A stretch of 46,946 nucleotides of DNA from Anaerolineaceae bacterium UBA5224 (GTDB lineage Bacteria; Chloroflexota; Anaerolineae; Anaerolineales; Anaerolineaceae). The translations under genes and the position numbers were made by a program. The notes under the pieces were generated by a model. The model had not been told where the DNA came from. It did no database searches and saw only the letters and a program-made list of their open reading frames with translations. Of this stretch, positions 1 to 46,946 are shown in pieces. The stretch spans positions 32,531 to 79,476 of the forward strand of contig DHUW01000090.1 of NCBI GenBank assembly GCA_002409365.1, given 5' to 3'. Positions within the stretch are counted from its first letter, which is position 1, and the number at the start of each line of letters is the position of its first letter.

Positions 1-968
1 AGTCTGCCATCAGGTGAAAGCGAGGGCTGTTCTAGCAGGCTAAAGATACCGGTGTCGATTCTCTCAACTTGCTGTGTTTGAAGATCCACTTTCTGGAGGT
101 TGACCATACCCTGATGATTGAGCAGGTAAAAAATCGACCTACCATCAGACGTCCAGTTGATTGTCCGTTGTCCCTGGACCCAGGCTGGTGGGAGTAGGTT
201 TAGATTTTCGAGCAGCGTCTGACGATTGTCGAGTTCCAAATCCAGCACAACCAGATCATCAAATTCAGCAGTGTTTTGCAGCCAGGCGAGCTTGCTGCCA
301 TCCGGAGAAAAGGCAGGTTGGAAAACCGCCACATTGTCATCGCCGGCGATGTGTTTGACTGCCTCCAGGCTGGTGCCGCCTTCATTCAAGACTCCCAGCA
401 TCAGACGGGAGCCATCCCACGGCATGTTGGGGTGATCCCACTCCACCCAGGCTAAGAGCGAGCCATCGGGACTAAGCGTGGGGTGCATATAAAAATCGGC
501 GCCTTTTTGAAGAATGGCAGGCCATTCTGAGCCATCAGCCGGGACGCTGGCGATCACATCACGTTCTTCGTAAGTATGCACGAAAACAACAAAACGTTCT
601 TTCGGATCAAGCACCGGCGATGCACAGCCACCGAATCCAGGAGTAAGCGGTCTTGGCAAGCCTGTACCGTATGGTTTGGAATAGAGCCTTCCGCCCTTAT
701 CGCAGAAGATCACGCCCTTATTTCCAGCGAAGAAGTCACCGCCCCCATATCCAACCGCGCCAGCAGGATTGAACTCACCACTCAGGTTCCATGGCGCTTC
801 ATTTTCCCGCCAGGCAAAAAGACTGGTCTTGCCATCTTGTGATTGGGACCAGACCAGAGTTTTTCCATCTGGTGAGAATTGGACATCGTTCAGGCGGATT
901 CCCCCCGCGATCATCGCTGGGGAAACTGGGCTGGGCCAAAGCCCATAGGGGACTTTTTGTTTGCTCAT
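1..968 (-). CDS. S9 family serine peptidase (prolyl oligopeptidase/acylaminoacyl-peptidase-like), N-terminal beta-propeller part; 3' end runs off the window
   Basis: Minus-strand frame open from ATG at 968..966 to the window edge (absent from the ORF track because there is no stop in the window). My translation is MSKQKVPYGLWPSPVSPAMIAGGIRLNDVQFSPDGKTLVWSQ... with recurring SPDG(K/S)xL(A/V)W blades as in S9 peptidase propellers. Plus-strand ORFs 161..1039 are antisense shadows. Confidence 0.75.
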   Translation of the reverse strand, partial: MSKQKVPYGLWPSPVSPAMIAGGIRLNDVQFSPDGKTLVWSQSQDGKTSLFAWRENEAPWNLSGEFNPAGAVGYGGGDFFAGNKGVIFCDKGGRLYSKPYGTGLPRPLTPGFGGCASPVLDPKERFVVFVHTYEERDVIASVPADGSEWPAILQKGADFYMHPTLSPDGSLLAWVEWDHPNMPWDGSRLMLGVLNEGGTSLEAVKHIAGDDNVAVFQPAFSPDGSKLAWLQNTAEFDDLVVLDLELDNRQTLLENLNLLPPAWVQGQRTINWTSDGRSIFYLLNHQGMVNLQKVDLQTQQVERIDTGIFSLLEQPSLSPDGR

Positions 969-1158
969 GCTTCACCTCGTTGGCAAGTTTTCTTCATTAT
1001 ACACATGTGAGAGAGGAATTTTTGTATGAAGGGGTTTAAGTCTTCCTACAAGATTGGCAAAGGTTAGCTGCAAGCAATGATACAAGCCTCTCCATACAGC
1101 TTGCTGGTTTTCAAACCCAGTCCATACCCTGTAAATGGTTTTTTCTTCAAGAAATCAT

Positions 1159-1187
1159 TTGACGCGCCTGAAAGTGCGTGCTAAAAT
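1159..1187 (+). promoter_or_regulatory. sigma70-type promoter for tRNA-Lys
   Basis: TTGACG (1159..1164), 17-nt spacer, TAAAAT (1182..1187). The predicted TSS is a few nt before the tRNA 5' end at 1202. Confidence 0.55.
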
Positions 1188-1201
1188 ATCAGTCCCTTCG
1201 C

Positions 1202-1273
1202 GGGCGCGTAGCTCAATGGCAGAGCAGCGGCCTTTTAAGCCGTTTGTTGAGGGTTCGATCCCCTCCGCGCTCA
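1202..1273 (+). tRNA. tRNA-Lys (anticodon UUU)
   Basis: 72-nt cloverleaf folded by hand. Acceptor GGGCGCG/CGCGCTC (one G-U), D arm GCTC/GAGC, anticodon stem GCGGC/GCCGT, loop CTTTTAA, T arm GAGGG-TTCGATC-CCCTC, discriminator A. No encoded CCA. Confidence 0.9.
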
Positions 1274-1295
1274 TTTTTTATTTAACCTTCGGTGA

Positions 1296-2105
1296 TCACA
1301 GGTAGAACAAAATGATTGTCCCCAATATCAAAAATGGTGTGAGAGCCTGCGCATTGTTAAAACTCTGATAGCGTTTGGTAAAGATCAAACTGATCATCCA
1401 GAGGAACGAGTAGGCACTAAACAGAAGAAGTCCAAGTATGAGACCAACGGCAATTGCCGGCCAACCGCTCAGAAGCCCCAGGATCGTTCCGAACACAACA
1501 TCCCCAAAACCAAATGGCACTTGATTGATGGCTTTATGCCTTAATTTGCCGACAACCTTTCCAAACACCACTCCCAAAAAATAAAATGCCAGCATGATCA
1601 ACATACCGCCCAACGCCCCGTGTAAAGCGCCCAAAAGACCATGGAAATAAATGCCATATATAAGGAAAAGAATAAATCCAACCACGCTGGTTTCAATCAG
1701 GACCAGCCTGTGTTCAAAATCGATAACTACGATCAATCCCAAATAGATCAAAAGCGGTATTGTTGCCCAATAATTCAGCCCGTGAAATGGAAAGAAATTG
1801 AGCAAAACCGACAGAACTATGCTGCTAATAAGTACAATGCTGTATCTTGATGTACGTTTCTGGCTGCAATGAGGACATTGCCGCGCTAACAAATATTCTT
1901 TTAGGCTGTAAGGATGTTCACATTCCGGGCAAACCGGCTGGCTTAAGCGCCTGGAGGTTGGCAAAACATCCGCCAGATAATTGATCAGAACTCCGATGAT
2001 GAATCCAATAGCAATTTTGATTAAAAATGAAGGGATTTCTGAAAATTCAAAGTACAATGGATGTAGATAGATTTCCATAGCATTTTTTACAATACATAAG
2101 TTCAT
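1296..2105 (-). CDS. type IV prepilin peptidase (peptidase A24, PilD-type with N-terminal Cys motif)
   Basis: 269-aa polytopic ORF. It has the motif CPECEHPYSLKEYLLARQCPHC (CxxC...CxxC) and Asp contexts VVIDFEHRL and GFGDVVFG as in A24 aspartic peptidases. It is divergent from the flp gene. Confidence 0.85.
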   Translation of the reverse strand: MNLCIVKNAMEIYLHPLYFEFSEIPSFLIKIAIGFIIGVLINYLADVLPTSRRLSQPVCPECEHPYSLKEYLLARQCPHCSQKRTSRYSIVLISSIVLSVLLNFFPFHGLNYWATIPLLIYLGLIVVIDFEHRLVLIETSVVGFILFLIYGIYFHGLLGALHGALGGMLIMLAFYFLGVVFGKVVGKLRHKAINQVPFGFGDVVFGTILGLLSGWPAIAVGLILGLLLFSAYSFLWMISLIFTKRYQSFNNAQALTPFLILGTIILFYL

Positions 2106-2212
2106 TTGTTGTCCATCTCATTAATCATATTTATTTAGTATATCATTTAAGAATAAATTATTATAATTTAATATCAATATTCGTTATAAAGGATATTTAA
2201 TTACCAGATTAC

Positions 2213-2241
2213 TTGACTTACAAATAATTGGACGATACAAT
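2213..2241 (+). promoter_or_regulatory. sigma70-type promoter upstream of flp, overlapped by a near-palindrome
   Basis: TTGACT (2213..2218), 17-nt spacer, TACAAT (2236..2241). The 18-bp near-palindrome ACGATACAATTGCATCGT (2232..2249) overlaps the -10. Confidence 0.6.
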
Positions 2242-2307
2242 TGCATCGTAAAAATATCCACTTATTCACAAAAGAATAAGAACCTAGAGAAGCGGAGTAT
2301 ATGTAAC

Positions 2308-2508
2308 ATGTTGTATCAAGCTTATTTTTGGTTGAAAAATTTTCTTGGCACATTGCGCCAGGAAGAAGGTCAGGGTCTTGTTGAGTATGCCTTGATCTTG
2401 GTACTCATTGCCATTGTCGTCATCGTTGTTTTGCGGGCTGTTGGCGTTGAGGTTACTGGTGTCTTCGAGGACATCGTAACCGCTCTTTCAGGCGCAACCA
2501 CTCCCTAA
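2308..2508 (+). CDS. flp: Flp/Fap family type IVb pilin
   Basis: 66 aa. It has a leader, then the G/xxxxEY motif (EEG-QGLVEYALILVLIAIVVIVVL) and a hydrophobic helix. A GGAG RBS lies upstream. Confidence 0.85.
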   Translation: MLYQAYFWLKNFLGTLRQEEGQGLVEYALILVLIAIVVIVVLRAVGVEVTGVFEDIVTALSGATTP

Positions 2509-2526
2509 GAGTCTTTGTTTTCAACT

Positions 2527-2560
2527 CTCATAAAGTCTCTGGCAACGGAGACTTTATGAG
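2527..2560 (+). terminator. stem-loop just after flp (partial terminator or 3' stabiliser)
   Basis: Perfect 13-bp stem ctcataaagtctc/gagactttatgag with an 8-nt loop, 19 nt after the flp stop. No clean U-tract follows (aaagtttg). Confidence 0.45.
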
Positions 2561-2726
2561 AAAGTTTGATAACAAATCCCTTTTTACTTGTCCATCACCT
2601 TCCTTTTTATTAGAATGGACTGAATTAACAAATATTAATAATCGCTACTTGATTATTATTCATAATTTGTTGCTAATTTACAGTAACACATTATTCCAGA
2701 TCACAGATTCGAGATAGATTGTGTCT

Positions 2727-3707
2727 ATGCCGAAGAAAAAAAATAAATACTTGTCCACAGCAGCAAAGCTGTTTCTTGCTACCACCTTATTGATCACCGC
2801 TGTTGGATTTAATCTTCCCCCATCCCAACCAGAAGAGGTTTTTGCCCAGGCTGTATCTACCTGTCTCAACCGGTCAAATATTTCTCCGGAGGATCTTCAT
2901 TGGGTCTATGTGCCTGAGTCAGCTGACGAACTTTATACCGAAGAGCCCTACTACTATCTCGCAGGACAGTTGATCACCGAAGGGATCGTTGACGCCAGTT
3001 TTTGCCCTTCAGGTGGTCTGATGCTCAATGGATACGCCAATGCCTGTGGTATGGCAGCTGCCTTTGATGAGGTCGTTGCTGTTCAAAATTTAGTAAACGA
3101 ACCAATTCTTCAAGCTTTTAAGGATATTGGTACACCCCCAGTCTTGCTTAAGCAACTCATCCGCCAGGAAAGTCAATTCTGGCCATCAAACCCTGATGAA
3201 ATTCATTATGGTTATGGTCATATGACTAATATCGGAATACGCAATGCTATTCAGTGGAATTATGATCTTGATCAAAAGGTTTGCCCTGCTGGTGCCACTT
3301 GTGACACCGATTACCTGATCGCTAACGATATTCTCGAGTCTCTGGTGGCAACCTGCCCCGACTGTCCACATGGGGTGGATGTAGAAGCTGCAAGCCGAAG
3401 TGTTGACATATTAGCAGAATCATTGCTTGGCTACTGTTACCAGACAGCACTTTTAGTTTTTAACGCGACCGGATGGCATTCCAGCCTGGTTGTAGATTAC
3501 GCAACCATTTGGAAGTTGACTCTTATGAATTACAATTCGGGTTCACCTTGCACTTACAATACTCTCGTAAATACTTTCGAATTCACGCAAGGTCCCATTC
3601 GTTGGTCGGATATCACAGCCAATGTGACAGGAACGACATGTCGCCGAGGCTTGGAATATGCCAATCAAATTACCGCCAAAGCCTTCAATTTTCCGCCACC
3701 TGAATAG
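2727..3707 (+). CDS. secreted Cys-rich protein with SLT-like lytic transglycosylase motifs
   Basis: N-terminal signal/anchor (KLFLATTLLITAVGF). Motifs LIRQESQFWP (E-S), GYGHMTN (GLMQ-like) and LMNYNSG (AYNxG-like) occur in the order expected for family-1 SLT domains. The start may be GTG 2721 or ATG 2727. Confidence 0.55.
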   Translation: MPKKKNKYLSTAAKLFLATTLLITAVGFNLPPSQPEEVFAQAVSTCLNRSNISPEDLHWVYVPESADELYTEEPYYYLAGQLITEGIVDASFCPSGGLMLNGYANACGMAAAFDEVVAVQNLVNEPILQAFKDIGTPPVLLKQLIRQESQFWPSNPDEIHYGYGHMTNIGIRNAIQWNYDLDQKVCPAGATCDTDYLIANDILESLVATCPDCPHGVDVEAASRSVDILAESLLGYCYQTALLVFNATGWHSSLVVDYATIWKLTLMNYNSGSPCTYNTLVNTFEFTQGPIRWSDITANVTGTTCRRGLEYANQITAKAFNFPPPE

Positions 3708-3955
3708 CATTTAAATGGGTGCTAACAAGTTGTTGTACTTCTTGGTAATTTGAGTTATTTTATAACAATTAAGATAATTGAGGTACAATCTTTATCACCA
3801 GAGAGCGAATGGTTCAATGAATAATTGACAAGGGGCTTTTCTCGATGATTGATTCTGGTTGCCTTTGACACTTGACTTAAGCCTTTTAAAAAAAGCAGCT
3901 ACGCTTGTAAGCACAGTCAAGATCTTGCTCACAGGAGAACGAATAAAGGTACGAG

Positions 3956-4414
3956 ATGAAAATTAAATCTCTTGACCATCAGGAAAAGCGAACTTGCCAT
4001 TCTGCCCAGGCATTGACAGAATTCGCTTTAGTACTGCCTATCTTGCTGATCCTTGTACTGGGAGCGATGGATTTGGGACGACTTTTTTATTACAAGATTG
4101 TCCTGACAAACGCCGCCAGGGAAGGAGCTAATTATCTCTCACGCAATCCCGAGGTTATGACTTGCTATTCTGGGGTTTGTTATTACGAGAATACCTGGGA
4201 AGCTATTGAAACCGAAGGACAGAGTTCTGGAGTCACTATTTCTGTCGATGAAGTGGATTGGGAGTACACGAACTGCTGTAATGTTGGTGAGTTTGTGGCA
4301 ATCTCCATTGAAAAAGAAGTGGATCTAATTTTTGATGGATTTTTACGAACGATGCATATCATCTATGGTCCCATAACAGTGAGCGCATCGGTCAGAATGG
4401 TGGTGCATCAATGA
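3956..4414 (+). CDS. TadE-like minor pilin/pseudopilin
   Basis: The N-terminus SAQALTEFALVLPILLILVLGAMDLGR matches the TadE-family N-terminal hydrophobic segment. The stop overlaps the next start (ATGA at 4411). Confidence 0.8.
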   Translation: MKIKSLDHQEKRTCHSAQALTEFALVLPILLILVLGAMDLGRLFYYKIVLTNAAREGANYLSRNPEVMTCYSGVCYYENTWEAIETEGQSSGVTISVDEVDWEYTNCCNVGEFVAISIEKEVDLIFDGFLRTMHIIYGPITVSASVRMVVHQ

Positions 4415-4920
4415 AGAGGCAGCACTTAAGAGCCCAGGCATTGGTTGAGTTTGCATTGATCCTTCCTATCGCTTTATTTTTGATTTTAGGGTTTTTGGAC
4501 CTTGGCAGGGCAATATTCAATTACGCAACAATTTCCAATATGGTGCGTGAAGGTGCTCGCTACGCCATCGTTGATTCAACGGCTGCCGGTACCAACAACA
4601 CAGATCCTCCTTACCAGGAGACGATCGCCAGAATAAATTATTTTGCTTTTTCGCTACCTAAAGTCGATACGACCCCGACTAATATGCCTTGCTTTACAAA
4701 AGACACTACGGGGCAGGACGCTACCTGCACATTCACTGGTGAAGATATCATAATTGATATTACCAGGATATGGAACGGTAAATCTTATGAAAACATACAG
4801 GTAGAGGCGACATTTGCATTTAAACCTGTCACACCTTTTATAGCACACTTGCTTGCCGGTGCACCCAGCATTGATCTGGTGGCACGATCCACCATGCGTT
4901 TGTCTGGTTCGGTCAGATGA
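4411..4920 (+). CDS. TadE/TadF-like minor pilin/pseudopilin
   Basis: N-terminus RAQALVEFALILPIALFLILGFLDLGR. It is translationally coupled to the preceding TadE-like gene. Confidence 0.8.
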   Translation: MKRQHLRAQALVEFALILPIALFLILGFLDLGRAIFNYATISNMVREGARYAIVDSTAAGTNNTDPPYQETIARINYFAFSLPKVDTTPTNMPCFTKDTTGQDATCTFTGEDIIIDITRIWNGKSYENIQVEATFAFKPVTPFIAHLLAGAPSIDLVARSTMRLSGSVR

Positions 4921-4948
4921 TTAGAAAGTCTTTATAGAGGAGACTGAA

Positions 4949-6280
4949 ATGAAAAAAATAATTGGTCACAAATTGGAACATGGCCAGATTATCCCTGTTC
5001 TTGCAGTAGGAACTTTTCTTTTAGCGGCAATGGCAGTTTTGCTGCTGGATGTCGGTGCCATGCTGGTTTACCGTCGGTCAGCGCAAAATGCAGCAGATGC
5101 AGGCGCCCTTGCTGGTGCACGGATCCTTTGCAGCAACCAGGACCCCGATTTACCATCACAGGCTATTGGCGATGAGATTCTTCATTACACCGAAGTAGAA
5201 AACCATGCCACCCTGGTCGAATGGTATTTCACTGACGAAAACATCGGCGATACCGTTGGTTTACGTAAAGGAGAAATAGTAGTAACTGCTGAGGTCGAAC
5301 ACGAATCTTTCTTCGCGAAAATATTCGGCGATGATATCTTGTCTGCCAAAGCCACCGCAGGTGCTGGTTGCTTTCCATATCAAGCTGACATTGTCTTGCC
5401 GATCGCATGGTCCTGCCGACCGCCAGCTGCAGGATCAGCATCAGAGGATTGCGACATTATCAAGGTTGATTATGCCACGGTTGAGGAAATCGCTAATAAC
5501 CACCTGCCCAGATTCCCTCTTCTTCCGGGTGTAGATCCAACAGATGCTCAGGCAAGGGCGATCAGCGAAGATATGTTCGCTGTTTACCAGGACCGTACCT
5601 ATATTGTTATGGAATCTGATAAAGTGTGCGGTGACCCAACTGTAGACCCAAATACGATCAACTGTGATTGGTTGGACGATGGTGTTTCTCGAAACCAACT
5701 TGAAAGCGGCGGTAACCGGGGATGGTTGAACCTTGAAGGTGGACCAAGCAGCGCAAATCACTTGCGGGAATGGATTGAGCATGGTGCCTCGTCAATAATC
5801 CAACCTCATACCTGGCTCAATGGTATTCCAGGAAATAAGGCCTCAGTTTATACCTCTCTTAATACCCGGCTTGATGAGATTGTCTGGGTGCCTGTATTCA
5901 ACGTGATTTGTGGAGAATATCCAACCAACGCATGCTATGATGCAGCTCATGAATCCACTCCTCCAGGTCTTCCGCTTGACCCAGGACAACAATGTAATGT
6001 GGTACAAGGTTCAACAGATAATTTTTATTATCACATTATTACTTTCGCGCCATTTATGCCAACCTGCGTTCAGAAGCCTGGAAATGGTGAAGAGTGTCCT
6101 GGTTTTGCTTTAGCACAATTAAACAACCCTGATCCACAACATCCTGACGACCCCACGAAGTCAACTATTCCTGACAATACCCTTACCTTTGAAGGATATT
6201 TTGTAGACCCTGAAACACTTGGTGAAGGTGTCAGTTATGGCGCGGATCTGGGTATTTACACAGTATCATTGACCAGATAA
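4949..6280 (+). CDS. TadG-like pilus assembly protein (Tad N-terminal domain, Cys-rich C-terminal region)
   Basis: The N-terminus GQIIPVLAVGTFLLAAMAVLLLDVGAMLVYRRSAQNAADAGALAGAR is typical of TadG-type proteins. A GAGGAG RBS is present. I recognised no vWA motif. Confidence 0.7.
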   Translation: MKKIIGHKLEHGQIIPVLAVGTFLLAAMAVLLLDVGAMLVYRRSAQNAADAGALAGARILCSNQDPDLPSQAIGDEILHYTEVENHATLVEWYFTDENIGDTVGLRKGEIVVTAEVEHESFFAKIFGDDILSAKATAGAGCFPYQADIVLPIAWSCRPPAAGSASEDCDIIKVDYATVEEIANNHLPRFPLLPGVDPTDAQARAISEDMFAVYQDRTYIVMESDKVCGDPTVDPNTINCDWLDDGVSRNQLESGGNRGWLNLEGGPSSANHLREWIEHGASSIIQPHTWLNGIPGNKASVYTSLNTRLDEIVWVPVFNVICGEYPTNACYDAAHESTPPGLPLDPGQQCNVVQGSTDNFYYHIITFAPFMPTCVQKPGNGEECPGFALAQLNNPDPQHPDDPTKSTIPDNTLTFEGYFVDPETLGEGVSYGADLGIYTVSLTR

Positions 6281-6304
6281 TCATCAAATTCATGGAGGTT
6301 TTCA

Positions 6305-7147
6305 TTGTCTAAAAAAGTTAATGTAATTTTCATTGTTATTGTCGGGATTATCCTGATAGCGATTGGTGTCTTCGCTAGTTACGCCCTTATACAAGGTTTT
6401 CGAGGCGGCCAGCAACCTTCTTTTATCCAGGCAGAGACGATCAAGACAGACGTCGTTGTTGTGACCAGGGACCTTTTCCTGGGTGACAAACTCACAGAAA
6501 ACGATGTGAAACTTTCCTCAGTACCGGTTGAAGTTGTCCCTCGCAACGCAATGACCGATACTGCAGCCGTTGTGGGAAAGATTATAAAGACTGACATGAT
6601 CCAGGGCGAAATGGTGCTTTTGCATAATCTTGCCGATCCCACTAATAACAATGGCGATCTCAGTCTTGTCCTTAGCGAAGAACATGTCATGCTCGCCTTC
6701 CCGGCTGATGATCTCATGAGCCGTGAAAGTATGATCCAGCGCGGTGACATAGTTGATATCTTCGCCACATTTAAGGAAGAGGTTAAAACCATTGGTGAGA
6801 CTCAGACCGAACCAACTGAGCCTCAAATGAGAACCTTTACAGTTGACACTATGCAGAAAGTCGGTATAACTGCCTTAGTTCTTGAGGTCATTGAGGACGA
6901 AAATACAGCAACTAACCTTCAGCCAGGTCAAACTGGTGCAGATACGATTGTTAAACCCAAGTCCAAAATTCTGGCATACCTCCTTGCGTTAAAACCACAG
7001 GATGCACTGGTTTTAAAACATCTGAAAGATACAGGTGCCATCTTTGATATTGTGTTGAGAGCACCGACTTCCACAGTCCAGTTCGACCTGACCCCTGTCA
7101 CCGAAGAATACATTATCGAATTTTACGGACTTGAAATCTTACCTTGA
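6305..7147 (+). CDS. cpaB: Flp pilus assembly protein CpaB/RcpC
   Basis: TTG start 7 nt after GGAGG. It has a single N-terminal TM segment, then a SAF-like segment (VVVVTRDLFLGDKLTENDVKL...GEMVLLHNL) and an RcpC-like C-terminus. Confidence 0.75.
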   Translation: MSKKVNVIFIVIVGIILIAIGVFASYALIQGFRGGQQPSFIQAETIKTDVVVVTRDLFLGDKLTENDVKLSSVPVEVVPRNAMTDTAAVVGKIIKTDMIQGEMVLLHNLADPTNNNGDLSLVLSEEHVMLAFPADDLMSRESMIQRGDIVDIFATFKEEVKTIGETQTEPTEPQMRTFTVDTMQKVGITALVLEVIEDENTATNLQPGQTGADTIVKPKSKILAYLLALKPQDALVLKHLKDTGAIFDIVLRAPTSTVQFDLTPVTEEYIIEFYGLEILP

Positions 7148-7168
7148 TGGGAGAAATACGCTGATAAT

Positions 7169-8392
7169 ATGCCTACAAAAAAAACATCCCCTGAGCTTCT
7201 GCTGGTCTCAAACGACTCCTCTCTAATTGAAGCTACACGAAACAGCCTTGCCTCAAACGGCCCTGATTACTTAAATGTAATCAAGGGTTCTCGTGAGACT
7301 CTTAATCGGACCATTGACGCAACGCGACCGCAAGTAATTCTCTTGGATTTAAATTATGCTCCTGAGCCAATTATTTTGATTCAAGAGCTTGTCAATAAAT
7401 ATCCGCAAATCGCTATCATTCCCATACTTTCCGAAGAGCGTATGGTGGATGCCGATAAGGTTTTGTTGACTGGTGCACGTACCTTCGTCAAATATCCCTA
7501 CCAGCAAGACGCCCTGACAATCACGGTAAGCCGTGCCATAGCGATGATGCGTACAGAAGCACTGTTTGCTCCTGCGCAAGAGACAGAAAGTCTGAACAAA
7601 CGCAGCTATGTTTTTACTGTCTTCAGCCCCAAGGGAGGCGCGGGCACTACGACGGCGGCAGTAAATCTCGCCATCAGTCTACACAAACAATTGGGTGAAG
7701 AGGTTTTGCTCATTGATGGCAAACGTCTGTTTGGGCATGTATCCCTCTATCTGAACTTACGCACTGGTAATTCTCTGACAGACCTGATCCCCCATATCAA
7801 CCTGCTCGACAAACGCATTATCGACCAGGTGGTTGTACCTCATGTTTCAGGTATTAAAGTTTTACCCAGCCCACTGTCAATTCCCGATGGGCAGGGCATT
7901 CGTCCGGATGATTTATTTAAAATCCTGCAAGCTCTGCAGCTGGTTTATCCATACATCATTATTGACGCTGGTAATCATTTGGATGACAACAGTGTGACCT
8001 ACATGGATGCCTCAGATAAAATCCTGCTTGTTGCCAACCCTAATATTGCCTCTTTGCGTGATGCCCGCCAGTTTATGGAGGTTACTGCCACACTTTCTTA
8101 TCCTAAAGAGAAAACCTTATTGCTCCTCTATCAAGCCGGAAGAAGGTCAGATGTCAAGAAAGAAGAGATTGAAAGCATCCTTAAAATGAAGGTGTTCGGC
8201 ATCGTTCCCGCTGATGAAAACCAGGCACTCGCAAGCCTGAACGAGGGTGTTCCTTTGGTGATTCGAAAGGCAAATCACCCAATCAGCCGGGCATTTAAAA
8301 GCGTAGCGAAGAGTCTGGTCCAGGTGATCAGGAGCTCCGATATAAGAGCGGATGAAAATTCTATCAATGCTAAAAATAAACGTGCCAATTAA
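7169..8392 (+). CDS. cpaE: CpaE/TadZ-type pilus localisation ATPase (receiver-like N-domain + ParA/MinD ATPase)
   Basis: It has a deviant Walker A, FSPKGGAGTTTAAVNLA. The N-terminal ~120 aa are receiver-like (VILLDLNY...IIPIL). Confidence 0.8.
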   Translation: MPTKKTSPELLLVSNDSSLIEATRNSLASNGPDYLNVIKGSRETLNRTIDATRPQVILLDLNYAPEPIILIQELVNKYPQIAIIPILSEERMVDADKVLLTGARTFVKYPYQQDALTITVSRAIAMMRTEALFAPAQETESLNKRSYVFTVFSPKGGAGTTTAAVNLAISLHKQLGEEVLLIDGKRLFGHVSLYLNLRTGNSLTDLIPHINLLDKRIIDQVVVPHVSGIKVLPSPLSIPDGQGIRPDDLFKILQALQLVYPYIIIDAGNHLDDNSVTYMDASDKILLVANPNIASLRDARQFMEVTATLSYPKEKTLLLLYQAGRRSDVKKEEIESILKMKVFGIVPADENQALASLNEGVPLVIRKANHPISRAFKSVAKSLVQVIRSSDIRADENSINAKNKRAN

Positions 8393-8433
8393 ATTTCTTT
8401 TTATTTTTTTGAGCTTATTAAAGGAGTTGTGAA

Positions 8434-9420
8434 ATGGATCAAGGCCTTTTGACGCTGGTTCTGCTGGCAGTCCTTTTATTAAGCGCGGGGGGGCTGTACC
8501 TGATTGGCAGATGGATTTACAGGAACAGTGCTTTAACGAAAGGAACGGAACGCGTTTCTCGTTTTGTTACAACAATCGATACGCACAAGCAGCAGAAAAC
8601 CGATCAAAAATCAGGCAAAGTAAACAACCTGGTATCCAGCCTGAGAAAATGGATAAACAAATCTCTGAGCAACATATCTTCAGAAGATCTACAGCAGAAA
8701 CTCTCCAGTGCTTATTGGCCGATCACCGATACTGAGTTTATTTTGTTGAGGATAGCAGTAGTTGTTTTTGGGTTTTTCTTTGGTTGGCTTGTTTCCAGGA
8801 ATTTGCTGGGGGGTTTATTCCTGGCTGTTCTCGCACTGATGGTTCCTCCAATGATGTTGGACCGTGCTATCACCAACCGTCAGCGAAATTTTGCCAATCA
8901 GCTCCTGGATGTTCTGGTTTTGATAAAAGGTGCAGTTCAGGCTGGCTATGGCTTGATGCAGTCATTTGACCTGGCTGTCAAAGAGATGCCTGCCCCTTCA
9001 TCCGAGGAGTTTTCCCGAGTTATTCGAGAAGTTCGCTATGGTATTTCATTGGAAGACGCACTCAATAATCTATCCAAACGAATGGAAAACGATGATCTGC
9101 AGATCGTGATCACTGCCATCATTATCAATACCCAAGTCGGCGGAAACCTTTCTACTGTACTCGAATCTACCATCAGCACAATTCGCGATCGTATGCAGCT
9201 CTTAGGAGAAATCCGCTCACTCACCTCCTATTCCCGCTATGTCGCTAACCTGCTTTCTCTGCTCCCCATAATTACCGGCGTTGCCATTTTCTTGATTTCC
9301 AGAGATTATTACGACCCCGTCAAGACATCTCTCATTGCACAGATCGGTTTAGGCATCGCTTTGTTAATGGTGGTTTTGGGCAATATTTGGCTTCGGCGTT
9401 TAGTAAAGATTAACGTATAG
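8434..9420 (+). CDS. tadB: TadB (type II secretion system F-family inner-membrane platform protein)
   Basis: 328-aa membrane protein with a T2SSF-like core (LPDVLVLIKGAVQAGYGLMQSF...GGNLSTVLE). It has an AGGAG RBS and sits within the tad locus. Confidence 0.8.
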   Translation: MDQGLLTLVLLAVLLLSAGGLYLIGRWIYRNSALTKGTERVSRFVTTIDTHKQQKTDQKSGKVNNLVSSLRKWINKSLSNISSEDLQQKLSSAYWPITDTEFILLRIAVVVFGFFFGWLVSRNLLGGLFLAVLALMVPPMMLDRAITNRQRNFANQLLDVLVLIKGAVQAGYGLMQSFDLAVKEMPAPSSEEFSRVIREVRYGISLEDALNNLSKRMENDDLQIVITAIIINTQVGGNLSTVLESTISTIRDRMQLLGEIRSLTSYSRYVANLLSLLPIITGVAIFLISRDYYDPVKTSLIAQIGLGIALLMVVLGNIWLRRLVKINV

Positions 9421-9431
9421 GTGGTTACGCG

Positions 9432-10403
9432 ATGAATGATTTATTTGCTAATTCAAGTTTCTATCTTGTACTGGGCAGCCTGTTTATTGCTGCTCTGTTC
9501 GTCGGGATTGTATTATTTGTCATATTTTCTTTAAATAAGCGCCGCAGCAATCTATCTGCCCGTCTTGATCAGATTGAGGCACCGATTCCACAGATGTCTA
9601 CTAATCCAGCTAAACCTCGGATCATCGGACGCGAAATAAATGGGTCTCTATTTAGCCGTACACTTGCCAGTTGGGTTAATCAGGTGATTCTCTTTTTCGG
9701 TAAGTTTACTCCTGCAAAAAGCCTTGCAGATTTGGAACATAAGCTGGGGATCGCTGGTCATCCTTACAATTTACATGCACGTCAATTTTCTGTTCTACGT
9801 TTCTTCCTCTTGCTTGTTGGCGTTTTTATAGCTTTCCTCGTGATTCGCAGTTCAGTTACATTTGATTCCACAACGCTATTGTTTGGTGTATTGATCATTT
9901 TTCTTTTTTATGCCCTGCCCATTACCTGGCTGAATGGTCGTGTCCGTACTCGTCAGGCGCAGATCCAGAGAGATCTGCCTGATGCTCTGGATATGCTTGC
10001 CGTATGTGCCAGCGCAGGTTTGGGTTTTGATCAATCGGTACAGAAGATCAGTGATTATTGGCAAACGGAACTTGGTAAAGAATTTACTACCATGAGAACC
10101 GAAATGGAACTCGGCGCCTCTCGTACCGAAGCTTTGAAAAATATGAGCAAACGCGTGGATGTGAGTGATCTTTCACAGTTCATCGCTATCATTACCCAAG
10201 CTGAGAAGGTTGGTATGAGTTATGCAGATGTACTTCAGAGTCAGTCCATACAGATGCGTATTCTGCGCCAGCATCGGGTTCGGGAATCGGTGAATAAACT
10301 ACCAGCAAAAATGATTGTTCCTTTGGCACTGTTGATTTTCCCTGCCATTCTTGCGGTAATTCTTGTGCCGTTAATTCCTCAGCTGATGAACATTTTTAAA
10401 TAA
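9432..10403 (+). CDS. tadC: TadC (T2SS F-family platform protein)
   Basis: 323 aa with T2SSF-like segments (LPDALDMLAVCASAGLGFDQS...KLPAKMIVPLALLIFPAILAVIL). It is paired with tadB. Confidence 0.8.
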   Translation: MNDLFANSSFYLVLGSLFIAALFVGIVLFVIFSLNKRRSNLSARLDQIEAPIPQMSTNPAKPRIIGREINGSLFSRTLASWVNQVILFFGKFTPAKSLADLEHKLGIAGHPYNLHARQFSVLRFFLLLVGVFIAFLVIRSSVTFDSTTLLFGVLIIFLFYALPITWLNGRVRTRQAQIQRDLPDALDMLAVCASAGLGFDQSVQKISDYWQTELGKEFTTMRTEMELGASRTEALKNMSKRVDVSDLSQFIAIITQAEKVGMSYADVLQSQSIQMRILRQHRVRESVNKLPAKMIVPLALLIFPAILAVILVPLIPQLMNIFK

Positions 10404-10426
10404 TCTCAACTTCAGAAAGCATTTTT

Positions 10427-12229
10427 ATGACGAAATCAATAAAATCGAGACTCAGTCCCAGTGAAAATTTCGAAATCGGTGATGATAAAGATTTAAGTCA
10501 TTCAACAGAAAATTTCGATCTTGCAAATGATCCTGATTACCTCAAGTTTTTAGACCATTATCAAAAAGGAGAGTTTACTGAATGCACAAGGCTTCTTGAA
10601 ACTCTCGATGTGAAATATCCTGGAAATCCCGAGCTTCAAAAGATCTGGGATGACTTTAACATGAGAAGGTCTGTAAATAACATGACCTCAGCCATCAGGA
10701 AAGGTGAGACTCTTGCCAAATCCAAGGTGACAGCAAAGCTTATCTTATTTGCAGTTGTTGGAATTATCACGATTGGTGCTGTCTTTTTTGCCGCGTCTTT
10801 ACTTTTTCTGAAGGGCACTTCTGTAGAGGAAGCTGAAAGTGAAATTTCTCAACTTTCCGTATTATACAAGCAAGCAGATCAACTTCTGGAAGGTGGACGA
10901 CCGGAACTTGCCTTGGAAATTATTGAAAAGATAAAAGCTATTGATCCTCAGGATCAGAAACTTCCGGATTTGATTGACCGCACCGATGCACTTCTGGAAT
11001 TCGAAGATGAATACCACAGGGCGTTGGATTTGATCAATCAGGGTAAGCAGAATGAAGCACTTGTTTTATTGAAACAGCTTGAATCAGAAAACTCTGGCAT
11101 GTGGGATATATCTCAACGCATTGCCTCCATCGAGAATGTCAATCGTATCGCTGAATACAAAGAAGAAGGTAATGCTGCCTACATGAATGAAGAGTGGGAC
11201 AAGGTCATCACTGCTTACGAAGGAGCCATGGCCCTGGACACATCTTTGAATGATCCACTCATGATTGAGCAGTTGTTGTATGCTTACCTGAACCAGATTA
11301 TCACCCTGCTCGAAAGTGATACCAACGCCATTGAAGACATCGAGGTTGCCGAACAATATTATCGTAAAGCAACTGCTCTAATCCCCCAGAACAAGAATTT
11401 TTTCAACCAGCGGGGGAACTTGGAGGAAGTCAGCAGCAATCTTCTCGAATTAAAATATACCCAGGTAGCTAAAGCAGGTCTGGCAGACAAGAATCAGACC
11501 ATTTCTACCATTTCAAGGGCAGTTTCTTATATGGGAAAGGCCCTAAACCTGAACCCAAATAACGCAGCATTGCAGGAAGAATTAACAAACGCTAGAATCT
11601 ACCAAATTGCTTTTCAAAACTTTCTCGATATGGACTGGGCTCAGGCAGTCACCAGGCTTGAGAAAGTTCTAGCTGCAGACAAGAACTATGCAGGTGGCAA
11701 TGCAAGCGCCTTGCTTTACGAATCCTATTACGCGCTTGGCAAACAATACTACAATGCCAGCATTTATACAGATGCTCGCACTTATCTGGAACAAGCAGAA
11801 ATTCTTGCCTGGGCTGACGGGGATAACATGTTGAAATTGTTCCAGGTGCAGGTCCTTTTGGGATCCTCAATTGGAAAACTGGATGATTTTAAGACTGCTA
11901 TTTCCTATTACCAATATGCACTCAGAGCTATTCAAGCCCAGATGAAATTAGGGACAAATCCAGGACTCTTGACAAAATATTCAAAAGCCAACAGTCTGGC
12001 ATCTTACGGAAAGTATCAGGAGGCTTTTGAAATTTTCCAGGAATTATTTGAAGAAATTGACGTGGTCTATACTACCTCAGAAGTTGAAATAGCCCCTGGA
12101 GTTTGCCTGGCTCTGTTTGCAAGCGATAATTTATCTACTTTGGATGCCGTATTGAAAGCCAATAACCTTCCAAAGAATATGTCCATTTCGTTTGGAAGAA
12201 CATTGAGCGTTCCTTCAATTCAGAGATAA
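10427..12229 (+). CDS. single-pass membrane TPR-repeat protein with C-terminal LysM-like segment
   Basis: One TM segment (AKLILFAVVGIITIGAVFFAASLLFL) follows a short cytoplasmic TPR-like segment. A long helical-repeat region comes next. The C-terminus IAPGVCLALFASDNLSTLDAVLKANNLPKNMSISFGRTLSVPS resembles a degenerate LysM. Confidence 0.6.
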   Translation: MTKSIKSRLSPSENFEIGDDKDLSHSTENFDLANDPDYLKFLDHYQKGEFTECTRLLETLDVKYPGNPELQKIWDDFNMRRSVNNMTSAIRKGETLAKSKVTAKLILFAVVGIITIGAVFFAASLLFLKGTSVEEAESEISQLSVLYKQADQLLEGGRPELALEIIEKIKAIDPQDQKLPDLIDRTDALLEFEDEYHRALDLINQGKQNEALVLLKQLESENSGMWDISQRIASIENVNRIAEYKEEGNAAYMNEEWDKVITAYEGAMALDTSLNDPLMIEQLLYAYLNQIITLLESDTNAIEDIEVAEQYYRKATALIPQNKNFFNQRGNLEEVSSNLLELKYTQVAKAGLADKNQTISTISRAVSYMGKALNLNPNNAALQEELTNARIYQIAFQNFLDMDWAQAVTRLEKVLAADKNYAGGNASALLYESYYALGKQYYNASIYTDARTYLEQAEILAWADGDNMLKLFQVQVLLGSSIGKLDDFKTAISYYQYALRAIQAQMKLGTNPGLLTKYSKANSLASYGKYQEAFEIFQELFEEIDVVYTTSEVEIAPGVCLALFASDNLSTLDAVLKANNLPKNMSISFGRTLSVPSIQR

Positions 12230-12274
12230 CCCTCTTTATATGCACAATACTAAGATAACAGGAGCAAAACATAG

Positions 12275-13606
12275 ATGTTTACAAACCGACCAGCGCTGAA
12301 AAGAGAAACCCCAACAACCTCGCAATTCGGTGATCTTAACTTTTCTGATTACGAGCAGGATTTCTATATCGTCCGTGATGGAGTTCAACAGCAATTAATT
12401 ACCAATAACAATTCTACCAGCACTACCTCCGACCCTCAGAAGTTAAGAGCAACCATTGAACAAATTTTCAACCAGGTCCTGGTGGAAAATAATTTACTCT
12501 ATAACCTCTCAATCAGGGAAGAAATGCTTGGTTGGATTTTGGCAGATATCACCGGGTACGGTCCCATTGAACCCCTTCTAAGTGATCCGGATATCACTGA
12601 AATCATGGTAAATGGATATGATAAAGTCTATGTAGAACGTTCTGGCTTAATTGAGCCAACCAATGTCAGATTTGAGAATGACGCTCATTTAATGCGCGTT
12701 ATTGATCGTATTGTCTCTCCTATTGGTCGCCGCGTAGATGAGACTTCTCCGATGGTAGACGCCCGCCTGCCAAGCGGTTACCGTGTCAATGCAACCATCC
12801 CTCCGCTTTCGCTCATTGGTCCAGTGCTAACAATCCGTAAGTTTGCTACGAAACCTTTCACTATTCAGGATTTAATCGCCAATGGCACGCTTACATTTTC
12901 CCTGGCGAGCTTCCTCAAGAGCTGTGTGGAAGCCAGGGTTAATATTGTGGTCTCGGGTGGTACCGGTACTGGTAAGTCAACCTTTCTCAACGTACTTTCA
13001 TCCTTCATCCCTGAAGGGGAACGCGTGATAACAATTGAAGATACGGCTGAGTTGCAATTGCATCAATCCCACGTGGTCCGCCTTGAAAAACGCCCACCTA
13101 ATATTGAAGGCAAAGGTGAGATCTCAATCCGCCAGTTGGTGATCAACTCCCTGCGTATGCGCCCAGATCGCATCCTTGTCGGTGAGTGTCGTGGTGGGGA
13201 GGCAATCGATATGCTTCAGGCGATGAACACTGGTCACGATGGCTCAATGACCACTGTCCACTCCAATAGCCCCCGTGATGCCTTACGCAGAATTGAGACC
13301 ATGGTAATGATGGCTGGAATGGACTTACCACTCAAAGCCATTCGTGAACAAGTGGCTTCTTCTATTGAGCTTATCATCCACCAGGAACGCTTAAAGGATG
13401 GCACTCGAAAAATTACCAAGGTTTCTGAAGTTCAGGGCATGGAAGGCGATACCATTGTAATGCAGGACCTCTTCACATTCGAATTCACTGGTATACAGAA
13501 CGGAGTTGTAAAAGGTAACCTCAAACCAACCGGGCTTCGACCTCAATTTTTGCATAAATTGACTGCCAACGGCATCGAAATTCCAGAAAGTGTTTTCGAT
13601 AAATAG
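12275..13606 (+). CDS. cpaF: CpaF/TadA secretion ATPase (T2SS E family)
   Basis: Walker [12 protein letters not shown], Asp box ITIEDTAEL, Walker [13 protein letters not shown], His box [13 protein letters not shown]. Confidence 0.9.
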
Positions 13607-13673
13607 GAATCTATAGGTGTTTCACTCTTGTTGCGGGCACCTACCCTCCCCTGGTTTACATTGATTTATAACG

Positions 13674-13713
13674 ATATCGATTTCCCAATGAAGTTTTTTT
13701 GGGAAATCGATAT
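13674..13713. other. perfect 15-bp inverted repeat (hairpin) between cpaF and the DUF192 gene
   Basis: atatcgatttcccaa (13674..13688) and ttgggaaatcgatat (13699..13713) with a 10-nt loop. There is no U-tract on either strand. Confidence 0.6.
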
Positions 13714-13736
13714 TGAGTATTCAAAAAGGATAAACA

Positions 13737-14105
13737 TTGAAAACACAATTGCTGATAAATCCCGCTTCGCCAACTGAAAAGATTCAAATCATATATTGTG
13801 ATAATTTTCTGAGCAGACTGAAAGGGCTGATGTTTTCAAAACAGATCCCTTTGGACCAAGGCATCCTCCTGGCAGAAAGTAAAGAATCCAAGGTGGATAC
13901 TTCTATCCATATGATGTTCATGAATTTTAATATCACTGCGCTGTGGCTGAACAAAAATTTTGTAATCGTGGACAAAGTATTGGCAAAAAAATGGCACCCT
14001 GTTTATTTCCCTAAAGTTCAAGCACAATATGTCGTTGAACTCCATGCAGATCAGTTTCCCAATTTCTCCATTGGTGACCAGTTACTCCTGCAAGATTTCC
14101 AATAA
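13737..14105 (+). CDS. DUF192 family protein
   Basis: 122 aa with a TTG start. The pattern FLSRLKGLMF...GILL...MFMNFNITALWLNKNFVIVD...VVELHAD matches the DUF192 signature as I remember it (R.GLM, GMLF, M.M...D..F). Confidence 0.6.
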   Translation: MKTQLLINPASPTEKIQIIYCDNFLSRLKGLMFSKQIPLDQGILLAESKESKVDTSIHMMFMNFNITALWLNKNFVIVDKVLAKKWHPVYFPKVQAQYVVELHADQFPNFSIGDQLLLQDFQ

Positions 14106-14255
14106 ACCATAAGATTAAGACAGTGATTGACAATTAGAATGAGCGTATGGTTTTTTCGATATGCTTATTTTTGTTTATCCTTCTAAAATGCGATCTCGTT
14201 GGTTCCATGCACCATTTATGGCGTGCTGAACTCCTCCCCTACAGGTGAATTCCGT

Positions 14256-14783
14256 TCATTGACTGGGGCTGGAGGTGGCTTTGAAGGCTTCGTGGAAGCT
14301 GACTTCACCTTCCGGGTAAATGCCATCAAAAGCGATGGCGAAAAGGTACTTTAGAGAGATTCCTTCGTGGGTCAGCGTGGTAGGGTGGACGAAACCGACC
14401 TTGCCATAATAATCAGGGTGACCAACCAAGAAACAACCGCGCGCGCCTATTTCCTTGAGTCGCACCAAACCTTCGCCAATCAGTGCTTTGCCGATGCCCT
14501 GTCGTTGATTTTCCGGTAGGATCGAAACCGGACCCAAGCCATACCAGCCGGTGGTGCCATCGGAGATCGTGATGGGCGAGAAGGCGATATGCCCGACCAC
14601 GCGACCGTCCATTTCAGCCACTAATGATATTGTGAGCGCACCCACCGCCCGCAGCGCTTCAATGATGAAGTGTTCGTTGAGGTCTGGAAAATTCAGCGGT
14701 CGGAAGGCTGCTACGGTGAGTTCGCTGATCACGTTGGAATCTTTAGGGGTTTCAGGGCGAATAGTAAAGACAGGCATGGGCAT
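14256..14783 (-). CDS. GNAT family N-acetyltransferase (YhbS-like)
   Basis: 175 aa with the acetyl-CoA motif QRQGIGKALIGEGL and a typical GNAT length and beta-bulge region. Confidence 0.75.
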   Translation of the reverse strand: MPMPVFTIRPETPKDSNVISELTVAAFRPLNFPDLNEHFIIEALRAVGALTISLVAEMDGRVVGHIAFSPITISDGTTGWYGLGPVSILPENQRQGIGKALIGEGLVRLKEIGARGCFLVGHPDYYGKVGFVHPTTLTHEGISLKYLFAIAFDGIYPEGEVSFHEAFKATSSPSQ

Positions 14784-14902
14784 GGTGACCTCTTGTAGTG
14801 GGATAAGTATAATTATAGCATTGGCGGTTTACCTAGTCGACCTGTTTTTGACTGCCCGTCCTAAACGGAACCATTGGCAGACAGCACGATAAGCCACCTT
14901 CC

Positions 14903-15640
14903 CTATGATTTGATCTCACCTGTTGCCGTCCGAAGCATTTCTGCATACTCGTCGGGCATGTCACTTGACTCGATTGCCTTTGCTGTCTTCTCAACATCGT
15001 AATCTACGCGCATAAATTCCACTGACAGATCGCGACCTTCTGCCTGCAAAATTACATAACCGGCGCGCGGGTCGCCATCTTTCGGCTTGCCCACACTGCC
15101 CTCGTTGATCACATGGCGACCGCTGGGTAAGATGCGATGATAGGGTTTGTGGGTGTGCCCAACCACCAAAACATCCGCCTCAGCAAAGTCGAGTATTCGC
15201 TCCATGGTTGCATCGGGACGGTCGATGTAAAGGTATTCGTTGATTTTCCGCGGGCTGCCGTGAGCAAGCAGGACATTCAGATCACCCAATTGCAAAGGAA
15301 TTTGAGGAAGCAAGGTCCGCAGAAAAGCTTTATTTTCCTCAGTGGTGTGCAAATTAGTCCAGGCAATGGATCGCTTGCCCAAGGCTTTCTCTTCGTCGGT
15401 TTTGTATGCGCAGCCGCATTCGTCGCTGGAGTTCCCAATCCCCTGGTCATAGTTACCCATGACCGTAGGGATCTGCTTGTCACGGATCAACTCGATCACC
15501 TCGTTGGGAAAGGTGCCGTAGCCGACCAGGTCACCAAGGCAATAACGTTCTTTGATTCCGCGTTGGTCAAGATCCTTCAAGACAGCCTGAAGAGCTGGCA
15601 GGTTGGCATGGATGTCGCTGAAAATGGCAATTCGGTTCAT
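14903..15640 (-). CDS. metallophosphoesterase (calcineurin-like, YfcE/MJ0936-type)
   Basis: Motifs IFSDIHAN, LGDLVGYG, GNYD, LAHGSP and GHTH occur in the canonical order. Confidence 0.8.
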   Translation of the reverse strand: MNRIAIFSDIHANLPALQAVLKDLDQRGIKERYCLGDLVGYGTFPNEVIELIRDKQIPTVMGNYDQGIGNSSDECGCAYKTDEEKALGKRSIAWTNLHTTEENKAFLRTLLPQIPLQLGDLNVLLAHGSPRKINEYLYIDRPDATMERILDFAEADVLVVGHTHKPYHRILPSGRHVINEGSVGKPKDGDPRAGYVILQAEGRDLSVEFMRVDYDVEKTAKAIESSDMPDEYAEMLRTATGEIKS

Positions 15641-15735
15641 GAGTTAGTCTCCTTGATTTTTATTTTACAGGATGGGCTGAATGATTTTCCATTCATACCT
15701 GTACATGCCCGACCATTTCAGATATGCCTTCAACG

Positions 15736-15841
15736 CTCGTGACGTCAGGTTGAAGGGAGCAACCTGACCTACAAGCATTATTGACTCTCACCCGTTTGCC
15801 AGCACTCGTGATGTCAGGTTGAAAGAGCAACCTGACCTACA
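15736..15841. repeat. two ~38-nt direct repeats, each a 9-bp hairpin, with 69-nt period
   Basis: ctcgtgaCgtcaggttgaagggagcaacctgacctaca (15736..15773) and ctcgtgaTgtcaggttgaaagagcaacctgacctaca (15805..15841). Each has the stem gtcaggttg/caacctgac. They lie between divergent genes. Confidence 0.8.
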
Positions 15842-15980
15842 GATAGGACGCAAGCAGTAAAGAGAGGGTGGTAACTATTGACCATATGTGACGATGGTTT
15901 CGGCTTGCCGTTTTCCCTTCGTCAAGGTATCCTTAATGGTTGACAATTCGCATATTTTGAGATTTCACACGGAGCACTTT

Positions 15981-18900
15981 ATGGATTTTGCCATTCTCTC
16001 TGCAAGTAACAACACGCATCGGGATAGCTGGTTGGATAAGCCGGTTTTCACCTGGTGGCCAGGTCTGACCATTGAAAAACTGCTGATCGTGATCATCCTG
16101 GCGCTCACCATTTTCACCCGCTTTTACGACCTGGGCGCCCGCACCATGTCGCACGATGAGATCAATCACGTGGTGCCTGCCTACAATTTCAGCAATTACG
16201 TTTATGACCCGGTGACACATGGTCCTTTCCAGTTCCATGCCCTGGCATTTTCCTATTTTATGTTCGGAGACTCCGACTTCTCCGCCCGTATTCCTGCCGC
16301 GACGTTTGGCATCGCCATTGTGGTCTTCGCCATTTTTGCCTGGCGGCGTTACTTGGGCAGGGTCGGCAGCCTGATCGCCGGAACACTCTTTCTGATCTCC
16401 CCCTATATCCTCTTCTACAGCCGCTATACCCGCAACGAAGTGTTTATTGTCTTCTGGGGGATGGTGATGCTGTGGCTGATGCTGCGTTACCTGGAAGATG
16501 GCAAGCATAAGTGGCTTTACTGGCTGGTTTTTATCACCGCCATGCACTACTCTGATAAAGCTACCTCGTTCATTTTCTCTGCGGAAGCACTGGTCTTTTT
16601 GGCACTGCTCTTTATTGGAGAGGTTTTGCGTAAGCAATGGCACAACGGTCAGGCAAAATCGCTTTTCAGAGTGGCAGTTATGGTCACGCTTGTTTTATTG
16701 CTCGCTACTATGAGCTTCTATGTGCTCGGGAAGAACCAGGTCGTTGATGCTGCTGCTGAAGCCGGTCCAAACCTTCCCCTGCTCATCAGCGCAGGGTTGA
16801 CTGGGATTGCAGTTATTTTTGCATTGGTTACGCTTTTCAAAGGTTACGGATGGAAAAATCTGATCCATTTACGGAGTTTTGACCTGATCTGGCTGCAATT
16901 GATTTTGATCCTACCGCTGTTGACTGCCCTCCCGCTCAGATTGCTGGGGTTTGATCCGACGGATTACTCGCAAGCAGGTATCATCCGTTCCGGAATTGTG
17001 TTTGTGTTGCTGACACTGGTTTCCGTGTTTTTGGGGATGCTCTGGAACCGCAAGGTTTTCCTGCGCAGCATGGCGGTTTTTTGGGGTATTTTTATCCTCT
17101 TTTACACCACTTTCTTCATGCACGGAGAAGGTTTTTTCAAGGGAATAGTCGGAGCCCTGGGTTATTGGATGTCACAGCAAGCGGTGGAACGCGGCACGCA
17201 ACCGCTCTACTACTATGCTTTGGTCCAAATCCCGATGTACGAATATTTACCGGCGTTTGGGGTGCTGGTTGCATTCGTGATCGGGCTGCGTAAGCGTCTG
17301 TTCTTCGGCTCCACAGAAGACCCTTTCACCTCCTTGCCAGTTGACGAGGTTGCAGAAGAGACAACTGAGGAAATTGAACCGACTGTATTTCTGGAAGAGG
17401 TCCTGGAAGAAGAAATTCTGGTTGAGACCTTGGAATTGGAATTATTAGACGCTGAGGAAACAGAGGAAGTAGAGCCACTGCCCTGGTATCAGCGCCTCTT
17501 CCCGATGGTCGAAGAAAACAGCGAGCAAGCCAAAGAACTGCCGACGCTTCTATTGCTTTTATTCTGGTCAGTAATGAGCTTGCTGGCTTTCACCGTAGCC
17601 GGCGAGCGCATGCCCTGGCTGACTACCCATATCACCATGCCAATGATCCTCACCAGCGGTTGGGCATTTGGTTACTTAGTCGAGAAAACCGATTGGCAGG
17701 AAGTCAGACAGCGTAAAGGTTGGCTGACAATGCTGCTGGCAGGCGTTTTCCTGGTGGCAATCGGCAGCCTGGTTGGCTCACTTTTGGGCAACAATCCACC
17801 CTTCCAGGGCAAAGACCTGGCGCAGTTACAGGGAACCAGCACCTTTTTGTTGGCGCTGGTTGGCACACTCGGCACTGGTATCGCCTTGTTCTGGTTGCTG
17901 AGAGGATGGAACGGACGCACCTTTGGTCGTCTGGTATTATTGGTTTTAGTCGCTCTTTTAGGGGTGCAGACTGCCCGGACCGCCTGGAGGGCAGCTTTTA
18001 TCGAATATAACAATGCCCGTGAATTGCTTGTCTATGCGCACTCAACCGAAGACATGAAAAACACGGTTACGCAGATCGAGACCATTTCAAAACGTTTGTA
18101 TGGTGATAAATCGATCAAAATCGCCTACGATAACGATGTGCGTTACCCTTACTGGTGGTACATGCGTGACTACCCCAATAAATTGGATTTCGGCAGCGAG
18201 GTGACTAAATCGCTGCAGGACTACCCGATCATCGTGGTTGGCACCTCCAATTTTGCCCGAATCGAACCGGTGGTCAAGGAAGATTATTACCAATATGAAT
18301 ACAAACGCATGTGGTGGCCAAACGAGGATTTATACCGAAACTGGAGCCTGAGCCGGATTCTGGACGATTTAAAATCACCGGCGAAACGCTCAGCTTTATG
18401 GGAACTGTGGTTCAACCGCGACTACACTGAGTATGCGGTGGCATTTAATAACCCCTCACTGACTCTGGCAACCTGGTCGCCGGCAGACAATGCACGCATG
18501 TTTATTCGCAAAGATGTGGCTGCGAAAATCTGGGAATTCGGCATCAGCCCCAAACCGGAAGAGCCAAAGATCGACCCTTATGCCAGCGGACTGATCAACC
18601 TGGAACCCGAATTGGCAATCGCTGTTGGTGGCGAGCTTCCCTTCAGTGCTCCCAGGGATATCGCTACTGCTCCTGATGGCAGCCTGTTTGTGGCTGACTC
18701 TCGTAACCATCGCATCGTACATCTCGACGCCTCAGGAATGTTCCTGAATGCCTGGGGTGGTTATGGCAATGTCCTGGACGGCGAAGTGCCTGGTGGCCTG
18801 TTCAATGAACCCTGGGGGGTGGCAGTTGGACCCGATGGGCTGGTCTATGTTGCCGATACCTGGAATCACCGTATCCAGGTATTTTCGCCTGATGGTGAGT

Positions 18901-19478
18901 TTTTGCGGATGTGGAGCAGTTTTGATGTTGCAGGAGTTCTTGATGGCTTTTGGGGTCCACGCGGAATCGCCGTGGACAAAGACAACCGCGTTTTTGTTAC
19001 CGATACAGGCAAACAACGCGTCGTCATCTTTGACAGTCAGGGGAATTACCTGACCCAATTTGGTGGTGTCGGGCTGGACGCTGGCAATCTTGATGAGCCA
19101 GTCGGCATCGACATTGCAGCGGATGGACACGTGTACATCGCCGATACCTGGAATTATCGCATACAGGTATTTGCCCCGGACGCTGGAGGATTACAGTACC
19201 AGAGTGTGACCATGTGGGATATGGATGCCTGGAGCAGCGATACCCTGGATAACAAGCCTTTCCTGGCGCTGGACCAATCTGGGAATGTTTACGTGACAGA
19301 CCCAGACCAGGGCAGGGTGATCGTCTTTACTGAAGATGGTGAGTTCCTGAAGGTTTGGGGTGGTTTTGATAATACCTACACCATGAATGTGATCAGCGGT
19401 GTCACCATTGGCACAGATGGAAGTGTATGGGTATCGGACGCGTTCAGTAATACCTTATTGAAGTTTGTGATGCCTTAG
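15981..19478 (+). CDS. GT-C fold glycosyltransferase-like membrane protein (PMT_2/TIGR03663-like) fused to an acidic linker and a C-terminal six-bladed NHL-repeat beta-propeller
   Basis: The ORF is open from 15888, but GGAG plus ATG at 15981 (MDFAIL...) is the likely start. It has many TM helices and the first-loop motif MSHDEINHV. An acidic insert follows (EEVLEEEILVETLELELLDAEETEEVE). There are six NHL-type repeats (VADSRNHRIVHLD, VADTWNHRIQVF, VTDTGKQRVVIF, IADTWNYRIQVF, VTDPDQGRVIVF, VSDAFSNTLLKF). Confidence 0.75.
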   Translation: MDFAILSASNNTHRDSWLDKPVFTWWPGLTIEKLLIVIILALTIFTRFYDLGARTMSHDEINHVVPAYNFSNYVYDPVTHGPFQFHALAFSYFMFGDSDFSARIPAATFGIAIVVFAIFAWRRYLGRVGSLIAGTLFLISPYILFYSRYTRNEVFIVFWGMVMLWLMLRYLEDGKHKWLYWLVFITAMHYSDKATSFIFSAEALVFLALLFIGEVLRKQWHNGQAKSLFRVAVMVTLVLLLATMSFYVLGKNQVVDAAAEAGPNLPLLISAGLTGIAVIFALVTLFKGYGWKNLIHLRSFDLIWLQLILILPLLTALPLRLLGFDPTDYSQAGIIRSGIVFVLLTLVSVFLGMLWNRKVFLRSMAVFWGIFILFYTTFFMHGEGFFKGIVGALGYWMSQQAVERGTQPLYYYALVQIPMYEYLPAFGVLVAFVIGLRKRLFFGSTEDPFTSLPVDEVAEETTEEIEPTVFLEEVLEEEILVETLELELLDAEETEEVEPLPWYQRLFPMVEENSEQAKELPTLLLLLFWSVMSLLAFTVAGERMPWLTTHITMPMILTSGWAFGYLVEKTDWQEVRQRKGWLTMLLAGVFLVAIGSLVGSLLGNNPPFQGKDLAQLQGTSTFLLALVGTLGTGIALFWLLRGWNGRTFGRLVLLVLVALLGVQTARTAWRAAFIEYNNARELLVYAHSTEDMKNTVTQIETISKRLYGDKSIKIAYDNDVRYPYWWYMRDYPNKLDFGSEVTKSLQDYPIIVVGTSNFARIEPVVKEDYYQYEYKRMWWPNEDLYRNWSLSRILDDLKSPAKRSALWELWFNRDYTEYAVAFNNPSLTLATWSPADNARMFIRKDVAAKIWEFGISPKPEEPKIDPYASGLINLEPELAIAVGGELPFSAPRDIATAPDGSLFVADSRNHRIVHLDASGMFLNAWGGYGNVLDGEVPGGLFNEPWGVAVGPDGLVYVADTWNHRIQVFSPDGEFLRMWSSFDVAGVLDGFWGPRGIAVDKDNRVFVTDTGKQRVVIFDSQGNYLTQFGGVGLDAGNLDEPVGIDIAADGHVYIADTWNYRIQVFAPDAGGLQYQSVTMWDMDAWSSDTLDNKPFLALDQSGNVYVTDPDQGRVIVFTEDGEFLKVWGGFDNTYTMNVISGVTIGTDGSVWVSDAFSNTLLKFVMP

Positions 19479-19497
19479 AAACCGAGAGTAAAAGGAA

Positions 19498-19529
19498 ACG
19501 GGCGGGTTTGGAACCCGCCCGTACTTTTT
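19498..19529. terminator. bidirectional rho-independent terminator between convergent genes
   Basis: GC-rich 11-bp stem acgggcgggtt/aacccgcccgt with a 3-nt loop. An A-run lies upstream and acttttt downstream. Confidence 0.85.
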
Positions 19530-19548
19530 AATGTGAGAACAGTTGGTT

Positions 19549-20298
19549 TTATTTCTTGTGTGCAGAATAGGTAATACTTAGCGCAAATTCTGGTAGATAC
19601 ACAGGCATTTCCTTGCTGATTTGGATTTCTGAAAAACCAGCGTTTTCGATTAAGGCGAGGTAATCTTCCTTAAGAATTGCATTGCCAACACATCCTATCA
19701 GTAACTCTTCGCTATCGGTCAATTCCTGGGGCAAGGGTTTCATCAATACTACATCGGAGACCATCAGCCTTCCATCTGGCTTTAGCACACGGAATGCTTC
19801 AGCAAAAACTTTTTGTTTATCTGGCGCAAGGTTAATAACACAATTGGAAATAACGACATCAACCGATTCATCTTCAACTGGCAGGGCTTCAATATCACCT
19901 TTACGGAATTCAACATTGGTGTAGCCACCAGTCATTGCATTCTCTCTTGCTTTGCTGATCATTTCATCGGTCATGTCGACACCAATCACTGTTCCCGTTT
20001 TGCCAGCTCTTCGGGATGCTAAAAAGGCGTCAAAACCTGCGCCAGAACCTAAATCCAGAACTGTTTCGCCTTCTCTGATTGATGCGATTGCCGTGGGGTT
20101 GCCACAGCCCAACCCAAGATTTGAACCTTCGGGAACCTCCCCCATTTCTTCTGGTGAATAACCTATGGAGCCCGATTGTTCCTGGTATGTTTGGGCGGTA
20201 TCGCAACCGCAACTCCCATAACAACAACTACTGGAAGTCTGGGCGATCTTGCCATAAGATTTTTGCACAACTGTTTTGATGTCGATAATTTTTGTCAT
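19549..20298 (-). CDS. arsM: arsenite methyltransferase-type SAM-dependent methyltransferase
   Basis: Motifs [18 protein letters not shown] (SAM motif I), VISNCVINL and LIGCVGNA, plus an N-terminal Cys cluster ([12 protein letters not shown]). This is the pattern I associate with ArsM/AS3MT. Confidence 0.7.
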
Positions 20299-20441
20299 CC
20301 TTTAATTTTAACCGATTCGCAAAATATTGTAATATTGAGTGGAAAAATAGCGGAACGGGACAAGTCCTGTTCCCTTCAGAATTTGCGAAGGATCATGGTA
20401 AAAAAATTACTTCACCAGGATATTGGCTTTGTTATTTTCGA

Positions 20442-20473
20442 AAAAAGGGCAGGTTAGAAAACCGGCCCTTTTT
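20442..20473. terminator. rho-independent terminator downstream of the FGGY kinase gene (bidirectional geometry)
   Basis: aaaaagggc-a-ggtt agaa aacc-g-gcccttttt. The stem is flanked by an A-run and a T-run and lies 24 nt below the stop at 20497. Confidence 0.75.
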
Positions 20474-20496
20474 CGTTCATTCTGATTTGATGAAGG

Positions 20497-22008
20497 TTAA
20501 GAAAGAAGTGGCAGGAGGGGTTTGGTTCGCTCATAAAGTTCGTGGTAGACCTGGTAGAGTCTTTTGTAGGTCTCTTTATCCGTTTTATCGGGTTTTAAGA
20601 CCAAGGCAGCCTCATCCCAAATTCGCGCCTGGGAAGCATTCTCATAAACGCCAACGCCAATCCCTGCCAAAATGGCATCCCCATATGATGCGCCGGAGTT
20701 ACCTTGCGGAATGCGTACATCGACCCCCGCAATATTGGCAATGATCTGCATCCATCCCTGATTTTTCGACCCTCCACCGACAGCATTGATAAATTTGACA
20801 AGGATGCCCTGGTCTGCCAGGCTTTCAAGATTATGCCGGATACCAAAACCTACTGCTTCCAGCAATGCGCGATACAGATCTGCCTGGGTGTGGCGCAGCG
20901 TCAGACCAAAGAATGCCCCCCGGGCTAATGGGTCGTTAATCGGTGTGCGTTCACCTTCAAAATAAGGCAGCGCGACCAGGTTATTCGCACCCGGGACAGA
21001 CATATTCAACAATTCTGCCATTTGGGCGTAAGGATTCTGGTCCGATGCCTCTGAGTCGGGTGTGTAGATATTTTCCAGGAACCACTTGGTCAGGCTGCCG
21101 ACTGTTGCCATACCGCCAACCACTGCATACTGATCCGGGAAGAGCCAGTTGAGCCCCCAGAAGGTGCGAGAGCGGGTATAGGTGCTGGTCAGGGTGATTA
21201 TGGAATTACTGCTGCCAAACATACCCATCGTATCGCCAGCAGCATAATTGCCGATGCTGACAGCCTCGGCAGCAGCATCGATCGTTCCAGCGATGACAGG
21301 CGTACCAGGGTACAAACCAGTGATTCGGGCAGCGTCAGGGGTAACTCCTCCAATCATGTCCGTAGTCCAGTATTTATCGGGTAATTTTGCGGTTGGGTTG
21401 ATGCCAGCAACGGTTTCATCGATCCAGGTACGCTTTTCGACATCAATGATCGGAGAGTAGGTGGAGGCAGTATAGTTGTCAATTGAAGCTACACCAGTCA
21501 GCCTGGCGACAATGAAGTTTTGGCAGGTTAAGAACCAACTTGTTTTTTGGTAGACCTCCGGCTCGTTGTTGTGCAGCCATAAAATCTTCGGCGCGACAGC
21601 TGAAGCAGAAAGCTCGCAGCCCGCCCGTCTGAATACTTCCTCCTCGCCCAATTCCTGCAGGTATTGTTCTATCTCCGCAGTTGCTCTTGTATCAATTCCA
21701 TACAATATTGCCGGTCGCAGCGGATTGAAGTGTTCATCCACCGGCAAAACGCAGGGACCAATGCCGGAGACTCCGACACCGATAATTTTTTGAGGAGTAA
21801 CCCCGGATTCCTGCAGCAGGTCCTTCACGATCTGGACAAACTCTCCCCACCAAATTTTCTCAGCATCCTGTTCCACCCAGCCCGGCTGGGGCAATGAAAC
21901 ACCATGGGGAATGGTTGACTGGGCAAGTACAGCTCCGTCTTTGGCTTCAATCAGAACGCCTTTGGAAGAGCCTGTGCCAATATCGACTCCGATCAGGTAG
22001 TTTGACAT
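20497..22008 (-). CDS. FGGY family carbohydrate kinase (xylulokinase-like)
   Basis: 503 aa. The N-terminus is YLIGVDIGTGSSKGVL and the C-domain has GGGSKNQGWMQI. The architecture is typical of FGGY kinases. Confidence 0.85.
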   Translation of the reverse strand: MSNYLIGVDIGTGSSKGVLIEAKDGAVLAQSTIPHGVSLPQPGWVEQDAEKIWWGEFVQIVKDLLQESGVTPQKIIGVGVSGIGPCVLPVDEHFNPLRPAILYGIDTRATAEIEQYLQELGEEEVFRRAGCELSASAVAPKILWLHNNEPEVYQKTSWFLTCQNFIVARLTGVASIDNYTASTYSPIIDVEKRTWIDETVAGINPTAKLPDKYWTTDMIGGVTPDAARITGLYPGTPVIAGTIDAAAEAVSIGNYAAGDTMGMFGSSNSIITLTSTYTRSRTFWGLNWLFPDQYAVVGGMATVGSLTKWFLENIYTPDSEASDQNPYAQMAELLNMSVPGANNLVALPYFEGERTPINDPLARGAFFGLTLRHTQADLYRALLEAVGFGIRHNLESLADQGILVKFINAVGGGSKNQGWMQIIANIAGVDVRIPQGNSGASYGDAILAGIGVGVYENASQARIWDEAALVLKPDKTDKETYKRLYQVYHELYERTKPLLPLLS

Positions 22009-22024
22009 TTAGTCCTCCGTAGAA

Positions 22025-22061
22025 AGAAACAGATTGCCGGCGTTGCCAACAATCTGTTTCT
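22025..22061 (-). terminator. intercistronic hairpin between nanE and the FGGY kinase gene (possible attenuator)
   Basis: 12-bp stem agaaacagattg/caatctgtttct with a 13-nt loop. On the minus strand it is followed by a pyrimidine-rich ttctttct and then the kinase RBS GGAGGA. Confidence 0.4.
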
Positions 22062-22075
22062 GTTAATCGATAACA

Positions 22076-22771
22076 TTATTTATGGATGGCTCTTACGAAC
22101 CTTTCCGTGATTTCTTTAGGTCGGGTGACCGCACCACCGACGATTACAGCTGTGGCGCCGTATTCGAGCGCTTTGGCAACTTCGTGGGGATAATGGTAGC
22201 GACCCTCGGCAAAAACTGGAACTGGAAGCTTCGAAGCTATCTCTTTGACAAGGTAAAGGTCTGGTCCATCCAGTTTGGGAGTGTAGTCTGTATAGCCAGA
22301 GAGAGTGGTCGAAACCACATCGGCGCCTGAGATCATGGCAGCTTCTGCTTCTCCGAAGGTCGAAATATCAGCCATAACCAGGCAATCGGTCTGTTCATGA
22401 ATCTTGCGAATGAGCTCCGGCACTTCATCTTCGGGATGAGGACGGAAAGTGGCATCGATCGCGATCACGTCCGCACCTGCATCAGCAATTGCCAAAGCAT
22501 GCGCGATGGTTGCGGTGATAATCACAGGGGTGCCAGGGAAGACTACTTTATAAAGACCGATGATAGGCACGTCGACCGCTTCTCTGATGGCTTTCACATC
22601 CACAGGAGTGTTGGCGCGGATACCTTTTGCGCCGCCCCTGATGGCTGAAATGGCCATTTTTGCCATGATGTCCGCTCCAAACAAGGCTTCTTGTTGTGTT
22701 GCCTGGCAGGAAACGATCAATTCACCTTTTACTTTGGAAATGAACTTAGATAATTTTTCTGTTCTACTCAT
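22076..22771 (-). CDS. nanE: N-acylglucosamine-6-phosphate 2-epimerase (NanE family)
   Basis: 231 aa. LIVSCQATQQEALFGADIMAKMAISAIRGGAKGIRANTPVDVKAIREAVDVPIIGLYK closely follows the NanE N-terminal signature. Confidence 0.8.
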   Translation of the reverse strand: MSRTEKLSKFISKVKGELIVSCQATQQEALFGADIMAKMAISAIRGGAKGIRANTPVDVKAIREAVDVPIIGLYKVVFPGTPVIITATIAHALAIADAGADVIAIDATFRPHPEDEVPELIRKIHEQTDCLVMADISTFGEAEAAMISGADVVSTTLSGYTDYTPKLDGPDLYLVKEIASKLPVPVFAEGRYHYPHEVAKALEYGATAVIVGGAVTRPKEITERFVRAIHK

Positions 22772-22786
22772 AGAAATTTCGCTGTT

Positions 22787-23758
22787 CTACTTAATTTTTA
22801 CCGGAGCGTCTTTTTCGATCGAATCAATGGCAGCCAGAACCATTTTCAACGCTATGATGCCATCTTCTCCTGTAGCCGGGACGGGTTTATCGTCAAGAAC
22901 ACAATCGATGAAGGCTTTATCTTCCACATCCAAACCAGGAGCTGTGGAGGGGAATTTGGAACCAAATTCCGAGTACATTAAGAGACCCTGGCTGGCAAGG
23001 TCGATATCGAGGGAGCCTTTATCGCCAATGACGGTGAGTTTGAAGTCACGACCACCTGGATGGGCTGTAGTCAGATTCCAACCGATCTGGGCACAGACGA
23101 GGGTGCCGTCTTTAAACTTGAAAGTGTTAAAGGTTTCATTTTCCTGCGGGTAGCGCTTGGCCACACTGGTGGACTCGGCGGTATAAACCTGGTCAGGTTC
23201 TACTCCCAGCAGCCAATGTAGGAGATCGAAGTCGTGAATGCCAAGGAAGTGGAGCACACCAATGCGTCCGCCGAGGCGATCCGCCTGGGTAATAATGTTC
23301 ATACGGCGGGAGTAGACGCTGATGATTTTTCCTAATTTTCCGCTCTGAATGAGCTCGCGTGCCTGGACATAGTGTGGAACAAAGCGCAGTGTGAAACCGA
23401 CCATCAGTTTCACATTTGCCGCTTTTGCTGCGGCGATCATCTCTTCGCCGTCTGCAACGGTAGTTGCGATAGGTTTTTCAACAAGGATGTGTTTTCCAGC
23501 CTGGGCTGCTTCGATACAGATATCCTTGTGCAGATGATCGGGGGTTGCCACGATCACTGCTTCAAGCTCCGGGTGAGCTAACAGTTGACGATAATCGGTA
23601 AAACCGGCAATATCTGTTCCGGCGATGGCTTTGTTGACCAGATCCTGGTTCAGATCCGAAACCCCCACAATATTTGCTTCACGGAGATTTTTGAGCATGC
23701 TCACATGTTTGGCTCCGATGGCGCCCAATCCAATAACACCAATTCCTAAAGATTTCAT
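22787..23758 (-). CDS. Gfo/Idh/MocA family NAD(P)-dependent oxidoreductase
   Basis: Rossmann motif IGVIGLGAIGAKH, plus the EKP motif (HILVEKPIA). Confidence 0.85.
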   Translation of the reverse strand: MKSLGIGVIGLGAIGAKHVSMLKNLREANIVGVSDLNQDLVNKAIAGTDIAGFTDYRQLLAHPELEAVIVATPDHLHKDICIEAAQAGKHILVEKPIATTVADGEEMIAAAKAANVKLMVGFTLRFVPHYVQARELIQSGKLGKIISVYSRRMNIITQADRLGGRIGVLHFLGIHDFDLLHWLLGVEPDQVYTAESTSVAKRYPQENETFNTFKFKDGTLVCAQIGWNLTTAHPGGRDFKLTVIGDKGSLDIDLASQGLLMYSEFGSKFPSTAPGLDVEDKAFIDCVLDDKPVPATGEDGIIALKMVLAAIDSIEKDAPVKIK

Positions 23759-23774
23759 TGTACTTCCTCCAATA

Positions 23775-24401
23775 TTAAGAAATTCGATTTAAAGTAAGAA
23801 TCTTCCAGGTTCCTTGTTGTTTTTCAAGGATACTGTAAGACGCATTATCAAGTAGAAAATTTGTAACAACATCAGTTTCTATGCCCATGAGAACTCCAAT
23901 CATGGAGCGAATAAAGTCGCCATGCGAAGTAATAAGAACGCTTTTACCCTCAGATTGACTGAGAATGTCGGTCAGAACTACCCCGGCGCGTTCACGCACC
24001 TGTTGGAAAGTTTCTCCTCCAGGAGGATTGAACGTTGATGCAGTAAGTCCTTGTTCAGCAATCATGCGCTTAAAATCGGGGGCGGGCATTCCATCCCACT
24101 CACCAACATTCCATTCCTGCAAGCGCGGGTCAACTTGTACTTCGAGACCGTGTTCCTTGGCAATAGCAGCTGCCGTTGTCAGGGCGCGTCTCTTGTTGCT
24201 TGAATAAATTTTTCCAATATAGAATGGACGCAGATGTTCGGCAATGCGGGCAGCTTGGGCAAGCCCCGATTCGTTTAATGCACCATCCGATTGCCCTTGA
24301 AGGTAATGCTTGGCATTCGCCTCTGTCTGGGCATGGCGAACAAGTATGAGTCTGGTTACTCCTTCATCAGGCGCGCTCAAAAATGGATTATCTGGAATCA
24401 T
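23775..24401 (-). CDS. histidine phosphatase family protein (phosphoglycerate mutase-like)
   Basis: Catalytic motif RLILVRHAQTEAN and later ITSHGDFIR. The ORF is open to 24425, but ATG 24401 sits 1 nt after the upstream stop, which suggests coupling. Confidence 0.8.
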   Translation of the reverse strand: MIPDNPFLSAPDEGVTRLILVRHAQTEANAKHYLQGQSDGALNESGLAQAARIAEHLRPFYIGKIYSSNKRRALTTAAAIAKEHGLEVQVDPRLQEWNVGEWDGMPAPDFKRMIAEQGLTASTFNPPGGETFQQVRERAGVVLTDILSQSEGKSVLITSHGDFIRSMIGVLMGIETDVVTNFLLDNASYSILEKQQGTWKILTLNRIS

Positions 24402-24402
24402 A

Positions 24403-24753
24403 TTATTCTTTGAGCTTCTCCTCAACTTGTCCGAAAAATACTGCTAATACGGTCTGAACCACGCCCGGTCTGGCACCAAACATCAACTTCTGACTGACCG
24501 CATCCAACGGGTAAGCAAGAACGTCCAATTGTGTGGTCTCGGCAGTGGGAGAGGAATATTTGATCTCAAGCTTGCTGCGATCACCCAGGATTTTACCCTG
24601 CAGTTTTTTATCCATCTGGATTTTCAGAAGCTTGCCTTCTTCGTCATGCGAAAGGACTTTTCCCCCCAATGCAACAGCAACTTTCTTGCAGACAGCTATC
24701 ACTTTCTCTGGTGGTGCTTCGTAAGTCTTTGTTAAATTCACATCATATTTCAT
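24403..24753 (-). CDS. hypothetical protein (116 aa, soluble)
   Basis: Tightly packed inside the operon (8-nt gap upstream, 1 nt downstream). I recognised no motif. Confidence 0.55.
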   Translation of the reverse strand: MKYDVNLTKTYEAPPEKVIAVCKKVAVALGGKVLSHDEEGKLLKIQMDKKLQGKILGDRSKLEIKYSSPTAETTQLDVLAYPLDAVSQKLMFGARPGVVQTVLAVFFGQVEEKLKE

Positions 24754-24761
24754 AATTACTC

Positions 24762-25685
24762 CTATTTGGTCCTGACTTGTTGGCGGACCTCTTCAACGAG
24801 ATCCCATTCGGGCATCCGGGTGCCGGATTGCATGGCAGAGGCTGTTCCGCAGGCAACGCCAAGTCTTAAGGCTTGCTCGAGGTCATAACCATGGTAAAGC
24901 GCAAAACTGAGTCCGGCCACCATAGCGTCCCCCGCACCAACCGGGTTGGCTTCCTGGATCTTAGGCGGCAGGCAAATTGCAGTATTTTTACCATCGGTCA
25001 GGAGAGCACCCTTATCTCCTGCTGAGATCGCGACAAACTTTGCACCGATTGAGCTGGCGATTACCGGGTTTTCAAGGATCTCCTGTAAATCAGTAATTTC
25101 TCTGCCAGTCAACTGGGAGAGTTCAAACAAGTTTGGCTTAACCAGTTTTGGCTTAGCCTGCACACCTTGTTTTAACGCCTCTCCGCTTGTATCCAAAACA
25201 ACATCTCCACCCAACTCCATGATCTGTTTTGTCATTTGTTGATACACTGCACAATCAACACCCGGGGGTATGCTGCCAGCCAACACCCACAATGTGCCGG
25301 GTTTGGCATGTTTAGAAATGTATTGGTAAATGAGCTTTAATTCAGATTCAGAGACGGTTGGTCCCTTTTCATTGACCTTGATATGTTTACTGCCACCGGG
25401 GGTGACAATACTGACATTGGTGCGAGTCTCACCAGAAACAGGGATTGAGACCACGTCAATACCTTGTGCTTTCAAACCCACTTCAATGGTCTTCCCAGTC
25501 TGCCCACCCAGCAGCCCAACCGCTTTTGAAGGTTGGTTCAACTCTTTCAGCATACGCGAGACGTTGAAACCTTTGCCGCCAAAATCCAGCTGCACCTTTT
25601 CAGCGATCAAAACATCATTAAAACGGATGTCCGCAACGGTCAGCTGTTTGTCCAGGGCTGGGTTGAGAGTGACGGTGAAGATCAT
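24762..25685 (-). CDS. fruK: 1-phosphofructokinase / tagatose-6-phosphate kinase (PfkB family)
   Basis: The N-terminus MIFTVTLNPALDKQLTV and C-terminal GAGDAMVAG are typical of the FruK/LacC subgroup. Confidence 0.8.
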   Translation of the reverse strand: MIFTVTLNPALDKQLTVADIRFNDVLIAEKVQLDFGGKGFNVSRMLKELNQPSKAVGLLGGQTGKTIEVGLKAQGIDVVSIPVSGETRTNVSIVTPGGSKHIKVNEKGPTVSESELKLIYQYISKHAKPGTLWVLAGSIPPGVDCAVYQQMTKQIMELGGDVVLDTSGEALKQGVQAKPKLVKPNLFELSQLTGREITDLQEILENPVIASSIGAKFVAISAGDKGALLTDGKNTAICLPPKIQEANPVGAGDAMVAGLSFALYHGYDLEQALRLGVACGTASAMQSGTRMPEWDLVEEVRQQVRTK

Positions 25686-26104
25686 TTCTTATTCTCCGTG
25701 ATTTTTGCAGTCACTGGTTTTGGTTTGAGACCCATGGTAAAGCCTATCAGCGCTCCGGTTATGGTTGTAAAGGCGATCAGCAATCCTTTGCCTCCCCATT
25801 CCTGAACCATGGGTCTTGCCCACAACATCAGCAGGAAAAGGAAAAACATAACAAAGGATTTAAGATAAACCACCAGAATTTGTTTGAAGGAATAGCCTTT
25901 TTTCCAGATCTGGATCACCGTTACCAACAATGCTGAAAGAAGGCTCAGCAAAACCACAGAAATAAACAGCACTGTGTTCTCAGTGGGTCTGTAGAAAAAC
26001 CCGTAATAGGCGCCTAACGCTGCCCCAACCAAAACGTATTGGGCATACAGCCGATAAGCTTGCTTCTTAACTGGCTTATTGTCTTTACTCAACGATTCAC
26101 TCAT
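25682..26104 (-). CDS. hypothetical 4-TM membrane protein
   Basis: 140 aa with four hydrophobic segments. It has a 4-nt overlap with fruK and an 8-nt overlap with the dehydrogenase gene. I recognised no family. Confidence 0.55.
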   Translation of the reverse strand: MSESLSKDNKPVKKQAYRLYAQYVLVGAALGAYYGFFYRPTENTVLFISVVLLSLLSALLVTVIQIWKKGYSFKQILVVYLKSFVMFFLFLLMLWARPMVQEWGGKGLLIAFTTITGALIGFTMGLKPKPVTAKITENKK

Positions 26105-27839
26105 TTTTCCAAAACTCTTCTATTAATACTTTTTCGGCTTCCTGATTCCAGGTATGATCTGGTCCCATTTTTTCAGCAACTTTGGGGTAATTTTGAGCAA
26201 CTTCTCCCAACGACAATAGGGGCAGGTCTTCAAGCTGGGGGTAGATGATGATCTTTCCAGTGAAGGTGCCTGCCATCATTGCATTCATACCGGCAACGGC
26301 TTGTTTGAGCCCACCGATCGCTGCGACACTAAGGTTAGGGGAAAGAGCCCCGGAGACGGACTTTGACATAACAGTCTTCTGGTCAAAAACAGTTGATCCG
26401 GAAGTACCCGTGATTTGCATATTGTTGAGAAAGATATTGTTGAGGTCGATTTGGATGGTAGTGCCATTAGGAACTCCGGCAAAGAAGGTGAGCATGCCAT
26501 TTTTACCCAGGATCAAGGCAGCATTTTCCATCAATTTGGCGTTCGGTACGCATACGACCACATCATCTGCCATTTTCCCGCCGGAAAGTTCGCGGATGGT
26601 CTCAACAAGATCAACTCCCTCTTTATTGGTATTTACCAGGATGAGCTGCTTGCCATTCTTTTTGGCAATCGGATCGCCAGTCTGGCGCAATGCCTGCAGG
26701 CGTTCGTCGTTGATATCAGTCACAACCACGGTTTTGGGTCCGGGCACAAGTTCAAGTGCACGCTGAACATGCATCTGCCCCATCGGACCAGCCCCACCAA
26801 CCACGACCAGCAATCCATCTGCCATCAGTTCCGAGCGGTTCCGCTCTTCACCGTAGGCAGCGCTGATTTCGGTGCCTGTGGTGCCAATATAAGTGGTGTA
26901 GTGATAGTGAACCCGACCGGCGTCGATCACGGTCAGACCCTCCAGGGGTTCATCACTGACGATATTAAGTGTGCCGCGAAAGGCGATTTGTTTGGCAACT
27001 TCTGAAACCAGTTCAGCACCTTTAGGCTCTAGCAGAATGATGTCATCGAAACCTTTACCATTCGTGTTTTCTCGTGCAAAATCCGCGATCTGGTCTTTAT
27101 TCAACGCTCCTACCTCAACCACTTCAGCCTGGGCTTGGGAATGGACGAGCTCCAGGATTTGAGGTGTAGAGTTGCTCAGGAAAATTCTGGCTGGTTTTTC
27201 AAGCCCTTTTTCGAAGGTGAAGGTTTTATCCGAATGAAGAGGACCATCGATCCACATCAAGCCGCCAGCGAGGGGGCTCAAACGGCGCCTTTGGGTGTAA
27301 GCAGCTTCAACACATGCCCAGGGTTCGGTCAGAGCAGACTCTGAGTAGCCTAAATCATTCTGGACAGGAATGAGGTAATTCGGATCATCTGCATCAAAAA
27401 TCTCTTTCCCAATCAGGTGGTATTGGATCAAGCCACCAGGAATAGTGTAGCCATAGGCTGTGGCAACCTTATTCACATATATATCCGGTTGGATAGCGAG
27501 TTTTTGACCGGGTTTGAATCGGTTTTGCAAGTTTTCGCCAACTTTCACAACGGTGAAAGCGGCTTCATGACCAAGCCTGGTAGGTTCGACAGAGAGATTG
27601 CGGTTGTAGAGCTTGGGGTGCTGCCCACCTTGTTTGATCAATTTAACATCAGAAAAGCATAAACCAACAGCATCGACTCTGACTAAAATTTGATCCGGAC
27701 CTGGTTCCGGCATGGGGAAGAGTTCAGGTTTCCCATTGCGACCGACATTTTCCAAACCAGCGCCATACATGTTCCAGCCCATCACCTTCTCGGGCAGGGG
27801 ATAATTCAATTCGATGTACCTGCGGAATTTCTCGTTCAT
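26097..27839 (-). CDS. long-form zinc-type MDR dehydrogenase, L-sorbose-1-phosphate reductase (SorE)-like
   Basis: 580 aa. Motifs: GLCFSDVKLIKQG (Zn Cys), LGHEAAF (Zn His), GYSESALTEPWACV, then a Rossmann motif VVVGGAGPMGQMH only at about residue 345. An extra ~170-aa segment lies between the catalytic and nucleotide-binding parts. Confidence 0.65.
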   Translation of the reverse strand: MNEKFRRYIELNYPLPEKVMGWNMYGAGLENVGRNGKPELFPMPEPGPDQILVRVDAVGLCFSDVKLIKQGGQHPKLYNRNLSVEPTRLGHEAAFTVVKVGENLQNRFKPGQKLAIQPDIYVNKVATAYGYTIPGGLIQYHLIGKEIFDADDPNYLIPVQNDLGYSESALTEPWACVEAAYTQRRRLSPLAGGLMWIDGPLHSDKTFTFEKGLEKPARIFLSNSTPQILELVHSQAQAEVVEVGALNKDQIADFARENTNGKGFDDIILLEPKGAELVSEVAKQIAFRGTLNIVSDEPLEGLTVIDAGRVHYHYTTYIGTTGTEISAAYGEERNRSELMADGLLVVVGGAGPMGQMHVQRALELVPGPKTVVVTDINDERLQALRQTGDPIAKKNGKQLILVNTNKEGVDLVETIRELSGGKMADDVVVCVPNAKLMENAALILGKNGMLTFFAGVPNGTTIQIDLNNIFLNNMQITGTSGSTVFDQKTVMSKSVSGALSPNLSVAAIGGLKQAVAGMNAMMAGTFTGKIIIYPQLEDLPLLSLGEVAQNYPKVAEKMGPDHTWNQEAEKVLIEEFWKNE

Positions 27840-27865
27840 GTCAACTCCTTTCTTAATGACAGCGA

Positions 27866-28294
27866 TTAAGCGTCAAGAGCCTCAATGATGTCTGATTTTT
27901 TGGTGGTTTTTGATAGAAATTCGACACGCTCAATTTCGTCGACGACATTAGCAAGATTCTGCAAGATGCCGATGTGCTCTTCAAAAGTTGCAGCAATGCC
28001 AACCACCAGGTGAACAAGCTCTCCATCCTCCCAGGGTACGCCCTCAGGGATCTGGAGCACGGAGATGCTGGTTTCTTTGATGTAATTCAGATCGGGGAAT
28101 TGCCCATGGGGAATTGCTACACCATTTCCGATCATGGTCGACATGGTTTTTTCACGCTCCAGCATTCCTAAGACATAAGGGGCTTCCACGCGACCAGCCT
28201 GCACCAATAACTCACCAGCGGCTTGAATAGCTTCTTCCTTTGTTTTGACTTTCGAATCAAGGTGCACAAGTTCTTCAGTTAGTATGCGTGACAA
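27866..28294 (-). CDS. PTS EIIA component, fructose/mannitol (EIIA-2) family
   Basis: 142 aa with the phosphorylatable His context GNGVAIPHG. TTG start 5 nt after GGAGG. Confidence 0.85.
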   Translation of the reverse strand: MSRILTEELVHLDSKVKTKEEAIQAAGELLVQAGRVEAPYVLGMLEREKTMSTMIGNGVAIPHGQFPDLNYIKETSISVLQIPEGVPWEDGELVHLVVGIAATFEEHIGILQNLANVVDEIERVEFLSKTTKKSDIIEALDA

Positions 28295-28356
28295 AAAAGC
28301 CTCCTCTAGGTATGCCTATGGCAATAATGTTTTCATAATTGTGGTTTGAGAAAGTG

Positions 28357-28680
28357 CTAATTAGCAGCGATTTCCTTCCCGTCTTTGATATCCTCGACCA
28401 GCTTGTCGAAAATTGGGTCATTAAAGAAAAACTTAAAACTCACCACAACTGCTTCTGGAGCTTTCGCTTGAACGGATTTCTTTACACCTTCATGGCAGAT
28501 GATGAATTTTGTGTTCGGATCCAGATTGGTGACCGCTTTATGAAAAATATTAATATGCCCCAGTCCCGCCTTTTGAAGTTTTTTCTTCATGGCATTGACA
28601 GTCATCAAGCTCGAACCAATTCCGGCTTCACATGCGACAACAATATCTTTTATTTCTTTTGAATCAATTTTGCTATTCAT
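28357..28680 (-). CDS. PTS EIIB component (mannitol/lactose-type, Cys-phosphorylated)
   Basis: Active-site context IVVACEAGIGSSLM as in the MtlA IIB domain. ATG 28680 is preceded by AGGAGA. The ORF-track start 28707 would run into the hairpin. Confidence 0.8.
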   Translation of the reverse strand: MNSKIDSKEIKDIVVACEAGIGSSLMTVNAMKKKLQKAGLGHINIFHKAVTNLDPNTKFIICHEGVKKSVQAKAPEAVVVSFKFFFNDPIFDKLVEDIKDGKEIAAN

Positions 28681-28695
28681 ATATGTCTCCTGACC

Positions 28696-28724
28696 GTGTT
28701 CAGGCAACTGAGTTGCCTGAACAC
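28696..28724 (-). other. intercistronic 13-bp hairpin between EIIC and EIIB genes
   Basis: gtgttcaggcaac/gttgcctgaacac with a 3-nt loop. No U-tract follows. It ends 9 nt upstream of the EIIB RBS on the transcript. Confidence 0.6.
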
Positions 28725-28762
28725 GTTTGTACTAAGCACTGACTAAATTACTAATTCTTTAA

Positions 28763-29803
28763 TTATGCAGCTTCCTCTACGGTCTCTTCTTCTTCTTTGA
28801 CCGGGAAGCGCTTCAAGAGCAAAAAGCCAACCAGGAAGGAGGCGACTGCACCAATCAAAACACCCATCAACACCTGGAAATGCCAGCCTTTGGGGGTCAT
28901 GGCAATATAAGCGAAGATTGAGCCTGGTGATGGGGTGGCGACCAAACCTGCACCGGTGATAACCCACCAGAAGTTAGCGAGGATTGCACCAGCATACATA
29001 GCCAAAATCATGATCGGGTGAGCCAGCACGTAGGGGAAATAGATCTCATGGATGCCGCCCAGGAAGTGGATGATGATGGCGCCAGGAGCAGATTGCTTGA
29101 GCATGCCCTTACCAGCAACGGCATAAGCTAAAAGCAGACCCAAACCAGGACCTGGATCGCTTTCGAGCATGAAGTGAATTGCACGGCCAGTTTCCTGGGA
29201 AGCAACAGCGCCGAGAGGAGCCAGAACACCGATGTTGAGAGCATTGTTCAGGAATAGTACCTTGGCAGGTTCTATGATCAAGGCAACCAACGGCAGCAGT
29301 TTGATGTTGACCAGCCACTGCACAACAGAACCGAAGGCATTGCTGATAATGGTAACAACTGGACCAATCAGGAGCATGCCGATCAGCACAAGGATTACGC
29401 CGATGATACCCATCGAGAAGTTGTTGATGAGCAGTTCAAACCCAACTGGCATGCGGGGTTCCATCCACTCGTCAAATTTCTTCAGGATCCAGGCGGAGAG
29501 AGGGCCCATGATCATGGCACCGAGGAGTTGGGGAATGGAAGAGCCAACAACGGTACCCATGGTTGCTAAAGCACCCATGACACCGCCGCGCTGACCATGA
29601 ACCATGTAACCAGCGGTATAGCCGATCAGGATCGGCAAAAGATAATTAAGGATTGGACCAACAAGAGCTGCGAATCTTTCATTCGGGATCCAGCCTGTTG
29701 CAATGAACATAGCCGTGATCAGACCCCAGGCGATGAAAGCACCAAGATTGGGAACAACCATTGATGCCATAAAACCGCCATACTTTTGAATCTTTTCTTT
29801 CAT
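28763..29803 (-). CDS. PTS EIIC component, mannitol-specific family
   Basis: The N-terminus MKEKIQKYGGFMASMVVPNLGAFIAWGLITAMFIATGWIPNE...LLPILIGYTAGY closely parallels the E. coli MtlA IIC N-terminus from memory. Confidence 0.85.
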   Translation of the reverse strand: MKEKIQKYGGFMASMVVPNLGAFIAWGLITAMFIATGWIPNERFAALVGPILNYLLPILIGYTAGYMVHGQRGGVMGALATMGTVVGSSIPQLLGAMIMGPLSAWILKKFDEWMEPRMPVGFELLINNFSMGIIGVILVLIGMLLIGPVVTIISNAFGSVVQWLVNIKLLPLVALIIEPAKVLFLNNALNIGVLAPLGAVASQETGRAIHFMLESDPGPGLGLLLAYAVAGKGMLKQSAPGAIIIHFLGGIHEIYFPYVLAHPIMILAMYAGAILANFWWVITGAGLVATPSPGSIFAYIAMTPKGWHFQVLMGVLIGAVASFLVGFLLLKRFPVKEEEETVEEAA

Positions 29804-29939
29804 GATATCTCCTTGTAGATTTTGTTACGATGAGAACATAAAAAACGTTGCTTTAGAATTTAATAGTTATTCAAAGACCTCCTTTCAGTATTTGCCCCTG
29901 ATTAATTTAGAAAAGCAGATATAAATTTGACGCTAAGTA

Positions 29940-29967
29940 ATTATATACAAATAAAAAAAAGGCGCAA
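29940..29967 (-). promoter_or_regulatory. candidate sigma70 promoter of the PTS operon
   Basis: On the minus strand: TTGCGC (29967..29962), 16-nt T-rich spacer, TATAAT (29945..29940). It would give a leader of about 130 nt. Confidence 0.5.
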
Positions 29968-30095
29968 GATGAAAACCCAAATTCACTCCCATCGTCTCAT
30001 CTGTTCTGATAGAATTATTTTAACATAGAACCTCATTCCTGGCAGGCTCACAAAGAAAATTTCTGAATTGTTAACGGATTTGACTGACTCATTTG

Positions 30096-31877
30096 TCAGA
30101 GTTCGCTAATCAACCTTTGGTGGGCTTGGCGTAAAATAACAGCATCCATCTTCTCGACCCTTCGATCGTAGGTCAAATAGCCATTAATTTCTGTTTCAAT
30201 GTCTGTTAACTGAGTGTAAATGGCGACACAAAGACCCTTGGGGATGAGCGGTTTGACCTGTTTTTCCAACAAATCCAGGTAAGCGGTGGTCAGCGATTCG
30301 GCATCCAGGTAATGACCATATCCGAATCTTTTACGTTCTGTATATACATGGTCAGGTACCTGCAGGGTATAGCCCCCAAACTCAGTCACAGCCATAATGC
30401 GATGATCTGGGATGCGGGCGCTGAGCGGCTTGACGTAAACATGTCGGCTTTGAAAATCGCCGCCGCCCTGATCAAACCAACCGGAGGCATGGTCCACCAG
30501 GCGGGTCGGGTCTAGTTTTTTAACCGATTCGGCTATGCGAATAGCATGGAATTGCCCCCAACTCTCATTGAACGGCACCCAGACTGCAATGCATGGGCTG
30601 TTATAGAGCGTTTCAATCATGTCTTGCAGTTCGGCACGGAACTCTTCGCGGTTGTGCGGGTCTACACGTCCAAACCGCTGGAGCCGATGCTGGTCAAAGC
30701 GATGAATACCAGAGGTGAAGGTAAACAAAACCACTGCGTCTTTGGTGGTACGTCCTCCGTTGGGCATATCCTGCCAAACGATCATCCCCAGTTTGTCACA
30801 GGCATGGTACCAGCGCAGAGGTTCCACCTTGACATGCTTTCTGATCATATTGCAGCCAATTTTCTTGATGTATTCGATATCCGAAAGCATAGCCTCTTCC
30901 GAAGGTGCCGTATAAAGCCCGTCAGGGAAGTAGCCCTGGTCGAGAGGTCCGTATTGGAAGATGGGTTCATTGTTGAGGGTAAAACGCCAGAGCCCATTTT
31001 TATCTTTAGCTTTGCCAAACTTCCGCATCGCGAAATAACTCTGCACCTGGTCTACCAATTTTTCATCTTCCAGCAAAAGAACTTCGAGGTCATAGAGATA
31101 AGGATGATCAGGATGCCAGAGTCTGGTTTCCGGAATGTGAAAGACCAGCTTGCTTTTCAGATCGCCGCTGATCCGGGCGACCTCTTTGCCTTCAAAACTG
31201 GCAATTGCTTCAACCAGGCAATGGTTTTTCAGGGCGTCATTACTGACGCTCACCTTCAATTCCAGCGTACTGGTATCAATGGAGGGTGTGATCTTCAGCG
31301 AGCGTATATGTTTTTTAGGTAAGATTTCCAGCCAAACTGTTTGCCAGATTCCCGATACAGAGGTGTACCAGATCCCATGGGGTTGCAGACGCTGCTTGCC
31401 CTTTTGGTGCAGCGCTTTTTCAGTTTCATCCTGAACCGTGACGATCAGCTCGTTACTTCCTGCATGAAGGGCGGAAGTAACATCAAAACTGAAAGGCAAA
31501 TAACCGCCCCGATGGTCACCGATAAGCTTCCCATTAACCCAAACCTGGCATGAAAAATCAACTGCCCCAAAATGCAGCATCACCAACTGGTCTGGTGCGT
31601 GCTCGACTTCAAACTGGCGCTGATACCAGAGTTTTTCATCCGGTTGAAGCACCCTTTCAACACCTGAAAGTGCCGATTCAGGTGCAAAAGGCACCAGGAT
31701 CTCTCCAGTAAATTGAGCCGGTTGGGGTAAAGACGCAGTCTGGATGGTGTAATTCCACCATCCGTTCAGATTCTGCCACTTTTCACGCACCATTTGAGGG
31801 CGTGGGTATTCCGGCAAAGGGATAGGAAAAGCAGGCTGCCAGGGGGTGGTCAGTTTATTGATTTTGAGATCAGTCAT
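30096..31877 (-). CDS. glycoside hydrolase family 2 (beta-galactosidase/beta-glucuronidase/beta-mannosidase-like)
   Basis: 593 aa. It has the GH2 sugar-binding signature LHFGAVDFSCQVWVNGKLIGDHRGGYLPFSFDVT, and the TIM-barrel acid/base context VWVPFNESWG. Confidence 0.8.
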   Translation of the reverse strand: MTDLKINKLTTPWQPAFPIPLPEYPRPQMVREKWQNLNGWWNYTIQTASLPQPAQFTGEILVPFAPESALSGVERVLQPDEKLWYQRQFEVEHAPDQLVMLHFGAVDFSCQVWVNGKLIGDHRGGYLPFSFDVTSALHAGSNELIVTVQDETEKALHQKGKQRLQPHGIWYTSVSGIWQTVWLEILPKKHIRSLKITPSIDTSTLELKVSVSNDALKNHCLVEAIASFEGKEVARISGDLKSKLVFHIPETRLWHPDHPYLYDLEVLLLEDEKLVDQVQSYFAMRKFGKAKDKNGLWRFTLNNEPIFQYGPLDQGYFPDGLYTAPSEEAMLSDIEYIKKIGCNMIRKHVKVEPLRWYHACDKLGMIVWQDMPNGGRTTKDAVVLFTFTSGIHRFDQHRLQRFGRVDPHNREEFRAELQDMIETLYNSPCIAVWVPFNESWGQFHAIRIAESVKKLDPTRLVDHASGWFDQGGGDFQSRHVYVKPLSARIPDHRIMAVTEFGGYTLQVPDHVYTERKRFGYGHYLDAESLTTAYLDLLEKQVKPLIPKGLCVAIYTQLTDIETEINGYLTYDRRVEKMDAVILRQAHQRLISEL

Positions 31878-31882
31878 CGGGC

Positions 31883-33190
31883 TTATTTTACTTCAGTTCG
31901 TCCGTTCTTAACGAATAGGAGTGGGATCAGTGCCAGCAGCCCGAGCAGGGCACCCACCTGGAAGATCATGCCGACTGGCAGGAAACCAGGTTTGCCCTCA
32001 AGGACTGTTGGTATGCCATAAGCAGTGATCAGGGAAGAACCGATGCGCGGTCCAATCAGCATAGGCAGCAAGACGTAGAAAATCATGCGTACGCCCAGGA
32101 AACGTCCGTGGCTGTCCTCGGGTAAAAGTTCTTTGATCCAGGAGTTGGCGACAATACCTGCTGACATGTTGGCAGCTTGCCAGAGGAGCCCGGTCAGTGC
32201 CAAAATCGGTATGGACCCATCCAGCGAAAACAGAAAACAGCCAAGGCTTGTGAGAATGATCGATATGGCAAGCATCGCCTTACGGTTGACCCGGTCTGCC
32301 AGGTTGCCCAGCGGAATCGCCAGTAGCCCGCTCCCGATGATCACCCCACCGCCAATGATGGCAAATTGGGATTTGGTAACGCCAATGGTGTTGTTGACAT
32401 AGATCAGCATATAGGGGAACGCAACCTGGAAGCCAATACCCAAAAGCATGCTGCTCACTAGGATCAGGTTCAAGGTTTTATTTGCGAGAATGGTCTTAAA
32501 GTCGAAGGTCGAACGGATTTCCTGCCAGAAGCGTTTTTGAGGTTCTGTGTTTACAGTCAAAGGCTCATCCTTGATAGCACTTCCGGCGATCAGACCGACC
32601 ACCATCACAATTCCGCCCAGCAAATAGAAAAAGGTGAAATATCCCAGGTTATCGATGAACACGCCGGCGGCAACTATGGAGATCAGCTGAGCGAGGAAAA
32701 GACAGACATTAAGGACGCCTTCCACCCTACCGCGTTGGTTATTTGGGGTGATATCGGCTGTCCAGGCATTGAATGCAGCGTCGTTGGCTGTCGAACCAAA
32801 AAAGGTCATCAGGCAATCGACCAGCACAACCATCACCACAGCCAGTGACAGGTTTTTGACAAAGGCTGTCATAGGAAAGACAGCCGTCATCAACCCCCAA
32901 AAGACATAGCCGATCAGAATAAAAGGTTTGCGGCGACCCCAGCGTGAGCGCGAGCGGTCGCTGAGCGTGCCAATCAGAATGGTAGTGAGTGTGGCTACGA
33001 GAGCGCTGGCAGCCACCATCCAGGCAACCGGGCGTGGGTCGGGAGTGATGGTGTCATAAACGAAGTTATTGAACCAGGTGTTCTCGACCGCCCAGGCAAT
33101 CTGACCGGTGATGGCGAGGGCTACCATGATAGTCCAGGTGCGGGTTGTGATGCCTTTTACAGTTTTGGTATTGGGTTGGGATGATTGCAT
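31883..33190 (-). CDS. MFS/GPH-type glycoside:cation symporter
   Basis: About 12 TM helices, with motifs GTLSDRSRSRWGRRKPFIL and LADRVNRK. The ORF is open to 33418, but ATG 33190 (MQSSQPN...) follows GAGG, and the upstream 76 codons look non-coding. Confidence 0.75.
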   Translation of the reverse strand: MQSSQPNTKTVKGITTRTWTIMVALAITGQIAWAVENTWFNNFVYDTITPDPRPVAWMVAASALVATLTTILIGTLSDRSRSRWGRRKPFILIGYVFWGLMTAVFPMTAFVKNLSLAVVMVVLVDCLMTFFGSTANDAAFNAWTADITPNNQRGRVEGVLNVCLFLAQLISIVAAGVFIDNLGYFTFFYLLGGIVMVVGLIAGSAIKDEPLTVNTEPQKRFWQEIRSTFDFKTILANKTLNLILVSSMLLGIGFQVAFPYMLIYVNNTIGVTKSQFAIIGGGVIIGSGLLAIPLGNLADRVNRKAMLAISIILTSLGCFLFSLDGSIPILALTGLLWQAANMSAGIVANSWIKELLPEDSHGRFLGVRMIFYVLLPMLIGPRIGSSLITAYGIPTVLEGKPGFLPVGMIFQVGALLGLLALIPLLFVKNGRTEVK

Positions 33191-33506
33191 GAACGCCTCG
33201 GATTGAGTTTGTGCAATTGTAAGGGAAGTTGGAAAATTCGGGGGTAAAAAGGGAGTTTTCTGGTGATCGCCAGGGTGGGTTTTAAACCCGCGCTTGCCTA
33301 TATCATTTTGGCTTGTATTATTCACCCTCTCCCTGAGAGAGGGTGGGGTGTGGATCTTTCCGTCCTTTTTGTCAGATTTCTGCTTTTCATGGGCGGGGTT
33401 GGAATTAGCCCCATACAACAGAAAAACACGAAGTGAAGAATTTTGCAGGTGGCAGGCTAAGATCCTTCATTCCGCAGGATGACAGGCAACGGGTATAATT
33501 TGGCAT

Positions 33507-36305
33507 ATGCCTGAAATTGTTGCCCTGGACCTTGAAACAACGGGTTTGGACCCAAAAAACGACTCAATCATTGAAATCGGTGCGGTGAAATTCAACGAAA
33601 ACCGCACTATCGCTGAATATTCCAAACTGGTCAATCCGCGTAAACCGATCAATCAATTCATTACCAACCTGACCGGTATCACCAACAGCATGGTCATGAA
33701 TGCACCATTCATTATTGATGTGCTCCCCGAAATTCGCGATTTCGTCGGCGATGCTATTATTTTGGGGCAAAATATCGATTTCGATCTCAGTTTCTTCCAT
33801 CGCTACAAACAATTCACAGATAATCCCACCATCGACACCTACGAACTGGCAGCCATATTGATGCCAACCGCACACCGTTATGGTCTCGGTTCGCTGTCAA
33901 GACAACTGGGCATTGTGCTCACAAATGCCCACCGGGCGCTGGACGACGCCCGGGCAACGATGCAGGTTTATCAGCAGCTTCTCAAAAAAGTTACCAATCT
34001 GCCTGTCGAACTGGTGGTAGAGATCCTGCGCCTGAGCAAAGGTCTGAATTGGCAGGGCGAACTACCCTTCCGCTGGGCCTTACGCCACATGGCTGATCAA
34101 GGCATCCAGCCACGGCGACTCAGCCCGGATGATGAAGACCTGGTGTTTGGACTCGAGCGGTCCCCACGGACCAAAGGCTTGCAGCCAAATGAAACCCTGG
34201 TTCCACTCGATGGCGAAGAAATCGCCAGCACGCTTCAGCCCGGAGGTGCCTTCGCAAAGTATGACCCCAATTTTGAACATCGTCCGCAACAGGTTGAGGT
34301 GCTGCTCTCGGTTTGTAACGCTCTCAATCGTGGTGACCACCTGATGGTGGAAGCCGGAACCGGCACAGGAAAGTCGCTTGCCTACCTGATCCCGGCGGCT
34401 TATTGGGCGATGCAAAACGGTGAGAGAGTGGTGATCTCGACCAACACTATCGCTTTACAGGACCAATTAATAGAAAAAGACATCCCAGACCTGATCCAGG
34501 CGCTGGATATTGACTTGAAAGCCTCCGTCTTGAAAGGGCGTAACAATTATCTTTGCCCACGCAGACTTAAACTGATGCGCCGGAGAGGTCCCGAAAATGT
34601 GGATGAAATGCGTGTGTTGGGTAAGGTGCTGGTTTGGCTGCAAAGCAGTCAGTCCGGCGATCGGCGCGAGATCAACCTGAACGGACCGATGGAACGGCTG
34701 GTGTGGTCTCGCCTTTCTGCAGAAGATGAAGGCTGTAAGTTGGAGACCTGCCTGAAGCGCATGGGCGGCACCTGCCCCTTTTACAAGGCGCGTATGGCTG
34801 CTGAAAGTTCGCATATTTTAGTGATCAACCATGCCCTGCTCCTGGCGGATGCGGCTGCCGAAAACCAGGTTTTACCCGATTTCAACTACCTGATCGTGGA
34901 CGAAGCCCACCATCTTGAGGCTGCCACTACGGATGCGATGAGTTTCAGCCTGCGGGCAGTGGACGTAAACCGCACAGTGCGTGAGCTTGGTTCAACCGAG
35001 CAGGGCATTTTGGGTCGGTTGGTGAGCATCGCTGCTCCAGTACTAATGCCCGCTGACCTCGCTCTTTTGCTTCAATCGGTAAATTCAGCATCCGAACGTG
35101 CTTTTCGTTTTGATACCGACATGACTGCCTACTTCAAGGCGCTGGATTACCTCATGGAAGAAGTGCGCGAAGGCAAACCCCTGGGCACTTACCCGCAAAA
35201 AACTCGCATCTTGCCATCTACGCGCATGATTCCTGCCTGGCTGGACGTTGAGATAACCTGGGAACAAGCCAAAGACGACCTGGAAGAATTGCTGCGTATC
35301 GTCAGGAATATTCGCATATCGGTGCAAGGTGTGGATGGTATCGATCAGGAAGATGCGGAAGATATATTTGGGGCGCTTGCGCGAACTACGCAAACTCTCA
35401 ATGAGATCGACAGCAATCTTGAAAGCCTGACCATGAATCCGTCCGATGATCAGATCTATTGGGTAGAGATTGACCCTCTGCAGCTTCGTATGACCCTCCA
35501 GATCGCGCCGTTGCACATTGGCAGCCTGATGGAAAAGTACCTCTGGCACGAAAAATCCAGTGTGATCCTCACCTCGGCCACCCTTACTACGCACGGGGAG
35601 TTCGATTACCTGAAGCTCAGGCTGAACGGTGAGGATGCTCATGAATTAATGGTTGGTTCCCCCTTCGATTATGAGACCTCCGCCATGGTATACATCCCCC
35701 AGGACATTCCTGAACCGTCTGATAATTACGGTCATCAAAAAACCCTTGATGATACGATTATTCGATTGGCAAAGGCAACTGGAGGACGCATGCTGGTGCT
35801 GTTTACCTCGTATGCCCAGCTGCAGCGCACATCGCAAGACATCCAGGGACCCTTGCAGAAAGAGGATATCCAGGTCTACGAGCAGGGCGAAGGTTCCTCA
35901 GCGACTTCCTTGCTCGAGACCTTCAAGGAGGATCCAAGAGCTGTGCTTTTAGGAACACGTTCGTTCTGGGAAGGCGTCGACGTACCAGGGGAAGCGCTGC
36001 AAGTGTTGGTGATCGCCAAATTGCCCTTTGATGTACCCAGTGACCCCATTGTGGCAGCGCGCTCGGAGAGCTTTGACGATCCCTTCAACGAGTATATGCT
36101 TCCGGAAGCTATTTTGCGCTTCAGACAAGGGTTTGGTCGCCTTATCAGGACCCAAACTGACCGGGGAATTGTGGCAATTTTGGACAAACGTATCCTCAGC
36201 AAACAGTATGGGAGATTGTTTATTGAATCGCTGCCGCGTTGCAACACCATCCGCGGAAGTATCCTGAATCTTCCTGAAACTGCGGAAAAATGGTTGGGAT
36301 TATAA
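33507..36305 (+). CDS. dinG: DinG-family ATP-dependent helicase with N-terminal DnaQ-like 3'-5' exonuclease domain
   Basis: Exo I VALDLETTGLDPKNDSIIEIGAV, Exo III HRALDDA, Walker A VEAGTGTGKSLAYL, DEAH box VDEAHHLE. Four Cys (YLC...GCKLETCLKRMGGTC) lie between motifs I and II. Confidence 0.85.
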   Translation: MPEIVALDLETTGLDPKNDSIIEIGAVKFNENRTIAEYSKLVNPRKPINQFITNLTGITNSMVMNAPFIIDVLPEIRDFVGDAIILGQNIDFDLSFFHRYKQFTDNPTIDTYELAAILMPTAHRYGLGSLSRQLGIVLTNAHRALDDARATMQVYQQLLKKVTNLPVELVVEILRLSKGLNWQGELPFRWALRHMADQGIQPRRLSPDDEDLVFGLERSPRTKGLQPNETLVPLDGEEIASTLQPGGAFAKYDPNFEHRPQQVEVLLSVCNALNRGDHLMVEAGTGTGKSLAYLIPAAYWAMQNGERVVISTNTIALQDQLIEKDIPDLIQALDIDLKASVLKGRNNYLCPRRLKLMRRRGPENVDEMRVLGKVLVWLQSSQSGDRREINLNGPMERLVWSRLSAEDEGCKLETCLKRMGGTCPFYKARMAAESSHILVINHALLLADAAAENQVLPDFNYLIVDEAHHLEAATTDAMSFSLRAVDVNRTVRELGSTEQGILGRLVSIAAPVLMPADLALLLQSVNSASERAFRFDTDMTAYFKALDYLMEEVREGKPLGTYPQKTRILPSTRMIPAWLDVEITWEQAKDDLEELLRIVRNIRISVQGVDGIDQEDAEDIFGALARTTQTLNEIDSNLESLTMNPSDDQIYWVEIDPLQLRMTLQIAPLHIGSLMEKYLWHEKSSVILTSATLTTHGEFDYLKLRLNGEDAHELMVGSPFDYETSAMVYIPQDIPEPSDNYGHQKTLDDTIIRLAKATGGRMLVLFTSYAQLQRTSQDIQGPLQKEDIQVYEQGEGSSATSLLETFKEDPRAVLLGTRSFWEGVDVPGEALQVLVIAKLPFDVPSDPIVAARSESFDDPFNEYMLPEAILRFRQGFGRLIRTQTDRGIVAILDKRILSKQYGRLFIESLPRCNTIRGSILNLPETAEKWLGL

Positions 36306-36338
36306 GATTTTCCTGTAAAGGGTCTCTCTACACGGTTA

Positions 36339-36367
36339 TTGACATTCCTCTCGTTCGTTAGTAAACT
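36339..36367 (+). promoter_or_regulatory. candidate promoter for the 65-aa gene
   Basis: TTGACA (36339..36344), 17-nt spacer, TAAACT (36362..36367). Confidence 0.45.
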
Positions 36368-36416
36368 TTCCTCGTAAGGTTTGAAAGAATAAGTTTTTAA
36401 ACGAAGGAGAATTAAA

Positions 36417-36614
36417 ATGGCTTACAGCTTCAAAAATTCGAAAGGCAAAGAATACTTTCTGCACGTTACGAAAGTGAAACGCGCGTCTGGGAAAGAAACT
36501 GAATTGTATTTCTTTTCACCCGACATCCGAAAAGGACAGGAAGTTGATAAAGTCCCTGCAGGCAAGCAAGTGATCGAGCTGGCTTCCGGTCTTCCCGTTC
36601 TGAAGAAGAAGTAG
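36417..36614 (+). CDS. small basic hypothetical protein (65 aa)
   Basis: Strong RBS AAGGAGA 7 nt upstream, its own promoter-like element, and a strong terminator directly downstream. The C-terminus is GLPVLKKK. Confidence 0.7.
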   Translation: MAYSFKNSKGKEYFLHVTKVKRASGKETELYFFSPDIRKGQEVDKVPAGKQVIELASGLPVLKKK

Positions 36615-36630
36615 TCTGATTCAAGCAGAT

Positions 36631-36661
36631 AAACACCCCGCAAAAGCGGGGTGTTTGTTTT
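36631..36661 (+). terminator. rho-independent terminator
   Basis: aaacaccccgc aaaa gcggggtgttt followed by gtttt. Confidence 0.9.
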
Positions 36662-36817
36662 AAGCGCATCCATTCTTCCTCTCCAGATAAGTAATATTCT
36701 CCCCCAACATCTATGCTCTTTACACACAAGATGACAGACAAACAAAACAAGGACAAGCTGCTGGCATTGGAATTGCAACTAAACAGTCATGAAGTATCTG
36801 TAATTGAGGAGACTATT

Positions 36818-37468
36818 ATGAAGAAATCTGCAATTGTCCTATTCGTGATCATCCTGCTGGTACTGGCGTTGGCGGGATGTAAGCGTTCAGCATCCAAAGC
36901 GCCAGAGGTGACACCGGAATATATGGAACAGGTGGGAACTCTTTTGCCAGTCGATCAACAAATTTTCAATGCAACCATGACCGCCCAGGCGATCATTGAA
37001 GAGTTCAATATGCCCACCCAAATGGTACCAAACGCCCAGGGCACTCCTGTGGCAATTACTCAAATGCCACCAACCCCCATCCCATCCCCGACCCCTACCA
37101 GTGCACCGACTCCCACCCTGCAGGCGCTTACCCGTCCGCAGAGTTGGGTGGTTCAGGGCGGCGAGAACGTCTACTGTCTCTCGCGTCGTTTTGATGTGGA
37201 CCCGGGCGATATGCTTGCGATCAACAACCTGTACGCAGGCAGCATGCTGAACATTGGCGATGTGCTGCTGATCCCCCAAACGGGTTCATGGCCTGGTGGT
37301 GACCGCCAACTTTTGCCACACCCGGACACCTGGACTGTGACCCCCGGTGAGACAGTGTTTGAAGTCGCCTGTGCTTATGGCGACGTCTGGCCAGAGCATA
37401 TCATCCAGGCAAACGGCTTAACTGAACCTTATGACATCAGCGGCATTGCTACGCTTCAGATTCCCTGA
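36818..37468 (+). CDS. lipoprotein with Pro/Thr-rich linker and two LysM domains
   Basis: GAGGAG RBS and ATG 36818. Signal peptide with lipobox LALAGC, linker PPTPIPSPTPTSAPTPT, and two LysM-like units (WVVQGGENVYCLSRRF...GDVLLIP; WTVTPGETVFEVACAY...IATLQIP). Confidence 0.8.
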   Translation: MKKSAIVLFVIILLVLALAGCKRSASKAPEVTPEYMEQVGTLLPVDQQIFNATMTAQAIIEEFNMPTQMVPNAQGTPVAITQMPPTPIPSPTPTSAPTPTLQALTRPQSWVVQGGENVYCLSRRFDVDPGDMLAINNLYAGSMLNIGDVLLIPQTGSWPGGDRQLLPHPDTWTVTPGETVFEVACAYGDVWPEHIIQANGLTEPYDISGIATLQIP

Positions 37469-37528
37469 TCAAAATCAAGTTAGAATAACAGGAGGCGCAA
37501 GCCTCCTGAATTTTTTAAAAGGAGCATC

Positions 37529-38086
37529 ATGGCAGAAACAACCATTATTAGTCGGGAACAATATCTACAAGGCTATATCTTCGACATTGAAAAGGTGCAT
37601 TTGCGATTACCTGACGGCAGAGAGCATACCTACGACCTGGTTGATCATGCCGATGCGGTCACAATTTTACCGATCGATGACGAAGGGATGGTCTATTTTG
37701 TCCGTCAATATCGGGTGGGAGCAGAAAAAGAGCTGCTCGAGCTGCCAGCTGGTGTGATCGATGATGGTGAGCAACCGCTGACAGCTGCTCACCGCGAACT
37801 GCAGGAGGAAATTGGGAGGGACGCGTCGCAGATGGAACGCCTTGGCGGATTTTTTATGGCTGCCGGCTATTCCAATGAATACATGCATGTTTTTTATGCC
37901 AGTCATTTACGCGAGAAGTCGCTTGAACAAGATGAGGATGAATTTCTTAGCCTGGTCAAGGTGGACCTACGCGAGGTTTTCGGTATGATCAGGTCAGGTG
38001 AAATCGAAGATGGAAAGACGATTTCCGCGTTCCTTTTGGCTATGCCGATGCTGAACGAATTGCTGATGGCGGCAAATGGTTTTTGA
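37529..38086 (+). CDS. NUDIX hydrolase (ADP-ribose pyrophosphatase-like)
   Basis: Nudix box GVIDDGEQPLTAAHRELQEEIG. 185 aa. Confidence 0.85.
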   Translation: MAETTIISREQYLQGYIFDIEKVHLRLPDGREHTYDLVDHADAVTILPIDDEGMVYFVRQYRVGAEKELLELPAGVIDDGEQPLTAAHRELQEEIGRDASQMERLGGFFMAAGYSNEYMHVFYASHLREKSLEQDEDEFLSLVKVDLREVFGMIRSGEIEDGKTISAFLLAMPMLNELLMAANGF

Positions 38087-38291
38087 TCAAATTTAATTAA
38101 AAAACTTACGCTTAGTTCTTGTTTACGAATGAATTTCCTGTCAGACTACCTTTACTAAACAGGTTTTTTTGAAGATGGAGGATCAAACTTGTACGGAGAC
38201 TTGACCGCAGGTTTTCAATATTCATGTCTCTCCCATTTTTCAATGTCAGGAATTCGAAGAGCGAAAGGTTTGTGTGGAGATATTTCAGATA

Positions 38292-39485
38292 TCAAGAGCG
38301 AGCTACCACCTGTTTGTCCTTAAACAGCTGATACACCATAAGACACAATAATCCCAAATATGCCAACGCCATAACCTGGTAATTGACTATTGGTCCAAAC
38401 CCATATAATGCAGGTAGGTAAGCATTGGCGTTGATCAACCAGATTAGTAAGGGCACATAAAAACGGTCAGGGTAGATAAACAGAAATATCACCGCAATCA
38501 AGTCAACAGTGAACATATACCTTTCGTGCATGGCGGGCAGGAAGTAAGTACAAAGCATGACTGTTAACATCGTCACGACGATGTAATCTCTATTCGTTAC
38601 GGTGACTTTGTCCGAAAACAAGATGATGTAGAAAACCATCAGAATTCCAAAAAGGATGATTATTCCAGTCTGGGAAAAATAGTTGTATTCATTTGGAAGC
38701 AGGCTGTAGAAATTCGAGTAATTCATAACCAAGGCAAGGTATTCACCTACCTGGGTGGAGTATGCACTAGTAATTTCAGAAAGAGGTTTGCCAAGGATCC
38801 AGGCAGGGATATAGATAAAAAAGTTAACCAATGGTATAAGCAAAAAATTAAGAGCCGAGAATTTTTTTTCTTTGAAATAAAGTAAAAACAACACAGGCAG
38901 GACGAACAATGCTTGTAGCTTGAATGCAAGAGCAATACCGTAGCTAACAAATGCCCAGGTGATCTTTTTCGTTAAGAAAAGATAGATAGCAATTATGATA
39001 AAGCAGGTATAAATAATGTCACACTGTCCCCAAACTGCGCTGTTGAGCAGAACAGGGGGGACAAACAAGGCCACCCCATAGGCTAAGTAGGGCAGTAGCT
39101 TGGTTTTGTCTAATTTGAATAAATGCCTAATGATTAGCATGATAAAGATTGCTGTGGTGAAATCAAAGAAAAATGAAACGGCTTTAATTTTACTTAGAAG
39201 CGAAAGGGGGAAATAATTGATGAATGCCAGGATATAAAGATAGGCAACGTTGTAATCGCTTTGTAGCGTAGGAATTCCAGCAAAACCGCCATTGAGTACC
39301 AGATATTCGCTCCATGGTCTGAACGAAAGGACATAATCACCTGCCGTAAAATAAATTTGGTCCTTTCGAATGAGCAATGCAAAAATCGTAATGATCAAAA
39401 AAAGAAATAGGTGTTTATAGTTTTGCAGGAATTGTATTACTGCACTTTCAGTTTTACTAATATCAATCGATAGATTCTTTTTCAA
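38292..39485 (-). CDS. polytopic GT-C-like glycosyltransferase (Gpi18/PIG-V-like or DUF2029-like mannosyltransferase)
   Basis: 397 aa with about 10 TM helices and the first-loop motif TAGDYVLSFRPWSEYL...QSDYNVAYLY. The DNA is visibly AT-rich. The family call is from memory of the COG5542-type pattern. Confidence 0.5.
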   Translation of the reverse strand: MKKNLSIDISKTESAVIQFLQNYKHLFLFLIITIFALLIRKDQIYFTAGDYVLSFRPWSEYLVLNGGFAGIPTLQSDYNVAYLYILAFINYFPLSLLSKIKAVSFFFDFTTAIFIMLIIRHLFKLDKTKLLPYLAYGVALFVPPVLLNSAVWGQCDIIYTCFIIIAIYLFLTKKITWAFVSYGIALAFKLQALFVLPVLFLLYFKEKKFSALNFLLIPLVNFFIYIPAWILGKPLSEITSAYSTQVGEYLALVMNYSNFYSLLPNEYNYFSQTGIIILFGILMVFYIILFSDKVTVTNRDYIVVTMLTVMLCTYFLPAMHERYMFTVDLIAVIFLFIYPDRFYVPLLIWLINANAYLPALYGFGPIVNYQVMALAYLGLLCLMVYQLFKDKQVVARS

Positions 39486-39510
39486 CTAAATTTCCTCCTA
39501 AAAAATGGAG

Positions 39511-41079
39511 TTATGGTTTTTTTTCAAAAACCAACCCCGTAGAATCCCTGTAAATAAGATTGTAACCTGCAATATTCCCTGCGTCGGCGTCTCGATAGAA
39601 CGACTGGCTACGTTCAAATTCATCCGGGTCTATGCCAGTGAGTCCCTCTTGCAGGTAATCACGGATACGCTGCTGCTGCAGGAGCAAGATGTCAAAATTT
39701 CCTTCGCGAATATATTCGTAAGTCATCAACTCAAATGAAGTATGTTTCTGCCAATTATTATCGTCCGGCAGGTAGAGGCGGTAGTCGAAGTAGACCGTCA
39801 AGGGTTGATCTAAATCTGGACCCAAGACCTGAGAGACTTTTTCATAGAACATTATAGATATGTTGTTATTCTCTCTCGCAAGATGAGTTTTAATGGTATT
39901 GATGTCCTGAATAATAAAAAAGGTACTCTGCACAGTAATAATCGCAAGGAAAACTATCAAAACTATCCTCGTTGCTGCCTTCATGTCGATCCACTCCTTG
40001 CGATCCGGAAAAGCTATCACCCAGGAAGAGAACATCGGCAAGGCAACAGGCAGCCAGTATTGATACTTGAAATGGCTAAAGAAAAAAATATAGACAGTCA
40101 AAGGCAAAAACCAGCTCAAAATTAAGACACTCAAAAATCGTCGCTGTTTGTTGAAAAGACCGATCAAAGCTAAAACAAAGGTGCTAATCAAAAAAATATA
40201 CTCACCATAGTAATAACGTAAAGTTGAGGGAAAACTTTTCAGTCCTTTTTCATAAACAACACCGTAACCATGCGCAAGTAAATCAGCTTGTTTTTTGGCG
40301 ACATTTAGGTACTCTGTTCTTGCCCAAGGAGATAGTAGGAACGGATTAGCTAGCACGAAGAATACAGCCAGAATAAGAATATATGCCAAGGAAGACAGCA
40401 AAGCTCTTTTCCATGTAACTTTCTTATCGACCAGAGCCCAGATAATTGTTAAGCCTACGGCAAGAAAAAAAAAGGCTCCCACTACTTTTGTGGCTATCAT
40501 GATGCCGCAAATTGCTGCTGAGAGGAAAAAATATTTTCCGAGGGAACGGTTGTCAATAACCAAAAGTAAAAGAATTAGGGACGAAAGTAACACTATCATT
40601 CCATCTGGGTGAAGCCACAATCCATTTTGTAGCGTTGCGGGAATGATAAGCAGAAACATGTATAAAACTATTGACCTGAATGACTTGAAACCATCCTGAA
40701 GGTAAACAAGAATCAGAATGCCAATAAGCATTGGAAAAACAGAGACGATTTGGCGTAATGCAAGCATAAGTGTTGGAATATTCTGTAATTGACCAGCCAA
40801 TTTAAATAGCAAAGCGACCAACCCTGAAAATCCAAAGAAGGGGAACCCGTAAAAGTAATATCCATAAAAGACAAACCCCCGCAAAAAGCTTTCCAGGTTT
40901 GCTTTAGGTGTGACCATTTCTTGTATAACAGGGAGTACTGCTGCTTCATCTGGTTCGAATATTCGAACCATCGCAAGGTTCGCAGAGCCAGTTTTGTTTA
41001 GGATGCCATACAACACTAAAAAAAACGCGCTTATGATAATCAGAAAAAGGATGATATGCGACTTTTTTTCTGTCTTCAC
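39511..41079 (-). CDS. polytopic membrane protein, GT-C (GT39/GT83, ArnT/PMT-like) candidate; paralog A
   Basis: 522 aa. The first-loop motif IFEPDEAAVLPVIQEM resembles the DE...M motif of ArnT/PMT enzymes. It has many TM helices and a C-terminal soluble domain of about 130 aa. It is a paralog of 41255..42853. Confidence 0.55.
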   Translation of the reverse strand: MKTEKKSHIILFLIIISAFFLVLYGILNKTGSANLAMVRIFEPDEAAVLPVIQEMVTPKANLESFLRGFVFYGYYFYGFPFFGFSGLVALLFKLAGQLQNIPTLMLALRQIVSVFPMLIGILILVYLQDGFKSFRSIVLYMFLLIIPATLQNGLWLHPDGMIVLLSSLILLLLVIDNRSLGKYFFLSAAICGIMIATKVVGAFFFLAVGLTIIWALVDKKVTWKRALLSSLAYILILAVFFVLANPFLLSPWARTEYLNVAKKQADLLAHGYGVVYEKGLKSFPSTLRYYYGEYIFLISTFVLALIGLFNKQRRFLSVLILSWFLPLTVYIFFFSHFKYQYWLPVALPMFSSWVIAFPDRKEWIDMKAATRIVLIVFLAIITVQSTFFIIQDINTIKTHLARENNNISIMFYEKVSQVLGPDLDQPLTVYFDYRLYLPDDNNWQKHTSFELMTYEYIREGNFDILLLQQQRIRDYLQEGLTGIDPDEFERSQSFYRDADAGNIAGYNLIYRDSTGLVFEKKP

Positions 41080-41254
41080 AGGCTCATTATAACCGCAGCA
41101 TGCCCCAATATGCGGTGATTTCTTATGGCTCCATTGTTGATGCTGAACGATTCGCCGATTGCTTCAAATGGTTGTTGATCAAGGATAAACACAAAAATGT
41201 GATAGGCTCCATTTTACTCCCTCATCAAAATCAGTTCGTAAGTATAATCATTGA

Positions 41255-42853
41255 ATGGCTAAGAAGAAACAGTGGGTAATCTTTTCATTAGTATTGCTAT
41301 CGATGCTTTCTTTTATAATCTATTCGATCCCAAACTCAAAAGCTTCTGAGAACATGTCAATGGTAACCATGTTTGAGCCGGACGAGTCTGCCATGGTCCC
41401 CATCATCAGGCGTATGGCTGGACCGCACGTAAATTTGGTTCACACTATCTACCGCATGGTAGCTTACGGGTTTTATCATTATGGATTCCCACATTTCGCC
41501 CCCTCAGCCATAATTCTCAAGCTTTTGACCTTTTTTGGGCAGGGAGAGAACTTGTCCCTGGTGATGCTCAGTCTGCGCCAACTGATCAGCGTACTACCGA
41601 TGATTGCAAGCTTGTGGGTGCTGGTTTACCTGCAGGACCAGTTCAAGACCTGGCGGTCAATTGCCTTATTGGTTTTTTTGCTGGCAGTTCCGGCGGTTGT
41701 GCAAAACGGTTACTGGTGGCACCCTGATGGCTTGGTAATGCTTTTTTCCAGCCTGGTGCTTTATTTCTTATGGAAAGATAAGCGCACTTTCGGGAAAAAT
41801 TTCTTTATTGCAGCCATTCTGTGTGGTATCCTGGTGGCATTGAAGGTGGTTGGGTTTTTCTTCTTTCTCACCATTGCTGTGGTTTTGATCTGGGGCTTGA
41901 TAGAAAAACGACTGACCTGGAAACAATTCTTCCTCAAGGGCATCCAGTTCATCCTGATCATGGCAGTCGCGATAGTGGTCGCCAGCCCCCACTTGCTGAT
42001 CCCAAACCACAGAGCTTTTGCCTTTACAGTCTTAAAGCGTGAAATATTTGAAACCTCCAAAGGTTATGGGATTTTTTATGAAAAAGGGCTGTTTTCGGCC
42101 TGGCCAACCATGCGTGCTTTTTATGGTGAGGCTGTTTTCCTGCTCACTGCGATAGGGGTATCAATCTGGAGTCTGTGGAATGAGAAGAGAAGGTTCTTAA
42201 CCGTATTGATCCTGAGCTGGTTCATTCCCCTTTCAATCCATCTATTTTTCTTTTCCCATTTTAAGTATCAGTATTGGCTTCCTGTCGCCATCCCCCTATT
42301 TTCAAACCTGGCTTTTTTGCTGCCTGGGGGCAAGGGAGAGGGTGTCCAGCAAGACAAAAATAAAGTCGTCAAACTAATTTTGCTCCTTATAGTAGTTGTT
42401 CAGTTCGGGTTGTTCCTGGTGAAGGACGTCGAATTATTTAAGGAACGTAACAACCGGGCGGAGAATAATCCGGCAATCCAGTTTTATGACAAAGCCCTGG
42501 TAGAGCTGGCTTCGGTCACCCAGGATAAACTGGTTTACTATGACTATCGCTTGTATATGCTTGAAAAACCTGGCTGGTTTGTTGAAAATTCATTTGATTT
42601 ATTGACCTATGATTACATCCGATCACGAAATTTTGACCTGTTATTCCTTTCGCAGCAGCGGATCCTGGATTATTTGCACCCGTCAGCAGTGGGTCTTGAT
42701 CCTTCGACCTTTGCCCAAAGCCAAGAATTTTATCGTGACGCAAATGAAGAAACACTGGAGGGGTACAAACTTTTATTAAGAGATGATACGGTTCTCCTGT
42801 ACATCAGGCAGGACCTCTGCAAGAAATATTACAGTCCTGGTCGTTGCGACTGA
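41255..42853 (+). CDS. polytopic membrane protein, GT-C (ArnT/PMT-like) candidate; paralog B
   Basis: 532 aa with MFEPDESAMVPIIRRM. It shares long identical blocks with paralog A (FFFSHFKYQYWLPVA, LVYLQD, YEKGL, DYRLY, FYRDA). Confidence 0.55.
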   Translation: MAKKKQWVIFSLVLLSMLSFIIYSIPNSKASENMSMVTMFEPDESAMVPIIRRMAGPHVNLVHTIYRMVAYGFYHYGFPHFAPSAIILKLLTFFGQGENLSLVMLSLRQLISVLPMIASLWVLVYLQDQFKTWRSIALLVFLLAVPAVVQNGYWWHPDGLVMLFSSLVLYFLWKDKRTFGKNFFIAAILCGILVALKVVGFFFFLTIAVVLIWGLIEKRLTWKQFFLKGIQFILIMAVAIVVASPHLLIPNHRAFAFTVLKREIFETSKGYGIFYEKGLFSAWPTMRAFYGEAVFLLTAIGVSIWSLWNEKRRFLTVLILSWFIPLSIHLFFFSHFKYQYWLPVAIPLFSNLAFLLPGGKGEGVQQDKNKVVKLILLLIVVVQFGLFLVKDVELFKERNNRAENNPAIQFYDKALVELASVTQDKLVYYDYRLYMLEKPGWFVENSFDLLTYDYIRSRNFDLLFLSQQRILDYLHPSAVGLDPSTFAQSQEFYRDANEETLEGYKLLLRDDTVLLYIRQDLCKKYYSPGRCD

Positions 42854-42884
42854 TCAGAACACTCCAGAATCAGGCAGCCTATCC

Positions 42885-43349
42885 ATGTCTAAAGAATCCT
42901 TAACCAGCGATCAGACAGAGATAGTTGATGCCGTGGGCACCTCAAAAGTTTTTCTTTTGACCCAGAGACTTTGGCAGATACGTCTGCTGAGGTTCCTGGT
43001 TGTGGGGGCGATCAACACACTTTTCAGTTACCTGGTATATGCCGTTTTAATTCTGATAGGCAGCCACTACAGCCTGGCAACCCTGATTTCCACCATTTTG
43101 GGGGTGATCTTCAACTTTTTCACGACAGGAAGAATAGTTTTTCGCATTTTGGACAACAAACGTTTCGTCATGTTCGTCCTGGTCTATGCTTTCACTTATT
43201 TTGTCAACGTAATGTTTCTACGCTTGCTGATCGATGGTCTGGAAATGGATAAACTTCTCGCCGGAGCATTGGTCACTCTGCCAGTTGCTTTGCTCTCATA
43301 TTTCTTGAATGCCAATGTAACTTTTAAAGACAAACCATCAAATCTATAA
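42885..43349 (+). CDS. GtrA family membrane protein (lipid-linked sugar translocation/accessory)
   Basis: LLRFLVVGAINTLFSYLVYAVLILIG plus three further TM helices. ATG 42885 lies after the paralog B stop. The ORF-track start 42783 overlaps the upstream gene. Confidence 0.75.
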   Translation: MSKESLTSDQTEIVDAVGTSKVFLLTQRLWQIRLLRFLVVGAINTLFSYLVYAVLILIGSHYSLATLISTILGVIFNFFTTGRIVFRILDNKRFVMFVLVYAFTYFVNVMFLRLLIDGLEMDKLLAGALVTLPVALLSYFLNANVTFKDKPSNL

Positions 43350-43368
43350 CCAAACCACAAGGAACTGT

Positions 43369-44154
43369 ATGCAGTATCCAGACCAACTAAACCAGATCTC
43401 GAGTATAAGTGCAGTTTTTCCAGCCTACAACGATGCCGGTACGATCCCCAGCATGGTATTGACGGCACTGCTTGCTTTGCGTCGGGTGACGGATGATTAT
43501 GAAGTGATTGTGACCAACGATGGCAGCAAGGATAACACCGGCATTGTGCTGGACGAATTAGCTTCACGTTACCCTGAACTGAAGGTAATTCATCACCCTC
43601 AAAACCAGGGCTATGGCTGCGCCTTGCGAAGCGGTTTTACCAACGCCAGCAAAGACTGGGTCTTCTATACGGATGGCGATGGGCAATACAACCCGCTGGA
43701 ATTGATCAATCTGACGCAGGCGGTGACAGAGGAGATCGATGTGGTTAACGGCTACAAGATTTCGCGCCACGACCCTCTGATCAGAGTTGTGATCGGCAGG
43801 GTTTACCACCATTTAGTCAAGATCGCATTTGGCTTCAAGCTGCGCGATGTCGATTGCGATTTCAGGCTTATCAGGCGGGAATTATTCGAAAATGTTGCTT
43901 TGGAAAGCCGCACCGGCACGATCTGCCTGGAAATGGTCAAAAAATTCCAGGATGCAGGATACAAATTTGCTGAGGTACCGGTGAATCATTACTACCGCTC
44001 CTACGGTCGTTCGCAATTTTTCCGTTGGAAACATTTATGGACAACGTTTGAACACCTGACGCAGCTCTGGTGGAAACTGGTAATTAAGAAAGATCATCTG
44101 TCTTCTGAAGAACCCAGAGACAATCTGAGCACGACTGAAGAAAGGCAAGTGTGA
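43369..44154 (+). CDS. GT2 polyprenol-phosphate glycosyltransferase (GtrB/ArnC/DPM1-like)
   Basis: ISAVFPAYNDAGTI, VTNDGSKDNT, YTDGDGQY (DxD), soluble, about 260 aa. Confidence 0.8.
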   Translation: MQYPDQLNQISSISAVFPAYNDAGTIPSMVLTALLALRRVTDDYEVIVTNDGSKDNTGIVLDELASRYPELKVIHHPQNQGYGCALRSGFTNASKDWVFYTDGDGQYNPLELINLTQAVTEEIDVVNGYKISRHDPLIRVVIGRVYHHLVKIAFGFKLRDVDCDFRLIRRELFENVALESRTGTICLEMVKKFQDAGYKFAEVPVNHYYRSYGRSQFFRWKHLWTTFEHLTQLWWKLVIKKDHLSSEEPRDNLSTTEERQV

Positions 44155-44157
44155 GTT

Positions 44158-45147
44158 ATGGATTACAGCAGTTTCGAAGGGAAAAAAGTGTTGATCACCG
44201 GCGGGCTGGGTTTCATCGGTTCAAACCTGGCGATCAGACTGGTCGAACTGGGCGCCGATGTAACCCTGGTTGATAGTCTGATCCCGACTTATGGGGGCAA
44301 CTTGTGGAATGTGGAGCCGATTGAAGGCAAAGTGCGAATCAACATTTCAGACGTGCGCGATCCATTCTCGATGAAGTATCTGGTGGCTGGTCAGGATTAT
44401 CTTTTCAACCTGGCTGGGCAAACCAGCCATGTTGACTCCATGGAAGACCCTGCCACCGACCTGGCGATCAACGTCCAGGCGCAACTTCAAATTCTGGAAG
44501 CCTGCCATCATTACAATCCTATTGTGAAAATTGTCTTCGCCAGCACCAGGCAGGTTTACGGTCGTCCAAGGCAAATTCCAGTCAACGAAGACCATCCCCT
44601 CTCTCCGGTCGACCTGAATGGCGTGCACAAACTGGCAGCAGAACAATATCACCGCCTTTTCAATAACATATATGGAATTCAAGCCGTGATCCTGAGGTTG
44701 ACCAATACCTATGGTCCCAGGATGCGTGTAAAGGATGCCCGGCAGACATTTTTGGGCATCTGGATCAGGCGGCTGCTTGAAGGTGAGCCGATTCTAATTT
44801 ACGGTGACGGCACCCAACTGCGCGATTACAACTACGTGGACGATGTAGTGGATGCCCTTCTCAGTGCTGCACAAAGCAGGGATTGCTGTGGAGAGGCGCT
44901 GAACCTTGGGTCAGAAGAAGTTTTTTCGCTTACCGAAACCGCTAAAGTTTTTCTAAAGCTTCACCCAGAAGGTCAAATAAAGTATGTGCCCTTCCCGAAA
45001 GACCGCCTGGCGATCGATATCGGAGACTACCAGGGGGATTGCAGTCGTATTCAAAAGGTATTGGGATGGTCTGCAAAAACGAAGTTTGAGGATGGGATGC
45101 GCAAGACATTGGCGTATTACGAGCAAAATCGTGAGAAATATTGGTGA
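44158..45147 (+). CDS. extended SDR, NAD-dependent sugar-nucleotide epimerase/dehydratase family
   Basis: KVLITGGLGFIGSNLAIRL (GxxGxxG), FASTRQVYG and NTYGPRM. At the expected YxxxK position the sequence reads NGVHKLAAE. Confidence 0.75.
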   Translation: MDYSSFEGKKVLITGGLGFIGSNLAIRLVELGADVTLVDSLIPTYGGNLWNVEPIEGKVRINISDVRDPFSMKYLVAGQDYLFNLAGQTSHVDSMEDPATDLAINVQAQLQILEACHHYNPIVKIVFASTRQVYGRPRQIPVNEDHPLSPVDLNGVHKLAAEQYHRLFNNIYGIQAVILRLTNTYGPRMRVKDARQTFLGIWIRRLLEGEPILIYGDGTQLRDYNYVDDVVDALLSAAQSRDCCGEALNLGSEEVFSLTETAKVFLKLHPEGQIKYVPFPKDRLAIDIGDYQGDCSRIQKVLGWSAKTKFEDGMRKTLAYYEQNREKYW

Positions 45148-45152
45148 GAAAT

Positions 45153-46268
45153 ATGAGCGACTTAAAGATACCTTCCGCTGATCCAAAGGCTGACTATGCG
45201 CAGCATGCGGCAGAGATTTCGCAAGCCATCCAAAATGTCTTGCAGAGTGGTCAATATATACTGGGTCCGGATGTAAAGCTTTTTGAGGAGACTTTCGCCA
45301 AATTTGTGGGTGTGGAAAATTGCGTATCAGTCAACAGCGGTACTGACTCTCTGGTTTTGGCTTTGAAAGCATTAGAAGTCGGCGTAGGCGATGAGGTTAT
45401 TACCGTCTCGCATACTTCCGTTGCTACTGTGGCGGCGATTGAACTTGTTGGTGCGCTGCCAGTATTGATTGACATCGACCCTGATACCTATTGCCTTGAC
45501 CCCAAAAAACTGGATGAATTAGTCAGCTCCAAAACAAAAGCAATCATTCCGGTTCATTTGTACGGTCAACCGGCGAATATGGATCCAATCCTGGAATTTG
45601 CACACCTGAAAAAAATTGCCGTCATAGAGGACTGTTCACAGGCTCATGGTGCAACCATCCGAGGGAAAATGGTCGGTGGGTTCGGAGACCTGGCGTGTTT
45701 CAGTTTCTATCCCACAAAAAACCTGGGAGCCATTGGTGATGGCGGCGCGGTTGTGACCAACCGATCCGATTTGGCAGAGAAATTGCGCCTTCTTCATCAA
45801 TATGGCTGGGAAGAACGCTACATCAGCAAGCTGGCAGGGATAAACAGCCGCATGGACGAACTGCAAGCGGCCATTCTGAACGTAAAGTTGCCTTTCCTGC
45901 CTGAAAAAATCCATCGAAGGCGGGCAATCGCTTCGATCTATGATCAGAGATTGGCAGATACCGGGTTTGTGCTGCCGAAACACCAGTCTGGCACAGAACA
46001 CGCAATGCACCTGTACGTGATCCAGGCTGATAAACGCGATGAACTCCAGGCGTTTATGAAGGAAAATGGCGTGGGCACCGGGATTCACTACCCCCTTGCT
46101 GTGCACCAGCAGCCAGCATACCTGGGAAGATTGCGCGGTTCGAACGAACTACCTGTCACAGAAAAGATCGTACCGCGGATCCTTAGCCTGCCGATGTATC
46201 CTCAATTATCCGACGAAAATGTTCATCGGGTTTGTGATTTATTGGTAGATTGGAGCAAACATTATTGA
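45153..46268 (+). CDS. DegT/DnrJ/EryC1/StrS (ArnB-like) PLP-dependent sugar aminotransferase
   Basis: ADYAQHAAEISQAIQNVLQSGQYILGPDVKLFEETFAKFVG, and the PLP-Lys context CFSFYPTKNLGAIGDGGAV. ATG 45153 follows the upstream stop (45147). Confidence 0.85.
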   Translation: MSDLKIPSADPKADYAQHAAEISQAIQNVLQSGQYILGPDVKLFEETFAKFVGVENCVSVNSGTDSLVLALKALEVGVGDEVITVSHTSVATVAAIELVGALPVLIDIDPDTYCLDPKKLDELVSSKTKAIIPVHLYGQPANMDPILEFAHLKKIAVIEDCSQAHGATIRGKMVGGFGDLACFSFYPTKNLGAIGDGGAVVTNRSDLAEKLRLLHQYGWEERYISKLAGINSRMDELQAAILNVKLPFLPEKIHRRRAIASIYDQRLADTGFVLPKHQSGTEHAMHLYVIQADKRDELQAFMKENGVGTGIHYPLAVHQQPAYLGRLRGSNELPVTEKIVPRILSLPMYPQLSDENVHRVCDLLVDWSKHY

Positions 46269-46286
46269 TTGGGTGTAGAAAAACTC

Positions 46287-46315
46287 TTGCCAAATCAAAA
46301 GTGCTCAGTTATAAT
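46287..46315 (+). promoter_or_regulatory. sigma70-type promoter for tRNA-Val
   Basis: TTGCCA (46287..46292), 17-nt spacer, TATAAT (46310..46315), 11 nt before the tRNA. Confidence 0.6.
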
Positions 46316-46326
46316 CCAGATTCCTT

Positions 46327-46400
46327 GGGCGGTTAGCTCAGTTGGTTAGAGCGTTGCGTTGACATCGCAAAGGTCGTAGGTTCGAGTCCTATACCACCCA
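46327..46400 (+). tRNA. tRNA-Val (anticodon GAC)
   Basis: 74-nt cloverleaf folded by hand. D arm GCTC/GAGC, anticodon stem TTGCG/CGCAA, loop TTGACAT, T arm GTAGG-TTCGAGT-CCTAT. The acceptor GGGCGGT/ACCACCC has one C:A mismatch. Confidence 0.85.
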
Positions 46401-46403
46401 CAC

Positions 46404-46434
46404 AAAAAACATCCTCTGAGAGGATGTTTTTTGT
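46404..46434 (+). terminator. rho-independent terminator after tRNA-Val
   Basis: aaaaaacatcc tctgaga ggatgtttttt followed by gtt. Confidence 0.85.
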
Positions 46435-46491
46435 TAATTCGTAGAGGGGCTTTCATAGTAAAAGTGTTATTGGTCTCAATGTAAAAGTATC

Positions 46492-46520
46492 TTGACAGCA
46501 ATTTTTCTCTCTGGTAATAT
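46492..46520 (+). promoter_or_regulatory. sigma70-type promoter for the downstream lipoprotein gene
   Basis: TTGACA (46492..46497), 17-nt spacer, TAATAT (46515..46520). Confidence 0.6.
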
Positions 46521-46671
46521 CGATATAAGTGGGCAAATCTGTCTGCCCGTGAAACCATTTGGCTTGGAACTTACCAGACTGGTAACGTGGAGAGCTAGTC
46601 GAAATATCTTCCAAAGAACAAATTCCATTTTCGCCATATTTTTTTTAAAAATTTCATAGAAGGAGTAATAG

Positions 46672-46946
46672 ATGAAAAGAAAGAAGTTTTTCGTCCAACT
46701 GGTACTGTTGATCATGAGCTTGATGTTGATTTTTTCAGTAACAGCCTGCCGTACAGCAGAACCCGCTCCGGCCGAAGTCACGGAAGAGGTTCCTGTTGAA
46801 GTAGTTCCCGAAGAAAAAGATTACAAAATCGGCATCATGACTGGTACAGTCTCCCAGGGTGAAGAGGAATACCAGGAAGCCATGAACCAGATCGCCAAGT
46901 ACGGCGACATGATCGTGCATGCCACCTACCCTGACAACTTCTCCAC
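46672..46946 (+). CDS. lipoprotein, probable periplasmic-binding-protein-fold solute-binding protein (DUF3798/BMP-like); 3' end off the window
   Basis: GAAGGAG RBS. MKRKKFFVQLVLLIMSLMLIFSVTAC has a lipobox. An acidic linker follows, then KIGIMTGTVSQGEEEYQEA, which resembles the start of binding-protein folds. Confidence 0.6.
   Translation, partial: MKRKKFFVQLVLLIMSLMLIFSVTACRTAEPAPAEVTEEVPVEVVPEEKDYKIGIMTGTVSQGEEEYQEAMNQIAKYGDMIVHATYPDNFS

What the first reader, a model, noticed from the sequence alone, without database searches (positions are those of the whole stretch)
20497..29803. Eleven-gene operon: split mannitol-family PTS with no MtlD, joined to SorE-like reductase, FruK, NanE, Gfo/Idh/MocA, phosphatase and FGGY kinase
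Seen: all eleven genes are on the minus strand with tiny gaps or overlaps. The order is EIIC, EIIB, EIIA (three separate genes), a 580-aa Zn-dehydrogenase, a 4-TM unknown, pfkB-type 1-phosphofructokinase, a 116-aa unknown, a His-phosphatase, a Gfo/Idh/MocA oxidoreductase, NanE and an FGGY kinase.

Established: mannitol PTS loci normally encode MtlA (fused IICBA or IICB plus IIA), MtlD (mannitol-1-P 5-dehydrogenase) and MtlR. Sorbose systems use SorE with a mannose-family PTS. NanE acts on ManNAc-6-P.

Inference: this mix does not match any pathway I can name. It suggests catabolism of an unidentified hexitol, ketose or amino-sugar alcohol through a phosphorylated intermediate. No HPr, EI, PRD regulator or any other recognisable transcription factor is encoded in the entire 47-kb window. 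The ~130-nt leader (29804..29939) could carry cis-regulation.
Basis: partly seen in the sequence, partly recalled or inferred. Interest (0 to 1): 0.65.

Follow-up and report, generated by a model that had tools for sequence, protein, structure and literature searches.

The report
Mannitol-type PTS operon lacking MtlD
An uncultured Anaerolineaceae bacterium carries an expressed, conserved eleven-gene sugar operon: a widespread mannitol-type uptake system that uses an uncharacterised dehydrogenase and a fructose-1-phosphate kinase instead of the textbook mannitol enzyme, with a four-gene amino-sugar module attached.

Summary
The window has no EI, HPr or transcription factor.

The operon is two modules, not one unmatched pathway.

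Core module: split mannitol-type EIIC/EIIB/EIIA, a 580-aa Zn-dehydrogenase, a small membrane protein, 1-phosphofructokinase and a 116-aa unknown.
- The PTS lies beside the dehydrogenase in 56/56 relatives' loci, mostly Chloroflexota, also Desulfobulbia and Acidimicrobiia.
- 41/56 carry an HPr-EI fusion in the cluster and 33/56 an MtlR-like regulator. The window's lineage lacks both there.
- The dehydrogenase belongs with E. coli YggP (cryptic cmt operon) and SorE.

Best model, inferred: mannitol is taken up as mannitol-1-P, oxidised next to the phosphate to fructose-1-P, then phosphorylated to fructose-1,6-bisphosphate.

Accessory module: His-phosphatase, Gfo/Idh/MocA, NanE and FGGY occur in 14/56 loci, always beside this PTS cluster. 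The layout is sometimes divergent, and a ROK kinase fused to NanE twice replaces FGGY. It probably feeds a ManNAc-type sugar to GlcNAc-6-P.

All eleven genes are under purifying selection (dN/dS 0.02-0.13) and the locus appears in metatranscriptomes, so the PTS is not decaying.

Verdict: a new variant of a known kind, of moderate interest. No activity has been tested.

The parts
29804..30095 (-). Control region between GH2 and EIIC. It holds a promoter-like -35 TTGCGC (29967-29962), a 16-nt spacer and -10 TATAAT (29945-29940), inside an invariant 17-mer TTTGTATATAATTACTT (29951-29935). This gives a 5' leader of about 130 nt with an invariant TGAAAGGAGG (29887-29878). A second, weaker promoter-like site lies at 30045-30017.
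   Evidence: Sequence. Alignment of nine relatives shows both motifs invariant while the flanks diverge. The motif occurs once per locus, only upstream of EIIC. Promoter scan. RNA contigs of higher depth begin inside this region. No consensus RNA fold and no Rfam hit.
28763..29803 (-). EIIC, mannitol subfamily of the Fru/Mtl PTS family (346 aa), as a separate polypeptide.
   Evidence: PF02378. TIGR00851 mtlA 444.9 bits against a cut-off of 468.4. 54% identical to the E. coli MtlA IIC domain and 53% to CmtA, with the GGIHEIYFPY stretch kept. dN/dS 0.04-0.06.
28695..28725 (-). Perfect 14-bp GC-rich hairpin between the EIIC stop and the EIIB ribosome-binding site, with no U-run after it. Probably an mRNA-stabilising or partial-stop element that sets EIIC transcript abundance above the downstream genes.
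   Evidence: A strong hairpin sits at the same position in other lineages with unrelated sequences (L017, L018, L023, L027, L034). RNA contigs end at 28737-28801, and depth drops from 17 to 5 (X2) and from 14 to 7 and then 2 (X4).
28357..28680 (-). EIIB (107 aa), mannitol type.
   Evidence: PF02302. Aligns to MtlA residues 373-474 with the phosphorylated Cys384 conserved (VACEAGIGSS). Start taken from the gene calls and the AGGAG ribosome-binding site.
27866..28294 (-). EIIA (142 aa, TTG start), mannitol/fructose type.
   Evidence: PF00359 at 121 bits. 41% identical to MtlA residues 496-633 with His554 conserved (AIPHG).
26097..27839 (-). 580-aa Zn-dependent medium-chain dehydrogenase of the YggP/SorE subfamily, with an extra alpha/beta domain of about 150 aa (residues about 183-330). 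Proposed hexitol-1-phosphate / ketose-1-phosphate oxidoreductase.
   Evidence: ADH_N + ADH_zinc_N. The best non-orthologous relatives are E. coli YggP (29%) and SorE (27%). It shares their C-terminal extension and the Zn ligands C61, H91, E92 and E172, and has Asp after the second strand of the GxGxxG fold. AF2 model pLDDT 81.7. Only generic MDR matches in PDB. It lies next to the Mtl-type PTS in 56/56 loci.
25682..26104 (-). 140-aa membrane protein with 3-4 TM segments and no family. Translationally coupled to the dehydrogenase (8-nt overlap) and to FruK (4-nt overlap).
   Evidence: An ORF of 128-133 aa occupies the same slot in distant relatives (L034; L089, L090). dN/dS about 0.11-0.13.
24762..25685 (-). 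1-phosphofructokinase (FruK, PfkB family, 307 aa).
   Evidence: TIGR03828 294 bits against a cut-off of 292. LacC and PfkB-II models score far below their cut-offs. It follows the dehydrogenase in 49/56 loci.
24403..24753 (-). 116-aa protein of a new conserved family, with motifs QMDKKL..LGDRS and YPLNAVGQKLMFGARPGVV. The predicted fold is a small helix-grip-like beta sheet with a long C-terminal helix. Function unknown.
   Evidence: No Pfam or NCBIfam hit. All homologues found are unnamed hypothetical proteins. Alignment. AF2 pLDDT 87. Only weak Foldseek matches to SRPBCC/Bet v1 and BamC-N folds, TM 0.45-0.6. Present in 37/56 loci.
23775..24401 (-). Histidine phosphatase, branch 1 (208 aa). 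Specificity unknown.
   Evidence: PF00300 at 177 bits. Below cut-off for every NCBIfam equivalog. Nearest solved structures are PspA and PhoE. Present in 16/56 loci, including all 14 with Gfo/NanE.
22787..23758 (-). Gfo/Idh/MocA NAD(P) oxidoreductase (323 aa). Substrate unknown.
   Evidence: Pfam N- and C-terminal domains. Below cut-off for the IolG and UDP-GlcNAc 3-dehydrogenase models. Generic PDB neighbours. Three of three independently chosen homologues sit beside the same PTS cluster.
22076..22771 (-). NanE-family N-acetylmannosamine-6-phosphate 2-epimerase (231 aa).
   Evidence: PF04131 at 197 bits. NF002231 276 bits against a cut-off of 189. Full-length alignment to solved NanE proteins (5zkn, 4utt), keeping the Lys in the (I/Y)K motif after the IIG strand. 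Fused to a ROK kinase in L034. NagA lies nearby in L018, L023, L024, L034 and L090.
20497..22008 (-). FGGY-family sugar kinase (503 aa), last gene of the unit. Specificity unknown.
   Evidence: FGGY_N + FGGY_C. XylB model 317.5 bits against a cut-off of 380. Nearest structure is 3ifr, of unknown function. Replaced by a NanE-fused ROK kinase in L024 and L034. RNA depth falls near its 3' end in run X3.

Best explanation
The locus is a functional catabolic operon of an uncultured Anaerolineaceae bacterium, assembled from two modules.

Module 1 (EIIC, EIIB, EIIA, 580-aa dehydrogenase, small membrane protein, FruK, 116-aa protein):
- It is a variant mannitol route. This is inferred, not shown.
- A mannitol-type PTS permease takes up D-mannitol, or a very close hexitol, as hexitol-1-phosphate.
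- MtlD is absent. In its place a YggP/SorE-family Zn-dehydrogenase oxidises the carbon next to the phosphate, giving fructose-1-phosphate rather than fructose-6-phosphate.
- FruK then makes fructose-1,6-bisphosphate for glycolysis.
- SorE performs the same chemistry on L-sorbose-1-P, which differs from fructose-1-P only at C5.

Module 2 (His-phosphatase, Gfo/Idh/MocA, NanE, FGGY kinase):
- It is an add-on found only in some Anaerolineae.
- It most likely brings an N-acetylmannosamine-type sugar to GlcNAc-6-P by kinase then NanE.
- The oxidoreductase and phosphatase would prepare or re-route the entry substrate.

Phosphoryl supply and regulation:
- Enzyme I, HPr and the regulator must be encoded elsewhere in this genome.
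- Transcription starts from a conserved promoter about 130 nt upstream of EIIC.
- A conserved hairpin after EIIC probably keeps the EIIC part of the mRNA more abundant than the rest.
For: Shown:
- Gene families and tight packing.
- EIIC is 54% identical to E. coli MtlA, and the EIIB Cys and EIIA His phosphorylation sites are intact.
- No MtlD in the window or in 91 loci.
- The dehydrogenase's best non-orthologous relatives are YggP and SorE. It shares their C-terminal extension and Zn ligands, and has an Asp typical of NAD preference.
- YggP itself sits next to the Mtl-type cmtA/cmtB genes in E. coli.
- PTS beside the dehydrogenase in 56/56 loci, FruK in 49/56, HPr-EI in 41/56, MtlR-like regulator in 33/56, LacI-type in 8/56. 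One Desulfobulbia locus continues with class II FBP aldolase, GAPDH and enolase.
- FruK passes the curated 1-PFK model, while the tagatose-6-P kinase and PFK-II models fail.
- Gfo/NanE/kinase occur in 14/56 loci, and three of three Gfo homologues picked independently lie beside the PTS cluster. The layout is co-directional or divergent. ROK is fused to NanE in L034, with a ROK-type kinase also replacing FGGY in L024. NagA is adjacent in five loci.
- NanE passes its curated model and aligns over its full length to solved NanE proteins.
- dN/dS is 0.02-0.13 for all eleven genes.
- RNA-derived contigs from four metatranscriptomes of three studies cover the locus. Depth is uneven: EIIC 14-17, downstream about 5, neighbouring MFS 0.
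- Three cluster-bearing Herpetosiphon species are reported mannitol-positive (PMC6210107; loci L045, L054, L062).

Inferred:
- The substrate, the fructose-1-P product, the role of module 2 and the function of the hairpin.
Against: - No enzyme of this dehydrogenase clade has been assayed, and YggP itself is uncharacterised. The position oxidised is deduced only from the SorE analogy and the FruK linkage.
- EIIC scores just below the curated mtlA cut-off (444.9 against 468.4) and is equally close to the cryptic CmtA.
- FruK passes its model by only 2 bits.
- Herpetosiphon clusters lack an adjacent FruK.
- H. llansteffanensis has the cluster but is reported mannitol-negative.
- The exclusive linkage of module 2 to this PTS cluster suggests a closer biochemical link than a separate amino-sugar branch.
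- An FGGY kinase acting on ManNAc has no precedent that I know of.
- A phosphatase and a kinase in the same module are not explained.
- EI and HPr of this genome were not found, because the rest of the genome could not be searched.
- The RNA runs are held as assembled contigs and may contain DNA.
Confidence: 0.42

Rival explanations
1. This is an ordinary mannitol route with a non-orthologous MtlD. The 580-aa dehydrogenase oxidises mannitol-1-P at C5 to fructose-6-P. The PfkB kinase then either acts as a 6-phosphofructokinase or serves fructose-1-P from another source.
For: - Mannitol-type EII.
- MDR-family polyol-phosphate dehydrogenases that oxidise the distal carbon are well known, for example GatD (established knowledge).
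- Herpetosiphon clusters lack an adjacent FruK, yet the species are reported mannitol-positive.
Against: - The nearest relatives are SorE and YggP, not GatD. The GatD model scores 23 bits.
- The kinase passes the 1-PFK model but fails the PFK-II model, 156 bits against a cut-off of 353.
- A dedicated kinase in 49/56 clusters would be unnecessary if fructose-6-P were the product.
Confidence: 0.2
2. All eleven genes form a single pathway for one unidentified amino-polyol or glycoconjugate-derived substrate. The PTS product would be dephosphorylated by the His-phosphatase, oxidised by Gfo, re-phosphorylated by FGGY and epimerised by NanE. The dehydrogenase and FruK would handle the polyol or ketose part.
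For: - The Gfo/NanE/kinase trio was found only beside this PTS cluster, in both layouts, and a DeoR regulator heads the divergent operon.
- All 14 Gfo loci also have the His-phosphatase.
- NagA is adjacent in five loci.
Against: - 42/56 loci have the PTS-dehydrogenase core, usually with FruK, and no Gfo or NanE, so the core works on its own.
- EIIC is 54% identical to a true mannitol permease.
- No natural substrate of this kind is known to me.
Confidence: 0.15
3. The pathway runs in the reductive direction. The PTS imports a ketose such as fructose, L-sorbose or tagatose as ketose-1-P. The dehydrogenase works like SorE, reducing it to a hexitol phosphate. The His-phosphatase then releases the polyol as an electron sink or compatible solute, while FruK takes the rest into glycolysis.
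For: - SorE is a reductase in vivo (established knowledge).
- FruK and LacI or DeoR regulators are typical of fructose operons.
- The His-phosphatase is adjacent in this lineage.
Against: - EIIC is of the mannitol subfamily and matched no fructose-specific IIC model.
- The phosphatase is present in only 16/56 loci.
- The Asp after the second strand of the nucleotide-binding fold suggests NAD rather than NADPH.
Confidence: 0.1
4. This is a cryptic or decaying PTS remnant that cannot work because the genome lacks EI and HPr.
For: - No EI or HPr in the 47-kb window.
- Relatives normally keep an HPr-EI fusion inside the cluster.
- The E. coli counterpart, cmt, is called cryptic.
Against: - dN/dS is 0.03-0.10 for EIIC, EIIB and EIIA across relatives with near-saturated dS.
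- The phosphorylation sites are intact.
- All ORFs are intact in about ten related MAGs.
- The locus appears in RNA runs, with EIIC the deepest segment.
Confidence: 0.03

Closest known systems
E. coli K-12 cryptic cmt operon (cmtB-cmtA-yggP-yggF-fumE-yggC)
   Same: - A mannitol-type EII (CmtA is 53% identical to the window's EIIC) lies directly next to a YggP/SorE-family Zn-dehydrogenase.
- There is no MtlD in the operon, and the physiological substrate is unknown.
   Different: - E. coli has a fused IICB plus a separate IIA.
- YggP is 425 aa and lacks the insert of about 150 aa.
- The partner genes are an FBPase (YggF), FumE and a P-loop protein (YggC), not FruK, the 116-aa protein or the membrane protein.
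- There is no amino-sugar module.
Canonical mannitol operon (mtlA-mtlD-mtlR in E. coli; mtlAFD plus MtlR in Firmicutes)
   Same: - A mannitol-subfamily EII with conserved phosphorylation sites.
- MtlR-like HTH/PTS-domain regulators stand beside the cluster in 33/56 relatives.
   Different: - No MtlD (long-chain mannitol-1-P 5-dehydrogenase) anywhere in the window or in 91 loci.
- The EII is split into three proteins.
- FruK is present.
- No regulator in the window.
[quoted passage not shown]
   Same: - The dehydrogenase is of the same MDR subfamily, with the shared C-terminal extension.
- The proposed chemistry, ketose-1-P to hexitol-P at the carbon next to the phosphate, is the SorE reaction.
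   Different: - The sor system uses a mannose-family EII and an SDR glucitol-6-P dehydrogenase.
- Identity is only about 27%.
- The proposed direction here is oxidative.
Fructose PTS operons with FruK (fruBKA; Haloferax ptf/pfkB/fba cluster)
   Same: - Separate EII components, EI/HPr and 1-PFK in one cluster, with a class II aldolase in one relative.
- LacI or DeoR regulators stand beside the cluster in some relatives.
   Different: - EIIC is mannitol-type, not fructose-type.
- An extra dehydrogenase is always present.
Sialic-acid nan cluster (nanA-nanT-nanE-nanK, plus NanOx/YjhC oxidoreductase)
   Same: - A NanE-family epimerase with a sugar kinase. A NanK-like ROK kinase is fused to NanE in L034.
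- A Gfo/Idh/MocA oxidoreductase next to NanE also occurs in some nan clusters (established knowledge).
- NagA lies nearby in relatives.
   Different: - No NanA lyase and no sialic-acid transporter.
- The kinase here is FGGY, not ROK.
- The oxidoreductase is no closer to NanOx/YjhC (82-85 bits) than to inositol dehydrogenases.

Membership tests
PTS Fru/Mtl family, mannitol-specific EII (MtlA type) | IIC domain matches the PTS_EIIC and mtlA models | tested here: inconclusive
   PF02378 at 69 bits passes. TIGR00851 mtlA scores 444.9 bits, just under its cut-off of 468.4. The IIC domain is 54% identical to E. coli MtlA over 340 residues, including GGIHEIYFPY.
PTS Fru/Mtl family, mannitol-specific EII (MtlA type) | Phosphorylatable Cys in IIB and His in IIA | tested here: met
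   The Cys aligned to MtlA Cys384 and the His aligned to MtlA His554 are both present.
PTS Fru/Mtl family, mannitol-specific EII (MtlA type) | Transports and phosphorylates D-mannitol | not testable with these tools
   Needs a transport or phosphorylation assay. The only indirect evidence is that three cluster-bearing Herpetosiphon species are reported mannitol-positive and one mannitol-negative.
Canonical mtl operon | MtlD (mannitol-1-phosphate 5-dehydrogenase, Mannitol_dh family) encoded with the EII | tested here: not met
   tblastn with E. coli MtlD found nothing in the window or in 91 related loci.
Canonical mtl operon | MtlR-type regulator | tested here: not met
   None in the window. 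Present beside the cluster in 33/56 relatives.
YggP/SorE subfamily of Zn-dependent medium-chain dehydrogenases | MDR fold with catalytic Zn ligands and GxGxxG | tested here: met
   ADH_N + ADH_zinc_N. C61, H91, E92, E172 and GGAGPMG are conserved.
YggP/SorE subfamily of Zn-dependent medium-chain dehydrogenases | Closer to YggP/SorE than to other MDRs, and shares their C-terminal extension | tested here: met
   YggP is the best hit on E. coli chromosome-sized records, and SorE comes next. The extension after the GK motif aligns, with invariant P540, L541, W564, A568, E569 and L572.
YggP/SorE subfamily of Zn-dependent medium-chain dehydrogenases | Size and domain layout of about 410-425 aa | tested here: not met
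   The protein is 580 aa. A predicted alpha/beta domain of about 150 aa (residues about 183-330) is absent from YggP and SorE.
YggP/SorE subfamily of Zn-dependent medium-chain dehydrogenases | Ketose-1-phosphate reductase / hexitol-phosphate dehydrogenase activity | not testable with these tools
   Needs an enzyme assay.
L-sorbose (sor) operon | Mannose-family EII (IIA, IIB, IIC, IID) and SorD | tested here: not met
   The EII here is Mtl-type, and there is no SDR or IID gene.
1-phosphofructokinase (FruK) | Score at or above the curated equivalog cut-off | tested here: met
   TIGR03828 scores 294.0 against 292, which is marginal. The relative L076 scores 335.7. LacC and PFK-II models score far below their cut-offs.
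NanE (ManNAc-6-P 2-epimerase) | Curated family model and conserved active-site motifs | tested here: met
   NF002231 scores 276 against 189, and PF04131 scores 197 bits. The protein aligns end to end with the solved NanE structures 5zkn and 4utt, with the SCQA, K, TTLSGYT, EG and GGA(V/I)TRP motifs kept.
Sialic-acid catabolic (nan) cluster | NanA lyase and sialate transporter together with NanE and NanK | tested here: not met
   No DHDPS-family lyase and no sialate transporter in the window.
Xylulokinase (XylB) and other named FGGY kinases | Score at or above the equivalog cut-off | tested here: not met
   XylB scores 317.5 against a cut-off of 380.25. All other FGGY equivalogs score far lower.
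Inositol 2-dehydrogenase / UDP-GlcNAc 3-dehydrogenase (named Gfo/Idh/MocA enzymes) | Score at or above the equivalog cut-off | tested here: not met
   IolG scores 179.9 against a cut-off of 355. The UDP-GlcNAc 3-dehydrogenase model scores 202.6 against 450.
E. coli cmt-ygg operon | Mtl-type EII adjacent to a YggP-type dehydrogenase | tested here: met
E. coli cmt-ygg operon | YggF FBPase, FumE and YggC partners | tested here: not met
   None of these families appears in the window.

The most novel reading that the evidence does not exclude
The 580-aa dehydrogenase and its E. coli cousin YggP may define an unrecognised entry to glycolysis for PTS-imported mannitol. A mannitol-1-phosphate 2-dehydrogenase would form fructose-1-phosphate, which depends on FruK.

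If so, this would explain why mannitol-type PTS genes occur without MtlD across Chloroflexota, Desulfobulbia and Acidimicrobiia. It would also give the 'cryptic' cmt-yggP operon of E. coli a function.

The conserved 116-aa protein and the small membrane protein would then be new parts of this route. The tightly linked HisP-Gfo-NanE-kinase module would tie it to an amino-sugar-bearing natural substrate. One guess is polyol-phosphate cell-wall polymers with ManNAc-GlcNAc linkage units.
Probability: 0.3. Interest if true: 0.65.

Novelty: new variant of a known kind. Interest (0 to 1): 0.5.

Why it matters
- **A possible second mannitol route.** If the model is right, there is a second widespread way to catabolise PTS-imported mannitol, through fructose-1-P rather than fructose-6-P.
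- **Annotation.** This would change metabolic reconstruction for Anaerolineae and other abundant uncultured fermenters in digesters, sediments and groundwater. At present these genes are annotated only as 'zinc-binding dehydrogenase' or mislabelled 'sorbose-1-P reductase'.
- **E. coli.** It gives a concrete, cheap test for the long-standing orphan cmtBA-yggP operon.
- **New targets.** Two conserved protein families have no annotation, and an extra domain sits in a well-known enzyme fold.
- **If the model is wrong.** The locus is still an ordinary polyol/sugar PTS operon, and the finding matters mainly for annotation.

Tried and rejected
- **Leader RNA element.** No Rfam hit. The single-sequence fold is no better than shuffles, z = -0.18. 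RNAalifold on ten relatives predicts no pairs. I therefore do not claim a riboswitch or attenuator, only two invariant sequence motifs.
- **Leader peptide after the invariant GGAGG.** Start codons and reading frames are not conserved by inspection, so this was dropped.
- **Function of the dehydrogenase insert.** Foldseek gives only generic MDR matches that skip the insert.
- **The 116-aa protein.** No Pfam family for any of 24 members. Foldseek matches are weak, so no function is assigned.
- **FGGY as a conserved partner of the dehydrogenase.** A Deinococcus plasmid has the dehydrogenase with an FGGY kinase and no PTS. The two FGGY proteins are only 26% identical and so not orthologous.
- **Gfo as a NanOx/YjhC-type oxidoreductase.** It is no closer to these than to inositol dehydrogenases.
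- **Literature.** Nothing found on yggP function, the cmt substrate, fructose-1-P reductase or mannitol-1-P 2-dehydrogenase.
- **EI and HPr elsewhere in the source genome (GCA_002410005.1).** No tool reaches the rest of that assembly. A protein search would return only the closest EI proteins of other organisms, so I ran no further search on it.
- **Terminator and promoter scan inside the operon.** Counts are no higher than in shuffles, and all minus-strand terminator-like sites are intragenic.

Full report
**1. The observation**

ORF listing shows eleven minus-strand ORFs between 20497 and 29803. Independent gene calls on five public contigs carrying the identical 580-aa protein give the same eleven genes.

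- EIIC: PF02378; TIGR00851 mtlA 444.9 bits against a cut-off of 468.4.
- EIIB: PF02302.
- EIIA: PF00359.
- 580-aa Zn-dependent medium-chain dehydrogenase: ADH_N + ADH_zinc_N.
- 140-aa hydrophobic protein: no family.
- PfkB kinase: passes the 1-phosphofructokinase equivalog, 294 bits against 292.
- 116-aa protein: no family.
- Branch-1 histidine phosphatase.
- Gfo/Idh/MocA oxidoreductase.
- NanE: NF002231 276 bits against 189.
- FGGY kinase: nearest model XylB, 317.5 bits, below its cut-off of 380.

Spacers between genes run from -8 to 82 nt, and most genes have GGAG-type ribosome-binding sites.

- EIIB probably starts at 28680.
- The phosphatase probably starts at 24401.
- The membrane protein has three strong hydrophobic segments plus one weaker one.

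The source is an uncultured Anaerolineaceae MAG (GCA_002410005.1, contig DHPS01000090.1).

The rest of the window encodes the following:
- a Tad-type pilus cluster;
- a very large PMT_2/NHL protein;
- a methyltransferase;
- a GH2 hydrolase with an MFS transporter;
- a DinG-like helicase;
- cell-envelope sugar genes.

None of these is a transcription factor, EI or HPr. A six-frame phmmer search with HPr-EI, LacI, DeoR and MtlR-like proteins from relatives hit only the EIIA gene. The observation, including the 'nothing regulatory in 47 kb' remark, is confirmed.

**2. Comparative anatomy: two modules**

A scan of one genome per species found 506 stretches encoding a relative of the 580-aa dehydrogenase (identity of the 80 kept loci 51-88%), and 80 loci were kept. 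I mapped the window's proteins onto them and counted the 56 loci with at least 15 kb held.

| Component | Loci out of 56 |
|---|---|
| EIIC, EIIB and EIIA beside the dehydrogenase | 56 |
| FruK | 49 |
| HPr-EI fusion | 41 |
| 116-aa protein | 37 |
| MtlR-like regulator (HTH_11/Mga/PTS_IIB domains) | 33 |
| His-phosphatase | 16 |
| Gfo and NanE | 14 |
| LacI-type regulator | 8 |

Details behind the table:
- The hosts span Anaerolineae, Ardenticatenales, Herpetosiphon, Chloroflexales, some Desulfobulbia (Desulforhopalus, Desulfosediminicola) and Acidimicrobiia.
- The HPr-EI fusion is 667-714 aa and sits between EIIA and the dehydrogenase.
- In Desulfosediminicola the fusion is EIIA-HPr-EI. The cluster continues with FruK, class II FBP aldolase, GAPDH and enolase.
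- Of the 14 Gfo/NanE loci, 12 have FGGY. In L034 a ROK kinase is fused to NanE (536 aa). In L024 a ROK-type kinase likewise replaces FGGY.
- All 14 Gfo/NanE loci also have the phosphatase.
- NagA occurs in 4 loci, all of them Gfo loci.

In Pelolinea-type loci the Gfo-NanE-FGGY genes are transcribed divergently from the PTS genes, sometimes headed by a DeoR regulator.

I also took three Gfo homologues (51-56% identity) from contigs chosen without regard to the PTS. All three lie beside the same PTS-dehydrogenase cluster.

The eleven genes are therefore a conserved core of seven genes plus a four-gene accessory module. The accessory module is restricted to some Anaerolineae but tightly linked to the core. 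The window's lineage has the accessory module, has GH2/MFS upstream, and lacks the in-cluster HPr-EI and regulator.

**3. Is the PTS alive?**

- EIIB keeps the Cys aligned to MtlA Cys384, and EIIA keeps the His aligned to His554.
- Against six relatives with dS of 0.65-3.2, dN/dS is 0.03-0.10 for the three PTS genes and 0.02-0.13 for all eleven, including the two unknowns.
- Four metatranscriptome runs from three studies hold the locus.
- In two groundwater runs the assembled RNA contigs have depth 17 and 14 over EIIC, about 5 downstream, and 0 over the neighbouring MFS gene.
- That unevenness argues for RNA rather than contaminating DNA. Contig depth is a crude measure, though, and the tool warns that DNA can be present.
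- In run X3 depth collapses near the FGGY stop while the downstream methyltransferase has its own high depth, which fits an operon end after FGGY.

A decaying PTS is therefore unlikely. EI and HPr must be encoded elsewhere. I could not search the rest of the genome for them.

**4. What the core most likely does**

EIIC is 54% identical to the IIC domain of E. coli MtlA and 53% to the cryptic CmtA, with the GGIHEIYFPY stretch intact. No fructose-type IIC model matched it. No MtlD homologue exists in the window or in any of 91 loci.

The dehydrogenase has these properties:
- Its best non-orthologous hits in the plasmid collection are E. coli YggP (29%, hit on E. coli plasmids and chromosome-sized records) and then SorE, L-sorbose-1-P reductase (27%). 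That collection happens to include whole E. coli chromosomes.
- The alignment shows the catalytic Zn ligands, the nucleotide-binding glycines followed by an Asp (the usual sign of NAD preference), and a C-terminal extension shared specifically with YggP and SorE.
- It has an additional insert of about 150 aa that AlphaFold models as an alpha/beta domain (pLDDT 81.7). No solved structure matches the insert.
- In E. coli K-12, yggP lies directly after cmtB-cmtA, the mannitol-type cryptic PTS genes.

The pairing 'Mtl-type EII plus YggP/SorE-type dehydrogenase' is thus conserved from E. coli to Chloroflexota.

SorE reduces the keto group next to the phosphorylated carbon of L-sorbose-1-P. This rests on established knowledge. 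L-sorbose-1-P and D-fructose-1-P differ only at C5, and the corresponding hexitol phosphates are D-glucitol-6-P and D-mannitol-1-P.

My best-supported model is therefore: mannitol enters by the PTS as mannitol-1-P, the dehydrogenase with NAD+ gives fructose-1-P, and FruK gives fructose-1,6-bisphosphate.

This model accounts for five things:
- the missing MtlD;
- the otherwise puzzling presence of a dedicated 1-PFK in 49/56 clusters;
- the glycolytic genes that follow in Desulfosediminicola;
- the LacI and DeoR regulators seen in some loci, families that include fructose-1-P-sensing FruR/Cra proteins (established knowledge);
- the MtlR-like regulators seen in most loci.

Published phenotypes agree in part (PMC6210107). 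H. aurantiacus, H. geysericola and H. giganteus carry the cluster (L062, L054, L045) and are mannitol-positive. H. llansteffanensis (L069) also carries it and is mannitol-negative.

All steps of this pathway are inferences. None of these proteins, YggP included, has a published activity that I could find.

**5. The accessory module**

NanE passes its curated model and aligns over its full length to solved NanE enzymes with the known motifs kept. Its fusion to a NanK-like ROK kinase in L034, and NagA next door in five loci, point to ManNAc-6-P being converted to GlcNAc-6-P and then to GlcN-6-P.

In the window's lineage an FGGY kinase stands where the ROK kinase stands elsewhere. That suggests a non-orthologous replacement, but an FGGY kinase acting on ManNAc has no precedent known to me.

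The Gfo enzyme and the phosphatase match no named subfamily.

Why this module occurs only next to the mannitol-type PTS is unexplained. Two possibilities remain open:
- the natural substrate may carry both a hexitol and an N-acetylhexosamine;
- the phosphatase, oxidoreductase and kinase may re-route a second PTS substrate.

**6. Regulation and transcript features**

The 292-nt space upstream of EIIC contains an invariant 17-mer, TTTGTATATAATTACTT (29951-29935). It holds a perfect TATAAT, with TTGCGC 16 nt upstream. An invariant TGAAAGGAGG lies about 75 nt before the start codon. The sequence around both motifs has diverged.

I found no conserved RNA fold and no Rfam family. Some RNA contigs reach further upstream, to 29998-30046, where a weaker conserved -10-like box lies.

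Between EIIC and EIIB there is a perfect 14-bp hairpin with no U-run after it (28695-28725). Other lineages have equally strong hairpins of unrelated sequence at the same spot. RNA contigs end there and depth steps down. I read it as a stabiliser or partial stop that raises EIIC transcript levels. This is inference.

**7. The unknown proteins**

The 116-aa protein belongs to a family found only as unnamed hypothetical proteins. It has two nearly invariant motifs, no Pfam match, a confident model (pLDDT 87) and only weak resemblance to helix-grip and BamC-N folds.

The membrane protein is translationally coupled to both of its neighbours. An ORF of similar size fills the same slot in distant relatives.

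**8. Verdict**

The locus is a real, expressed and selected operon. Its core is a widespread but uncharacterised variant of the mannitol PTS pathway, with a clear E. coli counterpart in cmt-yggP. The add-on is an amino-sugar module of unclear entry substrate.

It is a new variant of a known kind. Interest is moderate at 0.5. It would rise if the fructose-1-P route is shown, because that would also explain the cryptic cmt operon.

Noticed in passing
window 28695-28725; L017, L018, L023, L027 and L034 just after the EIIC stop: A strong 12-14-bp hairpin between EIIC and EIIB is conserved in position, but its sequence is unrelated between lineages. In two RNA runs contigs end there and depth drops about threefold.
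   Followed up: partly
window 29951-29935 and 29887-29878: An invariant 17-mer, TTTGTATATAATTACTT, contains the -10 box and a partial palindrome GTA..TAC, so it may be an operator. An invariant TGAAAGGAGG lies in the leader. Both sit in an otherwise diverged intergenic region and occur once per locus.
   Followed up: partly
window 29893: A one-base insertion (A) in the leader is present in the RNA contigs of three of the four runs, so this is strain-level variation in the control region.
   Followed up: no
window 30096-33418: A GH2 glycosidase (593 aa, beta-glucuronidase-like architecture, below every named cut-off) and a GPH/MFS transporter lie directly upstream on the same strand. The pair is conserved only in the window's clade and in L017. 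MFS RNA depth is zero in two runs where the PTS genes are covered.
   Followed up: partly
L017 6353-7462: An ORF resembling an ISAs1-type transposase, judged by eye from its N-terminal sequence, is inserted between GH2 and EIIC in a 62%-identical relative. It separates the two units.
   Followed up: no
L034 15053-16663 (and L024): In L034 NanE is fused to a ROK (NanK-like) kinase in one 536-aa protein. In L024 a ROK-type kinase likewise stands in place of the separate FGGY kinase.
   Followed up: partly
L076 7329-16528 (Desulfosediminicola flagellatus): A triple EIIA-HPr-EI fusion (877 aa) is followed by the dehydrogenase, FruK, class II FBP aldolase, GAPDH and enolase. This echoes E. coli, where the cmt-ygg genes lie beside epd-pgk-fbaA.
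   Followed up: partly
L088 8204-12958 (Deinococcus sp. AJ005 plasmid p380k): A 564-aa homologue of the dehydrogenase (38% identical) sits with an SDR, an unrelated FGGY kinase and a GntR regulator, with no PTS. It lies opposite an ABC-transporter / ROK / AGE-epimerase / mannose-6-P-isomerase cluster.
   Followed up: partly
L069 (Herpetosiphon llansteffanensis) versus L062, L054 and L045: H. llansteffanensis carries the PTS-dehydrogenase cluster but is reported mannitol-negative. Three other Herpetosiphon species carry it and are mannitol-positive (PMC6210107).
   Followed up: no
window 1296-13606: A Tad/Flp-type pilus gene cluster: prepilin peptidase-like protein, two TadE-like proteins, TadG-like protein, CpaB-like protein, ParA/MinD-like ATPase, two T2SSF proteins, a TPR protein and a T2SSE ATPase.
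   Followed up: no
window 15888-19478: An ORF of 1196 aa combines a PMT_2 glycosyltransferase membrane domain with C-terminal NHL repeats.
   Followed up: no
window 38292-42853: Three large ORFs (397, 522 and 532 aa) have no Pfam match. They lie in a lower-GC stretch (0.39-0.40) next to GtrA, GT2, epimerase and DegT cell-envelope sugar genes.
   Followed up: no

Follow-up and report, generated by a model that had tools for sequence, protein, structure and literature searches.

A gene cluster of an Anaerolineaceae genome combining GtrA, GT2 and GT-C proteins with an SDR-aminotransferase pair: a candidate glycosylation system with its own amino-sugar supply

Gene content and organization of the locus

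The window (the whole stretch of 46,946 nucleotides that was analyzed) belongs to an uncultured Chloroflexota host (Anaerolineaceae). This phylum is regarded as devoid of an LPS outer membrane, which agrees, at phylum level, with the organism without lipid A proposed in the initial annotation. The seven genes grouped there in one cluster were all retrieved from the list of open reading frames of the window, at the positions given in Table 1. The M3-GtrA-GT2-SDR-DegT genes (donor operon) follow one another at intervals of 31, 19 and 3 nt, the last two overlapping. The promoters of this operon and of the M2-M1 operon are presumed to lie in the region between them, for which a consensus promoter scan gave background-level, uninformative scores. 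M2-M1 has a low GC content (0.40 for M2 versus 0.45-0.50 for the donor operon) and appears to be a later insertion. The calls in matching public MAGs make 42885 the probable start of GtrA (154 aa) and 45153 that of DegT (371 aa). The only Gfo/Idh/MocA gene of the window is part of a catabolic operon located 20 kb away.

Table 1. Genes and intergenic region of the cluster (positions in the window)
Feature	Position	Strand	Description
M1	38292..39485	-	397 aa; GT-C-fold membrane glycosyltransferase (predicted); distantly GT87/DUF2029-, ALG3/ALG6- and PIG-M-like; gene 2 of the M2-M1 operon
M2	39511..41079	-	522 aa; GT-C-fold glycosyltransferase (predicted); IFEPDE first-loop motif; gene 1 of the M2-M1 operon
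Divergent intergenic region	41080..41254	.	175 bp; separates M2-M1 from M3-GtrA-GT2-SDR-DegT; from ORF coordinates
M3	41255..42853	+	532 aa; GT-C-fold glycosyltransferase (predicted); MFEPDE loop-1 motif; gene 1 of the donor operon
GtrA-family 4-TM protein	42885..43349	+	small; PF04138; ORF open from 42783
GT2 (GT-A fold)	43369..44154	+	261 aa; polyprenyl-phosphate glycosyltransferase candidate; PF00535
Atypical extended SDR	44158..45147	+	GalE-like overall; PF01370
DegT/DnrJ/EryC1-family PLP aminotransferase	45153..46268	+	PF01041; ORF of 375 aa open from 45141

The family assignments of GtrA ("GtrA/DPMS transmembrane domain", 70.5 bits for a cutoff of 26.1, E = 1.8e-19), GT2 (91 bits, E = 9.5e-26), SDR (175 bits, E = 2.7e-51) and DegT (412 bits, E = 4e-123) all passed the Pfam cutoffs. 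Since none of M1, M2 and M3 reaches the cutoff of a Pfam family, their proposed GT-C nature was submitted to a structural test. The AF2 model of M3 (pLDDT 91.7, pTM 0.88) has about 11 TM helices and a C-terminal alpha/beta domain of ~130 aa, predicted to lie outside the membrane. Its top ~38 Foldseek matches in the PDB are GT-C enzymes without exception, including ALG12 (E = 2.6e-7), STT3, ALG9, DPY19, ArnT (TM 0.52), AglB/PglB and Pmt4. M2 and M3 are paralogs (45% identity across 519 residues, E = 3e-167) that carry the first-loop motifs RIFEPDE and TMFEPDE, respectively, as had been noticed from the sequence; F40, D43 and E44 are invariant across 52 members of the M3 family. The model thus supports a GT-C fold for M3 and, by paralogy, for M2. 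The two proteins fall in no described Pfam family, with weak GtrII matches in 13 of the 52 M3-family members, and the M3 family (140 species-level matches) is limited to Anaerolineae.

M1 is likewise predicted to adopt a GT-C fold. Its model (pLDDT 93.2, pTM 0.92) best matches ALG6 (E = 4e-5, TM 0.67), ALG3 (TM 0.67), GPI-MT-I (TM 0.63) and PIG-U, with TM values ranging from 0.57 to 0.67, and its family profile retrieves GPI mannosyltransferase 1 from the PDB (E = 9e-10). D50 is invariant in the family, of which 29 of 48 members weakly match PF09594; the M1 of the window matches no Pfam family.

Enzymes of the donor operon

GT2 is a candidate polyprenyl-P transferase, whose best relatives are ArnC, DPMS, GtrB, PpgS and AglJ-type enzymes. 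In NCBIfam it best matches ArnC, PgfS, dolichyl-P hexose transferase and PpgS, with scores far under the equivalog cutoffs, and its best PDB matches are ArnC, DPMS and the GtrB-like sll0501. It shares 25% identity with E. coli ArnC and lacks any hydrophobic segment, in contrast to the two present in each of ArnC and GtrB. The GtrA-family protein, which is co-conserved with M3 and GT2, would be either a flippase or the membrane partner of GT2.

The SDR has an intact NAD site (GxxGxxG) and an atypical active site. In alignments to GalE and UXS structures, Asn154 ("NGVHK") occupies the position of the catalytic Tyr, and T130-R131-Q132 is found where T-D/S-E is usual. T130, R131, Q132, N154 and K158 are invariant in 121 close homologs that were aligned, and they are found in about 110 of the best 150 representative clusters; Lys158 varies in a few relatives. 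The T-R-Q triplet, D152, N154 and the NAD-binding motif are under strong purifying selection, and none of the solved relatives inspected has the same active site. It is possible that this protein does not act as an oxidase, or that it uses an unusual mechanism. Lacking the catalytic Tyr and the acid/base pair, it does not qualify as an ArnA-like decarboxylase or a 4,6-dehydratase.

The Arn-type chemistry of the initial annotation, in which a nucleotide-4-keto sugar is aminated, is not supported. DegT instead groups with C3 aminotransferases, both by score (384 bits with 7b0d, 314 with DesV, 313 with QdtB and 286 with WbpE versus 191 with ArnB, to which it is 36% identical) and by the motif FSFYPTKNLGAIGDGG (KNLGxxGDGG) at its Schiff-base lysine (K193, numbered on the 375-aa ORF open from 45141). 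This motif is common to these C3 enzymes, whereas ArnB carries FSFHAIKNITCAEGG. The discriminating role of this motif has been described, and DegT is classified here as C3-type on these sequence features, a C3 versus C4 call of this kind being statistical and not absolute, with unresolved cases reported (10.1101/2021.09.04.459008).

Conservation of the cluster and of the SDR-DegT cassette

Co-conservation, which had been named beforehand as a test of the cluster, was searched for in 84 related loci. The five-gene unit M3-GtrA-GT2-SDR-DegT is present in about 15 Anaerolineae species-level genomes, either in the same order (L003-L009, L013-L015 and L083) or rearranged yet linked (L001, L016, L023 and L032). 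These five genes are the only ones common to the 15 loci, whose flanks differ, indicating that their clustering is not due to chance. The overall logic first proposed, i.e., a cytoplasmic sugar-modifying pair co-conserved with a polyprenyl-phosphate-type GT2, GtrA and GT-Cs, is thereby upheld. Of all genes, GT2 shows the most constant linkage to M3-type genes. In 15 of the 84 loci, M1 pairs with an M2/M3-like gene. One locus (L024) carries orthologs of M2 and M1 (79% and 81% identity) divergent to DegT-SDR-GT2-GtrA; M3 is absent there, and the donor genes have no GT-C partner other than this pair. Other loci keep M3-GtrA-GT2 (GT2 85-86% identical) with no SDR-DegT nearby (L010 and L012) or, in eight cases, combine an M3-like gene solely with a GT2 of 66-72% identity; therefore, GT2 might use a common sugar.

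The Tyr-less SDR and DegT form a widespread cassette feeding Wzx-type clusters or GT2/GT-C modules. In unrelated metagenomic loci, DegT adjoins 39 of 53 N-type SDRs, and the two are fused in one polypeptide in P0392, P0404, P0450 and P0469. The metagenomic pairs are located in Wzx/GT4/GT2 polysaccharide clusters or beside GT2 and PMT_2-TPR GT-Cs, suggesting that the cassette supplies a sugar at the nucleotide level, used in some genomes via a lipid carrier. In some of these loci it is accompanied by LbH acyltransferases (N-acetyltransferases). At the cluster itself, no formyltransferase, deformylase, ketoisomerase or acyltransferase was found, and neither a ketoisomerase nor a further oxidase is co-conserved with it. 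The suggestion that a PMT_2-NHL protein of the window (15888-19478) draws on the same donor received no support: it is encoded 19 kb away, found in none of the 84 loci, and has no BLAST relation to the PMT_2-TPR proteins accompanying the cassette.

Proposed pathway and comparison with known systems

Gene content, folds, family memberships, co-conservation, the SDR-DegT fusions and the variant SDR active site make up the observations. We consider it reasonably probable that the locus encodes a glycosylation system that acts outside the cytoplasm, combines several components (GtrA/GT2/GT-C) and has a dedicated supply of amino sugar; the catalytic steps, amination position, donor lipid and acceptor given below are inferred. 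The Tyr-less SDR would introduce a keto group into a common nucleotide sugar by oxidation, most probably at C-3 since its partner is a C3-type aminotransferase. The latter would aminate this intermediate, yielding an NDP-amino sugar that is most probably of the 3-amino-3-deoxy type; as the co-conserved genes include no N-acyl or N-formyl transferase, its amine would stay unmodified. The soluble GT2 would then load this sugar on polyprenyl phosphate at the inner membrane face, together with the GtrA-family protein, in a split resembling mycobacterial PpgS/Rv3632 or the catalytic and TM domains of DPMS; GtrA would also mediate or assist flipping. Outside the membrane, M3 and, in the present genome, its paralog M2 would transfer the sugar to an envelope acceptor of this monoderm-type host, catalysis involving the invariant loop-1 Asp/Glu (FEPDE). 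A donor common to M3 and M2 is plausible. M1 is the fixed partner of M2 and may attach an additional sugar. Donors of the polyprenyl-P-mannose type are typical of its relatives GT87, PIG-M and ALG3; M1 could thus depend on a lipid-linked donor other than that of M2 and M3.

An Arn-like route, in which the SDR would generate an NDP-4-keto sugar (by 4-oxidation, 4,6-dehydration or UDP-GlcA decarboxylation) that is aminated at C-4, carried by polyprenyl phosphate and attached by the GT-Cs, would explain the identical overall gene logic, the rank of ArnC as best named match of GT2, the ArnB and PseC models matching DegT at 238-252 bits and the presence of ArnT among the structural neighbours of M3. 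It nevertheless appears doubtful given the C3-type scores (286-384 bits) and motif of DegT and an SDR that is 23% identical to the ArnA C-terminal (dehydrogenase) domain and has neither the Tyr nor the Asp/Glu or Ser/Glu residues found in 4,6-dehydratases and decarboxylases. Furthermore, all Arn equivalog scores are far under cutoff, and neither the window nor any related locus encodes an equivalent of the ArnA formyltransferase, ArnD or ArnE/F. Enzymes such as DprE1/E2, the ORF13 epimerase and ArnD act on lipid-linked sugars. In a similar scheme, GT2 could use a common UDP-sugar to make polyprenyl-P-hexose or -HexNAc, whose sugar the SDR and DegT would oxidize and aminate before flipping. The loci with GT2 but without SDR-DegT fit this scheme, the odd SDR active site could mirror an odd substrate, and auxiliary SDRs acting on undP-linked sugars have precedent (PMC11127046). 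However, SDR-DegT is equally common in Wzx/GT4-type clusters and beside LbH acyltransferases, where polyprenyl-P GT2 and GT-C are missing, which fits a nucleotide-sugar substrate; both proteins lack a notable membrane segment and DegT aligns over its full length, with ~55% identity by eye, to soluble nucleotide-sugar aminotransferases. Modification on the carrier is thus unlikely.

It is also improbable that the SDR is a non-redox protein (sugar-nucleotide-binding partner, scaffold or isomerase), with the keto substrate of DegT made elsewhere by RmlB and a 3,4-ketoisomerase or by a Gfo/Idh/MocA 3-dehydrogenase. The family-wide loss of the catalytic Tyr, occasionally with that of the Lys, and an active site matched by no inspected solved relative would suit such a role, but the purifying selection on the active-site and NAD-binding residues argues against it, as do the strict adjacency and fusion with DegT, typical of consecutive enzymes, the lack of any co-conserved ketoisomerase or other oxidase, and the catabolic context of the single Gfo/Idh/MocA gene. 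Finally, the GT-Cs, GtrA/GT2 and SDR/DegT might belong to separate pathways, as the many orphan M3-family genes, the several paralogs per genome and the likely insertion of M2-M1 could suggest. This is highly improbable in view of the five-gene unit, which persists in about 15 species despite variable flanks and several rearrangements, and of the combination of SDR-DegT, GT2 and GT-C that also arose in other lineages with the unrelated PMT_2-TPR family.

The favoured pathway is related to several known systems. Like the three-component systems GtrA-GtrB-GtrC of Shigella and Salmonella, CsbB(GtlA)-GtcA-YfhO(GtlB) of Bacillus and Listeria, and the pentofuranose systems (Kelly et al. 2024, PMC11127046), which can vary their sugar by means of auxiliary cytoplasmic enzymes, the locus co-encodes a cytoplasmic GT-A/GT2 loader of polyprenyl phosphate, a small GtrA-family protein and an outside-acting GT-C. 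It differs from them by a GT2 without TM helices, by three GT-Cs at one locus, two of them (M2 and M3) from an Anaerolineae-only group outside described Pfam families, and by a dedicated SDR and aminotransferase pair, which suggests that the donor is an amino sugar. In M. tuberculosis, PpgS (Rv3631), Rv3632 and Rv3779 decorate arabinogalactan with galactosamine (PMC3485146 and ref. 30 therein); there, too, the GT2 synthase has no membrane domain of its own and works with a small integral membrane protein, and a GT-C delivers an amino sugar from a polyprenyl-P donor, in that LPS-less bacterium to a wall polysaccharide. However, PpgS takes ready-made UDP-GalNAc whose amine is freed later, with no SDR or aminotransferase, it matches the present GT2 weakly (53 bits), and the mycobacterial GT-C is from a different family. 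The C3 routes of DesV, QdtB, WlaRG and WbpE share the aminotransferase type (286-314 bits and lysine-region motif), and the LbH proteins beside some metagenomic cassettes recall QdtC and WbpD. In these routes the 3-keto sugar comes from RmlB and a cupin ketoisomerase or from a Gfo/Idh/MocA oxidase, whereas the only partner of DegT here is a Tyr-less GalE-like SDR. The Arn (PmrHFIJKLM) pathway, which adds L-Ara4N to lipid A in E. coli and Salmonella, likewise comprises an SDR-type oxidase, a DegT-family aminotransferase, a GT2, a small flippase component and a GT-C, and the present product is probably cationic too, as a sugar bearing a free amine. Compared directly, the E. coli Arn proteins showed superfamily-level similarity only (marginal for M3 and ArnT, E = 0.002); the formyltransferase and ArnD are missing, as had been noticed, GtrA stands in place of ArnE/F, and the host phylum is regarded as LPS-less. 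Overall, this is not an arn locus: it has a known overall design, with a sugar chemistry that departs from Arn and an SDR devoid of the usual catalytic tyrosine.

Gene content of the cluster and its three membrane proteins

The initial annotation had described seven ORFs between positions 38292 and 46268 as an Arn-like or GtrA/GtrB-type cluster, and exactly these seven were found: two genes of membrane proteins on the minus strand (M2-M1) and five genes on the plus strand (M3-GtrA-GT2-SDR-DegT, hereafter the donor operon; the last four are called donor genes). According to matching public metagenome-assembled genomes (MAGs), GtrA and DegT probably start later than their longest ORF. Proteins identical to those of the cluster are encoded on contigs of the Anaerolineaceae MAGs GCA_038562485.1 and GCA_002410005.1, with at least 22 such contigs in all. 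A promoter and terminator scan of positions 37400-46946 gave no signal above the shuffle background.

Coordinates of the cluster genes and of other features of the window
Feature	Position	Strand	Remarks
Tad/Flp-type pilus operon	2721-13606	+	apparently complete
PMT_2-NHL protein	15888-19478	+	1196 aa
Gfo/Idh/MocA oxidoreductase	22787-23758		
Zinc-type alcohol dehydrogenase-like protein	26097-27839	-	580 aa
RNase T/DnaQ-like exonuclease fused to DinG-type helicase (DEAD_2/Helicase_C_2)	33507-36305	+	932 aa
M1	38292-39485	-	397 aa
M2	39511-41079	-	522 aa; RIFEPDE motif after first TM helix
M3	41255-42853	+	532 aa; TMFEPDE motif after first TM helix
GtrA	from 42885 (probable start)	+	
DegT	from 45153 (probable start)	+	
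tRNA-Val	46327-46401		cluster boundary

The other genes of the window include a Tad pilus operon, GNAT and phosphoesterase genes, a sugar-catabolism block, and genes of a DinG-like helicase, a LysM protein and a NUDIX hydrolase. The pilus operon encodes TadE-like pseudopilins, a Tad/TadG-like protein, an SAF/RcpC-like protein, a ParA-like ATPase, two T2SSF platform proteins, a TPR protein and a T2SSE ATPase. In the alcohol dehydrogenase-like protein, the ADH_N (47-119) and ADH_zinc_N (353-483) domains are parted by an unusually long insert of ~230 residues. The position of the exonuclease-helicase fusion beside the LysM-NUDIX genes is kept in close relatives.

M2 and M3 are true paralogs (45% identity over 519 residues) that carry the motifs RIFEPDE and TMFEPDE. 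None of the three membrane proteins exceeded a Pfam or NCBIfam cutoff. When the described GT-C families (Pfam GtrII PF14264, GT87 PF09594, PMT PF02366 and PMT_2 PF13231) were compared, M3 reached 20.5 bits with GtrII (cutoff 30), and M1 and M2 matched none of them; at the family level, weak matches were obtained for 13/52 (GtrII) and 4/52 (GT87) members of the M3 family and for 29/48 members of the M1 family (GT87). PDB sequence searches queried with M1 and M3 returned no match, and the M3-family profile retrieved nothing meaningful from the PDB. Since sequence searches of Pfam, NCBIfam and the PDB had left the GT-C label of the initial annotation an untested guess, a comparison of folds was needed, and the structures of M1 and M3 were predicted from family alignments and compared with the PDB using Foldseek. 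The best ~38 matches of the M3 model (pLDDT 91.7, pTM 0.88) are GT-C enzymes throughout, among them ALG12, STT3, ALG9, DPY19, ArnT, AglB, PglB, Pmt4, AftA, PimE and EmbA/B/C, with TM-scores of ~0.45-0.56 and no family prominent. The M1 model (pLDDT 93.2, pTM 0.92) matched ALG6, GPI mannosyltransferase I, ALG3 and PIG-U (TM-scores of 0.57-0.67), and the M1-family profile matched the solved GPI mannosyltransferase 1 (E=9e-10). With both models above a pLDDT of 91, significant Foldseek matches that are GT-C enzymes, and M2 a paralog of M3, the GT-C label is borne out for all three proteins.

Residues F40, D43 and E44 are invariant across 52 sequences of the M2/M3 family, as is D50 across 48 sequences of the M1 family, which agrees with the position of the putative catalytic acid that GT-C enzymes typically carry in the first loop. 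The C-terminal alpha/beta domain of M3 (residues ~400-532) is conserved, with many invariant aromatic and charged residues; it is a candidate acceptor-binding module, which the helix count and the positive-inside N-terminus would place outside the membrane. In public MAG gene calls from the window's own species (loci L087, L088 and L089), M3 is given as 497 aa and, in two of these loci, M2 as 486 aa. As these shorter calls remove a first TM helix that homologs retain, the true products are likely those of the longer ORFs (532 and 522 aa).

When one genome per species was scanned, members of the M2/M3 family turned up in 140 species, almost all of them Anaerolineae; its carriers include Anaerolineaceae, Brevefilum, Bellilinea, Pelolinea submarina and Ornatilinea apprima. 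Among the loci retrieved, those of the cultured P. submarina and O. apprima have M3-like genes as orphans only. Chloroflexota are placed with monoderm lineages devoid of an LPS-containing outer membrane (PMC10608941).

The initial annotation had also suggested that another protein of the window may draw on the same sugar donor. It combines an N-terminal PMT_2-type GT-C domain (E=8e-14) with C-terminal NHL beta-propeller repeats (E=1.7e-41) and, judging by its domains, is a real GT-C fusion. Its functional tie to the cluster was rejected because it lies 19 kb off behind unrelated operons, is missing from 84/84 related loci and, when compared by BLAST, shows no similarity to the PMT_2-TPR proteins found with the SDR-DegT pair elsewhere.

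The donor genes and the SDR-DegT cassette

GtrA matches PF04138, entitled 'GtrA/DPMS transmembrane domain' in Pfam, with 70.5 bits (cutoff 26.1) and displays several hydrophobic (TM-type) segments within its 154 aa. GT2 matches PF00535 (91 bits, E=9.5e-26); its nearest named or solved relatives are ArnC, DPMS, the GtrB-like sll0501, PpgS and AglJ/dolichyl-P hexose transferases, and it can be assigned to the polyprenyl-phosphate glycosyltransferase group (GT-A fold) as its candidate activity. Whereas ArnC and GtrB each have two C-terminal TM helices, this GT2 has no hydrophobic segment.

The SDR matches PF01370 over all of its model positions (1-240 of 240; 175 bits) and carries the GxxGxxG NAD site (G15, G18 and G21, all invariant). 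Its sequence indicates that it is an extended SDR, GalE-like overall, its best solved relative being the Thermotoga GalE 4zrm (133 bits alone, 239 bits with the family profile). The catalytic Ser/Thr-Tyr-Lys triad (YxxxK) of classical extended SDRs is nevertheless absent. Of the five alignments that span the region, those to GalE (4zrm) and UXS (4lk3) were traced residue by residue; in both, N154 (in 'NGVHK') takes the place of the catalytic tyrosine in the YxxxK motif, and T130-R131-Q132 occupies the position of the UXS T-S-E. At this position ArnA has T-S-E and RmlB T-D-E. T130, R131, Q132, N154, H91, D93, D152, K158 and GxxGxxG are invariant in 121/121 close homologs, a list that comprises identities >=66% only, and also in a 52-sequence alignment reaching down to 37% identity. 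The breadth of the family was assessed by a search of representatives and a metagenome scan. The search of 1.84 billion representatives yielded 2606 clusters at E<=1e-30; among the best 150 of these, ~110 have the T-R-Q...D-N...K pattern, with Tyr-containing relatives interspersed, and in a few the Lys is replaced too. The best NCBIfam label, 4,6-dehydratase (157 bits for a cutoff of 365), was rejected since the SDR has neither the Tyr nor the Asp-Glu pair. A literature search, incomplete and therefore no proof of absence, found neither a Tyr-less nucleotide-sugar SDR or SDR-type 3-dehydrogenase nor a Chloroflexota system of this kind.

The aminotransferase belongs to the DegT/DnrJ/EryC1 family (PF01041, 412 bits). 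Ranked by bits, its solved relatives are 7b0d (384), DesV/2oga (314), QdtB/3frk (313), 7n63, 5u1z (WlaRG) and WbpE (286), of which we take DesV, QdtB, WlaRG and WbpE to be C-3 aminotransferases; ArnB and perosamine synthase reached 191-199 bits in the PDB search. The Schiff-base lysine K193 lies within FSFYPTKNLGAIGDGG, the motif also present in 7b0d, DesV, QdtB, 7n63 and 5u1z, and the lysine-region motif FSFYPTKNLGAIGDGGAVVT is that of the top C3 structures, ArnB having FSFHAIKNITCAEGGLIVT instead. The motif around this lysine separates C3 from C4 aminotransferases, and QdtB is named as a C-3 enzyme (10.1101/2021.09.04.459008). By its Schiff-base lysine, C3-type motif and best similarity to C3 enzymes, DegT is a predicted C3 aminotransferase. 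The C3-ranked scores and the motif make C-3, not C-4, the most likely position of the amine, and we give its placement there by DegT about an even chance. The closest solved relative, 7b0d, shares ~55% identity with DegT (estimated by eye from the alignment) and was deposited under the generic name 'Glutamine--scyllo-inositol transaminase'; our search for literature on PDB entry 7B0D found no relevant paper. Its substrate might reveal the sugar made by the cluster. The Gfo/Idh/MocA oxidoreductase of the window was rejected as a supplier of the 3-keto sugar, since its gene is part of a catabolic operon of the NanE/kinase kind and lacks synteny with the cluster.

The metagenome scan, carried out with the SDR family alignment, retrieved 80 loci, and N154 was found in 69 of the 73 SDRs scored; 53 of these Asn-bearing (N-type) SDRs are flanked on both sides. 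DegT is immediately adjacent to 39/53. Fusions of an N-type SDR to a DegT domain were also detected among SDR-related proteins (P0392, 707 aa, and the partial P0404, P0450 and P0469). Gene order and fusions alike indicate a functional tie between the SDR and the aminotransferase. Both domains are complete in P0392; some of the other fusions may be partial or gene-calling artefacts. Fifteen of the 53 belong to polysaccharide clusters of the ordinary kind, where GT2s and methyltransferases occur together with a Wzx-type flippase and a WecA-like initiating transferase of the GT4 family, and five adjoin a hexapeptide acyltransferase. In loci L135, L137, L145, L153 and L165, an LbH hexapeptide-repeat acyltransferase is directly upstream of N-type SDR-DegT, as expected for the synthesis of an N-acetylated 3-amino sugar. 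Further recurrent neighbours of the cassette are SAM methyltransferases (cluster c2). An ArnC-like or window-type GT2 is found within four genes of 16/53 N-type SDRs, six of which also have a PMT_2+TPR GT-C. In the metagenomic locus L166:1-16981, SDR-DegT-methyltransferase-GT2 has four PMT_2+TPR GT-C paralogs on its upstream side and two on its downstream side, six in all, and its GT2 is 58% identical to that of the window; the donor cassette is the same, but its GT-C array is much larger. On more than one occasion, the cassette has been joined to a delivery module of the lipid-carrier/GT-C type.

Proposed route of the amino sugar and rival readings

From the genes present, their folds and linkage, and their sequence features, we infer the enzymatic steps of a model that we consider rather probable as a whole: (i) the SDR would oxidise a common NDP-sugar, probably at C-3, via a non-canonical base, (ii) DegT would transaminate the keto sugar into an NDP-3-amino-3-deoxy sugar, leaving the amine free, (iii) the TM-less GT2 and the GtrA-family protein would make a polyprenyl-P-amino sugar, GtrA assisting its flipping, and (iv) M3, plus M2 in the window genome, would pass the sugar to an extracytoplasmic acceptor. 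M1 may extend the product or use another donor, as suggested by its likeness to ALG3, ALG6, PIG-M and GT87, which use polyprenyl-P-hexose donors. A far broader reading is put forward tentatively, and we regard it as doubtful: the Tyr-less 'T-R-Q / D-N-x-x-x-K' SDR and its C3-type partner would form an uncharacterised, widespread two-enzyme route from NDP-sugars to 3-amino-3-deoxy sugars, in which the SDR would be a C-3 oxidase with a non-canonical catalytic base and whose product, in Anaerolineae, would be carried on polyprenyl phosphate and put on an LPS-less wall by a class-restricted GT-C family not described before.

An Arn-like C-4 route, as implied by the amination of a 4-keto sugar that the initial annotation had proposed, is held unlikely. 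In a direct comparison DegT is 36% identical to ArnB (188 bits); the C3-like scores and motif of DegT and an SDR devoid of both Tyr and the S-E pair speak against this chemistry. The amino group could also be introduced on a lipid-linked sugar, a kind of modification for which there is precedent (PMC11127046), but the contexts of the cassette, polysaccharide clusters among them, make it most likely that it acts on a nucleotide sugar. That the SDR is non-catalytic would agree with its missing tyrosine; however, the conservation of the Tyr-less motif over many clusters points to a large subfamily under selection and not to a decaying gene.

It might finally be argued that the adjacency of the cluster genes is meaningless, which is very unlikely. 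The donor operon is compact (spacings of 31, 19 and 3 nt, then an overlap), its order is intact in L003-L009, L013-L015 and L083 (M3 identity of 53-81%), the five-gene unit stays linked, though rearranged, in L001, L016, L023 and L032, and an all-against-all comparison of 15 five-gene loci found M3, GtrA, GT2, SDR and DegT alone in common, with no ketoisomerase, N-acyl/formyl-transferase or deacetylase travelling with them. M3-GtrA-GT2 are adjacent in ~17 species-level loci, GT2 being the commonest and most constant neighbour of M3-type genes. Eight loci have an M3-like gene followed by a 66-72% identical GT2 without SDR-DegT, and L010 and L012 retain M3-GtrA-GT2 only. The five-gene unit is kept across related loci despite changing flanks, which is the outcome of the synteny check suggested by the initial annotation.

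Besides the donor operon, M2 and M1 make up another conserved unit, found in 15/84 loci searched. In L006 and L010, the closest relatives, NUDIX directly abuts M3 and M2-M1 is absent between them; the pair also has a lower GC content than the donor operon (0.38-0.40 vs 0.45-0.50; GC3 of 0.43-0.46 vs 0.51-0.57), and it therefore looks like a later two-gene insertion in the window genome. L024 has a mirror layout, with [DegT-SDR-GT2-GtrA] divergent from [M2-M1] and M3 absent, which implies that the pair can serve as the sole GT-C partner of the donor genes.

Anaerolineae are abundant filamentous bacteria of anaerobic digesters, sediments and soils, and to our knowledge almost nothing has been described of their envelope glycans. 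The cluster gives a concrete, testable route for the amino-sugar decoration of their surface, and M2/M3 form a class-restricted GT-C family that has no Pfam or CAZy-type assignment. If the broader reading were true, it would amount to a cationic surface modification with a role like that of Ara4N or GalN and with different chemistry and target. The SDR subfamily is very common, apparently unstudied, deprived of the hallmark catalytic tyrosine and tightly coupled, sometimes fused, to a sugar aminotransferase, and there is evidence that different lineages have independently combined the cassette with lipid-carrier/GT-C modules. Should the SDR be a new kind of nucleotide-sugar oxidase, thousands of genes labelled 'NAD-dependent epimerase/dehydratase' would need another annotation, and 3-amino sugars could be reached by a short path in glycoengineering.

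Comparison with known systems

The seven proteins were compared directly by BLASTP with those of E. coli arnBCADTEF and yfdGHI (gtrAB-like). Like Arn and PpgS/Rv3632/Rv3779, the cluster would deliver an amino sugar via a lipid carrier, but its components differ from those of Arn: (i) DegT reaches 238 bits with the ArnB model NF008658 (cutoff 631) and its motif is of C3 type, (ii) ArnA fuses a formyltransferase to an enzyme for the oxidative decarboxylation of UDP-GlcA, whose active site has T-Y-K and S-E, whereas the SDR (23% identity with the ArnA C-terminal domain; NF005998, 40 bits for a cutoff of 777) has N154 for Tyr and R131-Q132 for S-E, (iii) GT2, although ArnC is its best named match, is only 25% identical to it, with 86.6 bits for a cutoff of 529, which does not support orthology (identity with GtrB is 28%), (iv) the small membrane protein is of the GtrA family instead of an ArnE/ArnF flippase, and (v) M3 matches ArnT at E=0.002 by BLASTP and, with a Foldseek TM-score of 0.52, is no closer to it than to ALG12 or STT3, so that it does not qualify as an ArnT ortholog. 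ArnD, the ArnA formyltransferase domain and ArnE/F had no significant BLASTP match among the seven proteins; no formyltransferase domain was found in the cluster or in related loci, and the 15 related operon loci share no gene of deacetylase type. The lack of the ArnA formyltransferase and of ArnD that the initial annotation had pointed out extends to the related loci.

The logic that it had drawn from two kinds of systems stands in one part: architecture and co-inheritance match GtrA/GT2/GT-C systems, while the Arn assignments fail for ArnA, ArnB, ArnD, ArnE/F and ArnT. GtrA/GtrB/GtrC, CsbB/GtcA/YfhO and the pentofuranose systems of Kelly et al. have the same architecture as the cluster, which shares with them a GT2, a GtrA, a GT-C fold with an acidic first-loop motif and co-inheritance. 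The mycobacterial PpgS/Rv3632, a split GT2 and small membrane protein (PMC3485146), can be likened to the GT2 and GtrA of the window. Such systems in LPS-less bacteria are what a specialist would expect. What appears to be new is the joining of a C3-type aminotransferase and a Tyr-less SDR to such a system, together with an M2/M3 GT-C family devoid of Pfam assignment, found nearly exclusively in Anaerolineae, and the presence of three GT-Cs at one locus.
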